Positions 1 to 64,000 of a stretch of DNA of 64,000 nucleotides are shown one piece after another. The notes beneath the pieces were generated by a model. The model made no database searches. It worked only from the letters and a program-made list of their open reading frames with translations, and was not told where the DNA came from. Within the stretch, counting starts at the first letter, position 1; every line of letters begins with the position of its first letter. Made by a program: the position numbers and the translations under genes. This DNA is from Methanomassiliicoccales archaeon (GTDB lineage Archaea > Thermoplasmatota > Thermoplasmata > Methanomassiliicoccales > UBA472). The DNA lies in contig JAPKYK010000004.1 in NCBI GenBank assembly GCA_026394395.1, positions 44,542-108,541 of the forward strand, in the 5' to 3' direction.

Positions 1-168
1 CATCTGCCTGGCCTTCATGTCCAGGTCCATGGCCCCCAGGTAGAACTGGGACAGCATCTGCAGGCTGGCGGCCCGGGGGTCCAGCGGAGCCTCCTCCGAC
101 ATCTTCCTCGGTTCCTTCTTCACCGGGGCCTTGTTGGCCTCTCCCTTGGGCGTTATGACCTTGACCAT
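1..168 (-). CDS. partial hypothetical protein (5' end only, continues past window start)
   Basis: ATG at 166-168 on the minus strand, open to position 1 (MVKVITPKGEANKAPVKKEPRKMSEEAPLDPRAASLQ...). Alternative ATG at 100-102. No family recognised. Confidence 0.25.
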   Translation of the reverse strand, partial: MVKVITPKGEANKAPVKKEPRKMSEEAPLDPRAASLQMLSQFYLGAMDLDMKARQM

Positions 169-177
169 GTCGACCAC

Positions 178-2376
178 CTACCTGAATATGCCCAGGTCGT
201 CCATTCCCGCCCGGGCCTTGTGCAAGTTCTTGCTCATCGTGTCGTACTGCTTGACCGATTCCTTGTCCACCGAGGGCCTCACGGTCTTGAAGGCGGCCTC
301 GAAATGCTGCATCTCCACCACCTGGGCGTCCTTGTCCTGCCGCAGGGCTATCATGGCCGCCTCCCGACAGAGGTTCTCCAGGTCCGCGCCCACGTACCAT
401 TCGGTGCGGGACACCAGCTCGTCGATACTGACGTCCTTCAGGGGCATGTTCTTGGTGTGCACGGACAGTATGGCCTTCCTCGCGGCGGCGTCCGGCACCG
501 GCACCAGCACCATCCGGTCGAAACGACCGGGGCGCAGCAGGGCGCTGTCCACGATGTCCGGGCGGTTCGTCGCCGCGATCACCGTCACCCCCTCCCTGGA
601 GGTCAGCCCGTCCATGGAAGTGAGCAGCTGGTTGACCACGCTCTCCGTGGCCCTAGAGCCCTCGCTCCAGCCGCGCTTGGGGGCGATGGAGTCGATCTCG
701 TCCAGGAACACGATGGATGGGGCCACCTGCCGCGCTTTCTTGAACACCTCGCGGAGGGCGCGCTCGCTCTCCCCGAACCATTTGCTCATTATCTCCGGGC
801 CCTTGATGCTTATGAAATTGGCCTTGGACTCGTTGGCGATGGCTTTCGCCAGCATAGTCTTTCCCGTCCCCGGCGGACCGTAGAGCAGTATGCCCTGCGC
901 CGGACGGATGCCCATGCGTTTGAACGCCTCAGGGTTCTCGATGGGCATCTCCACCATCTCCCGCAGCTGCTGCTTGACATCCTCCAGTCCGCCCACGTCG
1001 GACCATTTGACCGTGGGTATCTCCACCAGCACCTCGCGCAAGGCCGACGGCTCGATCTCCTTCAGGGCGTTGTCGAAGTCGGTTCCGGTGACCTTCATCT
1101 GGGAGAGTATCTCCATAGGTATGGCCCGGTCCAGCTCCAGGTTCGGAACGAAGCGCGCCAGGCATTTCATGGCCGCCTCCCGGGCCAAGGCCGCCAGGTC
1201 GGCCCCGGCGAACCCATGGGTTATCTGGGCGTACTGGTCCAGGTTAACGTCCTCGCCCAGGGGCATGCCCCTGGTGTGTATCTGCAATATCTCCTTCCGA
1301 CCGAAATATGAGGGCACCCCGACCTCGATCTCGCGGTCGAAGCGTCCCGGGCGGCGCAGGGCCGGGTCCATGGCGTCCTGACGGTTCGTGGCGCCGATGA
1401 CGATGACCTGGCCCCTCTCGGCCATGCCGTCCATCAGCGTGAGCAGCTGGGCCACCACCCGCCGCTCCACCTCCCCGGACACGTTCTCGCGCTTGGGGGC
1501 GATGGAGTCGATCTCGTCGATGAAGATGATGGAGGGGGCGTTCTTCTGGGCCTCCTCGAACTTCTCCCGCAGCTTCTCCTCGCTCTGCCCATAGTACTTG
1601 GACATAATCTCCGGGCCCAGGATGGAATAGAACGAGGCCCCGGACTCGTTGGCCACGGCCTTGGCCAGCAACGTCTTTCCCGTTCCCGGCGGGCCGTAGA
1701 GCAGCACGCCCTTGGGGGCGTCGATGCCCAGGCGGTCGAACAGCTCGGGGTGCTTCAACGGGAGCTCGATCATCTCCCGGATGCGCTGCAGCACATTCTC
1801 CAATCCGCCTACGTCATCATAGGTTACCGAGGGAGAGTAGACGTCCTTAATCTCGGCGTTCTCCGACTTCACCACCATCTCCGTGTGTTCAGCCACCACC
1901 ACCACGCCCGAGGGCTGGGTGGAGAAGACCTTGAAAGGCGCCAGCGTTCCGGCCAAAGCGAAGTTTGGCACCAGGAACTCGTCCCCCTTGACCATGGGCC
2001 GGCCGATGAGGCTCTTGCGGAACAGCTCGTCTACGCCCGCCCCCATGGTGATGCGCTTGCTGTTGGGGATCTTGGGCACCAGAACGATCTTGGCCGCCGG
2101 CTGGGGGTCAGCCCTGGCCACGGTGACCCTCTCTCCGATGGACACCCCGGCGTTGGACCTTATCATGCCGTCGATGCGGACGATGTCCTTGCCCTCGTCC
2201 TCCTGCTGGGCCCGGAAGACCTTGGCCGCGGTGAGCTTCTTGCCAGTGATCTCCACCGCGTCCCCCACTTCCACTCCCAGCTCCTTCCTGGTCTTCATGT
2301 CCAGGCGGGCCCTTCCCAGGCCCACCTCGGTTTGCGTCTGGGCCTTCGCCACGCGGAGTAGAACGGATTCGGCCAT
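178..2376 (-). CDS. cdc48: CDC48/VCP-type AAA+ ATPase (two AAA domains)
   Basis: 732 aa. N-domain followed by two Walker A motifs GPPGTGKT(L/M)LAKA and two DEID Walker B motifs. TAG stop. Confidence 0.95.
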
Positions 2377-2465
2377 AATGTATCGGACTCCAAATCTGTT
2401 CTCTGGATATTAACTTTGCATCGGCGAACGAAAGGAATAATAGCGCCCGCCCCTGTTCCCCGCCC

Positions 2466-3329
2466 ATGGAGTTCTCCGCCGAATGCGCCCCCTGCCTGCT
2501 GCGCCGGATCCTGTTCCAGACCAGGCTGGTCGACCCATCCAAGGAGACGGAGGTCATGTCGGCCTGCGTCCAGCTCATGGCCGAGGAATGGTCGCCGGGC
2601 ATAAGGTCGGCCGCCCTGGCCACCAAGGTGCACCGGCTGAACTACGACCTCCTCGGCGTCGAGGATCCCTACGCCAAGCTCAAGGAGGAGGCCAATCAGG
2701 TGGCCTTCACCCTGCTGCCCCGGGGGCAGGAGCTGGTCGACGCTTCCGAGGACCGCTTGACCGCCGCGTGCCTGGTGGCCATCGCCGGCAACGTCATGGA
2801 CTTCGGCATCGGCGGGTTCGAGAGCCCCAAGGAGCTCCGCTCCACCTTCGATTCGCTGTTGGCCGAGGCGCCCGAGCCGAACGACGTCCCTCGCATGCGC
2901 GAGGTGCTGTCAGGGGCGAAGGAGGTGGTGTACCTCTTCGACAACTGCGGCGAGATTGTGCTGGACATCCCGTTGCTGAAAGAGATTAAAGAGATGGGGT
3001 TGAAGGTGACCGGGGTGGTCAAGGGCGAACCGATCATCTCGGACGCCACCTGGGCGGACCTGGAGGTTTCCGGAGTCGACCGGCTGCTGGACGAGCGGAT
3101 GACCACCGGAGCCTTCGCCATCGGCATCGACCTGGACCTGGCTCCGCAGGAGCTATTGGAGGCCTTGCGCCGCGCCGACCTGGTCATCGCCAAGGGCATG
3201 GCCAACTTCGAGGCGCTTTCCGGCACCTGGGTGCGGCCGATCGTTCATCTTCTGCGCAGCAAGTGTCTGCCAGTTTCCCAGGCCATCGGGGCCAGGAAGG
3301 ACCGCAACGTGATCAGGCTGTTCGAATGA
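2466..3329 (+). CDS. DUF89 (ARMT1-like damage-control phosphatase) family protein
   Basis: N-terminal CxxC (ECAPCLLRR), DPY..K..EAN, GNVMDFG, DNCGEIVLD and KGMANFEAL motifs typical of DUF89. Confidence 0.8.
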   Translation: MEFSAECAPCLLRRILFQTRLVDPSKETEVMSACVQLMAEEWSPGIRSAALATKVHRLNYDLLGVEDPYAKLKEEANQVAFTLLPRGQELVDASEDRLTAACLVAIAGNVMDFGIGGFESPKELRSTFDSLLAEAPEPNDVPRMREVLSGAKEVVYLFDNCGEIVLDIPLLKEIKEMGLKVTGVVKGEPIISDATWADLEVSGVDRLLDERMTTGAFAIGIDLDLAPQELLEALRRADLVIAKGMANFEALSGTWVRPIVHLLRSKCLPVSQAIGARKDRNVIRLFE

Positions 3330-3338
3330 GGTGAGGGA

Positions 3339-4406
3339 ATGAGAGGAAATGTAAGGCAGGCGGTGATTTTGGCCGGAGGGGAGGGCACCAGACTGCGGCC
3401 TCTGACGAACACTCGGCCGAAACCGTTGCTGCCTGTTCTCGGCGTTCCCTGCGTCGAATACGTCATCTCCTCCCTGGCCAACGCCGGCGTGGAGCAGATC
3501 TTCATCGCCTGCGGCTACCGCTCCGAGGACATCCTGCTGGTGCTGGGGCGGGGAGAACGTTTGGGCGTGGACATCGAGCTCGCCTACGAGAAAGAGCCGA
3601 TGGGCACCGCCGGGGCGGTCAAGCTGCTCGAGGACCGCCTGGAAGGGACGTTCGTGGTCGGCAGCGGCGACACCCTGACGGACGCGGACCTGGGGGCGCT
3701 CATCGACTTCCACGTGGGGCACGGGGCGGAGGCCACCATGGGCCTGACCGAGGTGGAGCGCCCGGAGCAGTTCGGCATCGTGGGCGTGGGAGCGGACGGG
3801 CGCATCGAGCGCTTCAAGGAGAAGCCCCGCCGCGAGGAGGTCTTCTCCCGGGTGATCAACGCTGGCACCTATGTGCTGGAAAGGGAGGTGCTGGACCTCA
3901 TCCCCGCCGGGCGGAAGTACGATTTCTCCCGAGACCTCTACATGGACATGCTGCAGAGGGGCCGCGGGCTCTTCGCCTCTCCTCTCATCGGCTACTGGAA
4001 GGACATCGGGAGGCCCTCGGACCTCTTCCTGGCCAACATGGACATGGCCTCCCGCAGGGGCAACCCTTCTGCGCACGGTCCCGTGGCTGGAAAAGCACCA
4101 TCGGAAGCGGCCGTGGTCGGTCCGGCCTTCTTCGGAAAAGGGGTGAGGGCCCAGGGCAGCCAGGTCAAGCGCAGTGCCGTGGGCTCAGGCTGTTCCTTAG
4201 GCCGGGGGGCGGTCCTGGAGGACTGCCTGCTACTAGACCGGGTCGCCATCGGCCAGGGAACGACCCTGCGCGGGTGCATTCTCGGTGAAGGATGCCAGGT
4301 AGGTGCCGGAACCATGCTCACAGACTGCATTTTAGGAGACAGGGCGCAGGTCGGACCGGGGTCCAGGGCCGAAGGCCGCAGCTTCGAACCGGGGTCCTCC
4401 ATCTGA
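3339..4406 (+). CDS. sugar-1-phosphate nucleotidyltransferase with C-terminal left-handed beta-helix
   Basis: AVILAGGEGTRLRPLT..PKPLLPV signature. C-terminal hexapeptide-like repeats. Confidence 0.85.
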   Translation: MRGNVRQAVILAGGEGTRLRPLTNTRPKPLLPVLGVPCVEYVISSLANAGVEQIFIACGYRSEDILLVLGRGERLGVDIELAYEKEPMGTAGAVKLLEDRLEGTFVVGSGDTLTDADLGALIDFHVGHGAEATMGLTEVERPEQFGIVGVGADGRIERFKEKPRREEVFSRVINAGTYVLEREVLDLIPAGRKYDFSRDLYMDMLQRGRGLFASPLIGYWKDIGRPSDLFLANMDMASRRGNPSAHGPVAGKAPSEAAVVGPAFFGKGVRAQGSQVKRSAVGSGCSLGRGAVLEDCLLLDRVAIGQGTTLRGCILGEGCQVGAGTMLTDCILGDRAQVGPGSRAEGRSFEPGSSI

Positions 4407-4436
4407 GATAAATATTCGGACACGTTTCCGCTGGAC

Positions 4437-5336
4437 ATGGCCGAGACGCCCCGACGCACTTACGCCCTGCTGTTGACAGCGGGCATGATCTGGGGCACCT
4501 CGTTCGTGGCCGGAAAGCTGGGAGTGGAGGACACCGACCCCTACCTGTTCACGGCCATGCGCGCGACCTTCTCCGCGCTTTCCATCATACCGATACTGCT
4601 GGCCTTCAAGCTCGACCTCTCCCTTCTAAAGGACAAGTGGTTGTGGCTGATAGGCTTACTGAACGCCATGGGCATGTTCTTGCAGAACGTCGGGCTGACC
4701 TATACCACGGCCAGCAAGACCGTGCTGCTGGTGGACATAAACGTGGTCATCGTGGCCGTGCTGGCCGTTCTGTTCCTGAAGGAGGAACTGAACCGGCGCA
4801 TCGTGGCCGGGCTGGTGCTCGGAATGGCCGGTGTCGGTCTCATCGCCACTGGCGGGGACCTCTCCAACCTAGGAGGTGGCTCCTTCATCGGAGACCTGCT
4901 GGTGTTCCTGGCCGGCGTGGCCTGGGCCTTCTACATCGTCCTGTCGACCAAGGTGCTGAAGAAGGGCTACGGGCTAGTGCACATGACCTGCACCATGATC
5001 CTCATCACCTGGATATTCGCCATGCCCTTCGGGCTGGCCATGACCTCCGACTTCACCATCGGGGCATCCAGTGTTGTGCTCGCACTGTACACTGGAGTGT
5101 TCTGCACCACCGTGGCCTTCCTGCTCTACAACGTCGGGCTGAAGTCCCTCGGTGCGACCACCACCTCCATAATACTGCTGGTGGAGATGGTCTTCGGCCT
5201 GCTCTTCTCCTTCCTACTGCTCGGGGAGAGGCCGGACACCATGACCGTGGTGGGCGGCTCGCTCGTTCTGGCGGCGATAATGGTGATATCCGTCAAAGGC
5301 CTGGAGAGGGCCAGGAGAAGGCGGTCCGGCGCCTAG
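4437..5336 (+). CDS. EamA/DMT superfamily transporter
   Basis: About 10 predicted TM helices arranged as two EamA-like halves. Confidence 0.8.
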   Translation: MAETPRRTYALLLTAGMIWGTSFVAGKLGVEDTDPYLFTAMRATFSALSIIPILLAFKLDLSLLKDKWLWLIGLLNAMGMFLQNVGLTYTTASKTVLLVDINVVIVAVLAVLFLKEELNRRIVAGLVLGMAGVGLIATGGDLSNLGGGSFIGDLLVFLAGVAWAFYIVLSTKVLKKGYGLVHMTCTMILITWIFAMPFGLAMTSDFTIGASSVVLALYTGVFCTTVAFLLYNVGLKSLGATTTSIILLVEMVFGLLFSFLLLGERPDTMTVVGGSLVLAAIMVISVKGLERARRRRSGA

Positions 5337-5722
5337 GAGAAGTCCAACAGCTTCTTGGCCTCGACCACGCGATCGACGGTCATGGCTATCTCCACCATAT
5401 TCGTCCGGCCGCCCAGCATGAACAGGGAATTGATGTTCACGCCTCCTCGGGCCAGCTTCTTGGTGAGCTTGGACAGCTCGCCCGGCTGGTCGGCCATGGA
5501 GACAACCACGACCTCCTGCTCCTTGAAATCCAGCTGCGCCGCCTTCAAGGAATTGCGGGCGGTGACGTCGTCGTCGGTGATTATGTGCACCCCGGTCCTT
5601 CCGCCACTAGCATCCGTGGCCATGCCCCGGATGTTGACGGCGTTGCGGGCCAAGGCCTCCGCGACCCGGGAGATCTCCCCCGGGCGGTCCTGTATGTACA
5701 CATCGAACTGTTTGTAGGACAT
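5333..5722 (-). CDS. ACT-domain protein (tandem ACT)
   Basis: Two repeats of the DRPGE.S../DQPGELS ACT-type ligand-binding motif. Its stop overlaps the convergent neighbour's stop in CTAG. Confidence 0.6.
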   Translation of the reverse strand: MSYKQFDVYIQDRPGEISRVAEALARNAVNIRGMATDASGGRTGVHIITDDDVTARNSLKAAQLDFKEQEVVVVSMADQPGELSKLTKKLARGGVNINSLFMLGGRTNMVEIAMTVDRVVEAKKLLDFS

Positions 5723-5810
5723 CCCTTTCTCATTGAAGGTGCATGAAGTTAAATCTTTGTAGGAATGCTACTGAGAATTAGATTTATAGCGTAAGGCCAT
5801 ATCGAGGGAC

Positions 5811-6722
5811 ATGGCCACCGGCGCCAAGCCCTATGCGATAACGGTGAACTGGAATCGGGCGGAGGACACCGTCCAATGCGTCAGCTCACTTTACGAAGGG
5901 AACCCCGAGCTGCAGGTGCTGGTGGTCGACAACGGGTCCCAGGACGGCTCGGTGGAAAAGCTTCGCAACAAGTTCCCCGGGCTGATCATCCTGGAGAACC
6001 AGGATAACCTGGGCTACGTCAAAGGGGCGAACCAAGGCATCCGGCGGGCGCTAGCCGACGGAGCTACGCACGTTCTCATGATAAACAACGACGCCGTCTC
6101 CCGCCCGGGCATGGTGGCCGAGCTGGTGGACGTGCTGGACAGGTATCCCGACGCCGGGATCGCCGGTCCCAAGATCTTCTATTACAGCACGGACGTGATC
6201 TGGTTCAACGGAGGGCACTTCAATCACTGGATGGGTTTCTCCACCCATCAGTTCATGGACCGCCGGGACGACGGTCGCAACCGTGAGAGGAAGGTCGATT
6301 TCATCACTGGCTGCACCTTGATGGTCAAGGCCAGCGTGCTCTCCGAGATCGGTCTTTTCGATGAGGACTTCGTCATCTACGCCGAGGACCTGGATCTCTG
6401 CCTGAGGGCCAAGGAGAGGAAGTACGAGTCCTGGTTGGTGCCCGCCGCCATGGCCGAGCACAAGGTATCGCTTTCGACCGGGATCGCCGGCTCCAATCTG
6501 ATGACCCCGTTCCGGGCCTACTACTACGGCCGCAACATGCTCATGATGATCCGCAAGAGAAAGAAGGGCCTGCAGTTCATCACCTGCTACCTGGGGCAGA
6601 CCCTGGTCATGCTTCCTTACTACTTTTTGCTGATGGGTTTGCAGAAGACCAGGGGCTCTTTCCGCCATTACCTGAAGGGATATATGGACGCCCTGCGGTG
6701 GATGGTCAACGGAAACGCCTAG
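5811..6722 (+). CDS. family 2 glycosyltransferase
   Basis: GT-A N-terminus (VVDNGSQDGS, DxD-like EDLD) with a C-terminal TM segment. Confidence 0.8.
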   Translation: MATGAKPYAITVNWNRAEDTVQCVSSLYEGNPELQVLVVDNGSQDGSVEKLRNKFPGLIILENQDNLGYVKGANQGIRRALADGATHVLMINNDAVSRPGMVAELVDVLDRYPDAGIAGPKIFYYSTDVIWFNGGHFNHWMGFSTHQFMDRRDDGRNRERKVDFITGCTLMVKASVLSEIGLFDEDFVIYAEDLDLCLRAKERKYESWLVPAAMAEHKVSLSTGIAGSNLMTPFRAYYYGRNMLMMIRKRKKGLQFITCYLGQTLVMLPYYFLLMGLQKTRGSFRHYLKGYMDALRWMVNGNA

Positions 6723-6729
6723 CTGAAGC

Positions 6730-7848
6730 TCAGTTCTCCATTAGGGTGCTGCTGGCCGTGTTCCACAGATAGGCTATACCGAAGCCCAGGAACAGGGGCA
6801 GCGTCTCCACGTCGATGGGGCCGGAGAAGGCCGCGAAGGCCATGTAGAAGACGTACAGCGCCACCAGGTATCCGGAGAAGGCCGTGAAGACCATCTTGAC
6901 CCCCCTTATCAGCACGTCCCGCCGCCCGTGGGTCAGCAGGTACTTGTTGGCGATGACCAGGTAGGACATGGCCAGGATGAAGGCCAGTACCGTGGAGGTG
7001 ACCATGTGGTCGTCGTACGCCACCTCCAGTCCCTCCATCATCCAGAAGGTGAAGACCAGCCCCAGCAGCAGAGCCGACAGATAACGTCCGATGACGTTTA
7101 TGAACAGGAAATTGACCGCCATGGCGGCGGTCTTGCCCATCATCCCACACTGCCTCAATATGGAAAGGATGACCCGGGAGGAGAGCTTGGAAGTGCCGCT
7201 GCGGCGCGAGCTGAAGGTGAAGCTCACTTCCTCCACCTTGGTATTGCGGGGCAGGAACTTCAGCAGGTCGAAGAGCACCTTGAAACCCGCCCGCTCGAAC
7301 CTGCCGCTGTACTTGGAAATGGTCTCCTGGCACAGGTCGGTCCGCCCGCCGAAGAAGCCGCTCATGGTGTCCGCGGAGATGGGCCGCCTCATGGCCGTCA
7401 GGTAGATCATGGCCAGGGTATGCGCCCCCCAGGAGGCCAGATGCCGGCTGAAGCTCAGTTTATGTTTGTCCTCACGGACACCGACGGCCATGTCCGAACC
7501 GCCGGCCAGGCGGGCGTGCAGCTCCCCCACGGATTCTGGCGGGTGCTGGAAGTCGGCGTCCATGACCACGAAGAATCTGGTCCTAGTGCTGGAGATGCTG
7601 TCCATGATGCTGGCGGTGAGCCCGCGGTCGGCCAGGTCGCGACCGAGGAGCGCTATCCGGGGATGCTTGGAGGCGAACTCCAGCACCCTCTCCCTCGTCC
7701 CGTCCGTGGAATTGTCGTCGGCCACGATGACGGAGACGCCGGGATAGAGAGAATCCAGGCTCTCTAGCATAGGCTGGATGTTCCCTCCTTCGTTGTAGGT
7801 GGGGAGAATAACCGTCAGGTCATCGAACTCGGACAATAAGCATCCCAA
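6730..7848 (-). CDS. family 2 glycosyltransferase (dolichyl-phosphate hexose synthase-like) with C-terminal GtrA-like membrane domain
   Basis: ILPTYNEGGNI and ADDNSTDGT motifs, MDADFQHPP, then about 4 TM helices. Confidence 0.8.
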   Translation of the reverse strand: MGCLLSEFDDLTVILPTYNEGGNIQPMLESLDSLYPGVSVIVADDNSTDGTRERVLEFASKHPRIALLGRDLADRGLTASIMDSISSTRTRFFVVMDADFQHPPESVGELHARLAGGSDMAVGVREDKHKLSFSRHLASWGAHTLAMIYLTAMRRPISADTMSGFFGGRTDLCQETISKYSGRFERAGFKVLFDLLKFLPRNTKVEEVSFTFSSRRSGTSKLSSRVILSILRQCGMMGKTAAMAVNFLFINVIGRYLSALLLGLVFTFWMMEGLEVAYDDHMVTSTVLAFILAMSYLVIANKYLLTHGRRDVLIRGVKMVFTAFSGYLVALYVFYMAFAAFSGPIDVETLPLFLGFGIAYLWNTASSTLMEN

Positions 7849-7966
7849 CTTTTATAGTCAAAAAATCTCCAACGTATTTATATATTTTCGAACAGGAAGC
7901 TTTCTCCAACAATAGCGGGGCCCGGCTCTGAAGTTATATAATCGGAAAGGCCTCCATTCACCTCAG

Positions 7967-8860
7967 ATGCTGACCATATCCGCTGGGGTCTGCGCCTACA
8001 ACGAGGAGAAGAACATACTACAGTGCCTGCGATCCCTGACCTCCCAGACCTTCCACGGCAAGGAGCTGGTCGAGATGCTGGTCATTTCCAGTGGCAGCAC
8101 CGACCGCACGGACGAGCTGGTGCAGGACTACGCCCGCAACGTCGACGGCCGCGTCCGTCTCATCAGACAGGAGAAGCGGGAGGGCAAGAACTCGGCGGTC
8201 AACGCCTTCATGGTCGAGGCCAAGGGCGACGTGCTATTCCTGGCCAACGCGGACAATGTCATGCGGGAGGATACCTTCGACCGCATGGCCGAGCACTTCA
8301 ACGACCCATCCATAGGCATGGTCGGTGGCCATCCCGTCCCGGTGAACGACCAGGAGACGTTCATGGGGTTCGCGGTGCACATGCTCTGGGACATGCACCA
8401 TCGGCTGTCGCTCATCCATCCCAAGGTGGGGGAGATAGTGGCCTTCCGGAACCTGGGGTTCAGGATACCGACGGGGATGGGCAGCGATGAGGACCTCATA
8501 AGGCGGGAACACGAAGGACGCGGGTTGAAGATCGCCTACGAATCGGAGGCGCTCATCTTCAACCGCGGTCCCACCACGGTGCGCGATTTTTTCATCCAGA
8601 GGACCAGGGTGAACATAGGCGAGCGCTACATGAAGCGCTGGTTCGATTACGACATACCCACCTGGGACAAGCGCTTCCTTATCAACGCCTGGCTCAGCTT
8701 CGTGAAGGACAACGCTAGCCACCCCATAAAAATGGCCGTGGCCATGTCCATGGAGGCCTTCGCCCGCGTTTACGCCGCCCTGCACGTCCAACTGGACAAA
8801 GGGGACAGGGCGGTGTGGCAGGTGGTCGAGAGCACCAAAGAGGTCGACAGCAAACCTTAA
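7967..8860 (+). CDS. family 2 glycosyltransferase
   Basis: SAGVCAYNEEKNI, SSGSTDRT and NADN motifs (GT-A fold). Confidence 0.75.
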   Translation: MLTISAGVCAYNEEKNILQCLRSLTSQTFHGKELVEMLVISSGSTDRTDELVQDYARNVDGRVRLIRQEKREGKNSAVNAFMVEAKGDVLFLANADNVMREDTFDRMAEHFNDPSIGMVGGHPVPVNDQETFMGFAVHMLWDMHHRLSLIHPKVGEIVAFRNLGFRIPTGMGSDEDLIRREHEGRGLKIAYESEALIFNRGPTTVRDFFIQRTRVNIGERYMKRWFDYDIPTWDKRFLINAWLSFVKDNASHPIKMAVAMSMEAFARVYAALHVQLDKGDRAVWQVVESTKEVDSKP

Positions 8861-8878
8861 CTTTTTTTATAAAAAAAG
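8861..8878. terminator. palindromic oligo-T/oligo-A tract between convergent genes (candidate bidirectional terminator)
   Basis: CTTTTTTTATAAAAAAAG lies immediately after the stop at 8860 and before the convergent gene end at 8906. Confidence 0.4.
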
Positions 8879-8905
8879 AGGGAAGAGGTTTAGGGGAGAG
8901 ATATT

Positions 8906-10111
8906 TCAGCGTTTCTTGAAGGCCACCAGGCCGACGGCGCCTATCACCATGACCAGGCCGATGGGGGAGAGCAGGGCGGAGAGGGCATCCGTGCCCTCGA
9001 CGGTCACTGTGCCGAGAGATTCGGCTGGCAGATAGACCAGTAGCTGCTGCACCTCGCCGTTATCGACGACCGCGTAGCAGGCCTGGTCCGGCTGGCCGTA
9101 GATCAGCTCAAGGGGATCGTCCACCTGCTGCATATCCGTACCGTTCAGGCGCACGTGCAGGTGGTCCTGCGACATGTCCATGGTGCCGGTCTCGGTGTTT
9201 ATCAGCAACAAAGCTCCCTGGCCGTTCTGGCCCTGGGCCGACAGCTGGAACTTGTTCTTGACCACCGACTGCACCTGCACCTGCAGCTCGTTGCGGTAGG
9301 ACACGGTGTCGTAGATCCCGCTCTCGTCGTCAGCCACGATTGTGATCTCGGCGGCCACCTGACCGTTCTGTACGGCCTGCATCAGGACCATCTCCATCCA
9401 CTGGTGGCGATGGGCAACCTGGGGTAGGAAGCGGATCATCAGGTGCTCGGTGACGTTGCAGCTCACGACCGTGCCGTTCTCTGTGACCTCGAAGGGATCA
9501 TCAGAGGCGATGACCCCGGTAGAGTTGCCGTCGGAGATCACCAGCTGATAGGTCATGTTGCAGGGCTCGTTCATCACCTTGTTCTCGATGACCGTCATGT
9601 CCCCGCTGAGGACGATGGTCATGTTGGCGCTCTCGTTCACGAACAGATGGTACATCCCGGTGGGGTTGTCATGCACCACGGCGACGGTCTCGCCATCGAT
9701 CAGCTTGGCGATGGAGCCGTGCACATCGATGTCCTCGGGCACGAAGCCCTCCACGCTTATGCTGGTGAGCAGGACCTTCTCGCCCTCGGAGGTTATCAGG
9801 CCGTAATCAGTGATGACCCCAGTTGTCTCGTTGATTTCGTAGAACACGAATCCGCCCTGGCCCTGGCCGTGGCTGTACTGCATCTTGCCCATCAGGGACC
9901 TGTCTGCGCCCTTCTGGTACATTTTATTGTTATCATTATTTCCGTTATTAGCAGGTGTTTCCCCGCCGCCCTCGGACCAGGGACCGTTCCCGTTACCATT
10001 GCCGTTGCCTGAACCGTTGCCGTCGGCCATGGCCGGCGCGGCGAACAGGGCAAGGACCGAGATCAGGAACATTCCCACTAACACAAGGCTCAAGACCTTT
10101 AGCGTCCGCAT
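8906..10111 (-). CDS. secreted, C-terminally membrane-anchored surface (glyco)protein
   Basis: N-terminal signal-like TM, GNGSGNGNGNGNG low-complexity linker, many N-x-S/T sequons, C-terminal TM followed by KKR. Confidence 0.6.
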   Translation of the reverse strand: MRTLKVLSLVLVGMFLISVLALFAAPAMADGNGSGNGNGNGNGPWSEGGGETPANNGNNDNNKMYQKGADRSLMGKMQYSHGQGQGGFVFYEINETTGVITDYGLITSEGEKVLLTSISVEGFVPEDIDVHGSIAKLIDGETVAVVHDNPTGMYHLFVNESANMTIVLSGDMTVIENKVMNEPCNMTYQLVISDGNSTGVIASDDPFEVTENGTVVSCNVTEHLMIRFLPQVAHRHQWMEMVLMQAVQNGQVAAEITIVADDESGIYDTVSYRNELQVQVQSVVKNKFQLSAQGQNGQGALLLINTETGTMDMSQDHLHVRLNGTDMQQVDDPLELIYGQPDQACYAVVDNGEVQQLLVYLPAESLGTVTVEGTDALSALLSPIGLVMVIGAVGLVAFKKR

Positions 10112-10155
10112 TTTTTCACCTAAATGTCAATCCTTGCCGAGGGGTCATTAACGTT

Positions 10156-10194
10156 TTGGTACGGGCCTCGAACTGGTTGGTACGAGCTTCGAAC
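10156..10194. repeat. two 18-nt direct repeats at 21-bp spacing
   Basis: TTGGTACGGGCCTCGAAC (10156-10173) and TTGGTACGAGCTTCGAAC (10177-10194) match at 16/18. A weaker third copy lies at 10216-10233. Confidence 0.6.
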
Positions 10195-10270
10195 AGCGGA
10201 AAACGCCCCCTTCGTCTTGTTCGAACTTTGAACCATAACGATTTACATTCCGCAAAGGGATTGAGCTGCC

Positions 10271-10801
10271 ATGGAACCGTTGGACTTGGCCCTGAGGATA
10301 GTGCTCATAGGCCTATGCGTGATAATGTTCATCGTCAGCGTGCAGGCCTTTAAGAGGGCGGGTGGAAGGCGCATGGTGTGGGTGCTGCTTTCGTTCCTAG
10401 GATTCACCGCCCTGTCCCTCCTGGCTCTCCTTGGCGAGGTCTTCGATGATGCTGCCTGGAGCATGCCCAACGCCGTGGTCCTGTTCCTTATCCTTATCAT
10501 TGGCGCGAACTACCTGGCGCTGTTGAGCGTCATCATCCCACAGGCCATAAGAAACGCCTTGCCACCTTACACGAACGAATTCATAACTATGATCAAGGAC
10601 TCGTCCCTGGTCATGACTATAGGGGTCATAGAACTTACGCTGAGGGGCAAGCTGATCAGCGCGCATACCGGCCAGTCCATCCCCGTGCTCATATTCGTAG
10701 CGCTGCTCTACTTCATCATGACCTTCAGCGCCTCGAGAATCATGAAGATGATCGAGAAGAAGTTCGCCATACCTGGCATGATTGGGAGTGATTCAAAATG
10801 A
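10271..10801 (+). CDS. chimeric ORF: unrelated 3-TM N-terminus fused to the C-terminal third of an amino-acid ABC transporter permease (possible pseudogene)
   Basis: From about 10529 the translation reads [28 protein letters not shown]..., the region after the EAA loop of HisM/GlnP-type permeases. The first roughly 135 aa of such permeases are absent. ATGA overlap with the ATPase gene. Confidence 0.6.
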
Positions 10802-11607
10802 CGGAGCCCATCTTAGAGCTCATTGACGTCAAGAAATCATTCGGTGACAACCATGTCCTGCGCGGCATATCCCTGAAGGTCATGCCCCAGGAGGTCGTCA
10901 CCATCATCGGCCCGAGCGGCAGCGGGAAGAGCACGCTGCTGCGCTGCATGAACCTACTCAATGAACCGGATAGCGGCAAGATAATATTCCTGGGGCACAA
11001 CATCACGGATAAGGACATTGACATCAACGCCGTGCGCACCCAGATGAACATGGTCTTCCAGTGCTTCAATCTCTTCATGCACCTCACCGCCAAGAGGAAC
11101 ATCTCCCTGGCCCTGATGAAGGTCAAGAAAATGAAGAAGGCAGAGGCCGAAGCAGTAGCGCTCAAGACCTTGGAGAAGGTCGGCCTGGCGGACAAGGCGG
11201 ACTCCTACCCAGGCGAGATGTCCGGGGGGCAGCAGCAGCGCGTGGCCATCGCTCGAGCTTTGGCCATGAACCCCAAGGTCATCCTGTTCGACGAACCGAC
11301 GTCGGCGCTGGACCCCGAACTCATCGGAGAGGTGCTGGACGTCATGAAGAAGCTAGCCCTGTCGGGCATGACCATGGTGGTGGTGACGCACGAGATGGGC
11401 TTCGCCCGGGAGATGGCCGATAAGGTGATATTCATGGACCAGGGAGTCATCGCCGAGCAGGGGACTGCGGAGGAGATGTTCGTCAACCCCAAGAACCCCC
11501 GGACCAAGACCTTCCTGAAGAGGATACTGAAGGAAGTGGGCGACATGGACCCGGGAATACCAACCGATTTCGTCCCGAACGGGGACAACGGACAAGACAA
11601 ATGTTAA
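10798..11607 (+). CDS. amino-acid ABC transporter ATP-binding protein (GlnQ/HisP type)
   Basis: Walker [11 protein letters not shown]-loop, signature [15 protein letters not shown], Walker [12 protein letters not shown]. Confidence 0.9.
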
Positions 11608-11737
11608 ATAGGCCAGTAGAAATACAAACGGACCATGTACGCGCTGAGGATTTCGACCGACATTGTTCTGGTCCAACGCGTCTTGGGTATTTGAAAGGGA
11701 AAACCGCAGGTTTTCCCGGTCATCGGTCGGTGTGTTC

Positions 11738-11971
11738 ATGAAAGGATCTATCGTCCTCGGTCTGGCGCTTTTCGGTGTGGCTCAGGGAGGGGCCCGGCGG
11801 CCCAAGAAGCTTATGGACGGCAACGAATGCCATCAGCTTCCCTGGCTCTCCACTCCCAAGTATCCGTGCGGCCAGGACAACGGTCGGGACGACGAGGGGT
11901 ACTACACCCCCATCAAGAAGGAGCACTCCGTCCGTAATTACCAGATACCGATCAAAGGCAAGAAGAAGTGA
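11738..11971 (+). CDS. small hypothetical protein with signal-like N-terminus
   Basis: ATG at 11738 (MKGSIVLGLALFGVAQG...). The stop overlaps the GTG of the next ORF. No homology recognised. Confidence 0.25.
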   Translation: MKGSIVLGLALFGVAQGGARRPKKLMDGNECHQLPWLSTPKYPCGQDNGRDDEGYYTPIKKEHSVRNYQIPIKGKKK

Positions 11972-12351
11972 AGGTCAAGGGGATCGACATGGAAGTCATT
12001 TCGATGGTCGTGAACGACGAGTTCGGGGTCATGCAGAGGATCATGGGGGAGTTCACCCGCCGCAGGATTAACGTGGACACGATCGTCGTCGGGAAGTGCG
12101 AGATCCCCGGCAAGTCCCGCGTGGTGCTCAGCGTCTCGGACCGCAAGGAGGCGGAATGGGCTGTGGACAGCCTGCAGCGGCTGCAGGACATAATCCACGT
12201 CGAGCTGGTGGACGGGACCCGGCAGGAGGCCTATGCCCTGGTGGGCAACGGAACGGCCAAGGCCAGGCTCATCGGCTCCATCGAAGAGGTGGAAAAGATG
12301 TTGCAGGCCACCAACCCGGACAAGTTCATAAGGGCAGTGAACGCCCTCTGA
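11968..12351 (+). CDS. ACT-domain protein resembling acetolactate synthase small subunit (IlvN/IlvH N-domain)
   Basis: VISMVVNDEFGVMQRIMGEFTRRRINVDTIVVG....SRVVLSV pattern. Directly upstream of ilvE. Confidence 0.55.
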   Translation: MKVKGIDMEVISMVVNDEFGVMQRIMGEFTRRRINVDTIVVGKCEIPGKSRVVLSVSDRKEAEWAVDSLQRLQDIIHVELVDGTRQEAYALVGNGTAKARLIGSIEEVEKMLQATNPDKFIRAVNAL

Positions 12352-12360
12352 GGTGTGCTC

Positions 12361-13278
12361 ATGAAAAGCAAGATTTGGATGGACGGCCAGTTGGTGAACT
12401 GGGAGGATGCCAAGGTGCATGTGTTGGCTCATGGGTTCCATTACGGGACCGGGGTCTTCGAGGGCATACGGGTATACCACGTCCCCCAGGGGAAGAACAT
12501 ATTCCGCCTGAGGGACCACATGGTGCGCTTCATGAACTCGGCCAAGGTGCTGCAGATGAAGATGCCCTACACTTTGGACGAACTGTGCGAGGCCTGCCGG
12601 GATGTGGTGCGCACCGCCGACGCCGAGGGAGATTATCTCCGGCCCTTAGCCTTCTACGGGGTGCACCCGGAGTTCAAGATCGGGCTCAACCCCAGCAAGC
12701 TGCCCACGAACGTCAGCATCATCTGCACGCACATGGGTGTGTATATAGGGAAGGACCAGGTGGAGCAGGGCGCCAACATCATCACCTCCTCCTGGGAGAA
12801 GTACAACAACCGCGCCGCCGCCCTTAACGCCAAGGTCTCCGGGCATTACGTGAACTCGGTATTGGCCAAGCTGGAAGCGATACAGCGGGGCTGCGACGAG
12901 GCGCTCATGCTCAACGGCAACGGCAACGTGGCCGAGGGCACCGGGGAGAACGTGTTCATGGTGAAGAAGGGCAAGCTGCTCACGCCGCCAGTCTCCGCCG
13001 GGATACTGGAAGGGATCACCCGGGACTGCGTCATGACCATCGGCCGGGACCTGGGCTACGAGGTCGTGGAGAAGGACATCACCCGCTCCGAGCTGTACAT
13101 GGCCGACGAGGTCTTCATGACCGGGACGGCCGCGGAGATATCCCCCATCCGCTCCATCGACAACCGCCTGGTGGCCGACGGCAGCATCGGCCCCATAACC
13201 AAGGCCCTGAAAGGCAAGTTCACCTCCGCGGTCTCTGGCCAGGAGCCAAAATACAAGGCCTGGTTGGACCTGGTATAG
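12361..13278 (+). CDS. ilvE: branched-chain amino acid aminotransferase
   Basis: Class IV aminotransferase pattern (HGFHYGTGVFEGIR, EGTGENVF, MTGTAAEI). ATG at 12361 is preceded by GAGGTG. Confidence 0.9.
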   Translation: MKSKIWMDGQLVNWEDAKVHVLAHGFHYGTGVFEGIRVYHVPQGKNIFRLRDHMVRFMNSAKVLQMKMPYTLDELCEACRDVVRTADAEGDYLRPLAFYGVHPEFKIGLNPSKLPTNVSIICTHMGVYIGKDQVEQGANIITSSWEKYNNRAAALNAKVSGHYVNSVLAKLEAIQRGCDEALMLNGNGNVAEGTGENVFMVKKGKLLTPPVSAGILEGITRDCVMTIGRDLGYEVVEKDITRSELYMADEVFMTGTAAEISPIRSIDNRLVADGSIGPITKALKGKFTSAVSGQEPKYKAWLDLV

Positions 13279-13359
13279 GTCGATTATCGGGCCGCGAGAA
13301 GGTGCGTAGCCTTTTATCTTGCCGACATCCATCACAACCGACCATCAGGAGGGTCCATA

Positions 13360-13866
13360 ATGAGCAAGACCAAAGACAACCTGCAGACCGCCTTCGCTGG
13401 CGAGTCTCAGGCCAACCGCAAGTACCTGGCCTTCGCCAAGAAGGCCAAGGAGGACAAGTTTCCGGAGGTCGCCAAACTGTTCCGCGCTGCGGCCGATTCG
13501 GAGACCATCCACGCCCTCTACCACTTGAGGGCCATGGGCGGTGTCGGCAGCACCGAGGACAACCTCAAGGCCGCCGTCGGTGGAGAGAACTACGAGCATA
13601 CCAGCATGTATCCGGCCATGATCGAAACGGCCAAAACTGAGGGCGAGCGGGTGGCCAGGACCGGGTTCAGCTACGCCAACCAGGTGGAGAAGGTCCACGA
13701 GGGCCTGTACCAGGCCGCTCTAAGCTCGGTGCAGGCCAACAAGGACCTGCCGAAAAAGAGGCTCTGGGTCTGCCAGATCTGCGGGAACGTCCACGAGGGC
13801 GACGAGCCCCCGGAGAGGTGCTCGGTCTGCGGGAACCCCAAGGACATGTTCAAGGAGACGCTCTGA
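13360..13866 (+). CDS. rubrerythrin
   Basis: Ferritin-like diiron N-domain (ESQANRKY, E..H) plus C-terminal rubredoxin CxxC...CxxC (CQICG...CSVCG). Confidence 0.9.
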   Translation: MSKTKDNLQTAFAGESQANRKYLAFAKKAKEDKFPEVAKLFRAAADSETIHALYHLRAMGGVGSTEDNLKAAVGGENYEHTSMYPAMIETAKTEGERVARTGFSYANQVEKVHEGLYQAALSSVQANKDLPKKRLWVCQICGNVHEGDEPPERCSVCGNPKDMFKETL

Positions 13867-13883
13867 GCGTCCCCCAAACCGCT

Positions 13884-13902
13884 TCCTTTTTTTTCCTTTC
13901 TT
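13884..13902 (+). terminator. oligo-T tract after rubrerythrin
   Basis: TCCTTTTTTTTCCTTTCTT lies 18 nt after the stop codon. Confidence 0.4.
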
Positions 13903-13910
13903 CAAGTAGT

Positions 13911-13920
13911 AATTTAATAT
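13911..13920 (+). promoter_or_regulatory. TATA-like box upstream of the por operon
   Basis: AATTTAATAT lies about 33 nt upstream of the proposed TTG start at 13953. Confidence 0.35.
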
Positions 13921-13952
13921 CGCCTACTGGCCTCTATGGACTAGGTGTTGCC

Positions 13953-14852
13953 TTGTTCGAGGTCCGATTCCATGGTCGCGGGGGGCAGGGGGCGGTCATG
14001 GCCGCCCAGACTTTGGCCGAAGCGGCGGTAATCGAAGGGAGGCACGCTCACGCCTTCCCCTTCTTCGGCGCCGAGCGCCGCGGGGCCCCGGTGATGGCCT
14101 TCGCCCGCATCGATGACGAGAAGATCAGCATCAAGTCCCAGGTCTACGAGCCGGACCTCCTGGTGGTGCTGGACGAGTCGCTTCTGGGCATCGAGCCGGT
14201 GGCCAGAGGGCTGAAGCCGAACGGAAGGGCGGTCATCAACACCCGCAAGCTACCGACGGAACTGGACCTAGGCATCGAGGTGGAATGCGCCACGGTCAAC
14301 GCCAGCGCCATCGCCCTGGAGTTCCTGAAGGCGCCCATCGTGAACACGGCCATACTCGGGGCGGTGGTCAGGATGACCGACCTGGTCACCATGAACTCCA
14401 TGAGGCAGGCCATCGAGAACCGCTTCGGGGAAAAGTTCGGGAAGGACGCCGCCCGGGTCAACACGGCCGCGGCCGCGGCGGCCTACCAACAGGCGGCGGT
14501 CGGAAGATGCAAGGGGATGCGTCCGTTGGTGGCCAAGAAGGAATGGCTTCCAGGGTGGAGAGAGGTGCCCATCGGGACGACCCTGGCCGAGGACAGCGTG
14601 GACGGGGTGATGGTAGGACCGGGCAGCGCCCGCCAGAACCTGACGGGGAGCTGGCGCGTTCAGACCCCCCGCTACGACAAGCAGAAGTGCGTACGCTGCC
14701 TGCGCTGCTGGTTCTCCTGCCCTGAAGGGTGCATCAAGCGGGAGGAGGACGACTACGTCCGCTGGGACCTGAACTACTGCAAGGGTTGCGGCATCTGTTC
14801 GCAAGTATGTCCGGTCAAGGCCATCGACATGGTCAAGGGGGGATCGAGGTGA
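13953..14852 (+). CDS. pyruvate/2-oxoacid:ferredoxin oxidoreductase gamma subunit fused to delta (2x[4Fe-4S]) subunit
   Basis: FEVRFHGRGGQG gamma signature. C-terminus CVRCLRCWFSCP...CKGCGICSQVCP. The TTG start at 13953 is inferred and the long upstream extension in the ORF track looks spurious. Confidence 0.8.
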   Translation: MFEVRFHGRGGQGAVMAAQTLAEAAVIEGRHAHAFPFFGAERRGAPVMAFARIDDEKISIKSQVYEPDLLVVLDESLLGIEPVARGLKPNGRAVINTRKLPTELDLGIEVECATVNASAIALEFLKAPIVNTAILGAVVRMTDLVTMNSMRQAIENRFGEKFGKDAARVNTAAAAAAYQQAAVGRCKGMRPLVAKKEWLPGWREVPIGTTLAEDSVDGVMVGPGSARQNLTGSWRVQTPRYDKQKCVRCLRCWFSCPEGCIKREEDDYVRWDLNYCKGCGICSQVCPVKAIDMVKGGSR

Positions 14853-16024
14853 AGGTTCGGGTCATCAGCGCCGACCACGCCGTGGCCTACGCGGCCAAGC
14901 TGGCCCGCACGGAGGTCGTTCCGTCATTCCCCATCACCCCGCAGACGCTCATCGTGGAGCAGCTGGCCGAGTTCATAAGCGACGGGGAGCTGGACGCGGA
15001 CTTCATCCCGGCCGACAGCGAGCATTCGGTGATGAGCATCGCCATCGGCGCTAGCGCCGGAGGCGTTCGCGTGTTCACCGCCTCGTCCTCGCAGGGACTG
15101 GCGCTCATGCACGAGATGCTGTACGGCGTGCCACAGAACCGTTTGCCGATCGTCATGGCCAACGTGAACCGCAGCCTGGGGGCCGCCTCGGGCATCTGGG
15201 TGGAGTACAACGACTCCATGGCCGAGCGCGATTCCGGCTGGCTTCAAGTTTACGTCGAGGACAACCAGGAAGCGCTGGACGCCACCCTCATGGCCTTCAG
15301 GCTGGCCGAGGACCGGCGAGTGCTCTTGCCGGTCATGGTCTGCCTGGACGGGTTCATTTTATCGCACACGGTGGAGAGGGTGGAGCTGCCGGAGCAGGAA
15401 GAGGTGGACCGTTTCCTGCCACAGTACGAACCGTTGAACATGCTGGACCCCCGGGACCCCAGGCTCATAAACCCGATAGTGCCGCCGGAATACGCCATGG
15501 AGATGCGCTACCAGCTGGACCGGGCGGTGGAGCACTCCCGCGAGGTAATAAATGAGGTGGACGCGGAGTTCGGCAAGGCCTTCGGCCGCTCCTACGGCGG
15601 GCTGATCGACACGTACCGCATGGAGGGCGCGGAGTACGCCATGCTCACGCTGGGGACGGCCACCGGGCTGGCCCGGAGGACCGTCGACAAGCTCCGGGAG
15701 CAGGGGAAGAAGGCCGGTCTGATCAAGCTGCGCTTCATGCGCCCGTTCCCCTTCCAGGAGCTGTGCCAGGCGACCGAGTCGCTTAAAGCTCTCGGCGTCT
15801 TCGACCGCTCCGCCTCCTTCAACGGCGGCGGACCCGTTCATTCCGAAGTGGCGGCGGCGCTGTGCAACGTGCCGGTGAAGGTCACCGGCCACATAGCCGG
15901 AATCGGCGGCAGGGACGTCACGCCGGCGCACATGGGGGAGATGTACGCCATCGTCGAAAGGGCGTCCAGGGGCGAGGACGTGCGCCCGGTGACCTGGCAC
16001 GGCCTCAGGGGGGAGATGGAATGA
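14849..16024 (+). CDS. porA: pyruvate:ferredoxin oxidoreductase alpha subunit
   Basis: Translation VKVRVISADHAVAYAAKLAR...FPITPQT. GTG at 14849 overlaps the upstream stop (GTGA). Confidence 0.9.
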   Translation: MKVRVISADHAVAYAAKLARTEVVPSFPITPQTLIVEQLAEFISDGELDADFIPADSEHSVMSIAIGASAGGVRVFTASSSQGLALMHEMLYGVPQNRLPIVMANVNRSLGAASGIWVEYNDSMAERDSGWLQVYVEDNQEALDATLMAFRLAEDRRVLLPVMVCLDGFILSHTVERVELPEQEEVDRFLPQYEPLNMLDPRDPRLINPIVPPEYAMEMRYQLDRAVEHSREVINEVDAEFGKAFGRSYGGLIDTYRMEGAEYAMLTLGTATGLARRTVDKLREQGKKAGLIKLRFMRPFPFQELCQATESLKALGVFDRSASFNGGGPVHSEVAAALCNVPVKVTGHIAGIGGRDVTPAHMGEMYAIVERASRGEDVRPVTWHGLRGEME

Positions 16025-16995
16025 GCGAGAGAGAGATGAGTACCATCAAGGACATGCCTACGAACGACATGTTCACCAGCGGGCACGGGGCCTGCGCCGG
16101 CTGCGGCATGGCCGTGGCAGTGAAGAATATCATGAGGATACTGGGCGAGAACACCACCGTTTACGTGCCGGCAAGCTGCCTCATCGTCATCAGCGCCATG
16201 TACCCCACCAGCAACTTCCGCACCCCCTATCTCTATACGGCTTTCGAGAACACTGGGGCGGTGATCACCGGGATACGGGCGGCGCAGAGGCGCCGCGGAA
16301 TCGACTCGATCGTCGTCGGCCTGGCCGGGGACGGTGGAACTTTCGACATAGGGCTGCAGGCGCTGTCCGGCGCGGCGGAGCGCAACGAGGACGTGCTCTA
16401 CGTCTGCCTGGATAACGAAGGGTACATGAACACCGGCATACAGCGGAGCGGGGCCACGCCCTTCGGGGCCTGGACCACCACGACGCCGGTGGGGGAGGTC
16501 GTCAAGGGGAAGCGGGAGTTCAAGAAGGACCTCATGGCCATCGTGGCCGCCCATGACCCGGCCTACGCCGCCTCGCTGTCTATAGCCCACTTCAACGACT
16601 TCGTGAAGAAGGTGGAGAAGGCCAAGAACAAGAAGGGCTTCCGCTTCCTGCACGTGATGACGCCGTGCGTGCCCGGCTGGCGCTCCGATTCCTCCATGAC
16701 CGTAGAGATATCGAGACTGGCGGTGGAGACGGGCATGTGGACGCTCTATGAGATCGAGGGGGGCACAGCTCGCACGACATATCGCCCGCAGACCATGCTT
16801 CCGGTCACCGACTACCTGAAGCTGCAAGGTCGCTTCCGCCACATGGAGAACGACGACATCGCCAAGCTGCAGGAGTGGCTGTGCCGGAAGTGGTACTTGC
16901 ACTACGGGTTCGAGGTGGAGCAGCCGGTGTGCGCGGTCTTCGAGAAGCAGAAGCCCCTGCGGCAGCCGCACGAGGAGCAGCTGCACTTCATCTGA
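16021..16995 (+). CDS. porB: pyruvate:ferredoxin oxidoreductase beta subunit (TPP-binding)
   Basis: GHGACAGCG and GDGGTFDIGLQALSGA TPP motifs. ATGA overlap with porA. Confidence 0.9.
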   Translation: MSEREMSTIKDMPTNDMFTSGHGACAGCGMAVAVKNIMRILGENTTVYVPASCLIVISAMYPTSNFRTPYLYTAFENTGAVITGIRAAQRRRGIDSIVVGLAGDGGTFDIGLQALSGAAERNEDVLYVCLDNEGYMNTGIQRSGATPFGAWTTTTPVGEVVKGKREFKKDLMAIVAAHDPAYAASLSIAHFNDFVKKVEKAKNKKGFRFLHVMTPCVPGWRSDSSMTVEISRLAVETGMWTLYEIEGGTARTTYRPQTMLPVTDYLKLQGRFRHMENDDIAKLQEWLCRKWYLHYGFEVEQPVCAVFEKQKPLRQPHEEQLHFI

Positions 16996-16998
16996 GGG

Positions 16999-17628
16999 TC
17001 AGGCAGCCCGGGAGGCCAGGGCTTTGGCCTCCGTCAGGCCTGCCTTGAGCATCTCCAACGTCCCTTCCCGGGACTCATGCCGTAGGTTGCGCTTCCTTGC
17101 GAACTCCCTTGACAGCCCTTCGTAGCGTTCGCGCTCGCCGATGCCCGTGTCGATGAACAAGCATCTCGAGTATCCATCGAACATGATGTCCAGGAACCAT
17201 TCAAGGTCCACGCCCCGTTCCTTGTAGTCAGGCATCTTCGAGGTCAGTTCCTTCTCGAAGTAATCGAGGCCCATCTCGGACACGAACGGGATGTGGTACA
17301 TGGTTCCCGCGCAGACCTTCCTTTCCCGGCTGTACTCCTCAGGGGTGATCAGCGCCCCTATGCAATCGTCGGCGGCGATGGTGGCCGTAGGTACCTCCAA
17401 TTCCCTGACTATGCCCTGAAGGGAGTTGCAGACGCCATATCCAAGGAAGACCGCATCGACCTGCCCCTTGAGGCTGTTGACCTTTCTTACTATCTCCCGT
17501 TTCAGGTCCTGCGGATATGAATGCAGTCCGAATTCCAGGTATTCCTTGTACGTTATGTCCGCATCCTCTTCCGTCAGCATTTCCATCTCCTTCTTGAGGC
17601 ATTCGCAGGCCACGACACCGATTCTCAT
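16999..17628 (-). CDS. DUF1638 family protein
   Basis: Pattern VVACECLKKE...GLH..P..L+...FLGYGVCNSL...DDCIGAL. Confidence 0.7.
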   Translation of the reverse strand: MRIGVVACECLKKEMEMLTEEDADITYKEYLEFGLHSYPQDLKREIVRKVNSLKGQVDAVFLGYGVCNSLQGIVRELEVPTATIAADDCIGALITPEEYSRERKVCAGTMYHIPFVSEMGLDYFEKELTSKMPDYKERGVDLEWFLDIMFDGYSRCLFIDTGIGERERYEGLSREFARKRNLRHESREGTLEMLKAGLTEAKALASRAA

Positions 17629-17699
17629 GTCCTATCTCCGAATGGACCTAAATCATAAGTATATTTTAATATTCCTAAGTACTAATATTCTATTACTAC

Positions 17700-18437
17700 A
17701 TGACCGACGCGAACGAAGAACTGATGAGGAAGATCGAAGAGCTGCGCCGTGAGATGGATTCCATCCACCGGTCCGTCAGCTCCCTTAGGTACGACGGGAT
17801 GACCGCAGCCTTCCGGGAGCAGATCGGAGGATCGTTCCTAAATCTGAACCGGGAGGCTTTCCGGGCCGCCATGGGTCAGGAGGACGCTCGGTCATCCCAA
17901 TCCAAAGAAGCCTTGTCGCAGCTGTCCGCCATATATGACGATGCCATGAGCTGCTTCGAGAGGGACGACCCCAACAGAGGGATAGATAGACTGGAGGAGC
18001 TCCGTCCCCTGCTGTCGGAGGCCTCCGTACCGGTCATCGGCCCAGACCTCGCTCGGGTCCTTTCCGCGGTGGTGAAGAGGGCCAGGGACCAGATGGCCAT
18101 GATGGAGACCCTGCGCTTCCGGGTGGGCCGCCCCATGCTCAGGCGCTCTTGCGAGAGCGCATTCGGTGGGCTGGAACCGGAGGATTTGGAGATCTTGCTC
18201 GCCCCCCTCTCCAACGCTACCCGGCTGAAGATAATGGCGTTGCTCTACATCAGCCCGCGAAGCTTCACGGAGATGAGCCAGGAGATAGGGTTGCAGAAGG
18301 GGCACATGCAATTCCATCTCAGAAAGCTGGTGGACGCCGGCTACGTGAAGGTGGATCGCCGGACGCACCTCTACTCCATCGAGGAGAAGGGCTTCGTCGC
18401 CATCGACGGCCTGGGCCGGCTGTTCTCCCGCCTCTGA
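17700..18437 (+). CDS. ArsR-type winged-helix transcriptional regulator with long helical N-terminal domain
   Basis: C-terminal NATRLKIMALL...SFTEMSQEIGLQKGHMQFHLRKLVDAGYV wHTH. Confidence 0.7.
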   Translation: MTDANEELMRKIEELRREMDSIHRSVSSLRYDGMTAAFREQIGGSFLNLNREAFRAAMGQEDARSSQSKEALSQLSAIYDDAMSCFERDDPNRGIDRLEELRPLLSEASVPVIGPDLARVLSAVVKRARDQMAMMETLRFRVGRPMLRRSCESAFGGLEPEDLEILLAPLSNATRLKIMALLYISPRSFTEMSQEIGLQKGHMQFHLRKLVDAGYVKVDRRTHLYSIEEKGFVAIDGLGRLFSRL

Positions 18438-18454
18438 TACGATGAACGGGCGTT

Positions 18455-18571
18455 TCAGTCCTTGGACAAGGCCACGGCCAGCAGCACCACTACGCCGATG
18501 ACGGCCAGAGCGTCACCGAGCACGGCGAGGCCCGCTCCGATCAAGCAGATTCTCTTGCGCGCGTCTTTCAT
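18455..18571 (-). CDS. possible 38-aa single-TM micro-protein
   Basis: My own translation is MKDARKRICLIGAGLAVLGDALAVIGVVVLLAVALSKD. A TATA-like TTATATAAAAAA lies upstream on the minus strand. Below the ORF-track size cutoff. Confidence 0.3.
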   Translation of the reverse strand: MKDARKRICLIGAGLAVLGDALAVIGVVVLLAVALSKD

Positions 18572-18753
18572 AATGGTTGCACCGATCTCCAGGAAGGCCC
18601 GAAGAGCATTAATATCTTGCACATCTTTTTTATATAACGAGAAGATGCGTCAGCCAGCTCCATTGGATCAACGTTCATCCGCGACACGGAGGGTGTGGAT
18701 AACCCTTTTATATGACCACTCCTTTGAGCGTTCCTGCTCTTATGAGCCTGTGA

Positions 18754-18782
18754 ATGATGAGGATGTCTTGAACATCGGAAGG
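18754..18782 (+). promoter_or_regulatory. box-C-like AUGAUGA plus hairpin plus GA element in the rpl7ae leader (candidate K-turn)
   Basis: In ATGATGA-GGATGT-CTTGA-ACATC-GGAAGG, a 5-bp stem (18762-66/18772-76) is flanked by GA (18759-60) and GA (18778-79). It abuts the GGAGG Shine-Dalgarno sequence. Confidence 0.3.
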
Positions 18783-18792
18783 AGGTATAAAT

Positions 18793-19164
18793 TTGGCAAA
18801 AGCTGTATTCGTTAGGTTCGAACTGCCCAAGGAACTCAAGGACAAGGCCTATGAGGTCGTGGAGCTGGCCCGGGACACCGGCAAGCTCAAGAAGGGCACC
18901 AATGAGGTTACAAAGATCGTGGAGCGCGGAGAGGCCGTCCTGGTCGTTCTGGCCGAGGACGTTCAGCCCCCGGAAATTCTGGCCCACATGCCTATGCTGT
19001 GCGAAGAGAGGAACATTCCCTACGTCTACGTAGACAGCAAGGCCCAGCTGGGAAACTCCTGCGGACTGGAGAAGCCCACCGCTTCCATAGCGATCATCGA
19101 CGCCGGAAAGGGCAAGCCCATCCTGGAAAGCCTGGTCGATCAGGTCAAGAAGATAAAGGGCTAA
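18793..19164 (+). CDS. rpl7ae: ribosomal protein L7Ae
   Basis: KLKKGTNEVTKIVERGEA.LVVLAEDV.P.EI..H.P.LCEE..IPY.YV signature. TTG start. Confidence 0.95.
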   Translation: MAKAVFVRFELPKELKDKAYEVVELARDTGKLKKGTNEVTKIVERGEAVLVVLAEDVQPPEILAHMPMLCEERNIPYVYVDSKAQLGNSCGLEKPTASIAIIDAGKGKPILESLVDQVKKIKG

Positions 19165-19176
19165 AGGGGTTAGGAA

Positions 19177-19389
19177 ATGGCTGAAGACGATAGCATCCCT
19201 TCAGAGGTCGTGGAGGTAATCGGCAGGACGGGCATGACCGGGGAGGCCACCCAGGTCAAGGTCCGCGTGCTGGACGGCCGAGATAAGGGAAGGATTATCA
19301 CCAGGAACATCATGGGACCGGTCCGCATGGGCGACATCCTGATGCTCAGGGAGACGTCCAGAGAGGCTAGGAAGCTCTCCCTAAGGTAA
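19177..19389 (+). CDS. rps28e: ribosomal protein S28e
   Basis: 70 aa. [20 protein letters not shown]...[17 protein letters not shown]. Confidence 0.95.
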
Positions 19390-19401
19390 GGAGGTCATCA
19401 C

Positions 19402-19713
19402 ATGGTCGAGCAACACTTATGCTCCTTCTGCGGCGAGCAGATCGAGCCCGGAACCGGCAAGATGTACGTCAGGAAGGATGGCACCGTATTCCTCTTCTGC
19501 ACCAACAAGTGCTACAAGAACATGGTGGAGCTGAAGAGGGTGCCCAGGAACATCACCTGGACCAAGGCCTACGCCGCCAAGAAGGGCATCAGCCGAGCGG
19601 TTAAGGAGAAGGCCGAGCAGAAGGCCGAGGAAAAGACCGAGGCCAAGGTCGAGCCGAAGGTCAAAGCCAAGGCCAAGACCAAGGCTGAGGCCAAGACCGA
19701 AGCGAAGGAGTGA
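19402..19713 (+). CDS. rpl24e: ribosomal protein L24e with K/A/E-rich C-terminal tail
   Basis: [27 protein letters not shown] zinc-ribbon core, followed by about 40 aa of KAE repeats. Confidence 0.9.
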
Positions 19714-19718
19714 GCCCA

Positions 19719-20171
19719 ATGATCGAGCGCACCTTCGTGATGCTCAAGCCCGACGCCGTGCAGCGCGGCCTGATGGGTCAGATAGTCGCTCGTCTGGAGG
19801 CCAAGGGCTTCCGCCCGGTGGCCATGAAGTTCATGCGCATCCCGCGCGAACTGGCCGAAAGGCACTACGGCGAGCACAAGGGCAAGGGGTTCTTCCCCGG
19901 GCTCATAAACTACATGACCTCCGGTCCGGTGCTGGTAATGGTCTGGGAGGGGGACAACATCATCTCCGTGCTGCGGGGCATGATGGGCAAGACCAACCCG
20001 ATGGAGGCCGCGCCCGGCACCATCCGCGGGGACTTCGCCCAGCAGACCGGCCGTAACATCATACACGGCTCGGATTCGCCCGAGTCGGCCAAGAGGGAGA
20101 TCGAGCTGTTCTTCAACGACTACGAGCTCCTGAGCTACGAAGCCTGCAACAAGGTCTGGCTGTTCGAGTAG
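19719..20171 (+). CDS. ndk: nucleoside diphosphate kinase
   Basis: [16 protein letters not shown] and NIIHGSDS active-site motifs. ATG at 19719 preferred over the upstream GTG. Confidence 0.95.
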
Positions 20172-20281
20172 GACCAAATCCCTTCCTCAAACCCCAATTT
20201 TTTCATATTTTTATCGTCCAGCGTCAGCTCCGCAGGCCTGAAGCGACGTGGAAAAGTTACTAATACGCATTCCTGAATCCG

Positions 20282-22036
20282 ATGTCCATGACCATCCGTC
20301 AGCCCATAGTCAGCGTGCTGGGCCATGTGGACCATGGCAAGACTAGCCTGCTCGATTACATCCGGGGCACGGCGGTCATAACGCACGAGGCGGGGCGCAT
20401 CACTCAGCACATCGGGGCGACGGAGGTCCCGTTGGACCACGTCTACAAGGTCTGCGCCAAGCTGATCGGCAGCAAGAAGTTCAACGTGCCCGGGCTGCTC
20501 TTCATCGACACCCCCGGGCATCATTCCTTCATCACCTTGCGCGCGCGCGGCGGCTCCCTGGCGGACATCGCCATCCTGGTCATCGACATCAACGAGGGGC
20601 TGAAGCCGCAGACCGTGGAATCCATCAACATACTGCGGCGCTTCAAGACGCCCTTCATCATCGCCCTCAACAAGATCGACCTGGTGGACGGCTGGATCAC
20701 CCACGCCTCCTCCCCCTTCATCCTCTCGGAGAAGGCCCAGACCGAGGAGGCCCAGGCTGCGCTGAGCGATAAGCTCTACAACATAGTCGGCCGCCTGGCC
20801 GAAGAGGGGCTGTCCTCCGAACGTTACGATCACATCGAGAACTTCACCAAGAACATCGCCATCGTCCCCATCAGCGCCAAGAACGGTGAGGGCGTCCCGG
20901 ACCTCTTACTTGTGCTGGTCGGCCTGGCCCAGCGCTTCCTCGAGGAATCGCTGAAGACCGCGGAAGGACCGGCCAAAGGCACCATACTGGAGGTCAAGGA
21001 GGAGCACGGGCTGGGGCAGACCATTGACGTAATCCTATACGACGGCGAGCTGCGGCAGGGGGACACCATCGCCCTGGGCACAAAGGGAAAACCGCTGGTC
21101 ACCAAGGTGAAGGCCATACTGAAGCCCAAGCCCCTGGACGAGATACGCGACCCGCGGGACAAGTTCGACCGCATGAAGGAGATCTCCGCCGCCGCCGGAG
21201 TGAAACTGCTGTGCCAGAACCTGGACGGGGTCGTCGCCGGGGCACCCATCAGGGCCATCAAGGGCAATCAGGCCGAGGTGCTGTCTGAGATAGCCGAGGA
21301 GACCAAGATAAACATCGAGGTGGCCGACGACGGCCTGATGATAAAGGCCGACGCCCTCGGCTCGCTGGAAGCGCTGGCGTATGAGTGCAAGCGCGCCGCC
21401 ATCCCCATCCGCAAGTACGAGACCGGGGACATCTCCCGGCGCGACATCACCGAGGTGAACGCCTACAACGACCCGCTGCACAAGGTCGTCCTGGGGTTCA
21501 CCGTCAACATGCTCCCGGACGCCAAGGAGGCGCTCCTGAACCACAACGCCAAGGTCTTCACCAACGACGTGGTCTACGGCCTCATCGATGACTACCAGAA
21601 GTGGGTGGAGGAAGAGAAGCGCAAGGCGGAGCTGGCCAAGCGCGCCCTGGTGGCCTTCCCCGGCAAAATAAAGATCCTTCCCAACTGCGTCTTCCGGGCC
21701 AGCAAGCCAGCCATCGTCGGCGTGCGCGTGCTGGCCGGACGCATCCGCAACAACCAGAAGCTCATCTCTCCCGACGGCAAGGAGATCGGTCGCATACGCT
21801 CGCTGCGCACCGGCGAGGACGTCCTCAAAGAAGCGATAGCCGGCCAAGAGATCGCCATAGCCATCGAGGGCGCCACGGTCGGCCGCCAGATGGACGTGGA
21901 GGACATACTCTACGTGGACATCCTAGAATCGGAGATAAAGAACCTGCAGGACTACGACCTCAACGTCGACGAGAAGGAGGTCCTGGAGCAGTTTCTGGAG
22001 ATCAAGCGCAAGACCGACCCGTTCTGGGGAATGTGA
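20282..22036 (+). CDS. infB: translation initiation factor aIF5B (IF2 family GTPase)
   Basis: [25 protein letters not shown] and NKID GTPase motifs. 584 aa. Confidence 0.95.
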   Translation: MSMTIRQPIVSVLGHVDHGKTSLLDYIRGTAVITHEAGRITQHIGATEVPLDHVYKVCAKLIGSKKFNVPGLLFIDTPGHHSFITLRARGGSLADIAILVIDINEGLKPQTVESINILRRFKTPFIIALNKIDLVDGWITHASSPFILSEKAQTEEAQAALSDKLYNIVGRLAEEGLSSERYDHIENFTKNIAIVPISAKNGEGVPDLLLVLVGLAQRFLEESLKTAEGPAKGTILEVKEEHGLGQTIDVILYDGELRQGDTIALGTKGKPLVTKVKAILKPKPLDEIRDPRDKFDRMKEISAAAGVKLLCQNLDGVVAGAPIRAIKGNQAEVLSEIAEETKINIEVADDGLMIKADALGSLEALAYECKRAAIPIRKYETGDISRRDITEVNAYNDPLHKVVLGFTVNMLPDAKEALLNHNAKVFTNDVVYGLIDDYQKWVEEEKRKAELAKRALVAFPGKIKILPNCVFRASKPAIVGVRVLAGRIRNNQKLISPDGKEIGRIRSLRTGEDVLKEAIAGQEIAIAIEGATVGRQMDVEDILYVDILESEIKNLQDYDLNVDEKEVLEQFLEIKRKTDPFWGM

Positions 22037-22705
22037 TCATCTTTCCTTGCCGCAATGAGGGCAGTACTTGCCATCGGACTCTGAGGTCTCCCCGCAATGG
22101 AGGCATTTCTTCTTTCGTTCCGTGAGCACCTTTTCCAGCTTGATCTTGGTGTAGAAGTTCACCAAGAGCAGGAAGGCCACGCCGATCAGGCCGATAAGGA
22201 CCATGAGGGCGATGAACAGGTCCCAGCGGGACTCCTGCTGCATCTCCACGTTGTCAGCCGTAACTTCATAGTGGACCGTTAGTTCGGCCGGAGAACTGGG
22301 GGCGCTTCCGACGTCCGTGTTGTCGATGACAAGCACGTACTGCCCGGCGCTGAACAATAGCACGTAGTTGTAGGCGGGGATCACCCCGGCGTTATTGGAG
22401 CACCAACCGATGACAAGCTGGAATACGCCCCCGGAGATGTACTCCTGGTAGCTGCCCAGGTCCATGATGAAGACGTCGAAACTGTCCTGCAACGAATCCT
22501 GGTCCAGATATACCAGGTAGCGCACGTTCCCGGCCTCGGACGAATCGTTCAGCGAAACTTCAGAGACGGTGAAGTTGAGAAGGACCAGATGCCCGTTGGC
22601 AGCAATGACCGCCTCCCCGTCCGTAGACATCGCTGACGCGGAACCGGGAACGGCAGCGGCCATCAGGACCGCCAGGACCATAAGAAGCACTGCCGCCTTG
22701 GACAT
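22037..22705 (-). CDS. membrane protein: signal peptide, extracellular domain, one TM, cytoplasmic zinc ribbon
   Basis: N-terminal AVLMAAAVPGSASA, a TM near the C-terminus, then CLHCG...CPHCG. Confidence 0.5.
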   Translation of the reverse strand: MSKAAVLLMVLAVLMAAAVPGSASAMSTDGEAVIAANGHLVLLNFTVSEVSLNDSSEAGNVRYLVYLDQDSLQDSFDVFIMDLGSYQEYISGGVFQLVIGWCSNNAGVIPAYNYVLLFSAGQYVLVIDNTDVGSAPSSPAELTVHYEVTADNVEMQQESRWDLFIALMVLIGLIGVAFLLLVNFYTKIKLEKVLTERKKKCLHCGETSESDGKYCPHCGKER

Positions 22706-22775
22706 ACCCGATTATCTGTTTTCCCATAGATAAACCATGGTCAGGGTTATCTACACTTACGGTGTTCCACGGGCA

Positions 22776-24341
22776 ATGAGTCGAAGGACGGTCATCCACA
22801 AGTACAACCCGGCCAACCTCGAGTTCGTGGGGGAGGCCGAGGTCACGCCTTCCGAGGAAGTGCCAAAGATCATTGACACTGCACGAAAGGCCCAGGCGGA
22901 ATGGGCCGCCCTGCCGCTAGATAAGAGGAAGAACATCCTGCACCAGGTGCAGAACGCCCTGGCCAAACGGACCGACGAGTTCGTCGGGCTGGTCTCCCAG
23001 GAGACCGGCAAGCCGGCCATGGAAGCGCTGGCGACGGACGTCATGAACGCCCTCAGCGTGGGCGACTTCGCCGTGGGGCGCATGGAGCACATCTTCCGCG
23101 AGAGCACGGTGGACTTCGGCAGCCTCTCCACCATGATGCGCTACATGGGCCGCTCGTCCCACATGATACCGCGTCCGCTGGGGGTGGTGGGCATAATCGC
23201 CACCTGGAACTATCCCCTGGCCATACCCTATTCCCAGGCCATGATGGCTCTGGCCGCCGGGAACGCCGTGATACTGAAACCCTCATCGCACACGCCGCTC
23301 ACGGCCCTACGCATGGGGGAGATGATGCTCAAGACGGGTATCCCGGAGGGGCTCATGCAGGTCATCGTCGGCTCCGGGGAAGAGGTCGGCGAGGCCCTGG
23401 TCAGGTCCAACGTCGACCGCCTGGTCTTCACCGGTCACCCGGACGTCGGCCACAGGATCATGACGGTGGCGGCGCAGCGCCTGACGCCCCTGACCCTCGA
23501 GCTGGGGGGCAAGGACGCCTTCATCGTGCTGAAGGACGCCGACCTGAGAAGGGCGGCCAAGGCCGCCTGCTGGGGCTCCTTCGTGAACTGCGGGCAGACC
23601 TGCGTGGCGGTGAAGCGCATCTACCTGCACCGTTCCGTCGAGAAGAAGTTCACCGAGCTCTTCCTGGAGGAGGTGCGCGCCCTCAAGCAGGGCTACGACC
23701 CAGAGGACCCCTCGCTCACCGTCGGTCCCCTCATCTCCGAGAAGGCGATCAAGGACATGGAGACACAAGTGGCCCGGGCCCTGGAGCAGGGGGCCAAGAT
23801 CCTCATCGGAGGACAACGGAAGCCGGGGGAGAAGGGCTATTTCTTCGAGCCGACAGTGATAACTAACGCCGCGCAAAGCTCGGACATCGTGCAGAAAGAG
23901 ACCTTCGGACCGATCGTCGTGCTGCTGACCTTCGACAGCGAGGAGGAGGTCGTGCGCCTCAACAATGACTCCCTCTACGCCCTCAACGGCAGCGTGTGGA
24001 CCTCCGACCTGGAGAAGGGAAGGGAGATCGCCACCCGGCTGCGGTCCGGAACCATCACTGTCAATAATGTCGCCTACACCTATGGGCTCGGCGCGACGCC
24101 CTGGGGCGGCCGGGGGGAGAGCGGCTTCGGGCGCACCCACGGTGACAATGGCTTCGAGGAGATGATAGAACGCCAGCACGTGCACCTGGACCGGGGCAAA
24201 TTCTCCTCGGAGATATGGTGGCCCCCGTACAGCGAAGAAGGCATGGAGGCCATGCGGGACTTCACCATGCTGGCCTTCGTCGGGGAGAAGGACCGCATGC
24301 TGCAGCGGTTGTTAAGGGCCCGCCAGTTCATGAAGCGCTGA
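22776..24341 (+). CDS. NAD(P)-dependent aldehyde dehydrogenase family protein
   Basis: ELGGKDA and FVNCGQTCVAVKR (catalytic Cys) motifs. ATG at 22776 preferred over the track start. Confidence 0.85.
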   Translation: MSRRTVIHKYNPANLEFVGEAEVTPSEEVPKIIDTARKAQAEWAALPLDKRKNILHQVQNALAKRTDEFVGLVSQETGKPAMEALATDVMNALSVGDFAVGRMEHIFRESTVDFGSLSTMMRYMGRSSHMIPRPLGVVGIIATWNYPLAIPYSQAMMALAAGNAVILKPSSHTPLTALRMGEMMLKTGIPEGLMQVIVGSGEEVGEALVRSNVDRLVFTGHPDVGHRIMTVAAQRLTPLTLELGGKDAFIVLKDADLRRAAKAACWGSFVNCGQTCVAVKRIYLHRSVEKKFTELFLEEVRALKQGYDPEDPSLTVGPLISEKAIKDMETQVARALEQGAKILIGGQRKPGEKGYFFEPTVITNAAQSSDIVQKETFGPIVVLLTFDSEEEVVRLNNDSLYALNGSVWTSDLEKGREIATRLRSGTITVNNVAYTYGLGATPWGGRGESGFGRTHGDNGFEEMIERQHVHLDRGKFSSEIWWPPYSEEGMEAMRDFTMLAFVGEKDRMLQRLLRARQFMKR

Positions 24342-24398
24342 GACGGAAAACGGTATTATAGCATTGTACTGCTTGATAGAGAACACCGAGGACGTCAG

Positions 24399-25061
24399 AT
24401 GAAGAGCAAAGGTTGGAACCGCCGGGCCAAATGGTACTTCGGCCTGACCGTGGCCCTCATTCTCATTGCCTGGTCCTACACCTGGTTCAGCCGAGAGGTC
24501 CCTCTGCATCACCAGCTGCTGATCCCCTTCGCCTTCGTCACGCTTGGTATGGCGATAAAGTACGGGGACCAGGTCTTCGACCTGGGCATCGGCAGCAAGC
24601 GCAGCGCCATATTACTGTCCATACCAACCGGGGCGCTCATGGGGGCGCTGATATTCCTGGACGAGGGTTCGGCCACCATCTTCATCGGGCTGCTGCTGGC
24701 CCTGCTGATAGCGTCCAAGTACGACAACATCGCCTTCCAGCTAGGGTTCATGGCCGCCGGGGCCCTGACCATACTGGCGGTGATCAACGGGAACCCCTTC
24801 CACGGTGTAGGGGCTATAGTGGTCATGGTGGCGGCCTTCGCCGACGAGGTCCTCAGCGACCGCGGGGACCGCATGCCCGACAGTCCGTTGGCCAAAGTGC
24901 TGAGGGAACGTCTGGTGCTGAAGGTGGCCGTGCTGCTGCTGTGCGTGGTGGCCATACTTCCGACGTACCTCTATTTCATCGCCTTCCTGGGCTTCGATAC
25001 CGGCTACTCCTTCGTGGAGCAGATCAGCATATCAGGGGGGATCGGCCATCGAAAGCCATGA
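24399..25061 (+). CDS. polytopic membrane protein of unknown function
   Basis: About 6 hydrophobic segments. Two acidic motifs, YGDQVFD and FADEVLSD. 1-nt gap to the next gene. Confidence 0.5.
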   Translation: MKSKGWNRRAKWYFGLTVALILIAWSYTWFSREVPLHHQLLIPFAFVTLGMAIKYGDQVFDLGIGSKRSAILLSIPTGALMGALIFLDEGSATIFIGLLLALLIASKYDNIAFQLGFMAAGALTILAVINGNPFHGVGAIVVMVAAFADEVLSDRGDRMPDSPLAKVLRERLVLKVAVLLLCVVAILPTYLYFIAFLGFDTGYSFVEQISISGGIGHRKP

Positions 25062-25062
25062 C

Positions 25063-26097
25063 GTGATAGTGCTGGGGGCCGGTCCGGCGGGGGCCGCCGC
25101 CGCCTTCTTCCTTTCCCATCTCAGCAAAGGCAAGCTGAACGTGCTTTCCCTGGAGAAATTGGGCCCGAACTACGACCGCTACCACCGCATGTGCGGAGAG
25201 GCGGTGAGCCATAAGGCGTTCGCCGACCTTTCTCCGCTGACCCCGGGAGCGGTGACCTTCGAGATATCACGCACGATAGAGCACTGGCCGGGGGACATCG
25301 ACATAGATACGCCCTCCCGAGGGTACATCCTGGACCGCCCGGCCTTCCTGCACCAGCTGCTGGAAAAAGCAGGCAAGGAGGGATGCCATCTGGAGCAGGG
25401 GTCGGCGGTGAAGATAACCCGGGACGACGGACTCCACACCGTGGTGACCCGGAACGGCCAGGAATACCGGTCCAAGTGGCTGGTCGGCGCCGACGGCTGG
25501 AACTCCCTGGTGCGGAGGACCTTCTTTACGGGCGGACCCCGCCTGCTGTGGGCGGAGCAGTACGTCACCGAGGATAGGACGGAGAGGGACGCCATGCACT
25601 TCTACTACGACCAGAGGTACCAGGGAGGGTATCGCTGGGTCTTCCCGCACGAGAAGGGGAGCCGGATCGGCTTCACCCGCGGTGCGGACCCTCGCCCGGT
25701 GTTCATCGAAAGGCAGGGCCGTCCCATCCCCTACGATTATCACGAGACGGTGAGCGGGAACGCCTGCCTGGTGGGCGACGCCGCCGGCCAGGTGAACCCC
25801 CTGACCTTCGGGGGCATCCGCATCAGCATGGTGGCGGCCAAGATGGCCGCGGCCTCCATCGTGAAAGGCGACCTGGCGTCATACGCCAAGGACTGGGCCA
25901 GATCGCCTTACGCGCTTTCACTTTACACCAAGGCCTTCGACGCCCTGAAGGGCATGGACAACGCCTCGCTGCAGCGCTCCATAAGCCCCTTCCGCAAAGG
26001 GTACGGGAGGATGGCCGGGCTGAGGGCCATGACCCTGGGAAAGGAGAACAGGTTATTGAACCGTGCCTACAGCAAGGCGGCGAAATGGGGCTGGTGA
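25063..26097 (+). CDS. geranylgeranyl reductase family FAD-dependent oxidoreductase (paralogue 1)
   Basis: IVLGAGPAGAAAA dinucleotide fold, MCGEAVS, LVGADGWNSLVRR, GDAAGQVNPLTFGGI. Confidence 0.75.
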   Translation: MIVLGAGPAGAAAAFFLSHLSKGKLNVLSLEKLGPNYDRYHRMCGEAVSHKAFADLSPLTPGAVTFEISRTIEHWPGDIDIDTPSRGYILDRPAFLHQLLEKAGKEGCHLEQGSAVKITRDDGLHTVVTRNGQEYRSKWLVGADGWNSLVRRTFFTGGPRLLWAEQYVTEDRTERDAMHFYYDQRYQGGYRWVFPHEKGSRIGFTRGADPRPVFIERQGRPIPYDYHETVSGNACLVGDAAGQVNPLTFGGIRISMVAAKMAAASIVKGDLASYAKDWARSPYALSLYTKAFDALKGMDNASLQRSISPFRKGYGRMAGLRAMTLGKENRLLNRAYSKAAKWGW

Positions 26098-26101
26098 GAC
26101 G

Positions 26102-27298
26102 ATGGACTGCGATGTTCTGGTGGTGGGGGCCGGTCCGGCCGGGAGCGGCGCGGCCAGGTCCTCGGCGATGAGCGGGGCGAGGACGCTGATGATCGACAAG
26201 AAGAAGGAGATCGGCACCCCGGTGCAGTGCGGCGAGGTCATCGGCCTGGAGCTGGTCAAACGCTCGGGCATGCGCATCCCGGCGCAGACCGTCGTGGCCC
26301 GCCACTCCTTCACCCGCTTCGTGCTCGGGCGCGAGGCGGTCATCGATAACTTCGAACCGTACTGGCGCAGCGTAACCGTAGAGCGGAAGATCTTCGACAA
26401 GCACCTGGCCATGAGGGCGGCCAGGGCCGGGGCCTCGGTGCAGGCGGACACCAGGCTGGTATCGGCGAAGGTGAGCGACGGGAAGGTCGAGAGCTGCCTC
26501 CTGATTCATCGCGGACAGGAGGTGGAGATATCGCCCAAGGTCGTGGTGGCCGCGGACGGGGTGCACTCCACCATGTCCAAGGCCATGGGGGCGGAGTTCT
26601 TCTCCCCCCAGGACGTTGCGAGGGGAGTAGAGTTCGAGCTGGTGGCCAAGAAGGACCTGCCAGAATGCATGCAGATATTCATCGAGGGCGAGATCGGCCT
26701 GGGCTACGGCTGGATCATTCCCAAAGGTAAAAGGAGGGCCAACGTGGGCCTCGGGCTGGTCGGCGTCAACGCTTCCCGACGAACATTCCTCGAGGACTGG
26801 ATCTCCGAGCATCCGGTCGTCTCCAGGTACTTCGACGTGGACAAGGTGCTGGAGGTCAAGATGGGCGATGCGCCGGTACCAGGCTTCCTGGGCGGGCCGG
26901 TCCGAGGCAACGTCCTCTTCTGCGGGGACGCCGCCGGGCAAACGCTCGCGTTCGTGGGCGAGGGCATCATGCCCTCCTACATCTGCGGCGGTCTGGCTGG
27001 AAAACACGCCGCCCTCATGGTCAAGGGCGCGGGGCAGCGCTACGAGGAGGAGCTCGTGGAGGTCATGGGCGGGCAGCTGATGATGGGGGCGGTGCTGCGG
27101 GACACCCTCGTGGAGCTGTGGTCCTCGGAGAGCATCGATGTCCGCCTGCGTTCGCTGCTGTCGGGAGCGGTCATGAACGAGCTGGTCTCGCCGGACGACA
27201 TGATGTATTCCCTGCCGTCCTTGGAGCGGGAGCCGATAAAGACCATCCAGTCGTTGATAAAAGGAAGCGGCCGGAACATCCGGGCGAGGCGCTGTTAA
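26102..27298 (+). CDS. geranylgeranyl reductase family (digeranylgeranylglycerophospholipid reductase-like, paralogue 2)
   Basis: DVLVVGAGPAGSGAA, VQCGEVI, VVAADGVHS, CGDAAGQT. ATG at 26102. Confidence 0.8.
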   Translation: MDCDVLVVGAGPAGSGAARSSAMSGARTLMIDKKKEIGTPVQCGEVIGLELVKRSGMRIPAQTVVARHSFTRFVLGREAVIDNFEPYWRSVTVERKIFDKHLAMRAARAGASVQADTRLVSAKVSDGKVESCLLIHRGQEVEISPKVVVAADGVHSTMSKAMGAEFFSPQDVARGVEFELVAKKDLPECMQIFIEGEIGLGYGWIIPKGKRRANVGLGLVGVNASRRTFLEDWISEHPVVSRYFDVDKVLEVKMGDAPVPGFLGGPVRGNVLFCGDAAGQTLAFVGEGIMPSYICGGLAGKHAALMVKGAGQRYEEELVEVMGGQLMMGAVLRDTLVELWSSESIDVRLRSLLSGAVMNELVSPDDMMYSLPSLEREPIKTIQSLIKGSGRNIRARRC

Positions 27299-27389
27299 GC
27301 CTCCCCCCATATCCCATTTTTCCACCAATAATTATTTAAGTGGTACTACATTAGGGCGAAATACTCGTAACGCTCAAAAGGTGTTTGGA

Positions 27390-27785
27390 ATGGTTGAATT
27401 CAAGGCCGTTGTTAATGATCTGAAGACCGGCAAGTCTTACAATGTCCCAGTATCGGGACATCATGCCAACTCCCTGATCGGGAAGAAGATAGGCGACACC
27501 ATAGATGGGATATTCGTTGGGCTGCCTGGCTACAAGCTATCGATCACTGGTGGAAGCGACAAGGACGGCTTCGCCATGAGGAAGGACCTCCCCGGCCCGC
27601 GGAGGAAGAAGCTGCTGCTGACCACCAGCACCGGCTTCTACACCACCGAGGGCGGACTGAGGAAGAGGAAGTCCGTGCGCGGGAACGCCGTGGCCACCGA
27701 CACCATCCAGATAAACATGAAGATCGTTTCTCAGGGACCGAAGCCGGTCGAAGAACTGATCGTCAAAAAAGAGGAGAAGAAATAA
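27390..27785 (+). CDS. rps6e: ribosomal protein S6e
   Basis: [17 protein letters not shown]...[11 protein letters not shown]. Confidence 0.9.
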
Positions 27786-29017
27786 TGAAGGTGTCCCGCC
27801 AGCCTGAGGTCAACATCGGAATGATCGGTCACGTGGACCATGGGAAGACCACGCTGACCAAGGCTCTTTCCGGTGACTGGACCGACAGACATTCTGAGGA
27901 GATCAAGAGGGGCATCTCCATCAGGCTGGGGTACGCTGACGTCGCCTTCTACAAGTGCAAGAAGTGCGAAGAGGAAACCTATTCCAACACCCCCATATGC
28001 AAGGTCTGCGGCGGCGAGGCCGAGTTCGTGCGCTCCGTTTCTTTCGTCGACGCGCCCGGGCACGAGACCCTCATGGCCACGATGCTTTCAGGAGCGGCCA
28101 TGATGGACGGCGCTCTGTTATTGGTCGCCGCCAACGAAGAATGCCCCCAGCCCCAGACCAAGGAGCACCTGATGGCCTTGTCCATCATCGGCGTGCAGAA
28201 CATCATCATCGTGCAGAACAAGATCGACATCGTCACTCGCGAGGAAGCCCTCGAGAACTACAACCAGATCAAGAAGTTCGTTAAGGGCACCATCGCCGAG
28301 GACGCCCCGATCATCCCCGTTTCCGCCCATCACGACGTCAACATCGACAAGCTCATCACCGCCATCCAGAAGCACATACCGACGGTGAAGCACGACGAGA
28401 AGAAGTCGCCCAAGATGTACGTCGCTCGCTCGTTCGACATCAACCAGCCTGGGAACTCCGTTGACGATCTCAAGGGCGGCGTCCTCGGTGGCACGCTCAT
28501 GCAGGGCACGCTGAAGGTCGGCGACGAGATCGAGATATCCCCCGGCAGAAAAGTTGAACTGCCCGGCGGCAAGTTCAGCTGGGAGACCATTACCACTACT
28601 ATCGAGTCGCTGCACACCGGCGGCGGCCCCATCAACAAGATCAAGTCCGGCGGCCTGGTGGCCATCGGCACCAAGCTGGACCCGGCAATGACCAAGTCGG
28701 ACGGATTGACCGGAAGGGTAGTCGGAAAGCCGGGGACGCTTCCAGAGGTCCATTTCAAGTTCAAGATGAGCACCCACCTGCTCGAGCGCGTCGTGGGGAC
28801 CAGCGACGACATGGTAGTGGAGAACATCAAGACCAACGAGCCCCTGATGCTGAGCATCGGGACGGCGACAACGGTGGGATTGGTAACCAGCGCCCGCGGT
28901 GATTCTTCCGAGGTCGCGCTGAAGATCCCGGTCTGCGCCGAAGAGGGGCAGCGCGTGGCCATCTCCCGCAAGATCGCCAATAAGTGGCGCCTGATCGGCT
29001 TCGGCATCGTCGAGTGA
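27785..29017 (+). CDS. translation initiation factor aIF2 gamma subunit
   Basis: [15 protein letters not shown], zinc knuckle CKKC...CKVCG, DAPGHE, NKID. TAATG overlap with rps6e. Confidence 0.95.
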
Positions 29018-29023
29018 GGTCTC

Positions 29024-29377
29024 ATGCAGAAGGTGGTCCTGGACACCAACGCCCTGTTGATGCCCTTCGAGTTCAAGATGAACCTGGACCTGGAACTGGC
29101 CAGTCTTTTCGGGGAGTTCGAAGCGTACGTCCCCGGCCCGGTCATCGGCGAGCTGAAAAGGTCGGGGAGCAAGCACGCCAAGGCCGCGCTCATGCTGGCC
29201 GGCAAATACAAGCGCTACGAGACCTCCACGCAGGGCGACGCAGGCGTCCTGGAGGTGGCCAAGGCCCTGGGCGCCATGGTGGTCACCAACGATTACATCC
29301 TGCGGCGCAAGATGAGGCAGGAAGGCGTGCGCGCCGTTTTTCTCCGCTCGCGCAAGCGCCTGTGCATAGAAGAGTGA
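29024..29377 (+). CDS. PIN-domain protein (conserved archaeal partner of the aIF2gamma gene)
   Basis: VVLDTNALLMP....TNDYILRRK acidic PIN pattern, and conserved position after aIF2gamma. Confidence 0.7.
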   Translation: MQKVVLDTNALLMPFEFKMNLDLELASLFGEFEAYVPGPVIGELKRSGSKHAKAALMLAGKYKRYETSTQGDAGVLEVAKALGAMVVTNDYILRRKMRQEGVRAVFLRSRKRLCIEE

Positions 29378-29378
29378 A

Positions 29379-30242
29379 TCAGATCAGCGGACGGGGCGGG
29401 TCCTCCGGACCGTTCTTCGCTTTCAGGTTCATCTGCTGAAGGCGCACGGAGCAGATGTCCTTTCCGAGCTGCGTCAGGGCGAACACTGGCACCTTGGTGC
29501 CCACCTGCATGGCATCGCTCTCCTTGGCCATCCTCCACACGTGCTTGGAGGCGCACGCGGTGACGACGTCGCAAGTGTCCAGCAGCATCTTCGTCTCCCC
29601 CTCGTCCAGGCCACTGGTGTGCACGGCGAAGAGCACCACGCTCTCCCCCAGCTCCTTACGTATGAGAACGGCGTCGTTGCCTTTGGCCACGGTGACGCCT
29701 ATCTTGCGGAAGCCCAGGTCCCAGGCCAGGCGCGCCCCGGCCACCTGGTCTATGCGGGCGGTGGCGGGGTCCAGTACGTTATCCTTTCCGATGGCCGCGA
29801 TGACGCTGTCGATCGGAGACGTTTCCACCAATCCGGAGATGCGCCCGCCGATGCCCTGCACCAGCTCCGGGTCGGTGACGATGGCCGTACCGGAACCGTC
29901 GCAGACCACCACGGCGCAGTCCAGGATGCCCTTCGCCACGCACATGCCCATCAGCTCCGATATTCCGAAGGAAAGGAAGTCCCGCATGCGCATCTTGCGC
30001 CCGGGAGCGCACATGCCGAAGTCCTTGATGCGGAACTCGATGTTCTGGCGCACCAGTTCGGCGGTGATCTTCTCGATGCCCCGGTGCTTGAAGAACAGGG
30101 GGCAGTAGTCCACCTGCGGTTCACCGACCTCCACCACCTTGCCATCCTCGATGATCACTCTGGTCTTGCCCAAAGCCTCCATCACGTGCCGGTCCTTGGT
30201 CATTAAAAGGGGAAAGATGCCGGCGGATATCAATCCTCCCAA
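29379..30242 (-). CDS. DUF2099 family protein (putative methanogenesis marker protein 8)
   Basis: HVMEALGKTRVIIEDGKVVEVGEPQVDYCPLFFKHRGI...FRIKDFGMC recalled as the DUF2099 pattern. Start uncertain (TTG at 30242 or ATG at 30203). Confidence 0.55.
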   Translation of the reverse strand: MGGLISAGIFPLLMTKDRHVMEALGKTRVIIEDGKVVEVGEPQVDYCPLFFKHRGIEKITAELVRQNIEFRIKDFGMCAPGRKMRMRDFLSFGISELMGMCVAKGILDCAVVVCDGSGTAIVTDPELVQGIGGRISGLVETSPIDSVIAAIGKDNVLDPATARIDQVAGARLAWDLGFRKIGVTVAKGNDAVLIRKELGESVVLFAVHTSGLDEGETKMLLDTCDVVTACASKHVWRMAKESDAMQVGTKVPVFALTQLGKDICSVRLQQMNLKAKNGPEDPPRPLI

Positions 30243-30326
30243 GAACAGGCTAGTAAGTTTTTAATGGCGACAACTGATAACCAAGAAAGTGCTCTGCTAC
30301 GGAATGAATAGTAGCGGAGCGCGGAG

Positions 30327-31010
30327 ATGTTACCTTTGCAGCCCGAGAACGACGAGAAGTTCGTTACCGCCCTCCGGCGCATCGCTCTGATGGGTGGATT
30401 GCACGATTACGTCGCCTTGTCCTCCAGAGAGCTGGGAGACATGCTGGATATGTCCCAGCAGTCCGCCTCCAAGCGCATCCTCGAGCTGCTCGACGACAAG
30501 CTCATCGAGCGGGACCTGGGGGCGCGAAGGCAAAGGATCCGGATAACCTCCAAGGGCTCGGACATGCTGCGCAAGGAGTACATCGAGTACCAGAAGATAT
30601 TCGAGCTGAAGGACGAGATGGTCATCAAGGGCAGCGTCATCGAGGGCATGGGCGAAGGGCAGTACTACGTTACGCAGCCCGGTTACATGGAACAGTTCCG
30701 CGACAAGCTAGGGTTCAAGCCCTACGAGGGCACGTTGAACGTCAAATTGCTTCCGACCGAACGGCACAAGATCGAGACGCTGCGGAACGGACGCACCATC
30801 GATATCGAGGGGTTCGAAAGGAACGGGCGCACCTTCGGAGACGTGCACTGCATACCGGCCAGCATCCAGAACGTGGAATGCGCCGTGGTTCTCCCGTCCC
30901 GCTCACACTACGAGGACATACTTGAGATCATCTGCAAGTTCCACCTGCGACGCACGCTCGGACTGGAGGACGGGGACCCGGTCGAGGTCCGCATCCACCT
31001 GAACTTCTGA
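30327..31010 (+). CDS. ribK: CTP-dependent riboflavin kinase fused to an N-terminal winged-helix domain
   Basis: C-terminal GSVIEGMGEGQYY...YEGTLNVKL...LPSRSHY (MJ0056-type). N-terminal HTH-like SSRELGDMLDMSQQSASKRILELL. Confidence 0.8.
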   Translation: MLPLQPENDEKFVTALRRIALMGGLHDYVALSSRELGDMLDMSQQSASKRILELLDDKLIERDLGARRQRIRITSKGSDMLRKEYIEYQKIFELKDEMVIKGSVIEGMGEGQYYVTQPGYMEQFRDKLGFKPYEGTLNVKLLPTERHKIETLRNGRTIDIEGFERNGRTFGDVHCIPASIQNVECAVVLPSRSHYEDILEIICKFHLRRTLGLEDGDPVEVRIHLNF

Positions 31011-31835
31011 TCACCTTACGCTCTTGACCGCGGAACGGAAGATGGACAACCCATCGCCTTCCTTTTTCCATTCGGTCCTGCTCCAATCAGGGTGGGTCTC
31101 CCTTTTCAGCACTCTCTCCGGGTGGGGCATCATGCCCAGCACGTTGCCGGCGGGGTTGCATATGCCGGCGATGTTGTAGAACGAACCGTTGGGACACCAG
31201 GGGTACCCGGCGTAGTTGCCTTCCGGGTCCACGTAACGGAAGACCACCTGGTCGTTCTCCAGCAATCGTTCCAGCATCTTCTTCTGCTTGCTCCGGGGGA
31301 ACATGAGCTTCCCTTCGGCGTGGGCGCAGGGGATCAATACCACCGATCCCTGCGGCATCTCGGAGGTGAAGACGCTCTTCCCCCTCTTCTCCTGCTTCAG
31401 CAGCGTGGGCCGGCACTCGAAGCGGCCGGAGTCGTTGGTGTATAGCGCCGCCTCAGGCACCTCGGACATCGTTCCGTCCATGGCCGGCAGCAGCCCCAGC
31501 TCCACCAGGATCTGGAAGCCGTTGCACACGCCGAGGACCGGCTTTCCGGCGTCGACGAAGGAGATGATGTCCTTCTTCAGCCCGCTCTTCATGCGAGCGG
31601 CGAAGATGGCGCCAGCACGAACGTAATCGCCGGCGGAGAACCCGCCTGGAAGCATAAGAATGTCGTAACTGCTCAGGTCCCGTTTCAGGTCCGAAGGGCA
31701 TTGCCCCAACAGCTGCTTCAGATGGACCTTCTCCGGGGTGGCGCCCACGGTCTTGAAAGCCTGGAAGGCCTCGTCCTCGCAGTTCGTGCCCTCTATCCTC
31801 AACACGCAGACCTTGACGTCCTTCATCTTGCTCAC
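31011..31835 (-). CDS. purQ: phosphoribosylformylglycinamidine synthase subunit PurQ (glutaminase)
   Basis: Class I GATase with LPGGFSAGDY, GVCNGFQ and MMPHPER. Confidence 0.9.
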   Translation of the reverse strand: MSKMKDVKVCVLRIEGTNCEDEAFQAFKTVGATPEKVHLKQLLGQCPSDLKRDLSSYDILMLPGGFSAGDYVRAGAIFAARMKSGLKKDIISFVDAGKPVLGVCNGFQILVELGLLPAMDGTMSEVPEAALYTNDSGRFECRPTLLKQEKRGKSVFTSEMPQGSVVLIPCAHAEGKLMFPRSKQKKMLERLLENDQVVFRYVDPEGNYAGYPWCPNGSFYNIAGICNPAGNVLGMMPHPERVLKRETHPDWSRTEWKKEGDGLSIFRSAVKSVR

Positions 31836-34150
31836 CCCATCAGCTTCGGGAGCGCGCCGCTCCAGGCCTTCCGCATCTCGCTCAGGGAGACGCTCGCGTT
31901 CTCATCCTCGACCTTGATCTTCAGCGAGGTTCCGCCGACCTTGCCCAATCTCGTCACCGGCACGGTCATGCTGGACAGGAACTGCTTCTCCTTGGAGGGT
32001 TCGATCTCCACCACCCAGCGGGTATTGCTCTCGGAGAACAGGTCCATCTTGGAACCGCAGGTCAAGGAAGCGCCTACATCCCCGCCCAGGCACATCTCGG
32101 CGACCGTTATGGCCAGGCCGCCGTCGGAAATGTCATGGCAGGAGGCGATCAGCCCCTTCTTCATGCACCCGTGCAGCTCGTCCATCGACCTCTTCAAACG
32201 CTCTGGGGAGACGTCCGGCACCTCGCCGCCCTGCCCACCGTACTTGCGGTAGAGGGCGGACCCGCCGAACTCCCGTTTGCTTTTTCCGACCTGGTAGAGC
32301 AGGTTGCCCATCTTCTTCAGGTCGGTGGTGACGCACTTGTGCACGTCCTCCACGATGCCCAGGCCAAGAACCGTCGGCGTGGGAAGTACCGAGCCACGGG
32401 CCGTCTCGTTGTACAGCGAGACGTTGCCGGACGGCACTGGCAGGTCGAGATATTTCGCCAGCATGCCCATGCCGGCCACGGCCTGCTTGAACTCACCCAG
32501 ACGCTCCGGTTTTTCCGGATTTCCGAAGTTAAGGCAATCGGTGAAAGAATCGGGATAACCGCCCACGGCGATGATGTTACGGCACGCCTCATCTATGGAG
32601 GCCATGCCGCCGCGGTAGGCGTCCAGGCCGCAGAACCAGGGGTTGACGCCCAATGCCAAAGCCAATCCCCGCTCCCTATCAGGCAAAGGCTTGATGACCG
32701 TGGCGTCGGAAGGTCCGGTCTTGTTAACGACCCCGGACGCCGGTTTGATGACCGTCCCCCCGCGCACCTCGTGGTCGTACATGCGGAACACCCATTCCTT
32801 GCTGGCAATGTTCGGATCGGCCAGCAGTTCCAATATGATCTTCTTCAGGGAAGGCAGCTTGGGCCTGACGTGCTTAGTGGTCGACGATCTGGTCTCAATC
32901 TTGCACGGTCTGCAGTATTCAGGTCCTTTCGTCAGGAAATCCAGGTCCACCTTGAAGACCTGGGTGCCTTGCCAGAACAACGTCACCTCGTTCCCGGGGA
33001 CGACCTTGCCGACCACCGTCGCGTCCACGTCCCACATGGCGAACAGATCCAGTATCCTCTTGACGTTCTTTTCCGACGCCGCCAACATCATCCTTTCCTG
33101 AGACTCGGAGACCCAGACCTCCCAGGGAGCCAGCCCGCTCTCTTTTAGTGGAACTATATCCAGCTGGACCTCCGCGCCGCAGCCGCCGGAGAGGGCCATC
33201 TCGCCGACGACGCAGGAGAGCCCGCCGCCTCCCAGGTCCTTCATGCCGTTGATGAGGCCCAGGGAGTTAACCTCCAGGCAGGCATGGATGAGCGGTTCTT
33301 TCGTTATCGGGTCACCCAGCTGCACCGCCCCGCGGCTCTCGTCCTCGGACCTGGAGCTGAGCTCGGCCGAAGCGAACGTCACTCCGTGGATGCCGTCGCG
33401 GCCGGTGCGGCCGCCACATAAAATGAGATAATCGCCAACGCCGCCCACGGCGTTGTTGCGCAGATCCTTCTTCTTGACGATGCCGACGCAGCCGACGTTG
33501 ACCAGGCAGTTGCCCAGGTATGATTCGTCGAAGTACAGGCCGCCGCACACGGTCGGGATGCCGATGCGATTCCCGTAGTCCCGGATGCCGGCGACGACGC
33601 CGCTCACCAGGTACTTCGGAGTCTTCGATCCAGCGGGCAGCTCGCCCTTATAATCTATCGGCCCGAAGAACAGGGGGTCGATCAGCGCTATAGGCTGGGC
33701 GCCCATGCACAGTACGTCGCGCACGATGCCGCCGATGCCGGTGGCGGCGCCGCCGTACGGTTCTATTGCAGAGGGATGATTGTGGCTCTCGATCCTCAAG
33801 GCGTAGCCGTACTCGTCGTCGAACTCCATTACGCCAGCGTCTCCTTTGGAGAGCACCCGGGGATTGTTGATGCCGAAGATATGCTCGCGCAGGATGACCT
33901 TGGAAGACTTATAGCAGCAGTGCTCGCTCCACGCTTGAGCGATGGATTCCAGCTCCACGTCCGTCGGACGGCGCTTAAGGGAAACGAAATGGTCGCGGAT
34001 GCGCTTCATCTCGTCCAGTGAAAGGGAAAGGCCCATCTCTTTGCTCAGGACCTTGAGCTCATAGTCCGTGGCCTTCGCCAGGTCTATTTCCACCAGGCGA
34101 AAGGGCACGTCGCGCTTGAAGAACAGGTGGTCAAGGGGCATGACCTTCAC
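31832..34150 (-). CDS. purL: phosphoribosylformylglycinamidine synthase subunit PurL
   Basis: ESHNHPSAIEPYGGAATG and AIR-synthase-like duplicated domains. 772 aa. Confidence 0.95.
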   Translation of the reverse strand: MKVMPLDHLFFKRDVPFRLVEIDLAKATDYELKVLSKEMGLSLSLDEMKRIRDHFVSLKRRPTDVELESIAQAWSEHCCYKSSKVILREHIFGINNPRVLSKGDAGVMEFDDEYGYALRIESHNHPSAIEPYGGAATGIGGIVRDVLCMGAQPIALIDPLFFGPIDYKGELPAGSKTPKYLVSGVVAGIRDYGNRIGIPTVCGGLYFDESYLGNCLVNVGCVGIVKKKDLRNNAVGGVGDYLILCGGRTGRDGIHGVTFASAELSSRSEDESRGAVQLGDPITKEPLIHACLEVNSLGLINGMKDLGGGGLSCVVGEMALSGGCGAEVQLDIVPLKESGLAPWEVWVSESQERMMLAASEKNVKRILDLFAMWDVDATVVGKVVPGNEVTLFWQGTQVFKVDLDFLTKGPEYCRPCKIETRSSTTKHVRPKLPSLKKIILELLADPNIASKEWVFRMYDHEVRGGTVIKPASGVVNKTGPSDATVIKPLPDRERGLALALGVNPWFCGLDAYRGGMASIDEACRNIIAVGGYPDSFTDCLNFGNPEKPERLGEFKQAVAGMGMLAKYLDLPVPSGNVSLYNETARGSVLPTPTVLGLGIVEDVHKCVTTDLKKMGNLLYQVGKSKREFGGSALYRKYGGQGGEVPDVSPERLKRSMDELHGCMKKGLIASCHDISDGGLAITVAEMCLGGDVGASLTCGSKMDLFSESNTRWVVEIEPSKEKQFLSSMTVPVTRLGKVGGTSLKIKVEDENASVSLSEMRKAWSGALPKLMG

Positions 34151-34386
34151 CTGAGGTCAACCCTGAACTTCTGGATCACCGGGTTGGCCAGCAGCTTGCG
34201 GCACATTTCCTCGCACTCCTTGCGGGCGACGACCGGGTCGGCGTCCATCTCGATTTCGAACATCTTGATGGAGCGCACGCCCTTGATGTCATTGAATCCA
34301 AGCAGTTCCAGGGCCTTCTTGGTGTTCTTGCCCTCGGGGTCAGCGACCCCCGGTTTCAGCTCGATCCTTATCTCTGCCACAACCAT
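34147..34386 (-). CDS. purS: phosphoribosylformylglycinamidine synthase subunit PurS
   Basis: 79 aa with LKPGV.DPEG pattern. Overlaps the purL start. Confidence 0.85.
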   Translation of the reverse strand: MVVAEIRIELKPGVADPEGKNTKKALELLGFNDIKGVRSIKMFEIEMDADPVVARKECEEMCRKLLANPVIQKFRVDLR

Positions 34387-34437
34387 GGATGCACCGGGTG
34401 AGGAATGCCCCTCCCGTAATTAATCTTCTGCCCCGCC

Positions 34438-35085
34438 CTAGATGTTCCAATATTGGGAGACGGACTCGAAGGTGCCGGAGAGGATGAACTCCACGGCCAT
34501 GGCCGCGAGGAGCAGGCCCATGATCCTAGTGAAGGCCATCGCGCCGCTCTTCCCCATTCTGGTGAACAGGGGTTCAGCATACTTCAGCAATAAGTATGAT
34601 ATGATAACGGTGGCGAAGATGCCGATGAATATGGACAGGAAGTCGAAGGTGGCGTCCGAAGAATCGAGGGCGTAGCTCACGTAGATCATGACGGTGGTGA
34701 TGGCGCCGGGGCCGGCGAAGAGCGGTATGCCCAGCGGGACGACGCCAACCTGCTCTTTCTCAGACGCCTCCTGGGCCTCCTCATCGGTCATCTTGGCCTT
34801 GGTCATCTGACCCCGGGTCATGGTGAAGGCGATGGAGAACAGCAATATGCCACCGGCTATCTTGAAGGCCGGGATGGTTATGCCGTACAGGTCGAAGATG
34901 TAGTTGCCAAAAAGGGCGAATATCACCAGCACCCCGCTGGCGACCAGGCAGACCTTGATGCGGACCTTCTTCTTCAGCTCTTCGCTGTAACCTTCGGTGA
35001 TGGCCACGAACACCGGGATGTTGCCCACCGGGTTCATGATGGCGAATATGGAGGCGAAGGCGGTTACGGCGAAGGCCACATCCAT
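34438..35085 (-). CDS. MarC family (UPF0056) integral membrane protein
   Basis: FAIMNP.GN.PVF N-terminal signature and 6 TM helices. Confidence 0.8.
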   Translation of the reverse strand: MDVAFAVTAFASIFAIMNPVGNIPVFVAITEGYSEELKKKVRIKVCLVASGVLVIFALFGNYIFDLYGITIPAFKIAGGILLFSIAFTMTRGQMTKAKMTDEEAQEASEKEQVGVVPLGIPLFAGPGAITTVMIYVSYALDSSDATFDFLSIFIGIFATVIISYLLLKYAEPLFTRMGKSGAMAFTRIMGLLLAAMAVEFILSGTFESVSQYWNI

Positions 35086-35130
35086 GATGTGGCGAGAGGA
35101 ATAGGGCTATATAAGAATTAAGCGAACGGA

Positions 35131-35889
35131 TCAGGAGACCTTCCGGGCGAAAACGAGATATCCAGTGTGTCCCAAGGTATCGTACGACGGCCGCACGCCC
35201 ATCTCGTGCACCACCATCTCCCGCTGCAGGTTCTCGTAGCTGCGTATCTCCACGAAGCCCTTCTTGCGCAGCTGGCGCACTACCTCCTCCAGTTGGTTGG
35301 TGTTTGGCACGTAGGCACAGAAGCGCCCTCCGTTCCGGAGCATAGAGGAGACGTTGTCCACGGCGTCCCAGGGGTCCGGAATGTCCAGGACGGCGGCGTC
35401 GACGACCACGTCCAGGCGGTCCTTGCGCACGTCGCCCATCTCCAGGCGCCAGGCGTCCGCAAGACCGGCTTTGTCCACGTTGCGCTTGCCCTTCTCGGCG
35501 AACTCCGGGCGGATCTCCATGGAGATGACCTTCCCCCACGGCCGCACCTGGTTCAGCAACGCTATGGTAAGCGCGGCCGAGCCCACCCCGGCCTCCAGGA
35601 CCTTGTCCCCGGACTTGACGTTCAATTCCATCAGGATCGTCGCCGCGTCCTTGGGGGTGATGACCTGCGCACCGCGTTCAACGGACGACATCATCTCGGA
35701 CGCTCCAGGCACCAGCAGCCAGAATTTCTTCCCCGCCACGGTCACCTCGGTGCCGTCCTCCGCCGTCAGCAAGCGGTCCCCGTCCACCACGCCCATGCCG
35801 GGCAGCTTGAGCATTCCCTTGTTCAGGACCACCCAGGTCCGCTTGCCCTTCTCGTCCAAAAGATACACAAGGGAGTTCTCCGGCAGCAT
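35131..35889 (-). CDS. trmI: tRNA (adenine-N1)-methyltransferase TrmI
   Basis: VLEAGVGSAALT SAM motif, LDIPDPW, and GHTGYLVFARK C-terminus. Confidence 0.85.
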   Translation of the reverse strand: MLPENSLVYLLDEKGKRTWVVLNKGMLKLPGMGVVDGDRLLTAEDGTEVTVAGKKFWLLVPGASEMMSSVERGAQVITPKDAATILMELNVKSGDKVLEAGVGSAALTIALLNQVRPWGKVISMEIRPEFAEKGKRNVDKAGLADAWRLEMGDVRKDRLDVVVDAAVLDIPDPWDAVDNVSSMLRNGGRFCAYVPNTNQLEEVVRQLRKKGFVEIRSYENLQREMVVHEMGVRPSYDTLGHTGYLVFARKVS

Positions 35890-35928
35890 GAGTAGGTCAT
35901 CCTGCCGGGGCGATTAAAGGGTTGCGCC

Positions 35929-36339
35929 TCAGTCCTTAAGCTTGGCGCCGCAGTCATTGCAGTTCTTGTCGGAACTGGAGATGGCCGCACCGCATTCGGG
36001 GCAGCGGGGTATGCCCTCGATCTGCTGCACTTCCTTCTTCTTAAATTCAGACTTCGATTCCTCCGCCGGCTTCTCGGCCTTGGACGCTTCCTCCGCCCCC
36101 TTCATCTTGTACTCCGGTGGTTGGTAGCTCTTAGGGTCCACCGCCTTGTCCCGCCCCTTCTCCTTCCAGGAGCGGAAGGCCAGGAACAGCAGCAGCCCCA
36201 GTATCGACAGTAGGAGGCCGACGATCAGCCACGTTCGCACCACCTTACCCTCCATGTCCATGCGCCGGTAGAGGTACAGGGCCACGATCGCCCCTATGCC
36301 CAGCCACAGCACTATCGGTATCCAACCATCCAATGACAT
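35929..36339 (-). CDS. membrane protein with two N-terminal TM helices and a C-terminal zinc ribbon
   Basis: Hydrophobic N-terminus, K/E-rich linker, then CPECG...CNDCG. Confidence 0.5.
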   Translation of the reverse strand: MSLDGWIPIVLWLGIGAIVALYLYRRMDMEGKVVRTWLIVGLLLSILGLLLFLAFRSWKEKGRDKAVDPKSYQPPEYKMKGAEEASKAEKPAEESKSEFKKKEVQQIEGIPRCPECGAAISSSDKNCNDCGAKLKD

Positions 36340-36521
36340 CCCATCCTGTTCTTCATCATGGGTATGCGCCTATATCAAATTGATTTTTCGGCAGATGACG
36401 GTACGCCGTCCCTGATGGAGGTCCTCTCCGCAAACGCCCATGCCAGTATTCCGCAGGATAGGGATGTATCAGGCAGTTCTGGGGAAATAGATTTTAATAG
36501 GCCGACCACGTTTGACGCCCG

Positions 36522-36728
36522 ATGGCCGAGTCCGCCTACCCTAAGAGGACGCTGAAGGTATTCTCCTTGCTGCTCATAGTGACAGCGATAATATTCTACT
36601 GGGTATGGGGCATCTCCTACGGCAGCTGGAACCTGTTCGCCGCGGAGAACATGGGGGTCTACTCCATCTTCATCATACTGCTGGGCTTCGGCATATTCGG
36701 GTACCTCCTGACCAGGTACCGGAATTGA
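36522..36728 (+). CDS. small two-TM membrane protein
   Basis: 68 aa with two hydrophobic helices. TATA-like AATAGATTTTAATAGG upstream. Confidence 0.4.
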   Translation: MAESAYPKRTLKVFSLLLIVTAIIFYWVWGISYGSWNLFAAENMGVYSIFIILLGFGIFGYLLTRYRN

Positions 36729-36794
36729 ATCACCATTTCTTTTTCTCGTAAATCTTATGCATAGTGAGTGCAATACGCTCATGGAGTGAACAGC

Positions 36795-37700
36795 ATGAAA
36801 AAAATTGGCAGCTGGTTCGTGCCTTATCTCATGGGCCTGCTCATTGCCGTCGAGGGAGCCGTAATTATCGACATGGCCGGCCGGGTCGAGCTGGTGGACG
36901 TGCTTACCCTGGACAAGATGGCCGCCATGCTCGTCGGCGTCGTCCTGCTGCTCCTGGGACTTCTGATGTTCGTTCCCATAATCCCGTCGTTCAAGAAGAA
37001 GATGGGCGAGGGAACGGTCAAGCGGCTGCAGATCGCCGCCGCCGTGATCATACTTCTGGCATCTCTGATGCTAATATTGATCGCCGTCCCGGCGAACGTG
37101 GAGGGCATCGGTTACCTAGGCAAGCACTGGGTGGTGCTGGCCGGGGCCCAGCTCTTCCTGCTCGGCCTATTGGCCTTCGTGTTCTCCTACTACGTGCCGC
37201 TGGAGGACCCCCACATGGGCTGGATGGAATGGCTGGGCATGTTCGCCTCCTGCCTGGTGATCATCGAAGGCATCGTCATCTTCGGCCTCAGGGCCACACT
37301 TAACATTCACGCGAAGCTCAGGACCGGTCCGGAGTTCATGACCATCGCGGGTGTGATATTGGTCGCTCTCGGATTGATCGAGATGGTCATATTCAACCGA
37401 CGCCAGGAAGGGCGTTCGGAGAGGGCGCTCAACATGCTGAACTGGGCTGGGATCGTGTTGAGCGTGGTCATCGGAGCGCTGGGCATAATCACTATAGCCC
37501 TATCCACCTCCATGACCCTGGGCGGGGTGACCTTCGGCATCCAGTGGCTGCTGTTGGCCGGCGTCCAGTTGGCGATATTGGGCGCGTTGCTCGATTACAC
37601 GCAGACCCTGGTCGGAGGGAACGAGGGGCGGGCCCCGGACGTCGGGCTGATGACCACCATACTGATGCTGATAGCGATACCGATAGCCGCGGTCCTGTGA
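36795..37700 (+). CDS. polytopic membrane protein of unknown function
   Basis: About 9 hydrophobic segments. ATG at 36795 (MKKIGSWFV). Confidence 0.55.
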   Translation: MKKIGSWFVPYLMGLLIAVEGAVIIDMAGRVELVDVLTLDKMAAMLVGVVLLLLGLLMFVPIIPSFKKKMGEGTVKRLQIAAAVIILLASLMLILIAVPANVEGIGYLGKHWVVLAGAQLFLLGLLAFVFSYYVPLEDPHMGWMEWLGMFASCLVIIEGIVIFGLRATLNIHAKLRTGPEFMTIAGVILVALGLIEMVIFNRRQEGRSERALNMLNWAGIVLSVVIGALGIITIALSTSMTLGGVTFGIQWLLLAGVQLAILGALLDYTQTLVGGNEGRAPDVGLMTTILMLIAIPIAAVL

Positions 37701-39107
37701 TCACATGGAGCGGGCGGCGTAGGTCGGTTTCTCCACGCTCTTGCCGCAGACGATGCACTTGCCGTGGAACTCTTCCTTGAGGTTCGGGGAACCGAGCATC
37801 TTCAGCCCGGTCTTCTCCTCGAACCTGCGCCCGCACTCCTCCTCGCCGCACCAGCCGAAGCGAACGACCTTCTCCGGGATCTTGTCCAGCGAGTCCAGTT
37901 CCTGTATCGCCCCGTTCGAAGCAGCTAAAGCTTTCGCGCGCATGTCGTGCGAGATGGTCTGCAGGGTCTGGCGGACTTGGGCCACGATGTCGGCGCGGTC
38001 CAGCAATCCCTTGCCGCCAGTATCCCGGCGGGCGTAGGCGACCTTTCCCCCTTCGATATCGCGCATGCCCATCTCCAGGCGAAGCGGAACGCCGCGTATC
38101 TCCCAAGTGTGGAACTTGCTTCCCGGTCGCTCGTCGCTGTCGTCCAGCTTGACCCGGAGACCGGCGGCGGTCAGTTCCTGTCTCAGTTTCTGGCACTCCT
38201 CGGTCACCTTCTCCACGTTGCCCTTCGCCAGGATCGGTATAAGCACGATCTGGAACGGCGAGATGTCCGGCGGGAGCACCAGGCCCTTATCGTCCCCATG
38301 CACGGCGACGACGGCGCCTACGAGCCTCTCGGACATGCCGAATGTCGTCTGATGCACGAACTTATGCTCGCCCTTCTCGTCCTCGTATGTGATGTTGAAC
38401 GGCCGAGAGAAGTTCTCCCGGTAATGGTGAATGCTGCCCAGCTGCAGGCTGCGCCCGTCCGGGAGGAGCGTATCAACCCCCACGGTGTAGTAGGCGCCGG
38501 GGAACTTGTCCCACTCCGTGCGCCGGAGCAGGAAGTAAGGCAGGCACAGGTGCTTCATGACGTTCTCCAGGATGACGAAGTCCTCCTCTACCTGCTTCTG
38601 GGCGTCCGCCTCGTCCACGTGGCAAGTGTGTGATTCAAAGAAGTGGATCTCGCGGACGCGGATGAAGGCTCTGGTCTGCTTGGTCTCGTAGCGGAAGGTG
38701 TTGACCAGCTGGTAGGTCTTCAATGGCAGGTCGGTGTGAGAACGAACCCACAAAGCGAAGATCGGGTACATGGCCGTCTCGCTGGTCGGCCTGAGCAACA
38801 GGCGGACGTCCAATTCGTTCAGTCCGGCGTGGGTAACCCAGTACACCTCGGCGTCGAAGCCCTTGATGTGATCTTTTTCCTTCTTGAACTCCGTCTCCGG
38901 GATGAGCAGCGGGAAGCACACCTCGTCGTGGCCAGTAGCGTCGCACTCCTCGCGGATGTAAGTGTCGATAAAACGCATTATCTTCCAGCCGTAGGGCGTC
39001 CAGACGTTCATGCCCTTGATGGGGTAGCGCTTGTCGGTGAGGTTGGCCAGTTCAACTATCTCGTTGTACCACTCGCTGAAATCCTCTTCTTTCCTCATGT
39101 GCAGCAC
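37701..39107 (-). CDS. proS: prolyl-tRNA synthetase (archaeal/eukaryotic type)
   Basis: Class II motifs (FRYE.KQTRAFIRVREI, GAYYT), C-terminal zinc-binding domain, ends in Y...RSM. Confidence 0.95.
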   Translation of the reverse strand: MLHMRKEEDFSEWYNEIVELANLTDKRYPIKGMNVWTPYGWKIMRFIDTYIREECDATGHDEVCFPLLIPETEFKKEKDHIKGFDAEVYWVTHAGLNELDVRLLLRPTSETAMYPIFALWVRSHTDLPLKTYQLVNTFRYETKQTRAFIRVREIHFFESHTCHVDEADAQKQVEEDFVILENVMKHLCLPYFLLRRTEWDKFPGAYYTVGVDTLLPDGRSLQLGSIHHYRENFSRPFNITYEDEKGEHKFVHQTTFGMSERLVGAVVAVHGDDKGLVLPPDISPFQIVLIPILAKGNVEKVTEECQKLRQELTAAGLRVKLDDSDERPGSKFHTWEIRGVPLRLEMGMRDIEGGKVAYARRDTGGKGLLDRADIVAQVRQTLQTISHDMRAKALAASNGAIQELDSLDKIPEKVVRFGWCGEEECGRRFEEKTGLKMLGSPNLKEEFHGKCIVCGKSVEKPTYAARSM

Positions 39108-39170
39108 CCTACGTACGGATGGATTCGGAATGGGCAGTACTGTTTTAATGTTTTGCCGAGGAAGGAAGAC

Positions 39171-40025
39171 CTACTCCGCGATGGCCTTGGCCACTTCCGA
39201 GGCGACCGAGATCTGCGAGACCTCGCTCTCCAGGGTGTTGGCGCAGGCCAGCTTGTCCACGTACTTTTTCAGGTTGTCCAGCGCGTTGCCGACGAAGAGA
39301 CCGTGAGTGCAGGCGGCCATGACCGTGCGGGCACCCAGGCGCTTAAGCTCCTCCGTCGCGGCGATGATCGTGCCGCCGGTGGAGATGATGTCGTCCACGA
39401 TGAGAACCTTGCGTCCCTTGGCGTCGATGTTCTTCGGTGTCATATGCACATGCGTCCCCGACAGCCTGGTCTTCACCAAGTAGTCCCAATCGACGCCCAA
39501 GCGAGCCGCGGTCCATCCTGCCCTCTTCAGAGCGCCCTCGTCCGGAGCGATCACTAGGTCCACGCCGAACTCCTTGAAGAAATCGGCCACGCAATTGGCG
39601 GCGTGCACGTCCACGACGTCCGCCTTGGTGAACCACTCCATGATCTCCGGGTTATGGATGTCGATTAAAACAACTTTGTCCGCGCCCAGTTGAATATGGT
39701 CGACCATGACTTTCGCCGAGAGCGGCTCGCCGCGGTTGAAGCGCTCGTCCTGACGAGCGTAACCAAAGTAGGGAACGACGCAGGTGACCTTCTCCGCCCC
39801 TAAGGCGCGGGCGGCGTCCTGTAAAAGGAAAAGCTCGATCAGCTTCTCGTTGGGGTAGGAGTTCTGCACGATGACCACCTCGCCGTGCAGGGCCTCGCGG
39901 TCTATGCGCGCGTACGTTTCGCCGTCCGGGAAGGTCTTGGTGATGCCCTGGATATACTCGCCGTTGAGCTCTTTGGCCAGGTCCTTGGCCAAATTGGTGG
40001 AGGCGGAGCCGCCTATGACTTTCAT
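39171..40025 (-). CDS. prs: ribose-phosphate pyrophosphokinase
   Basis: YFGYARQD and VLIVDDIISTGGT PRPP motifs. ATG at 40025 (MKVIGGSAS) preferred. Confidence 0.9.
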   Translation of the reverse strand: MKVIGGSASTNLAKDLAKELNGEYIQGITKTFPDGETYARIDREALHGEVVIVQNSYPNEKLIELFLLQDAARALGAEKVTCVVPYFGYARQDERFNRGEPLSAKVMVDHIQLGADKVVLIDIHNPEIMEWFTKADVVDVHAANCVADFFKEFGVDLVIAPDEGALKRAGWTAARLGVDWDYLVKTRLSGTHVHMTPKNIDAKGRKVLIVDDIISTGGTIIAATEELKRLGARTVMAACTHGLFVGNALDNLKKYVDKLACANTLESEVSQISVASEVAKAIAE

Positions 40026-40172
40026 CGCCCGGAGATTAGGTTCCCGATAAATAAGGGATTCCTCGGGCCTGGGTGCCGTTCGGGCCATCGCTCGGCAACA
40101 ATATTAACGGACCAGCTGCGGTCCTCCCCAAGCTATTTATCGTGTTTGCCATATATCTCAAACGGATGGGAA

Positions 40173-41819
40173 ATGCAAACCAATTCTATTTCAGAATCCA
40201 GCGGTAAGGCTGTCCTGCCCTCGGATGACGAGGAGGAACCGGTCGTAGAGGAAGAGGTCCTGGACGACGACGTCGAGGACGTCGGCACTCCGGACGAGGA
40301 GGTGGTGCACCGCGAACGGAAACCGTCGAAGCACACCCTCGAGGACCCGGTATACGGCCACCTGGAAGGCATGGGCATCATCTACGGCAACGTGCAGGCG
40401 ACCTCCTTCCACCTAAGGGTCTTAGGCGACCTGCAGAAGATGGACTACGTGCAGGTGGTGCACCAATCGCACGGCTGGGTGCTGGGTCAGGTCTCCGACA
40501 TGGAACGGAAGACCGACCTGACGCTGGAGAAAGCGAAGCAGATAAGCGATGGCATGGCCGTCGACATCGACGAGATCGTCATCGCCCAGATAACGATCCT
40601 AGGTTACCGGGACGAGCGCAAGTTGTTGCAAGTGCCCCGTTCACCGTTCAAGGCCGGGGACATGGTCTACCGGGCTAGGGACCAGCTGATCAGGGATGTC
40701 ATTGGCCTCAAGGAAGGGACGCCCACCGGGGCGTACATCGGCAAGTTGTTCGGCTACGACATCAACATCGAGGTGGACATCAACGCCATGGTGCAGAAGC
40801 ACGTGAGCATTCTCGCCAAAACGGGCGGCGGAAAGAGCTTCCTGTGCGGCGATCTGGTCGAAGAATTGATGAAGCACGACGTGACCGTGCTCATTCTCGA
40901 CCCGCACGGAGAGTACGGCGCCATGCGCGACGTCGGCTCGGTGATGCCGGGCAAGAAGGACTTCGGCGTAACGCCCCAGGGCTTCGCCGACAAGATAATG
41001 GAGTTCGCCACCGACATCACGATCAACAAGGGCGCCAAGCCTTTGAAGTTCACCCTGGCAAACATCGACGCCCGCGATCTGTTAGCGCTCACTTCCATCA
41101 AGAACGGGAAAGTCTATTTGAACGCGTTGCGGAAAGCGATAGACGGCCTGAAGGCGGTCAAGAAGGACTACGGACTGAAAGAGATAATAGCCATGCTGGA
41201 GTCCGACGAGGACGCCAACAACCAGACTCTCATCGCCGAACTGGCATACCTGAACGAGGTGAACATCTTCGCTCCGCAGGGCACCAAGATCGACGAGCTG
41301 ATATCCCAAGGGATGACCACCATCATCAATCTGAAGGGGACGCCGCCGGACATACAGGAGCTTATCGTCACCCGATTGTGCACGGCCTTGTTCGAGCTGC
41401 GCAAGCAGGGCAAGGTCCCGCCGATGATGATGATCGCCGAGGAGGCGCACAACTTCTGCCCCCAGCAGGGCGTGACCTCCTGTTCCAAGATATTCCGCAC
41501 CATAGCGGCGGAGGGCCGCAAGTTCGGTCTCGGGCTGACGATAATATCTCAAAGGGCGGCCAAGATCGATAAGAACGTGCTGTCCCAGTGCAACACCCAG
41601 ATGATACTCAAGGTCACCAACCCCAACGACCTGAAGGCCATCGTGGCCTCCGTGGAAGGGTTGCAGGCCGGAATGGACATGGAGATCCAACGGCTGCCTA
41701 TAGGCGTGGCCCTGGTCATGGGCGGCAACATCCAGATGCCGTTGTTCGTGGAGGTCCGTCCACGCCAGAGCCGGCACGGCGGGGAGAGCGTGGAGATCAT
41801 CCCCTCCAAGAGGCTGTGA
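40173..41819 (+). CDS. herA: HerA-like (DUF87) hexameric ATPase/helicase
   Basis: Acidic N-terminus, HAS-barrel-like region, Walker A AKTGGGKSF, Walker B MMMIAEEAHNF. ATG at 40173. Confidence 0.8.
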   Translation: MQTNSISESSGKAVLPSDDEEEPVVEEEVLDDDVEDVGTPDEEVVHRERKPSKHTLEDPVYGHLEGMGIIYGNVQATSFHLRVLGDLQKMDYVQVVHQSHGWVLGQVSDMERKTDLTLEKAKQISDGMAVDIDEIVIAQITILGYRDERKLLQVPRSPFKAGDMVYRARDQLIRDVIGLKEGTPTGAYIGKLFGYDINIEVDINAMVQKHVSILAKTGGGKSFLCGDLVEELMKHDVTVLILDPHGEYGAMRDVGSVMPGKKDFGVTPQGFADKIMEFATDITINKGAKPLKFTLANIDARDLLALTSIKNGKVYLNALRKAIDGLKAVKKDYGLKEIIAMLESDEDANNQTLIAELAYLNEVNIFAPQGTKIDELISQGMTTIINLKGTPPDIQELIVTRLCTALFELRKQGKVPPMMMIAEEAHNFCPQQGVTSCSKIFRTIAAEGRKFGLGLTIISQRAAKIDKNVLSQCNTQMILKVTNPNDLKAIVASVEGLQAGMDMEIQRLPIGVALVMGGNIQMPLFVEVRPRQSRHGGESVEIIPSKRL

Positions 41820-41820
41820 G

Positions 41821-42114
41821 ATGAGGGACACCATCTCCAAGGAGCATCTCGGCAAGTACCTGGCGATAACGAAGCGTGCCTTGGACAAGGTCAAGGTGGC
41901 CGCGCCGGAGCGCTCGTACAACCGGAAGCTGGCGGAATCGTTCCTCGAAATGGCGAGGACGTACTACGCGGACGCGGTGCACTTCGCCGAGCAGGGCGAT
42001 TACGTGAACGCGTTCGCTTCGGTGAACTACTCGCACGGATGGCTGGACTGCGGCGCCCGGATAGGATTATTTGACGTAGACCAGGACGACCAGCTGTTCA
42101 CCCTGTACGAGTGA
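41821..42114 (+). CDS. DUF357 family protein
   Basis: A.SFLEMA..YY.DA..F...GDYVNAFASVNYSHGWLD.G.R.GL pattern. 1 nt after the herA stop. Confidence 0.6.
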   Translation: MRDTISKEHLGKYLAITKRALDKVKVAAPERSYNRKLAESFLEMARTYYADAVHFAEQGDYVNAFASVNYSHGWLDCGARIGLFDVDQDDQLFTLYE

Positions 42115-42120
42115 TTTTTC

Positions 42121-42981
42121 TCAGAGGAGCTTCGGCCCCTTAAGGTCCACGGAGCAGCGGAACGTTTCCCCGTAAGCAGACAGAGCTTCGGCCAGAAGGT
42201 CCATGTCCGGCCCGGTGGCGAAGACGGAATTGCCGATCATGGCCTGGCTGGCCCAGCCCCACTTCTTCGCTTCCCAGACCGCGCGACGGACCTCGGGCGT
42301 AGCCAGACCGGAACCTTCCATGAACTCATTGGACAAGCGGAAGAAGTTCTCGAAGGTCGGTTCCTGGATGAGCCGGTCCACGCAGCCCGCGCCCACGGCG
42401 TTGAGCTGCTCGCGGACGCTCGGCTTGCTCAGCATATCAGCGGTCGGTATGGACGGGCCGACCACGGTCAATATCAGGTCCATTCGGCCGCTCATCCGCT
42501 TGACGTCACCGATAGGCGGCAGCCCCGGCTTGCGACGGATCTCCACCCCGGCGCGCATTATGCCAGAAACGTCTCCCATGCCCGTGCGGTTGGCTATCTC
42601 CGCGGCGTGCGCCGCGGCGTAGGCCTCATTCTCCGATAGTCCTAACAGATGTACCAAGGCCCAGGCGGCCGAGAGCGAACCGGCGGCGCTGGTGCCAAAG
42701 CCCTGCGCCAACGGCAACTGCAGTTCGTTGCGCACCTGCACGTCGAGCTGCCGGTCCTTTAAAAGCGAGCGCACCGCGTGCGCTGTGACCGGCGCGTCGA
42801 CCTTCAGACCGTTGAGCCAGGTGTCTATCTTCCCCGTGCCCTCGGTCACCTCCACATCGCTGATGACGCCTAAGGACAAGCTCAGTCCAGCTCCGCGGGA
42901 GCCGCAGGCCATGACATCCTCGTGCTGGCACACCTGGAACAAACCGGTGACATGTCCGGGGCAGAACGCTTTCGCCTTCAT
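42121..42981 (-). CDS. pantoate kinase (archaeal CoA pathway, GHMP kinase family)
   Basis: AFCPGHVTGLFQ...GSRGAGLSL N-terminus, GHMP motif GFGTSAAGS. Overlaps coaBC. Confidence 0.7.
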   Translation of the reverse strand: MKAKAFCPGHVTGLFQVCQHEDVMACGSRGAGLSLSLGVISDVEVTEGTGKIDTWLNGLKVDAPVTAHAVRSLLKDRQLDVQVRNELQLPLAQGFGTSAAGSLSAAWALVHLLGLSENEAYAAAHAAEIANRTGMGDVSGIMRAGVEIRRKPGLPPIGDVKRMSGRMDLILTVVGPSIPTADMLSKPSVREQLNAVGAGCVDRLIQEPTFENFFRLSNEFMEGSGLATPEVRRAVWEAKKWGWASQAMIGNSVFATGPDMDLLAEALSAYGETFRCSVDLKGPKLL

Positions 42982-44168
42982 AATTTGGAGATCTCCTCGA
43001 TTATCTTTTGCGCCACGAGCGACTTGCTGCCTTCCATCACGACCTGCCCCTTTGGTTTTACGAACACGACCATGGTGCTTCCGGTCTTGACGTCCTTCAG
43101 GTCGTTGGCGACCACGGCCTTCAGTCCGTTCCTCTTCAAGGAGGCACGGGCCTCGGCCACCAGCTCCTCTATCATCACTTCAGACTCGGCCTTGAATCCT
43201 ATGACCTTGTCGCATTTCTTCCGGATGAGCGGGAGCATCTTGGGCACGCTCTTCAGCTGCAGCGTGGTGACCTTGGCCTCCGAGGGCAGCTTTCCCCCCT
43301 TGTGGTCCAATGTGAAATCTGAGAGAGCTGCGGGCACCAGCACCAGGTCATGCTTGACGTCCCTGATCATTCCCTCCAGGTCCGCCACGGCCTCGAAGCG
43401 CCTATTGTTTATGAACGACGGTAACGGAACGCTGCAGCGGCCCATCCATAGCTCGACGTCAGCTCCCTGATGATAAGCTGCCAGAGCCAGTTCCACGGCC
43501 GTCTCGCCCGTCCCGCGGTTGGTGATGATGCGCATGTCGTCCATATGCTCGGCGGAGGAGCCACCGACAATGAGGACCTTCTTCCCTTTCAGCGTCCCTG
43601 CGGCCAGCTGGCGTATGGTGGCGTGCACTATCTCGTCCAACGTGGCGATCTTGGCCTTCTTCCCTTCCAGGCGCGGGCCGACGAAGATAACGCCGGCTCT
43701 CTTCAGCTTCTCCATGTTCTCGGCCACCATGGGGTTGTGGAACATGGCTCCGTGCATGGCCGGGGCGATAAGAATGGGAACGCCCGAGCCCAGAGCGACC
43801 GTGGCCATCGTCGTCACCGTGGTGTCGTCGATGCCGCAGGCGATCTTGGAGATGGTGTTGGCGGTGCTGGGAGCGATCAACAGGAGGTCGGCCCGACTGA
43901 GAGTATCCCCCATAAGTGTAACGTGCTGCACCCAGCCATCCAGTTCCGTTATCGCCTCCTCTCCGGTGGCGAAGGTCATGGCGCAGGGCGTGACCAGCTT
44001 CTGTGCCTCTTGCGTCAGGACAGGTATCACTCGGGCGCCGTGCCGCATGAGCTCTCTAGAAAGTTCGAAGCACTCCACGGCGGCGATGGAGCCGGTGATG
44101 CCCAGGACTATGGTCCTTCCTTTCAGCAACGAGGACCCGGTGCCCCTGATCGCTTCGGAGGGATGCAT
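42978..44168 (-). CDS. coaBC: bifunctional phosphopantothenoylcysteine decarboxylase / phosphopantothenate-cysteine ligase
   Basis: Flavoprotein N-domain (GITGSIAA, PAMH) plus DFP C-domain (ITNRGTGETA). Confidence 0.9.
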   Translation of the reverse strand: MHPSEAIRGTGSSLLKGRTIVLGITGSIAAVECFELSRELMRHGARVIPVLTQEAQKLVTPCAMTFATGEEAITELDGWVQHVTLMGDTLSRADLLLIAPSTANTISKIACGIDDTTVTTMATVALGSGVPILIAPAMHGAMFHNPMVAENMEKLKRAGVIFVGPRLEGKKAKIATLDEIVHATIRQLAAGTLKGKKVLIVGGSSAEHMDDMRIITNRGTGETAVELALAAYHQGADVELWMGRCSVPLPSFINNRRFEAVADLEGMIRDVKHDLVLVPAALSDFTLDHKGGKLPSEAKVTTLQLKSVPKMLPLIRKKCDKVIGFKAESEVMIEELVAEARASLKRNGLKAVVANDLKDVKTGSTMVVFVKPKGQVVMEGSKSLVAQKIIEEISKL

Positions 44169-44192
44169 GCGTCTAAATTCGGAGGACTCGAT

Positions 44193-44804
44193 TTAAACGT
44201 ATGCCTGAACCGCCTTCTTGATCTCCTTGAAGACCTCGGCGATGGTCCCGCTGGAATCGATGACCGTCCAACCAGCCTCTTCCGCGAGCACGAGGTAGTT
44301 CTCCTGCACCTTCTTCAGGTACTCGCCGCGCTCGAACTTGCTCAGCTCGCCGCGATTGCCCACGCGCTTCATGGCCTTCTCCGGATCGACCGTCAGAAGA
44401 ATGGTGACGTCCGGGTGACGGACGACAGGCCCGTTGAGGTTGAGCAGCCAAGCGAGAGCGTTGTCGCCCATCTCCGCCTCGAGGGCCGCCCCCTGGTACG
44501 CTACGGTCGAACCGTAATAGCGGTCGCAGACGACCGTCTTCCCTTCCTTCAGCCACTCGCTTATCTTGATCGTATGCTGGCAGCGGTCGGCGGTGAAGAG
44601 CAACGATTCAGTGCGCGGGTCCAAGTTCTCCTCGTTAGCGCGGCGCACCGCCATCCCCAGCCAGTCCGTGGTCGGTTCGGCGGTGAGGACGACGTTGCGT
44701 CCATCCGCTTCCAACCAGGTCTTGAGCTTCTTGCTCAACGTACTTTTGCCCGTGCCGTCGATGCCCTCCAGTACGATGAACGCGCCCATCACTCCCACGC
44801 TCAT
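44193..44804 (-). CDS. tmk: thymidylate kinase
   Basis: FIVLEGIDGTGKST P-loop and DRY motif. Confidence 0.9.
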   Translation of the reverse strand: MSVGVMGAFIVLEGIDGTGKSTLSKKLKTWLEADGRNVVLTAEPTTDWLGMAVRRANEENLDPRTESLLFTADRCQHTIKISEWLKEGKTVVCDRYYGSTVAYQGAALEAEMGDNALAWLLNLNGPVVRHPDVTILLTVDPEKAMKRVGNRGELSKFERGEYLKKVQENYLVLAEEAGWTVIDSSGTIAEVFKEIKKAVQAYV

Positions 44805-46258
44805 GCCTTGCCCCCCTTGCGCTGGTAGATCCTCCAGCTGAGTATGAGCTCCTTGGCCGCGTACACCTCGTCCACGCGGGAGATAGACGTGTTGCGCGGA
44901 GATGCTTTCGCATCCGCGGGGTCGCCGGTGGCTATATCGATCAATGCTTGAGCGTAACGGTCCAACGTTTCCTTGCTCTCCGTCTCCGTGGGCTCGATCA
45001 TGAGCGCTTCCTCCACCAGGGAGGGGAAGTAGATGGTGGGGGTCATGAAGCCCCGGTCCAGCAACGCCTTGGCGACGTCGGTCGCGTGCACCCCCTTCTC
45101 CTTCGCCAATGTCTTCGCGGAGATCACGAACTCGTGCTTCCTCAGCTGGGCGAAAGGCATCTCGTACGTTCCAACGACCTTGCTCTTGAGGTAGTTGGAG
45201 TTGAGCACCGCCTTCTGCGAGACCTCTTTCAACCCATCGCCTCCGTTCACCATGATGTAGGCGTAGGCCCGGACGAGCACGGCGAAGTTGCCGTAGAGCG
45301 AGCGCACCTTGCCGATGCTATCTGACTTTTCGTAATCGAGGCGATACTTGCCGTCCTCGCTCTTTATGCGGGGAATGGGCAGGTAGGGCTCCAGGAAAGC
45401 CTTGACGCCGACAGGTCCGGCTCCCGGTCCGCCACCGCCATGGGGCGTGGCGAAGGTCTTGTGCAGGTTGAAATGCACGATGTCGAAGTTCATGATCCCC
45501 GGTGAGGTCATACCCATGATGGCGTTGAGATTGGCGCCGTCGTAATAGAGCAGCGCCCCGGCGCCGTGCACCAGTTCCGCCAATTTCGTTATATCCTTCT
45601 CGAAGAGACCGAGAGTGTTAGGGTTGGTGACCATGACCGCTGCGGTGCGTTCGGAAAGCGCCGCCTTCAGCGCCTCCAGATCGACGCACCCATCCGGTCC
45701 GGACGGGATCTCGATGACGGTGAAGCCGGCCATGGCCGCGCTGGCCGGGTTGGTCCCGTGGGCGGAGTCGGGGATGATGACCTCCGTACGCTGCTGATCG
45801 TTGGCGGTGTGGTACGCTTTCGCCAGAAGCATCCCGGTGAACTCGCCGTGGGCCCCGGCCGCTGGCTGCAAGGTGACAGCGTCCATGCCGGATATGGCGC
45901 ACAGGGCCTTCTCCAGCTCCCGTAGGAGCTGCAAAGCGCCCTGGATGGAATCTTCGTCCTGGCACGGATGAACGGACGTCACGGTCGACAACGAGCTCAG
46001 CTTGTCGGCGTACTTGGGGTTATACTTCATGGTGCACGAGCCCAGCGGATACATCCCGTTGTCCACGCCGTAGTTCATCTGGGAGAGGTTGACGTAGTGA
46101 CGCACCACCTCCCTCTCCGGGAGGTCCGGCAGGCACAAGGACTCGCGGGCCATGCCCTCGGGGATCTTCACCTCCTCCTCGCTGGTCAGGCAGAAGTCGT
46201 TCTCTCCCTTCAGCTCGAAGATGAGCGGCTCGTCGTAGCGCGCCTGACGGTAGCTCAT
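44801..46258 (-). CDS. gcvPB: glycine dehydrogenase (decarboxylating) subunit 2
   Basis: FNLHKTF PLP-lysine motif. 485 aa. Overlaps gcvPA and tmk. Confidence 0.95.
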   Translation of the reverse strand: MSYRQARYDEPLIFELKGENDFCLTSEEEVKIPEGMARESLCLPDLPEREVVRHYVNLSQMNYGVDNGMYPLGSCTMKYNPKYADKLSSLSTVTSVHPCQDEDSIQGALQLLRELEKALCAISGMDAVTLQPAAGAHGEFTGMLLAKAYHTANDQQRTEVIIPDSAHGTNPASAAMAGFTVIEIPSGPDGCVDLEALKAALSERTAAVMVTNPNTLGLFEKDITKLAELVHGAGALLYYDGANLNAIMGMTSPGIMNFDIVHFNLHKTFATPHGGGGPGAGPVGVKAFLEPYLPIPRIKSEDGKYRLDYEKSDSIGKVRSLYGNFAVLVRAYAYIMVNGGDGLKEVSQKAVLNSNYLKSKVVGTYEMPFAQLRKHEFVISAKTLAKEKGVHATDVAKALLDRGFMTPTIYFPSLVEEALMIEPTETESKETLDRYAQALIDIATGDPADAKASPRNTSISRVDEVYAAKELILSWRIYQRKGGKA

Positions 46259-47580
46259 TGCGCAGCCTCCTTCAGGGCGACGATGAGGCGGTCCACGTCC
46301 GCCTCGCTGGTCATTTCCGTGGCGGTAAGCAGCATGTGCTCCGAAAGGCGCGGAACGTGCCTCTGCATGGGCATGCCGCCGATTATGCCGTGGCGCAGCA
46401 GCATCTTGTTCAGCTTCTCCGGGCGCACCGGCGTCTCCACCACGAACTCGTTGAAGTGCGCACCGTCGAACACCGGCGCCTCGTAACCGTCCAGCTCGTT
46501 GACGCGTTCCATGAGCGTCTTGGCATTCCTCATGTTGATGCGGGCGATGGAACGCAATCCTTTCGAACCGACCATGCCCAGGTAGGCGCTCACGGTCACG
46601 GCCATCAGCGCCTCGTTGGAGCAGATGTTGGACGTCGCTTTGCTGCGGCGGATGTGCTGCTCACGGGTCTGCAGCGTCATGCAGAAAGCCCGGCGCCCTT
46701 CCTGGTCTCTTGTCAATCCAATCAATCGTCCGGGCATCTTGCGCACGTGCTCCAGCTTGCAGGCGAAGAGGCCGATAAGCGGTCCGCCGACGTTCATCGG
46801 TAAGCCCAAGGGCTGCCCCTCGCCGATGACGATGTCCGCGCCGTACTCGCCGGGCGGCTTAACAAGCGCTAACGAAAGCGGGTTCACACCTACGACCAGC
46901 GGGACGTCGGGGAACTCCTTCTTGAGCTTGGGAGCTTGAGAATCGATGATCCCGAAAAGGTCGGGCACCTCGGCGTACAGCCCGCAGACGTCGGGTGTCA
47001 TCTTCTGCTTGATATCGTCTATATCCAGTTCGCCAGTGAATGCGTCATAGCAGTACTCCACGATCTCCAGGTCGGCGCCGGCGACGTAGTTCTTCAGAAC
47101 CGATTTCTTGTCCCAAGACATGGCCTCCGGCACCAGGAACGTTTTCTTCGGGGAAATGCGGTGGCACATGGTGGCCGCCTCGCCGAGCGCGGTGGCCCAA
47201 TCGTAATTGGAGGAGTTGACGACGTCCATGGCGGTCAGTTCAGAGATGAAGCTCTGGTACTCGAACAGGGATTGCAGCATGCCCTGGCTGATCTCCGCTT
47301 GATAGGGCGTGTAGGAGGTGAGGAACTCCGAGCGGGAAGTGATGGTGCTGACGGCCGCGGGGATGAAGTGATGATAGATGCCACCGCCCAGGAAGCAGGG
47401 CGCCTGCTCCGCGGTGAGGTTCTGAGAGAGCATTTTCTGGATGATGCGCACGACCTCCATCTCTCCCTTGCCTGACGGCAACGGGATCCCGTCGATGCGC
47501 ACTTCGTTCGGTATGTCCGAGAACAGCTCGTCCACGCTCTCGATCCCCAGTTCATCCAGCATCCTGCGGTCCAAGGCCAT
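46255..47580 (-). CDS. gcvPA: glycine dehydrogenase (decarboxylating) subunit 1
   Basis: FLGGGIYHH and SYTPYQAEISQG motifs. Confidence 0.95.
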   Translation of the reverse strand: MALDRRMLDELGIESVDELFSDIPNEVRIDGIPLPSGKGEMEVVRIIQKMLSQNLTAEQAPCFLGGGIYHHFIPAAVSTITSRSEFLTSYTPYQAEISQGMLQSLFEYQSFISELTAMDVVNSSNYDWATALGEAATMCHRISPKKTFLVPEAMSWDKKSVLKNYVAGADLEIVEYCYDAFTGELDIDDIKQKMTPDVCGLYAEVPDLFGIIDSQAPKLKKEFPDVPLVVGVNPLSLALVKPPGEYGADIVIGEGQPLGLPMNVGGPLIGLFACKLEHVRKMPGRLIGLTRDQEGRRAFCMTLQTREQHIRRSKATSNICSNEALMAVTVSAYLGMVGSKGLRSIARINMRNAKTLMERVNELDGYEAPVFDGAHFNEFVVETPVRPEKLNKMLLRHGIIGGMPMQRHVPRLSEHMLLTATEMTSEADVDRLIVALKEAAQ

Positions 47581-47666
47581 GATAACATGTCCTCTTACGC
47601 CGATATCCCGATAAATAGTTTATCTGGCTGGGACGCTGGCATGCAGAACCTTGTCATGACAGGGGT

Positions 47667-48083
47667 TCAGCCGCCCCGGTCCTGAACCTCTTGCACCAGG
47701 CGGGAGTAGAACGAGGCCAGGGACTGGACGTCCTTGATGTCCTTCCGGGCGACGGTGACTATTCTTTGCCTTAATACGTCGTCGTAGGGAACGGAGTTGG
47801 CCTTCAGGGCGTTCTTGAGCAGGCGGCACAGTTGTCCTCCTTTCCGGTCCCAGTCGGTCATTATGATCGCCTTCTTGTTCTCTCTAGCCAGTCGTTCGGC
47901 TACGGGAAACAAACCGTTGCTGCTCTGCACTTGAACGATCTCGCCGCGCACACCCAGGATGATTAGCGAGCCGCGGTCCTTCATGCCCTCTACCAAAATG
48001 ACGACGTCCTCGTCGCGGGCTATCAGCTCGTCCACGACGGACTGCAACTTATCCAGCCTTTCCTTGGCGGAGAAAGTTGTCAT
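47667..48083 (-). CDS. Toprim-domain protein (small primase-like / RNase M5-like)
   Basis: VVILVEGMKD (catalytic Glu) and IIMTDWDRKG (DxD) Toprim motifs. Confidence 0.6.
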   Translation of the reverse strand: MTTFSAKERLDKLQSVVDELIARDEDVVILVEGMKDRGSLIILGVRGEIVQVQSSNGLFPVAERLARENKKAIIMTDWDRKGGQLCRLLKNALKANSVPYDDVLRQRIVTVARKDIKDVQSLASFYSRLVQEVQDRGG

Positions 48084-48376
48084 TTGACCCCTCCCAAAAC
48101 GGAACGCACTTTATCTGGGGATAATGGAATGGAAACGACCTTCATGCGCTGCAGGTGGCCGCGCACGACGGTGACCTTGACGCTAAGAATAGAAGAGAGA
48201 AGCTCCTCCACCTCCTCGTTCGCTTTACCGCCTTCCGGCGGCGTTCCGACCTTGACCACCAAACGGTGACGCCAAGGGTCGACGCTCTGCACTCCCGGGC
48301 TGCTGCTGTTTGGAGTAACGATAATGTCCAGCTCCGAGCCTTCGGCCGAGGGGCGCAGGCATTGGGATAGGTCCAC
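48080..48376 (-). CDS. DUF167 (YggU/UPF0235) family protein
   Basis: L.I.VTPNSS......LVVKVGTPPEGGKANEE...LLS..L.V.V.VVRGH..R.K pattern. Confidence 0.7.
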   Translation of the reverse strand: MDLSQCLRPSAEGSELDIIVTPNSSSPGVQSVDPWRHRLVVKVGTPPEGGKANEEVEELLSSILSVKVTVVRGHLQRMKVVSIPLSPDKVRSVLGGVK

Positions 48377-48483
48377 GGAACGGAAATGACGAGGGGATTA
48401 CTTAACCGTTGAGAGGCGCGCCAGGATGCCAGTTTTTGAGCGCCAAGGTCAGTTTCTTATATCAACAACCGAATCCGTGTGCG

Positions 48484-49176
48484 ATGGCACAGCCTCTCGA
48501 GAAGATCAACTACAAGGAGGTCATGGAGGTCCACCGCAAGGAGCAGAAGACCGAGGATCTCATGGAGGTCAGGCGTGATCTCTACCCGGCGTACCGGGAG
48601 TTCCTGGAGGGGCTCAAGAAGGCCAGTGAAGAGGAGATAAAGAACGATCCGTACTCCTTTAAAGCCGGTACTTTGGCCAACGAGGTCAAAAAGGTCTCCA
48701 CCAAGGGGCAGCAGATATTCTTCCTGCGCATGCGCAAGGTGGCCACCATGGCCACGCGAGCGTCGTCCGGGGCCAAGATCGACCTGGGGCGACTGACAGA
48801 CGAGGAACGGGAGCTGTACGACCAGGTGCTGCGCTCTATTAACGAATGCAGAGAGCTGGCCATGGAGGGGAAGATGCCGGAAGCGCGTCCGAGCGCTCAG
48901 GTCGGTTCCGTCTGCGGGGCGGTGGACCAGGGGCAGCTGAGGCAAGCGCTGAACCTGGTGAACGGGAAGGACGCCAAAGATGACGCTGATGCGTCGAAGA
49001 CGTTTGATAGGGTGTTGGTCCGGGTGCTGGAGGATTTGCCGGAGATTGCCGGGATAGATCGTCCTTATCGTCTGAACAAGAACGACGTGGTCAATCTGCC
49101 AGTGCCGATCGGCTGCGCGCTCATCAAGAGGGGGAAGGCGCAGGAGATCGTGCCCTTCTGGCGGAAGGCCGAGTGA
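48484..49176 (+). CDS. GINS complex subunit (Gins51/Gins15-like)
   Basis: Helical A-domain (HRKEQK...DLYP.YREFLE..., IFFLRMRKV, LTDEERELYD) and B-domain VLVRVLEDLPEIAGIDR.Y.L.KNDVV.LP...GCALIKRGKAQEI. ATG at 48484. Confidence 0.6.
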   Translation: MAQPLEKINYKEVMEVHRKEQKTEDLMEVRRDLYPAYREFLEGLKKASEEEIKNDPYSFKAGTLANEVKKVSTKGQQIFFLRMRKVATMATRASSGAKIDLGRLTDEERELYDQVLRSINECRELAMEGKMPEARPSAQVGSVCGAVDQGQLRQALNLVNGKDAKDDADASKTFDRVLVRVLEDLPEIAGIDRPYRLNKNDVVNLPVPIGCALIKRGKAQEIVPFWRKAE

Positions 49177-49226
49177 CGGTCGAGTCCGCAATGTTTATTT
49201 ATGGAAATATGATTCCGTGGCTTACC

Positions 49227-49300
49227 GGGCCCGTAGCTCAGCTAGGTAGAGCAATCGGCTCTTAACCGATGGGCCGAGGGTTCGAATCCCTCCGGGCCCG
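49227..49300 (+). tRNA. tRNA-Lys (anticodon CUU)
   Basis: Hand-folded cloverleaf. Acceptor GGGCCCG/CGGGCCC, D-arm GCTC/GAGC, anticodon arm ATCGG-CTCTTAA-CCGAT, T-arm GAGGG-TTCGAAT-CCCTC, discriminator G. CCA not encoded. Confidence 0.9.
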
Positions 49301-49316
49301 CACCCATTCTTAAATT

Positions 49317-50507
49317 TCAGTGCACGAAGTCTACGCCATCTCCCGAAGACTCGCCCCGCGCGTTGACGGTCTCCCCAAGCTTGTACATCTTGATTCCCAG
49401 TTTACCCGCCACGTTCGTTGACATCGAGTCGACCATGAACTTCGATTTGGCGCCAGTGAAGATCAGCAGGACCTTGATCAGCCCCTCGTTCGCCGGCTCT
49501 ATGGAGCAACCCCAGATGATCCTGGCCATTGGATCGACGCTCTTGCCCACGTACTCTGCGGCCTTCTGCGCCTCATCGACGGTCATATCCGGCCCGCCAA
49601 CGATGCGTACCAGCGCGCCCTTCGAGTCCTTCACGGCGATATCACCAAGAAGAGGTGAGTTGATAGCTTCCTTGACCGCCTCCTTGACTGGATCGTCGGT
49701 GTCGTTTCTGTTCGCTTCTCCAATGCCTACGAAAGCCACTCCTCCCTCGTTCATGAGCGTGAGTATGTCCGAATAGTCAAGGTTCACGAGGCCAGGCTTG
49801 GTGATTATCTCCGTCAAGCCCTTGATCGTCTGCATAAGTACTTCGTCCGCCACCTTGAACGCCTGCTCGATCGGCAGTTTTGGCACCAGGTCGATTAGCC
49901 TGTCGTTCGGGACGACGATCGTAGTATCTGTGACGCGTGCCAGCTTTTCCAGGCCGTCCAGGGCGTTCTCCATTCTGATCGCGCCCTCGGCCTTGAAGGG
50001 CAGGGTGACAACCCCGATGGTCATGGCACGATATCGTTCCTTGGCCATCTGAGCGACATAATGCGCCGCTCCCGTACCTGTTCCTCCTCCCATTCCCGCG
50101 GTTATGAACACTATGTTCGCTCCATTGAGAAAATTGCTGATCTCGGTGTCGTTCTCCCGGGCGGCCTGCTCCCCCACCCTGGGTATCGCCCCCGCTCCCA
50201 GGCCGCGGGTGGTCGTCTTACCGATCAGTATCTTGGCCGGGGTTCGTATGGTCAGAAGATGCTTCACGTCGGTGTTGATGCCGCATAACTGTGCTCCATT
50301 TATGCCCTCGTCCACGCAGCGGTTTATGGTGTTGCATCCGCCGCCACCGCAGCCGATGATCTTGATGCAAACATCGAGCTGTTGGGCGATCTTCCTTATC
50401 TCTTCATCGGCAGGGGAGCATTCCGTCGCCGCTTTCTCCTGAGCCGGCGTTTTCAACTTATTGCTCTCAAGGCTCGCTAGAGCGCTCTTGACTAATGAGT
50501 TTGGCAT
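49317..50507 (-). CDS. ftsZ: cell division protein FtsZ
   Basis: GCGGGGCNTINR, GLGAG and GMGGGTGTGAA tubulin signature. ATG at 50507 preferred over TTG at 50519. Confidence 0.95.
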   Translation of the reverse strand: MPNSLVKSALASLESNKLKTPAQEKAATECSPADEEIRKIAQQLDVCIKIIGCGGGGCNTINRCVDEGINGAQLCGINTDVKHLLTIRTPAKILIGKTTTRGLGAGAIPRVGEQAARENDTEISNFLNGANIVFITAGMGGGTGTGAAHYVAQMAKERYRAMTIGVVTLPFKAEGAIRMENALDGLEKLARVTDTTIVVPNDRLIDLVPKLPIEQAFKVADEVLMQTIKGLTEIITKPGLVNLDYSDILTLMNEGGVAFVGIGEANRNDTDDPVKEAVKEAINSPLLGDIAVKDSKGALVRIVGGPDMTVDEAQKAAEYVGKSVDPMARIIWGCSIEPANEGLIKVLLIFTGAKSKFMVDSMSTNVAGKLGIKMYKLGETVNARGESSGDGVDFVH

Positions 50508-50555
50508 AGTGCATCCCAATAATTAATTGGATGTCGCATGATAAAAATCTATTTA

Positions 50556-50595
50556 TTGCATAAGCAATAATTTTCAAAAATAATGCAATGTTGCA
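50556..50595. promoter_or_regulatory. two TTGCA/TGCAA-type palindromes in the ftsZ / CARF-regulator divergent intergenic region
   Basis: TTGCATAAGCAA (50556-50567) and TGCAATGTTGCA (50584-50595), set in AT-rich DNA with TATA-like tracts. Confidence 0.35.
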
Positions 50596-50611
50596 AAAAA
50601 TAATATAATTT

Positions 50612-51289
50612 ATGACACAATACAATAAAACGATGGACGAAACGATAGAAATGCCCTATGCAATTTCACTGGTGGGATCCAGACCTGAATCTGTAATGAG
50701 GTCACTGATATCCCAGTTGAGGTCCATAAAAACGTTGGTCCTCTTCCATTCTGCACATCCCATTTCGATGGCCGCGGCGAACTCCATATCCATGACCTTG
50801 CACGATGTCGGGATAAAAGTGGTAAAAAATCAAATTGAAGACGTGTTCAACTTTTTTGAGGTCTTCTTGTCAGCCGATTATATCTGCTCGAAATATGGGG
50901 AACCTGCTTGGGTCAATGCCACCGATGGTCCGGGGCTGGGGGCTTCCGCCTTAACGACGTTCGCCACCATACACGGTATCGATTTAGTATCATATGACGA
51001 AGAAAAGGATGCGACTTTTTTAGTCCATCTCACCGAGCTTAACGAACTATTGCAGTGCAGTGTAAAGTTCAAGAGATTGTTGGAGGAGATAATAAGAAAT
51101 GATAATTGCTCAATGGGGCAAATTTGTTCCAATCTTATTATTTCCAGATCCACGGCATCGAGACAACTGAAAACGCTCCGCAGGTTAAATTTGATAAACA
51201 TATCAGGATCTGGACGAGGCCGATCTCCGTTCATAATATCAATGACCGCCTGGGGCAGACAATTTTGCCAATATTCAGGAATGGATTGA
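50612..51289 (+). CDS. CARF/Csa3-like Rossmann sensor domain fused to a C-terminal winged-helix DNA-binding domain
   Basis: N-terminal pattern ISLVGSRPESVMRSL..., LVLFHS, WVNATDGPGLGASALTTFA resembles CARF/Csa3/NE0113-type domains. C-terminal SMGQICSNLIISRSTASRQLKTLRRLNLI is wHTH-like. Assigned by pattern only. Confidence 0.45.
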   Translation: MTQYNKTMDETIEMPYAISLVGSRPESVMRSLISQLRSIKTLVLFHSAHPISMAAANSISMTLHDVGIKVVKNQIEDVFNFFEVFLSADYICSKYGEPAWVNATDGPGLGASALTTFATIHGIDLVSYDEEKDATFLVHLTELNELLQCSVKFKRLLEEIIRNDNCSMGQICSNLIISRSTASRQLKTLRRLNLINISGSGRGRSPFIISMTAWGRQFCQYSGMD

Positions 51290-51425
51290 TTTCATATCTT
51301 ATGGTGCTAAGATCGAAGCTGGGAACAATTGGCGTGGAACGTGACCGAATTCGTTGCCGCCACCGTTCAGACACGATTCCGACGCCTTTTCATTGAATAT
51401 TCAACCAAAATATAAATTTCATTTT

Positions 51426-51534
51426 ATTATTATAATTTCCTACAGATTACCAAAATGCCGTTAATGGAAAGAAAAAAGAGGAACTAGATATACATTCTTG
51501 CGATACCCTCCGGGCTTGCCATTAGGCATATCCA
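51426..51534 (+). repeat. about 110-bp direct repeat, copy 1 (contains degenerate tRNA-Lys 3'-end core at 51506-51519)
   Basis: Aligns by eye with 59632-59741 at roughly three quarters of positions. Shared blocks are ATTATTATAAT, AGATTA.CA.AATGCCGTTA, GCGATACCCTCCGGGC..GCCATTAGGCATATCCA. Confidence 0.7.
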
Positions 51535-52220
51535 GTCACCTCAAATTTTTTGTCAATCAGGGGGTTTTTTGCACCGGCCTGTTCCGAGGGAGGTGTGGCA
51601 AACGCGTTATGAATCCTCTCTACGGTCTTGTCCTCTTCGATGCGCCGATAGTACCTCTTTGTCGTTACGGTAGAGGAGTGCCCCATGGAATAGGACACAT
51701 CCTCTAGCAGCTCTGGGTGGTCCTTCATCACGATCTGCAGGAAGGTCGCCCAGAAGGTCTTCAAGGAGAATTGCTCAAAGCCCGCTGGCAAACGAGCCCC
51801 AATCACTTTCTTGAAGCGACGAAAGGAGTTGCTGGAGTAGATGCACGGATTCGATCTCCCCCGCACCGAGGGAATGAGCGGTGCAGCATCCTCGTCGAAC
51901 CCATACTTCTCCAGGTAAGCCTTACGAGCTTTAAGGAATTTAACGATGGCCAGTCTGGCCGGAGGAAGGATCACGGCTTTCCTCTCCCTCCCATACTTGC
52001 CCTTCCCCTTAGGATTCTTGATCTTGATGAAAATCATGTCGGGGTTCAGATCCTTCAGGTCAGCCAGTCTTAGTTCAGACGGTCGAAGACCGGTATTGGG
52101 CAGTATGACCACCAAGAAGCGACACACCTCGCCCGTCCATCCCTTTATTCCGTTAGCCGCCTCCTGTATATCTTCCAGCTCGTCCGAAGATAGGCTTCTT
52201 ACCTCCTTGGTAATTCGCAT
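51522..52220 (-). CDS. tyrosine recombinase/integrase, catalytic domain only
   Basis: GLRPSELRL (Arg I), MGHSSTVTTKRYY (His...Tyr). Only 232 aa, no N-terminal core-binding domain. The stop lies inside the repeat (..TGYA*). Confidence 0.75.
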   Translation of the reverse strand: MRITKEVRSLSSDELEDIQEAANGIKGWTGEVCRFLVVILPNTGLRPSELRLADLKDLNPDMIFIKIKNPKGKGKYGRERKAVILPPARLAIVKFLKARKAYLEKYGFDEDAAPLIPSVRGRSNPCIYSSNSFRRFKKVIGARLPAGFEQFSLKTFWATFLQIVMKDHPELLEDVSYSMGHSSTVTTKRYYRRIEEDKTVERIHNAFATPPSEQAGAKNPLIDKKFEVTGYA

Positions 52221-52517
52221 GCTGAACTGGGTGCCCTTTTTCTTTAATTAGCAAATAAGTTCTAAACATAATCTGTATTTGTGCAAGATCCCCAACGGTT
52301 TCCTGAATTTTTTGTTGAGTTGTAAAAAAGAATGTTGTGGCGAATGTCACTATTCCAAGGGTTCCAAATAAGGCCGATAGTGCAGTATTATTTTCACGAC
52401 CAAAATGAAGTACATATAATATCAGAACGATTCTAATAGCTTTGACTATCCAATTAATGGTAATATTTAAAAAAAATGCCAATTCTTGGAATAAAACAGA
52501 TCTAGAAAATCTTTTCT

Positions 52518-52673
52518 CAACAACTTCTCTTTCAGTTCTTCCTGCTCTCTGAATATGATTTGATTTCTTATCCCGGTCTGGTAGTGAGCTTCATTGCAGA
52601 GATCTCGCTAACCTTATGGCTTCTGGTCAAGGGAGTGAGGGACAATGGGCAGACTTCGATGGAGGCTGGCTGA
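52518..52673 (+). pseudogene. C-terminal fragment of a DUF4386-like membrane protein
   Basis: My translation ...YPGLVVSFIAEISLTLWLLVKGVRDNGQ* parallels the C-terminus ...EMVLAAWLIVKGFNPS of the intact DUF4386 gene at 54801-55538. No start or N-terminal part. Confidence 0.4.
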
Positions 52674-53078
52674 TCCTCAATAATCATTCCTTTTGCTCGA
52701 TTGGAAGATGTACTCGGAAGGGGTGATAATGAGCATGGATAGCGGAACCGGCGAGATATTCGAAGGGGCCATACGCATCACCGAGCAAAAGCCATTGGAA
52801 CTACTGGACAAAGTGGAACTGTAAGAATGAACAAGCTCGTTCCCCTCTAAACCAACAAGAACAGTAATTTCAGCCGTGCAAAATCATAGAAACATAAATT
52901 GCGACTTTGTTTTTGAGTTTGAAACACATTCAAATCAAAACTCAATTCCACAATCTCTTGGATGGATCCGCGGAGCTGGCTAGTAATAGTTTGAACTCAC
53001 GAGACCTAACAACATTTCCAACATTCCAGACTTATCACAAATTACTTTAAGAGGACGCGGTAATCAATATTGTTGGGT

Positions 53079-53645
53079 ATGAACATGGCAGGAACAAAGG
53101 CTGGAAAAAGAACGAATGCATCTACTAAAATCGACAAAAATCGAGAGGTCAAGACCCCAGCGGAGGAGGTCAAGCCACCAACCGAGCAGGAGCAATCCCT
53201 CGTTCCAACTCCAGAGCAGGGGAGTGAAGAGCCTAACATCTCAAGCATCACCGAGCAACCCACACCGGAGATAGATGCTTCAACGAAATCCAGAACCTAT
53301 AGCTCAGGGTTTGGTTGGGTGATTATTGATGGAAAGAAATTCAACAACGATGTCGTTGTCCTAATGGATGGTTCTGTTGTCAAAAGGGAGAAGAACCTAT
53401 CCCGGGATAAGAAAGCGAAGTACGGCCATACGCCATTGACCCGCAAAGAGCTTCTCCCACTTCTCAAGAATAAACCAGACCTGATAGTCATCGGAACCGG
53501 TCAGAATGGGGCGATGCCGATTACACCCAAGGCCGAAAAAATCCTCAAGGACAACAAAAGTTTCATCGGACCTACGCCGGACGCGCTCGATTGTATGCAG
53601 AAGAATGGAAGAAATGTGGTAGCACTGTTGCACGTCACGTGCTGA
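53079..53645 (+). CDS. Mth938-like (DUF498) domain protein with long disordered N-terminal extension
   Basis: C-terminal GFGWVIIDGKKFNNDVVV...LIVIGTGQNGAMPI...VVALLHVTC. N-terminal about 85 aa rich in P/E/T/K. Confidence 0.6.
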   Translation: MNMAGTKAGKRTNASTKIDKNREVKTPAEEVKPPTEQEQSLVPTPEQGSEEPNISSITEQPTPEIDASTKSRTYSSGFGWVIIDGKKFNNDVVVLMDGSVVKREKNLSRDKKAKYGHTPLTRKELLPLLKNKPDLIVIGTGQNGAMPITPKAEKILKDNKSFIGPTPDALDCMQKNGRNVVALLHVTC

Positions 53646-53823
53646 ATGGTATTGCCTCGACCCGCCTTTATTCAAAGGATTGATTGGCATAGCCTCCTCG
53701 TGGTTGAGAAAGAAATCTAGGGCTATTTATCAGTTAAAGCGAATGTTCCAGAAAGATTCCTGCACCAGTATCATGCTTGCCATTCAAGTCTAGAGAAGAC
53801 ATCGAAAGGATTGTTAGATTTTG

Positions 53824-54804
53824 TTATTTCTGTTCTATAGTTATGACGATCTTACCCCGAGCCTTTCCATCTTCGAAATACTGGAATGCCTCCGCAACAT
53901 CATCCAGATGGTACTGTCTATCTATGAATGACACCACCTTACCATCTTTAAGAAGCTCGCTAACAACAGCCAGGTCTTCCTTCCTCAACTTTGCCGTCAA
54001 GCTGCCCATTTTCTTGTTGCCGGTCATTGAGATCAATGGCCCAAGCAACAGCGCCTGGGATATTTGAGCGCCAGAACCTCCGCTCATGACGTAGATCCCT
54101 TTGGGACTTAATGCCCGCTTGTAATCTGAGATTCGACGATATCCGTTGGCGCCAATGATCAGGTCATAGTGATGGCCATTCTTAGTCAAATCTTCCTTAG
54201 TGTAATCAATGACGTGATCTGCCCCGATCGAGCGTGCAATTTCCAAATTCCTCGTGCTGCACACCGCGGTTACCTCGGCCCCGAACGATTTAGCGATCTG
54301 CACTGCGAACGTACCTACGCCGCCCGACGCCCCATAAATCAATACCTTTTGACCCGGCCGAATCTTTCCTTTGTCACGAAGGCCCTGAAGAGCGGTGATT
54401 GCAGCCAAAGGTGAGGCCGCCGCTTCCTCGAATGTTATGTTGGCCGGTTTCAACACAAGTGCATCTTCGGTGGCACATGCAAATTCGGCATAGGCACCCC
54501 GACCACACTCAGCTAGGTTCCCGAAAACCTCATCACCTGGATGGAACTGCCTAACCTCCTTGCCGACCGCTTCGACCCGACCGGCCACGTCCGATCCAGG
54601 TATCTTGTTTTTAGGCTTCAGAAGCCCAGAGGCCATTATACGGACGACGAACGGTTTGCCTCTGATCATGATCCAGTCAGCTTTGTTTATGGATGCCGCA
54701 TGGACTTTTATAAGCACCTCATTTTCCTTCGGAACAGGTTTTTCCACCTCCTTGAGCTGAAGAACTTCCGGTGGCCCGTATTTTGAGCATACAACTGCTT
54801 TCAT
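53824..54804 (-). CDS. zinc-type alcohol dehydrogenase / NADPH:quinone oxidoreductase family (MDR)
   Basis: GSDVAGRV and GASGGVGTFAVQIAK Rossmann motif. Confidence 0.85.
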   Translation of the reverse strand: MKAVVCSKYGPPEVLQLKEVEKPVPKENEVLIKVHAASINKADWIMIRGKPFVVRIMASGLLKPKNKIPGSDVAGRVEAVGKEVRQFHPGDEVFGNLAECGRGAYAEFACATEDALVLKPANITFEEAAASPLAAITALQGLRDKGKIRPGQKVLIYGASGGVGTFAVQIAKSFGAEVTAVCSTRNLEIARSIGADHVIDYTKEDLTKNGHHYDLIIGANGYRRISDYKRALSPKGIYVMSGGSGAQISQALLLGPLISMTGNKKMGSLTAKLRKEDLAVVSELLKDGKVVSFIDRQYHLDDVAEAFQYFEDGKARGKIVITIEQK

Positions 54805-55538
54805 GAATGTTCCCCCGAAGCGATTGCGGATGGATTAAATCCTTTAACTATCAGCCATGCGGCAAGAACCATTTCTTGCGGGAGTATTGGAAGATTCAAA
54901 ATGATCTGTTCCGTTGAAAAAGGATCTATGGCACCGAACATGGTCAATACGCATGATAACATGGTCAATATGGCAGCGACAAGACCCCAGCCCGATAACC
55001 ATCGAGGAACTAGTTTTGTTCGATAAAATATGATATAATATAGCATACACCCTATAGAAAAGGCCAGCAGCGCCCCAACATTGGCCACCCAACGATATCC
55101 TGCTAGTAACAACGCTCCCAAGGTTTGGAAATACGATGAATCCGGAGCTCCAGCTTCTACAAATTGATGGCTTAATGTTATTAGTAGTAGCAGACCGCAC
55201 ACAGCAACAAAACGTAACACTCCCTCAATAGTCCTGAAACCAACCGCTCCAAGAGCTAGACCTCCATTGTATTTTCTTAGCACTGGATACAGTGAAATAG
55301 CAATACCAGTAGCGGCAGCACCACCGATAAACAAAAGAAGGGCTCCTGCTGCCACTAAGCCTCCATTTGCAGAAACATCAACAAGGTAATTCGTAGCATT
55401 TATAGGTCCCAGGAATGAGATGCTTAGTATATCCACGCCCGTTGCAATTATAAATAAAACTCCCGTAATTATTGCGTTCTTTCGGTAATATCCTTCTGTC
55501 ATTCTAGTCACTTCTCCACGTAAGTCGCTGAAGGACAT
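54801..55538 (-). CDS. DUF4386 family membrane protein
   Basis: About 6 TM helices with C-terminal WLIVKGF motif. ATGA overlap with the oxidoreductase gene. Confidence 0.6.
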   Translation of the reverse strand: MSFSDLRGEVTRMTEGYYRKNAIITGVLFIIATGVDILSISFLGPINATNYLVDVSANGGLVAAGALLLFIGGAAATGIAISLYPVLRKYNGGLALGAVGFRTIEGVLRFVAVCGLLLLITLSHQFVEAGAPDSSYFQTLGALLLAGYRWVANVGALLAFSIGCMLYYIIFYRTKLVPRWLSGWGLVAAILTMLSCVLTMFGAIDPFSTEQIILNLPILPQEMVLAAWLIVKGFNPSAIASGEHS

Positions 55539-55814
55539 TCATTGCTTACTCCCCCGAACCATCTTAGATTCCTCAGATTTATTGGGATGCTCCAGATCGC
55601 TCATGGCAAGGTCCATTCTTAGCTCGCCATTGCTTCCAATCACTTCCAGAATGACGTCTTCCAAGAATCGAGCTCGTTTCAGCGATCCAATAGAGCCTTC
55701 GATAAGGACTTTTTCGTCTCTGTCCAAGGATACGTTCTTCACATCCCCTTTCGATTTGAGTTCGATGGTGAACATCCGTTTGTCTTTTCCATTTCTTGTT
55801 TGGGTCATTTTCAA
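55539..55814 (-). CDS. small hypothetical protein, first gene of the DUF4386-oxidoreductase operon
   Basis: 91-aa ORF abutting the next gene with no gap. No family recognised. Confidence 0.4.
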   Translation of the reverse strand: MKMTQTRNGKDKRMFTIELKSKGDVKNVSLDRDEKVLIEGSIGSLKRARFLEDVILEVIGSNGELRMDLAMSDLEHPNKSEESKMVRGSKQ

Positions 55815-55894
55815 ATCTCAAATCAGTTAAGCGCGAACCATGGTTGATAATCTTTATTTGATTCGGATGTGTTGCTATTAGCAGTTATGTGTAG

Positions 55895-56668
55895 GTGTTA
55901 CATTTGGTGAAAACGAACGTCGATGAGGACCGCCTCTCCGACATTCTCATACAGTTATCCAACGCAGACAGGCGGAGGATAATTGAGGTTCTTCAGACGA
56001 AGAAGCTCAAGCTAAACGAAGTTGCAAAGGAGCTGGATATCACTGCTACAGAGGCGTTCAGGCAGTTGCAGCGGTTGACGGATGCTGGCCTCTTGGAGAA
56101 GACCTCTGATGGCAGATACCGCTCCACCCCATATTCGAGGCTCATCCAAGAATCCTCCACCGCCATGGACTTTCTTTCCAAACATAGGGAGTATTTCTTA
56201 GACCATGATACGTCGCTCATTCCTCCTCAATTCCGCGCCAGGTTCGGAGAGCTCTCGAAGACCGTACTTCATACTGAGGCGGTCCCCAACATCAACACCG
56301 GCAGCGAGGTCCTCAAGAGCGCCGAGGAGCGGATCGACGTGATCGGCGAACATCGCTTGGAGCAGCATGTCCAGATAGCCAAACAGCGCTCGTTGGAGGG
56401 AGTGAAGGTCAGGACCCTGTTGCAGGAAAGCAACATTGAGAGCATGAAAGAGGAGATCATCTCTGTTAAGCAATCGCTGGAGAGGAGATTCATCCCCCGA
56501 GTTTGCGCTGTCATGATAATGACCGAAAAAATAGTCGGGATTGCGTTACCGAGGTTGGATGGAAAGATGGATTACCAGGTCTTCGCCGGTAACGATTCAG
56601 AATCAATGAGATGGGCCAGCGACCTATTTGAAGATCAATGGAATAAGGCCAAGCCATGGCACCCTTAG
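55895..56668 (+). CDS. ArsR-type wHTH regulator with C-terminal DUF1724/FilR1-like domain
   Basis: N-terminal ADRRRIIEVL..KKLKLNEVAKELDITATEAFRQLQRLTDAGLLEK. About 170-aa C-terminal domain. Divergent from the 55814-53824 operon. Confidence 0.65.
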   Translation: MLHLVKTNVDEDRLSDILIQLSNADRRRIIEVLQTKKLKLNEVAKELDITATEAFRQLQRLTDAGLLEKTSDGRYRSTPYSRLIQESSTAMDFLSKHREYFLDHDTSLIPPQFRARFGELSKTVLHTEAVPNINTGSEVLKSAEERIDVIGEHRLEQHVQIAKQRSLEGVKVRTLLQESNIESMKEEIISVKQSLERRFIPRVCAVMIMTEKIVGIALPRLDGKMDYQVFAGNDSESMRWASDLFEDQWNKAKPWHP

Positions 56669-57077
56669 GACGACTCCAGGATCGGTCCACCGAAGAACCC
56701 GTTCAGGATCCCGGCCACGGCGTACAGGGCGTTGAGGTATCATTTTTCCAATCTATATACTACCCCCGTACTATACTACTGGGGTAATATACAATTCCGA
56801 AAAAAGGCCCACCCATACCTGTTAACACTTACTTATGATCCCTTACTCGTACTGGTTACGTCGTAAGGAAAAAGGCCTGCCTATCGTTCAGGTCTAATTA
56901 AGACAGAAAAATGATACCTCTTTATTTTATTACTGAAGTTGTCAGTCCTAATCTTTACAATTGAAAATGCTACAGACATACATTATCATTTTCTAAAAAC
57001 TGAAAATTCTGAGAGTTTAGTCAATAACCAGGATATTATTATAAATCTTCAAACGCTATATTTTAAAGGCTGATCAA

Positions 57078-57593
57078 ATGACCAATACGTACTCCCTTCT
57101 TGCGATTAACGATCTGGTGCTGAAAAAGAAGATATTGTCTTTACACGAGCACTATGATGTGGAAGATATAAATGGGACTAAATTGGGGGAAGCCGAAGGC
57201 AATCTGGTTCAGATTCCCGCCAAATTCACTCTCAAGGACACCAATAATTCGGAGCTGATGCATCTCGGCGGGAAAGTGTTGTCGATCCGAGACCAGTTCA
57301 CTTTGTATGACGGATCTGGAGCAGAGTTGGGAGTTATAAAGAAAAAGATTATCAAGTTGATCGGAAGAGAGTATTGGATAGAGAAAAACGGAGTCGAGGT
57401 GATGCGTATCTTTGGGAACTTCACCGATCACGACTACCAGATGCAGATCAACGGCGCTCAGGTCGCTATGGTGCATAGGAGATGGTTCTCTGTCCGAGAT
57501 AAGATTGGTGTCTCGATTACAGGCATGGTAGATCATAGGTTGGTAATTGGAGCTGTGATCGTGATTGAGCACCTGGAAGTGAAGGAGAAATAA
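57078..57593 (+). CDS. LURP-one-related / tubby C-terminal-like (DUF567) protein
   Basis: Repeated beta-strand pattern: LKKKILSL...Y.V.D.NG..L.EAEG, FTLYDGSGAELG.IKKK, Y.M.INGA.VA.V.R. Confidence 0.7.
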   Translation: MTNTYSLLAINDLVLKKKILSLHEHYDVEDINGTKLGEAEGNLVQIPAKFTLKDTNNSELMHLGGKVLSIRDQFTLYDGSGAELGVIKKKIIKLIGREYWIEKNGVEVMRIFGNFTDHDYQMQINGAQVAMVHRRWFSVRDKIGVSITGMVDHRLVIGAVIVIEHLEVKEK

Positions 57594-57853
57594 CATCAAA
57601 CGTTCATTGAACTAAGTATATACTGCATAAAGCCAGTGCACGCGCTTGAATGATCTATAGATACGCTTCCAGACCATGATGTTTATTACATTTCTTTGTA
57701 TTGTAGTTGCAATGACTGGTTTAATGGACAACAAATCTCCCAGGGCCCACTATTATTCTGGCCTTAATATCTCATAGCTTATGAAGATTCAAAGCGGTCC
57801 TCAATTTTGGCAAGGAGAAGTGTTATCTGTTGCAAGTCATTTCGCTCTCTGTC

Positions 57854-58555
57854 ATGAGCAATGATAGGCTGAATAAGATGGATTTAATTCGAAAACATTT
57901 CTCCAGCCAGAGCGATGATTATGATCAGGATATTATCAAATGCATACCGAGCTACATCACCATGCTCGCAGCTGTAGTCGGTTCGCTGCCATTTGACGAG
58001 AGCGAGGTGTTGCATATAATCGATTTAGGAACTGGGACCGGCGCCCTGTCAAATAGGGTCATGCAGCGTTTCCCCAACTGTAAGCTCACCTGCGTGGACA
58101 TGACATGTGAGATGCTTGAGAAGGCGAAGCTCCGGTTAGTGGATAGTGCGGACATCACGTACCTGGAGAAAGACTTCTATGACCTTGAATTGCAGGAGGG
58201 CTGTGATGCGGTCGTTTCGTCCCTGGCGCTTCATCATCTAATGACCAATGATGATAAACGCTCCTTCTATGCGAAGGTGTACCGTTCCTTGCGTCCGGGA
58301 GGTGTGTTCGTCAATGCCGATGCCGTACTATCGACAGATGAATGGATCGAAGACCTTTACATGAGGAAATGGGTGGAGTTCATGCGCGTAAGCATGGATG
58401 AGGATGAAGTGAAAACGTTGCTTGAAAGGTGCAGGAGAGAAGACTCCTTTCCATGCTTGATGGACCAACTCAGGTGGCTCATAGATGCTGGATTCTCCAA
58501 GGTTGATGTGATTTGGAAAGATCACATGAGTGCCGTGGTCTGGGCGAGACGATGA
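57854..58555 (+). CDS. class I SAM-dependent methyltransferase
   Basis: IIDLGTGTGALS motif I, DAVVSSLALHHL, LRPGGVFVNAD. ATG at 57854 preferred over TTG at 57830. Confidence 0.8.
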   Translation: MSNDRLNKMDLIRKHFSSQSDDYDQDIIKCIPSYITMLAAVVGSLPFDESEVLHIIDLGTGTGALSNRVMQRFPNCKLTCVDMTCEMLEKAKLRLVDSADITYLEKDFYDLELQEGCDAVVSSLALHHLMTNDDKRSFYAKVYRSLRPGGVFVNADAVLSTDEWIEDLYMRKWVEFMRVSMDEDEVKTLLERCRREDSFPCLMDQLRWLIDAGFSKVDVIWKDHMSAVVWARR

Positions 58556-58846
58556 ATAATATGAATTGATAAAGAAAGAACAATAATGGGTTTACCTTTT
58601 TATTCCTCCGAGACAGGATTTTCGAAAAGATGGAGCAGATTCGTGTTTAGCCAGTCATTTTTCCGTATACAAATCCCCCGTTATCCACAACAACCAATAA
58701 AAACGGTAACTATTTTTTACTGTTTATTTGGCTAGTTATCACATAAAAACAGTAGAACAGTAAAACGATTACTATTTTTAATTAGTAAAAATAAGAATAA
58801 AGGGTTTATTGAAAGCGTTTCCCTCCAAGAGCGATTTGCGCTAATC

Positions 58847-59320
58847 TTACTTTTTCTCCACGACCCAGCGGCAATATGAATCTCCCTTGGTCATGAAATG
58901 CGTGGCGTGAAATTTAAAGTCGGGACTCACAACTGCAGCCATTCCTTGACATGCACATGTTAGCGACAGGCATGCCTCATAAGGAGCCTTAGAGAGTGGG
59001 CAGCCAGTGATAACTTTTACTACCTTTTTCGGTGAAGCCTCTTCTATGCGACCTTGGATGCCCATCATGCCCTCCCAAAAGTTAACTAAGGAACCCAAAG
59101 CGATAGCGTCCTTGCTTGTAATCTTGAGCTTCTTGTTTAACTCCTCTGTACTCTCCTTCCCAATCATTTCCATGGCTGGCCCATAGGCTTTCATAGCATT
59201 CTCAGAACCCATTGCATGAGTCATTGTTCCAACGGCGGCCAGCCACCATTTGACCATCGCATCACTCATAATAGCCGTAGCCTCTTGCGGGCCAACCTCA
59301 TATTTCGGTAATTCAGCCAT
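58847..59320 (-). CDS. hypothetical Cys-rich protein (possibly ATC-hydrolase-like fold)
   Basis: C-terminal GCPL....C....C.C......T.GDSYCRWVV pattern. GGAGGT Shine-Dalgarno sequence. Family call is tentative. Confidence 0.45.
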   Translation of the reverse strand: MAELPKYEVGPQEATAIMSDAMVKWWLAAVGTMTHAMGSENAMKAYGPAMEMIGKESTEELNKKLKITSKDAIALGSLVNFWEGMMGIQGRIEEASPKKVVKVITGCPLSKAPYEACLSLTCACQGMAAVVSPDFKFHATHFMTKGDSYCRWVVEKK

Positions 59321-59337
59321 TTGATCAACCTCCCCTT

Positions 59338-59475
59338 CCCATCCCTATAAAACTAGAATTTGTCGTTCCTATCAATTTATGCATAATCAAAATCATCAAA
59401 TGTCTAAGAATAAATTGTAATATTTTATTATTAATCTCTTTAAACCTCTGCTAAGATTCGTTAAACGATTTCCTT
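59338..59475. repeat. about 135-bp dispersed repeat, copy A (5' flank of the 58847-59320 gene)
   Basis: Aligns with 62516-62650. Shared blocks are CCATCCCTA.AAA, AGAATTTGTCGTTCCTATC.ATTTATGCAT.ATCAAA, AACCTCTGCTAAGATTC.TTAA.CGATTT. Confidence 0.75.
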
Positions 59476-59631
59476 ACCTTAAAAGGAGATTACAACAGCC
59501 AGTACCATGAATGACCATTTATTCCCTATTCTTACCAATTAAAAATCAGGGATAATTGAAGGTTAGACATAAAGAATAAAGGGCAATACATCCCACTATC
59601 CCAATAAAATTAACAATAATAAATTCATCAT

Positions 59632-59741
59632 ATTATTATAATATCAAATAGATTATCACAATGCCGTTATTAGAATTAAAAAAAGAATGACTGGACATGC
59701 TTCATGGCGATACCCTCCGGGCCCGCCATTAGGCATATCCA
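59632..59741 (+). repeat. about 110-bp direct repeat, copy 2 (contains exact 14-nt tRNA-Lys 3'-end core at 59713-59726)
   Basis: CCCTCCGGGCCCGC is identical to 49288-49301. It is followed by ATTAGGCATATCCA, as in copy 1. Confidence 0.75.
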
Positions 59742-59814
59742 TTCGCGTGGAATATTGGGGAAAAGTTCTGTTAGAAAAGAGGTATATACCACTACTTGAC
59801 TTTTTTTATATGAT

Positions 59815-60918
59815 ATGAGGGCCCCGGTCCCGACATCGATTTCCGTTCTTTTCGTCGTTATCTTGCTGCTCATCGGTATCTTTGGCAACCTTCCCACTTC
59901 TCAGGCGGAGGAGCCATTGGTACCCCCGCCCCAAATTCAAGAAATTCACATTTATGACTTACCTGTCGATGCCTATGGAATGAAGCTCAACGAGCAATGG
60001 GCCCTTGTCATCGATCACGGGGGCATGATGACGGACATAGGGGCCAGGAACATGACCCAGAACGGTACCTTAAACGCGGATTACGTCTTCGACATCCACT
60101 ATAACCTCGGCAATCATTCCAATTATATAGCCCAATTCATGATGATGTACGTGACGTTCGTAATAGGGAATCAGACCATGAACGTGCCATTGAGGAGCTG
60201 TGACGATATTATACTGACACGCACACCCATCCAGTATGACGGGGCTGTGCCCACGTTTTGGTGCAATATCACTTACAAGGACATCGACATCTATCCCGGC
60301 ACCTCTATCAACTCCACCTTCGACTTGACGTTGTGCCATCATTTCGTCTGCGGATGGAACGAGACGAGCGTCAAGGTGGAGGCGATATTCGGCCTGAGCA
60401 ACGTCACGTTGATCAACCCATGGAACGATACCGAGTTCGGTGCTGGCCAGCCCTACGCCGTTGAGATCCGTTATACCATGACGGTTGGTGATCCAAACGC
60501 GGCATCGATCGAGGAGAGAATAATGACCCCCACGGGTCATACAAACACCAGCCTTGAATATAACCTGACACTGGAGAACGGGCAACCCGTAACCCTATCG
60601 AAATTGACTATGAAGGACGATTTCTGGGTGTTCAATGCGAGCGGATCCTCCACATCGATCGGTTTTTCAACGATAGAATTTAGCCGAATATCTAATGTCA
60701 CCCACGGTTTCCCCAGCCTCGTCTACAAGGACGCCTTGTCGATAAAGAGCGACCCAGAGATCACGGTCTTCCATGACAACGTCAGTGCAGGCAATGATAA
60801 TGATATCAATGATACGAGCAAATCGACCGATTGGGTATCAATAATTGTGGTTGTCGGGGTCGTCGGGGCAGCGGTTGCGACCATCCTCTTTGTGAAAATA
60901 AGACAAAAGAAACGGTAA
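59815..60918 (+). CDS. secreted, C-terminally anchored surface (glyco)protein
   Basis: Signal-like N-terminus, more than 12 N-x-S/T sequons, C-terminal TM followed by RQKKR. TATA-like TTTTTTTATATGAT directly upstream. Confidence 0.6.
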   Translation: MRAPVPTSISVLFVVILLLIGIFGNLPTSQAEEPLVPPPQIQEIHIYDLPVDAYGMKLNEQWALVIDHGGMMTDIGARNMTQNGTLNADYVFDIHYNLGNHSNYIAQFMMMYVTFVIGNQTMNVPLRSCDDIILTRTPIQYDGAVPTFWCNITYKDIDIYPGTSINSTFDLTLCHHFVCGWNETSVKVEAIFGLSNVTLINPWNDTEFGAGQPYAVEIRYTMTVGDPNAASIEERIMTPTGHTNTSLEYNLTLENGQPVTLSKLTMKDDFWVFNASGSSTSIGFSTIEFSRISNVTHGFPSLVYKDALSIKSDPEITVFHDNVSAGNDNDINDTSKSTDWVSIIVVVGVVGAAVATILFVKIRQKKR

Positions 60919-61057
60919 TGTAAAGGCACACCTTTTAAAAAAATTAGCACCGAATGGATATGTATGATGATGGGCCCGATCGAGCCCGAATCTCAAAGCG
61001 TCTCGACATGCCAATACGCGCAAAGATTCATGGTCTACACTTACAATAATTTTGTAA

Positions 61058-62006
61058 ATGATGAGAATAGCTGTCGTCGGGATTGGAGCTGAAGGTGGCT
61101 TCTTCGGAGCACTTCTCGCAAATGCTGGGAACGATGTAACCCTAATCGCTAGGGGGGCAAACCCTGGATGCCCTGAGGACTAATGGCCTATTCGTCAAAT
61201 CCAACTCACTCGGAGACATCAAAATATCTGTGAAAGCAACTGATAGGCCCGCCGAAGTTGACCCCGTTGACCTAATCATGTTCTGTGTGAAGACCTACGA
61301 CCTCGACTCCGCCGCGCAGCAGATGTCACCACTTATCAGGAAAGGAACCGTCATAATCCCAGTTCAGAACGGCGTAGAGGCTGCTGACCGCATCGGGAAG
61401 ATAGTCGGATTAGAGCATCTCCTCGGAGGAGTCTCATGGGTGAGCGCCAGAGTCGAGAAACCAGGTGTTATCATACACGGAGGTTCAACGAGGCTAATAT
61501 TCGGGGAACTCGCAGGAGGCGTGACAAGGCGCACAGAAGAGATCTCCAAAGTTCTCAAAGAAGCTAATATCGTCGCCGAGCTTCACCCAAATATCCGCCA
61601 TGCATTGTGGGAGAAGATGGTCTCCAACTCAGCAGCCAGCGGGATCTTTTCATTGATTAGGCTCCCAGCAGGACCTATCAGAGATTACCCTGATTCTATG
61701 CAGCTGCTACGCGATACTATGGAGGAGAACGTCGTTGTGGCAAAGGCATGTGGGGTCGCTATACCTGAAAGATTTGTCGATGATACTATGAAGATGTTAG
61801 AGGGCTATGCGAATTGGGTAAGACCGTCTATGCTGGTCGACCTCATGGCGGGCTATCGGCTGGAACTTGACGCTACAATCGGCACCATCGTTCGACTGGG
61901 TCGAGAGAATGGAGTCGAGACTCCCATCAACTCCACTATTTACAGGGCGCTCCTACCTCATTTAAACGGGGCATCCCCAAATCCAACTCCTCCTGAAGAT
62001 GGATAA
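61058..62006 (+). pseudogene. panE: 2-dehydropantoate 2-reductase (PanE/ApbA family), frameshifted near codon 35
   Basis: The N-terminal Rossmann motif MMRIAVVGIGAEGGFFGALLANAGNDVTLIARG is in one frame and stops at 61178-61180. The rest (LDALRTNGLFVKS...VKTYD...) continues in another frame. The shift lies at or near G6 (61152-61157) or CCC (61162-61164). Confidence 0.7.
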
Positions 62007-62143
62007 TGCTGACGGACCCTCATTCCTCGTATGAATTATCGAGCAATTCTATTTTCATAGCCCGAACCTCACCGCATTCCGAATAGGTCCTCGATAAAAA
62101 AAGAAATGGTAAGAGGTTTCGGATCCAAGGAGAACCGCCCCCC

Positions 62144-62434
62144 CTAACTTGCGAGTATGTGCACAAGTGTATACAGATCCATTCCTGGAGGGAAGAATTG
62201 TAATACTGGTATCATCTCAGTGGTCATCTCTGGAACGCGCTTGTCGAGGAACTGCTTGACCTCCTCTGGCTTCTCCGTTTCATAAATGCACCAAGCGCCG
62301 GTCTGCCGTGCGTCTGTGAAGCTGTAAACAATAGCTGAACCTTTTGGGAGGTTTGGTAATGCCTCTACTATCTTTCTACCTACGACCTTAAAATTTTCTT
62401 TCTTCCAGGTGTGCAACGCCAAGAAATGTGACAT
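62144..62434 (-). CDS. small hypothetical protein (DUF3303-like pattern)
   Basis: 96 aa. HTWKKENF....G.W.IYE....EEV..F......E...E..PVLQF pattern. Tentative. Confidence 0.4.
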   Translation of the reverse strand: MSHFLALHTWKKENFKVVGRKIVEALPNLPKGSAIVYSFTDARQTGAWCIYETEKPEEVKQFLDKRVPEMTTEMIPVLQFFPPGMDLYTLVHILAS

Positions 62435-62515
62435 TTTTCACCTCAAATATTATTTTCCTCATTAAGATATTTTTACTCTCTATCTCGTCATTTTATTGCT
62501 TACATCCTCCTTTTT

Positions 62516-62650
62516 CCATCCCTAATAAATCAAGAATTTGTCGTTCCTATCTATTTATGCATCATCAAATTCGTCAATTGTCTAAAAAAATTGTAAGGGT
62601 TTTATCAATCTCTCAAAAACCTCTGCTAAGATTCATTAAGCGATTTTTCT
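62516..62650. repeat. about 135-bp dispersed repeat, copy B
   Basis: See 59338-59475. This copy lies about 80 bp upstream of the 62144-62434 gene. Confidence 0.75.
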
Positions 62651-62839
62651 TTATAATTTTTTCACTTTAGGAAATTTTGATACTCTATCCAATCAGAAAA
62701 TTGGTATCTTTTTACAAGGGCCACAGGAACGCCATTTAACAGGGAAATTCTAATGCAAAGGTCGTTGGCATATCATTAAGCCATCATTAAGGTATAAAAT
62801 TCCAGGCCCATTTCTATTGATTTGAGCCGTAACGTCAGT

Positions 62840-62848
62840 GGGGGGGGG
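62840..62848 (+). repeat. G9 homopolymer 7 nt upstream of the LRR surface-protein start codon
   Basis: The sequence reads GTGGGGGGGGGTACTATCATG. Confidence 0.9.
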
Positions 62849-62855
62849 TACTATC

Positions 62856-64000
62856 ATGGAAAAGGGGCTCGGAACATCTGTCATATCCACAATACTTGTG
62901 TTCATGCTGCTATCGGGAGCGTTCATCGTCATGGCCACGGACACCGTATCCGCGGACCAATCTGGCGACTATACCTATTCACAGAGTGGCGGTCTGGCCA
63001 CGATCACTGGATATACTGGTGCGGGCGGGGCGATCACCATCCCGGCCACATTGGACACCTATCCAGTTGTGTATATCGGGGACGAAGCGTTCATGATGAA
63101 CACCAACCTGACCTCCGTGACCATACCGAACAGCGTAACGAAAATCGGACAGTATGCGTTCGCCGATACCATACATATGACTTCCGTGACGATCGGAAGT
63201 AGCGTTTCCAACATAGGAAATGAAGCATTCTATAGCGCCGTGGCTCTGGCCTCCGTGACGATTCCAAGCAGCGTCACGATAATAGGAAACTATGTTTTCG
63301 TGTACTGTAATAATCTGACAGCGATCAACGTCGCCGTCGCCAACCCGAACTATGCTAGCGTTGATGGCGTTCTGTACAACAAAGCCGTCACCACATTGAT
63401 ACAATGCCCGTGTGCAAAGGCAGGGGATCTCACGGTCCCCGGCAGCGTGACATATATTGGAAGTAACGCGTTCCTCACCTGCAGAGCTTTGACCTCCGTG
63501 GCGATACCGAACAGCGTCACGAACATCGCGAACAATGCGTTCTCGTCCTGTACTGCCCTGACGGCGATAAACGTCGCTGCCGGCAACCCGAACTATGCCA
63601 GCGTTGATGGCGTTCTATATAACAAGGCGCTCACAACGCTGTTAAAATATCCAGGTGGTAAGACGGGGGCTTTCACCGTCCCTGACGGCGTGACCTCGGT
63701 CGATACATATGCATTCTCTACAAGCATTCACCTGACCTCCGTGACCATCTCCAACAGTGTCGTCACCATCGGGACCTATGCGTTCAGCTACTGCGTTAAC
63801 CTGACCTCCGTGATCATCGGAAGTGGTGTGACCTCTATGGATGTAGGAGCATTCCAATACTGCTCGGCCTTGACCTCCATGACAATACCGGCGGGCGTTA
63901 CGACCATCTCAGATACTGCGTTCATCTTATGTACTGCCCTGACCGCGTTCAACGTCGCCGTCGCCAACCCGAACTATGCCAGCGTTGATGGCGTTCTATA
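62856..64000 (+). CDS. BspA-type leucine-rich-repeat cell-surface/adhesin-like protein (partial, runs off window end)
   Basis: My own translation from ATG 62856: signal/TM MEKGLGTSVISTILVFMLLSGAFIVMA, then repeats of LTSVTIP.SVT.IG..AF..C..L and three NPNYASVDGVLYNK modules. No stop before 64000. Confidence 0.8.
   Translation, partial: MEKGLGTSVISTILVFMLLSGAFIVMATDTVSADQSGDYTYSQSGGLATITGYTGAGGAITIPATLDTYPVVYIGDEAFMMNTNLTSVTIPNSVTKIGQYAFADTIHMTSVTIGSSVSNIGNEAFYSAVALASVTIPSSVTIIGNYVFVYCNNLTAINVAVANPNYASVDGVLYNKAVTTLIQCPCAKAGDLTVPGSVTYIGSNAFLTCRALTSVAIPNSVTNIANNAFSSCTALTAINVAAGNPNYASVDGVLYNKALTTLLKYPGGKTGAFTVPDGVTSVDTYAFSTSIHLTSVTISNSVVTIGTYAFSYCVNLTSVIIGSGVTSMDVGAFQYCSALTSMTIPAGVTTISDTAFILCTALTAFNVAVANPNYASVDGVL

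What the first reader, a model, noticed from the sequence alone, without database searches (positions are those of the whole stretch)
49227..59741. The 3' end of tRNA-Lys(CUU) occurs three times in direct orientation: footprint of serial site-specific integration
The last 14 nt of the tRNA plus one (CCCTCCGGGCCCGC, 49288-49301) recur exactly at 59713-59726 and with two mismatches (CCCTCCGGGCTTGC) at 51506-51519, all on the same strand. An exact 14-mer is not expected by chance in 64 kb. Both downstream copies are followed by the same ATTAGGCATATCCA. In copy 2 this encodes the last four codons and the stop of a tyrosine recombinase gene. At copy 3 only that 14-nt remnant of the integrase 3' end is left. 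DNA to the right of about 50.5 kb is visibly AT-richer than the core. This is the classic architecture of tandem integrative elements that each duplicate the tRNA 3' end.
Basis: partly seen in the sequence, partly recalled or inferred. Interest (0 to 1): 0.7.

Follow-up and report, generated by a model that had tools for sequence, protein, structure and literature searches.

The report
Fossil integrase array trapping FtsZ
The three repeats are real attachment-site scars of integrase-carrying mobile elements that stack up behind a lysine tRNA gene in a methanogen-related archaeon; the array is now dead, and one of its repeat-bounded units holds the cell-division gene ftsZ.

Summary
The 14-mer at the tRNA-Lys(CUU) 3' end recurs exactly at 59713 and with 2 mismatches at 51506, against 0 exact matches in 100 shuffles.

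Copies 2 and 3 are about 140-nt attP-like junctions: an AT-rich arm, the core, CCA, then the integrase stop codon.

Relatives (Methanomassiliicoccaceae) show the canonical state. An intact 338-401 aa integrase abuts tRNA-Lys-CCA. One complete 10.1-kb element is bounded by a 17-nt repeat and followed by a second integrase. Empty sites also exist, with tRNA-Lys directly next to an AsnC-type regulator gene and a prismane (hybrid-cluster) protein gene.

The window's array is a fossil. Its only integrase lacks about 138 N-terminal residues and carries a catalytic Arg-to-Trp change. Only 13 nt of the integrase of a third unit remain.

The copy 1-copy 2 interval is not an ordinary AT-rich element. 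It holds a bona fide ftsZ under strong purifying selection, plus a winged-helix (wHTH) gene. Close relatives carry this pair inside integrase/att (attachment-site) arrays, in one case beside tRNA-Gly.

Tandem integration is a known process. ftsZ as apparent cargo is unusual and unproven.

The parts
49227..49300 (+). tRNA-Lys(CUU), the integration target. The gene ends ...GGGCCCG and has no encoded CCA.
   Evidence: ARAGORN; Rfam RF00005, 71.9 bits. The left flank (GcvP glycine-dehydrogenase subunit genes, Toprim, PF1765-like, 255-aa GINS-like ORF) is syntenic up to this tRNA in more than 15 related loci.
49288..49301 (+). att core copy 1 (T-stem 3' strand, acceptor 3' strand, discriminator, plus 1 nt). 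It is joined 16 nt from the ftsZ stop codon.
   Evidence: The sister genome L071 has arm + core at the homologous position next to ftsZ, i.e. an attR.
49317..50507 (-). ftsZ (396 aa), inside the first core-bounded unit.
   Evidence: Pfam Tubulin + FtsZ_C. TIGR00065 equivalog, 373 bits versus cut-off 295. 95.5% aa identity to L071 with dN/dS 0.055. GC 0.57. The TATA/palindrome promoter conserved in 10 relatives is replaced here.
50612..51289 (+). 225-aa protein with a C-terminal ArsR/MarR-type winged helix (wHTH), divergent from ftsZ, GC about 0.40.
   Evidence: Pfam HTH_5/MarR_2. Only 10 homologues were found in 5.8 billion proteins, none from an NCBI source. In every locus that covers its upstream side it sits next to ftsZ: L071, L072, L087-L090, L092.
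51409..51505 (+). AT-rich arm, the right-end (P') arm of unit 1.
   Evidence: 77-78% identical to 59615-59712. Homologous arms occur in L071 (two copies), L072, L083 and L087-L090.
51506..51521 (+). att core copy 2 plus CCA (CCCTCCGGGCTTGCCA; 2 mismatches).
51522..52286 (-). Tyrosine-recombinase (integrase) pseudogene: catalytic domain only. Its stop codon abuts the CCA of core 2.
   Evidence: PF00589. Homology covers residues 139-401 of the 401-aa relative P0001, with one in-frame stop upstream of the ATG. Homologues are 316-401 aa. The catalytic Arg of K-x-x-R is Trp here (CGG->TGG, 51750-51752), while all 7 aligned homologues have Arg.
52287..59567 (.). Cargo of unit 2, GC 0.39-0.54. Genes: DUF498 (53070-53645 +), Zn-dehydrogenase (53824-54804 -), DUF4386 (54801-55538 -), 91-aa ORF, wHTH/FilR1-like regulator (55895-56668 +), LURP-one-related (57078-57593 +), SAM methyltransferase (57830-58555 +), ATC-hydrolase-like (58847-59320 -).
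   Evidence: Pfam; composition. Nothing resembling this cargo lies after the wHTH gene in sister genome L071, where a degenerate solo core and an integrase remnant are followed by the LRR_5 gene.
59568..59712 (+). AT-rich arm, the right end of unit 2.
   Evidence: 79% identity over 178 nt to L071 6893-7069 / L083 19606-19782. Matches 51409-51505.
59713..59728 (+). att core copy 3 plus CCA (exact).
   Evidence: 32 nt at 96.9% identity to the attL of L083.
59729..59741 (-). 13-nt remnant of an integrase 3' end (stop + A-Y-G-T codons), the left end of a third unit.
   Evidence: tblastn finds no further integrase similarity.
59742..62650 (.). Remnant of unit 3. Contents: 367-aa signal-peptide/TM ORF (59815-60918 +), broken ApbA/PanE gene (about 61058-62006 +), DUF3303-like ORF (62144-62434 -), and a copy of the unit-2 right-end segment (62505-62650). 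No arm or core remains.
   Evidence: Repeats D5 and D11; alignment; Pfam; sequence.

Best explanation
The locus is an integration hotspot behind tRNA-Lys(CUU) in a Methanomassiliicoccaceae archaeon. It holds a decayed tandem array of tyrosine-recombinase integrative elements.

In this element family, attP sits immediately after the integrase stop codon. Its order is: AT-rich arm of about 100-140 nt, a 14-17-nt core identical to the tRNA T-stem/acceptor 3' strand, CCA, then TTA (the integrase stop on the other strand).

Strand exchange inside the core puts the integrase against the tRNA. The tRNA then ends in element-supplied CCA. An arm + core copy is left at the far end. A new element can enter at any core copy, so units accumulate head to tail. 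Integrases then decay, leaving integrase-less, core-bounded units.

The window holds three such units:
- U1 (49302-51505): ftsZ + wHTH + arm.
- U2 (51522-59712): dead integrase + 8 cargo genes + arm.
- U3 (59729 to about 62650): remnant.

Nothing in the window can move on its own any more.

Shown: the repeats; their attP-like anatomy; the integrase defects; the canonical, tandem and empty states in relatives; and the position of ftsZ-wHTH between the tRNA and the native right flank (genes for an AsnC-type regulator and a prismane/hybrid-cluster protein).

Inferred: that recombination occurs within the core; the order of the integration events; and that U1 itself entered by att recombination. 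I favour the idea that an element captured a host ftsZ lying next to a tRNA attB by aberrant excision.
For: 1. Repeat statistics and anatomy.

2. Integrase identity and decay.

3. Eleven related loci have the integrase stop codon abutting tRNA-Lys-CCA (TTA[C/G][G/A]CATATCCAGTCA...). Four loci without an integrase, including the window's copy 1, lack the encoded CCA. This places the crossover 5' of the CCA.

4. L059 is a 10.1-kb element (integrase + type I restriction-modification system) between tRNA-Lys and a 17-nt repeat. Another integrase 3' end follows it.

5. Empty site: in L080 and L079, tRNA-Lys is directly followed by AsnC, prismane, SBF and downstream genes. The same genes follow the wHTH gene in L072 and L087-L090, and lie further right in L071.

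6. Sister genome L083+L071 (100% overlap over 8 kb) reads: tRNA/core A, 144-aa integrase fragment plus defence genes (8.9 kb), core B, HTH_5, core C, ftsZ-wHTH, degenerate core D plus integrase remnant, LRR_5... AsnC.

7. Independent Logan contigs reproduce the window's order at 100% identity: L054 covers the tRNA-ftsZ-integrase junctions and L070 covers the copy-3 region.

8. Evidence bearing on U1:
- wHTH-linked ftsZ genes are monophyletic inside the family's ftsZ tree (271/300 NJ bootstraps). Their sister, L086, keeps the ancestral promoter.
- L092 has ftsZ-wHTH next to tRNA-Gly(UCC) plus a 58-aa integrase C-terminal fragment.
- L072 versus L087: ftsZ-wHTH is 92-98% nt identical, while the adjacent AsnC-prismane genes are 77-91% identical. 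dS is 0.16 versus 0.63-0.81.
- In L005 an ancestral-type ftsZ lies 365 nt from the 3' end of tRNA-Arg(CCU), a geometry that would allow capture.
Against: - No excision or integration has been observed.
- U1 has no integrase remnant. Its left end is the ftsZ 3' flank rather than the integrase end that every other unit has.
- ftsZ has host-like GC. Between the window and its sister genome it has diverged like the core flank (about 90% versus about 85% nt). In this lineage it therefore behaves as a fixed chromosomal gene.
- The low L072-L087 divergence could come from ordinary homologous recombination rather than element transfer.
- In L072 and L087-L090 no clear core follows the wHTH gene. Only a 9-nt core-like CTCCTCCGA lies before the AsnC stop codon.
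- I could not see whole genomes, so I do not know whether a second ftsZ of this type exists in them.
- The integrase family was not found in IMG/VR viral contigs or in GTDB genomes by pattern search, so the nature of the active elements is known only from a few metagenome contigs.
Confidence: 0.75

Rival explanations
1. ftsZ-wHTH is ordinary chromosomal DNA that was never mobile. It is the host-side flank of the tRNA-Lys attB in this clade. The array to its right (core 2, U2, core 3, U3) got there secondarily, for example by excision of a tandem array and re-insertion at a secondary site, or by a larger rearrangement. The cores on both sides of ftsZ would then be incidental.
For: - ftsZ has core-like GC and strong purifying selection.
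- In L071 the tRNA|ftsZ junction behaved as attB/attR.
- In L072 and L087-L090 the wHTH gene runs straight into the core genes AsnC-prismane without a clear core.
- Window versus sister divergence of ftsZ-wHTH matches the core flank.
Against: - In L080, L079 and L065, tRNA-Lys and AsnC are adjacent or 2.5 kb apart with no ftsZ, so ftsZ-wHTH is not part of the native flank.
- The ancestral ftsZ promoter and context, kept in 10 relatives and in the sister lineage L086, are lost.
- The pair also sits beside tRNA-Gly plus an integrase fragment in L092.
- Divergence is discordant between L072 and L087.
- This model needs several unobserved rearrangements to put an arm-core-int junction right of the wHTH gene in both the window and L071.
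Confidence: 0.2
2. The repeats are not att sites. The 140-nt unit is a dispersed repeat or regulatory element, and its 14-nt match to the tRNA is incidental.
For: The copy 2/copy 3 similarity (about 78%) extends well beyond the tRNA-like core. The whole genome could not be searched for further copies.
Against: - 0 exact matches are expected by chance.
- The match is to the canonical tRNA 3' end and sits against an integrase stop codon.
- The same junction occurs at the real tRNA-Lys in 11 relatives, and an element is bounded by it in L059.
- There is no Rfam family other than tRNA.
Confidence: 0.03
3. Assembly artefact: the metagenome contig is chimeric at the repeats.
For: The window comes from a metagenome assembly. 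Related contigs often break just after this tRNA (L062, L064, L066, L068).
Against: - The exact repeat is only 14 nt and the long repeat is only 78% identical, too weak to mislead an assembler.
- Logan contigs L054, L055 and L070 reproduce all junctions at 100% identity.
- The sister genome shows the same core-ftsZ-wHTH-core order in two independent assemblies.
Confidence: 0.02

Closest known systems
Tandem accretion of integrative elements and CIMEs (cis-mobilizable elements) by site-specific recombination, e.g. ICESt1/ICESt3-related islands of Streptococcus thermophilus and composite islands at tRNA-Lys in S. agalactiae (review PMC5704250; Pavlovic 2004 and Bellanger 2011 as cited there)
   Same: The three-step logic is the same: integration at the 3' end of a target gene, decay to an integrase-less unit that keeps both att sites, then integration of another element into one of those sites. 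The result is three or more direct att copies. Gene capture by accretion has been described.
   Different: This is an archaeal host with an unrelated integrase family. No conjugation or mobilization genes are seen. Cis-mobilization is untested. One unit carries ftsZ.
Archaeal MGEs integrated in tandem at tRNA genes, and the archaeal integrase classes (SSV1-type R...KxxR...Y, split on integration; pNOB8-type R...YxxR...Y, not split) (review PMC8371274)
   Same: The target is a tRNA 3' end, the core is a short direct repeat, and integration is tandem at one locus. The catalytic motif here is K-T-F-R, matching the SSV1-type consensus.
   Different: attP lies just outside the ORF, abutting the stop codon. 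The integrase gene is therefore not split on integration, a pNOB8-like behaviour combined with an SSV1-like motif. The family is confined to Methanomassiliicoccales-type metagenome contigs. Its closest curated model, XerA, scores only 37 bits against a cut-off of 220.
Tandem genomic islands at the ssrA (tmRNA) gene of Dehalococcoides (PMC3146451; only the abstract, as listed, was read)
   Same: Per the abstract, a horizontally acquired genomic island integrated at a single small-RNA gene and mobilised site-specifically. That these islands are serial, each with an adjacent integrase and a direct repeat of the gene's 3' end, is my own recollection and was not checked here.
   Different: Bacterial host, different recombinase and target. 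The cargo is accessory (reductive dehalogenases), not a core cell-cycle gene.
Specialized-transduction-type capture (aberrant excision of lambda picking up gal or bio); from my own knowledge
   Same: This is the proposed route by which a host gene lying next to an attB (as ftsZ lies 365 nt from tRNA-Arg(CCU) in L005) becomes part of an att-bearing circle.
   Different: Purely inferred here. No virion or excised form is known.

Membership tests
Tyrosine recombinase / phage integrase (PF00589) | Significant match to the catalytic-domain profile | tested here: met
   Window ORF: 31 bits versus cut-off 27.1. Full-length relative P0001: phrog_1 integrase, E = 1.3e-20.
Tyrosine recombinase / phage integrase (PF00589) | Complete catalytic set R ... 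(H/K)xxR ... H ... Y, and an N-terminal core-binding domain | tested here: not met
   Arg-I, His and Tyr are present. Arg-II is Trp in the window copy only (CGG->TGG). About 138 N-terminal residues are missing. The window copy is a pseudogene; the relatives meet the feature.
SSV1-type ('suicidal') archaeal integrase | attP inside the int ORF, so integration splits the gene | tested here: not met
   The core ends at CCA and the next triplet is the stop codon. Intact 338-401 aa genes abut the tRNA in L056 and L060.
SSV1-type ('suicidal') archaeal integrase | R...KxxR...Y catalytic consensus (PMC8371274) | tested here: met
   K-T-F-R in all 7 homologues.
pNOB8-type archaeal integrase | R...YxxR...Y consensus; gene not split on integration | tested here: inconclusive
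   The gene is not split (met), but the motif is KxxR rather than YxxR. No phylogeny against reference integrases was made.
XerA/XerC/XerD chromosome-dimer resolvases | Score above the NCBIfam equivalog cut-off | tested here: not met
   NF040815: 37 bits versus cut-off 220. XerC: 29.5 versus 335.
tRNA-gene integrative element / genomic island | Direct repeat of the tRNA 3' end at the distal boundary | tested here: met
   Also met in L059 and L083/L071.
tRNA-gene integrative element / genomic island | Presence/absence polymorphism among relatives, with conserved flanks (empty site) | tested here: met
   L080/L079 are empty, L056 is occupied (GINS-like protein 98.7% identical to L080), and contents differ in L059, L065, L069, L083 and L072.
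tRNA-gene integrative element / genomic island | Compositional deviation from the core genome | tested here: inconclusive
   Met for the wHTH gene, U2 and U3 (GC 0.39-0.54 versus 0.56-0.64). Not met for ftsZ (0.57).
CIME (cis-mobilizable element), applied to unit U1 (ftsZ-wHTH) | Flanked by att sites, with no integrase or transfer genes | tested here: met
   Core 1 and arm + core 2 flank U1, and it has no integrase similarity. The same holds in L071 (cores C and D).
CIME (cis-mobilizable element), applied to unit U1 (ftsZ-wHTH) | Excision or mobilization by an integrase supplied in trans | not testable with these tools
   Only indirect hints: a different tRNA context in L092 and discordant divergence between L072 and L087.
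FtsZ (TIGR00065 equivalog) | Score above the equivalog cut-off; Tubulin GTPase and FtsZ_C domains | tested here: met
   373 bits versus 295; Pfam.

The most novel reading that the evidence does not exclude
The ftsZ-wHTH pair is (or recently was) a mobile, att-bounded cassette. A host ftsZ would have been captured once by a tRNA-targeting integrative element, probably by aberrant excision next to a tRNA attB. It would then have been moved between genomes and between tRNA loci (Lys-CUU, Gly-UCC, perhaps Arg-CCU) by integrases acting in trans. In this clade the principal cell-division gene would then sit on mobile-element-derived DNA under a replaced promoter with a new neighbouring regulator.
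Probability: 0.35. Interest if true: 0.75.

Novelty: new variant of a known kind. Interest (0 to 1): 0.5.

Why it matters
As a tRNA-linked tandem array this is textbook mobile-element biology, and it is documented here for a little-studied archaeal family with a previously undescribed integrase lineage. In that lineage attP abuts the stop codon, the element supplies the tRNA's CCA, and the catalytic motif is KxxR although the gene is not split on integration. In relatives these elements carry restriction-modification and other defence-type genes, so the site is a defence-island hotspot.

The unusual part is that a bona fide, strongly constrained ftsZ lies inside the array between att cores. 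It has lost its ancestral promoter and is paired with a clade-specific wHTH gene. If ftsZ really travelled as element cargo, this would be a clear case of an essential cell-cycle gene being relocated, and possibly exchanged, by site-specific recombination. It would also give a natural system for asking how such a gene is re-wired after capture.

Tried and rejected
- Synteny around ftsZ in 18 GTDB relatives (70-80% aa identity). No neighbour is shared with the window and no tRNA-Lys lies nearby. This was uninformative until closer relatives were found through the wHTH protein.
- Integrase pattern scans of GTDB genomes and of IMG/VR viral contigs found nothing.
- Exact look-up of the ftsZ product with a wrong start codon was not on record.
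- Extension beyond the right end of the window failed. The only contig carrying the 367-aa ORF is 8.2 kb.
- I tested whether the wHTH protein resembles right-end genes of other units (the L059 230-aa ORF and the L071 HTH_5 456-aa protein). There is no similarity.
- PHROGs gave no hit for the wHTH protein or for the three island ORFs tested (DUF498, the 91-aa ORF, the 367-aa ORF); only the integrase relative P0001 matched. Rfam found no RNA family in the arms.
- Repeats of the tRNA-Gly or tRNA-Arg 3' ends in L092 and L091 were not found in the short sequence available.
- I first read copy 1 as simply an empty attB with ftsZ as the native flank. I revised this after L080 showed tRNA-Lys|AsnC as the native junction.
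- Single-step inversion or deletion models starting from tRNA-int-E-core-ftsZ were considered and do not reproduce the observed order.

Full report
**Observation.** ARAGORN and Rfam place a single tRNA-Lys(CUU) at 49227-49300/1. Its last 14 nt, CCCTCCGGGCCCGC, recur exactly at 59713-59726 and as CCCTCCGGGCTTGC at 51506-51519, all on the + strand. No exact match occurred in 100 dinucleotide-preserving shuffles. Both distal copies are followed by CATTAGGCATATCCA. GC drops from about 0.57-0.63 to about 0.39-0.54 at about 50.5 kb. The finding is therefore real as described.

**Anatomy of the repeats.** Copies 2 and 3 are much more than a 14-mer. They share an approximately 140-nt direct repeat (51409-51549 versus 59615-59756, 77-78% identity). 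It consists of:
- an AT-rich arm of about 100 nt;
- GCGATA;
- the core;
- CCA;
- TTA GGC ATA TCC A.

The last string is the reverse complement of the final codons (T-G-Y-A-stop) of the ORF 51522-52220(-), a PF00589 tyrosine recombinase. Copy 2 is thus an intact arm-core-integrase junction, which is attP-like. Copy 3 has the same junction with only 13 nt of an integrase left. Copy 1, the real tRNA, matches only from the T-stem 3' strand onward. It lacks the encoded CCA and is followed 16 nt later by the stop codon of ftsZ.

**The integrase is dead.** Homologues are 316-401 aa long. The window retains only the part that aligns to residues 139-401 of P0001 (52286-51525), with an in-frame stop just upstream of the ATG. 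The family's motif is R...K-T-F-R...H...Y. The window copy alone has K-T-F-W, a CGG-to-TGG change at 51750-51752. No other integrase similarity exists in the 64 kb.

**What relatives show.** The organism belongs to the Methanomassiliicoccaceae.
- The left flank (GcvP glycine-dehydrogenase subunit genes, Toprim, PF1765-like, a GINS-like 255-aa ORF, tRNA-Lys) is syntenic in more than 15 loci, and synteny always ends at the tRNA.
- In 11 loci the tRNA gene ends ...GCCCGCCA and the next bases are TTA[C/G][G/A]CATATCCAGTCA..., the end of an integrase gene.
- Loci without an integrase (window copy 1, L078, L082, L085) end ...GCCCGC with no CCA. So the element supplies the CCA and the crossover lies within the 14-17-nt core.
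- L059 carries a complete 10.1-kb element (integrase, type I restriction-modification system, small ORFs) between the tRNA and a 17-nt repeat. Immediately after that repeat another integrase 3' end begins, so this is a tandem array at the same site.
- A related integrase (77% identity) abuts tRNA-Arg(UCG) in L058.
- L080 and L079 are empty sites: tRNA-Lys is followed at once by genes for an AsnC-type regulator, a prismane (hybrid-cluster) protein, SBF, DUF2164, DUF998 and flavodoxin.
- L056 is occupied although its GINS-like protein is 98.7% identical to that of L080, so the site is polymorphic among close relatives.

**The sister genome and the first interval.** Searching with the wHTH protein (50612-51289) found closer relatives. 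L083 and L071 overlap at 100% identity over 8 kb and together give this order:
- GINS-like ORF;
- tRNA-Lys / core A;
- a 144-aa integrase fragment plus DNA methylase, SNF2, NOV_C and Vsr genes (8.9 kb);
- arm + core B;
- an HTH_5 gene;
- arm + core C;
- ftsZ - wHTH;
- degenerate core D plus an integrase remnant;
- an LRR_5 protein, then further genes;
- AsnC - prismane

.

The window aligns to this genome at 87.6% from the first base of core 1 to 67 nt past the wHTH stop codon. Three conclusions follow.
- In the sister genome, the tRNA|ftsZ junction seen in the window served as the attB for later integrations.
- ftsZ-wHTH is bounded by cores in both genomes.
- ftsZ-wHTH lies between the tRNA and the native right flank (AsnC-prismane), so it is itself part of the inserted material.

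The first interval is not an ordinary AT-rich element. It carries a bona fide ftsZ: TIGR00065 at 373 bits against a cut-off of 295, GC 0.57, and dN/dS of 0.055-0.08.

**Is ftsZ-wHTH a cassette?** Several observations point that way.
- In 10 more distant relatives, and in L086 (86% aa identity), ftsZ sits elsewhere behind a conserved TATA box and a GTC(A/T)GACAAnTGTCATAC palindrome. In the window, L071, L072, L087-L090 and L092 that promoter is replaced by an AT-rich spacer and the divergent wHTH gene.
- wHTH-linked ftsZ genes form one clade inside the family's ftsZ tree (271/300 NJ bootstraps), with L086 as sister. This argues for one origin from a host gene.
- Their contexts differ: tRNA-Lys arrays (window, L071); arm-core-integrase remnants on the 3' side and AsnC on the other (L072, L087-L090); tRNA-Gly(UCC) plus a 58-aa integrase fragment in L092; and an ORFan-rich island ending at tRNA-Arg(CCU) in L091.
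- Between L072 and L087, ftsZ-wHTH is 92-98% identical at the DNA level while the adjoining AsnC-prismane genes are 77-91% identical. dS is 0.16 versus 0.63-0.81, and the step falls at the unit's edges.
- In L005 an ancestral-type ftsZ lies 365 nt from the 3' end of tRNA-Arg(CCU). That geometry would allow capture by aberrant excision.

Evidence against recent mobility in the window's own lineage: ftsZ-wHTH has diverged from the sister genome about as much as the core flank has. I could not determine whether these genomes hold a second ftsZ of this type.

**Units 2 and 3.** U2 (51522-59712) carries the dead integrase and eight genes with no replication, structural or defence functions: DUF498, a Zn-dehydrogenase, DUF4386, a wHTH/FilR1-like regulator, a LURP-one-related protein, a methyltransferase and an ATC-hydrolase-like protein. 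The sister genome has nothing of it; after the wHTH gene a degenerate solo core D and an integrase remnant are followed by the LRR_5 gene. U3 begins with the 13-nt integrase remnant. It holds a secreted/membrane ORF, a broken ApbA/PanE gene and a DUF3303-like ORF, and it ends with a 145-nt copy of the U2 right-end segment, but with no arm or core. An LRR_5-like repeat protein gene follows. It is 36% identical to the gene that follows core D in L071.

**Mechanism.**
- Shown: three direct att cores; attP-like junction anatomy; integrase decay; and the canonical attL, a bounded element, tandem arrays, polymorphic occupancy and empty sites in relatives.
- Inferred: integrase-catalysed exchange within the core; serial integration into any core copy; and decay into integrase-less, CIME-like units. 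The three-step accretion model is described for bacterial elements (PMC5704250). Tandem integration is known in archaea (PMC8371274).
- More speculative: that U1 entered as an att-bearing circle that had captured ftsZ.

**Rivals.**
- ftsZ-wHTH was never mobile and the array to its right was displaced secondarily (confidence 0.2).
- The 140-nt unit is a non-att dispersed repeat (0.03).
- The contig is an assembly chimera (0.02). This is contradicted by Logan contigs L054, L055 and L070 at 100% identity and by two independent assemblies of the sister genome.

**Comparison and novelty.** The array is a new archaeal example of a known kind. The integrase lineage is undescribed. It has the SSV1-type KxxR motif but its attP lies outside the ORF, so the gene is not split on integration. 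It falls far below the XerA cut-off, and the pattern scan found no relative in IMG/VR viral contigs. The ftsZ-bearing unit is the unusual variant. A full-text search ranked papers holding at least three of 'FtsZ', 'integrative element', 'archaea' and 'cargo'; none of the 10 papers listed contained 'integrative element'. This is a limited check.

**Verdict.** The array itself is ordinary, and its ftsZ cargo is worth following up.

Noticed in passing
window 59718-59745 and 60951-60978: A 28-nt inverted repeat, 82% complementary. A degenerate inverted copy of core 3 plus the integrase remnant (CGGGCCC...CATATCCATTCG) flanks the 367-aa signal-peptide/TM ORF. It may be an inversion footprint or terminal inverted repeats.
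   Followed up: partly
window about 61058-62006 (+): ApbA/PanE ketopantoate-reductase gene broken by a stop or frameshift near 61180. The N-terminal Rossmann part (MRIAVVGIGAEGG...) is in a separate frame from the ORF 61230-62006, whose Pfam match starts at profile position 61/150.
   Followed up: partly
window 63100-64000: Tandem 69-nt and 243-nt periodic repeats inside an LRR_5-like surface-protein ORF (62822 to the window end). The ORF is 36% identical to the LRR_5 protein that follows the wHTH gene and core D in L071.
   Followed up: no
L001-L010, L086: about 20-60 nt upstream of ftsZ: A conserved TATA box plus the palindrome GTC(A/T)GACAAnTGTCATAC, then GGGATGCAC before the ftsZ start, across relatives with 70-86% identical FtsZ. 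This is a likely regulator binding site. It is lost in the window clade, where the wHTH gene sits instead.
   Followed up: partly
L059, L057, L083/L071, L072: Elements at this hotspot carry defence-type cargo. L059: type I restriction-modification (HsdR/M/S). L057: UvrD/PDDEXK helicase-nuclease, a 1053-aa N6/N4 methylase and ResIII. L083/L071: DNA methylase, SNF2, NOV_C and Vsr. L072: DUF1156 methylase and an SNF2 helicase.
   Followed up: no
L058 7058-9022: A 77%-identical integrase (P0003) abuts tRNA-Arg(UCG) instead of tRNA-Lys. A serine resolvase gene overlaps its start. This suggests target switching within the integrase family.
   Followed up: no
L005 1140-1580: An ancestral-type ftsZ lies 365 nt from the 3' end of a convergent tRNA-Arg(CCU). 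In the near-identical L001, similarity stops about 90 nt after the ftsZ stop codon and no tRNA is found. This fits an insertion between ftsZ and the tRNA in L001.
   Followed up: no
L062, L064, L066, L068: GTDB MAG contigs end 35-540 nt after the tRNA-Lys. Assemblies tend to break at this hotspot, so its content is under-represented in MAGs.
   Followed up: no
window 48409-49176 (+): The conserved 255-aa ORF just upstream of the tRNA has only a weak Gins51_C match (E = 8.7e-4, below cut-off). I call it 'GINS-like' for convenience only.
   Followed up: no
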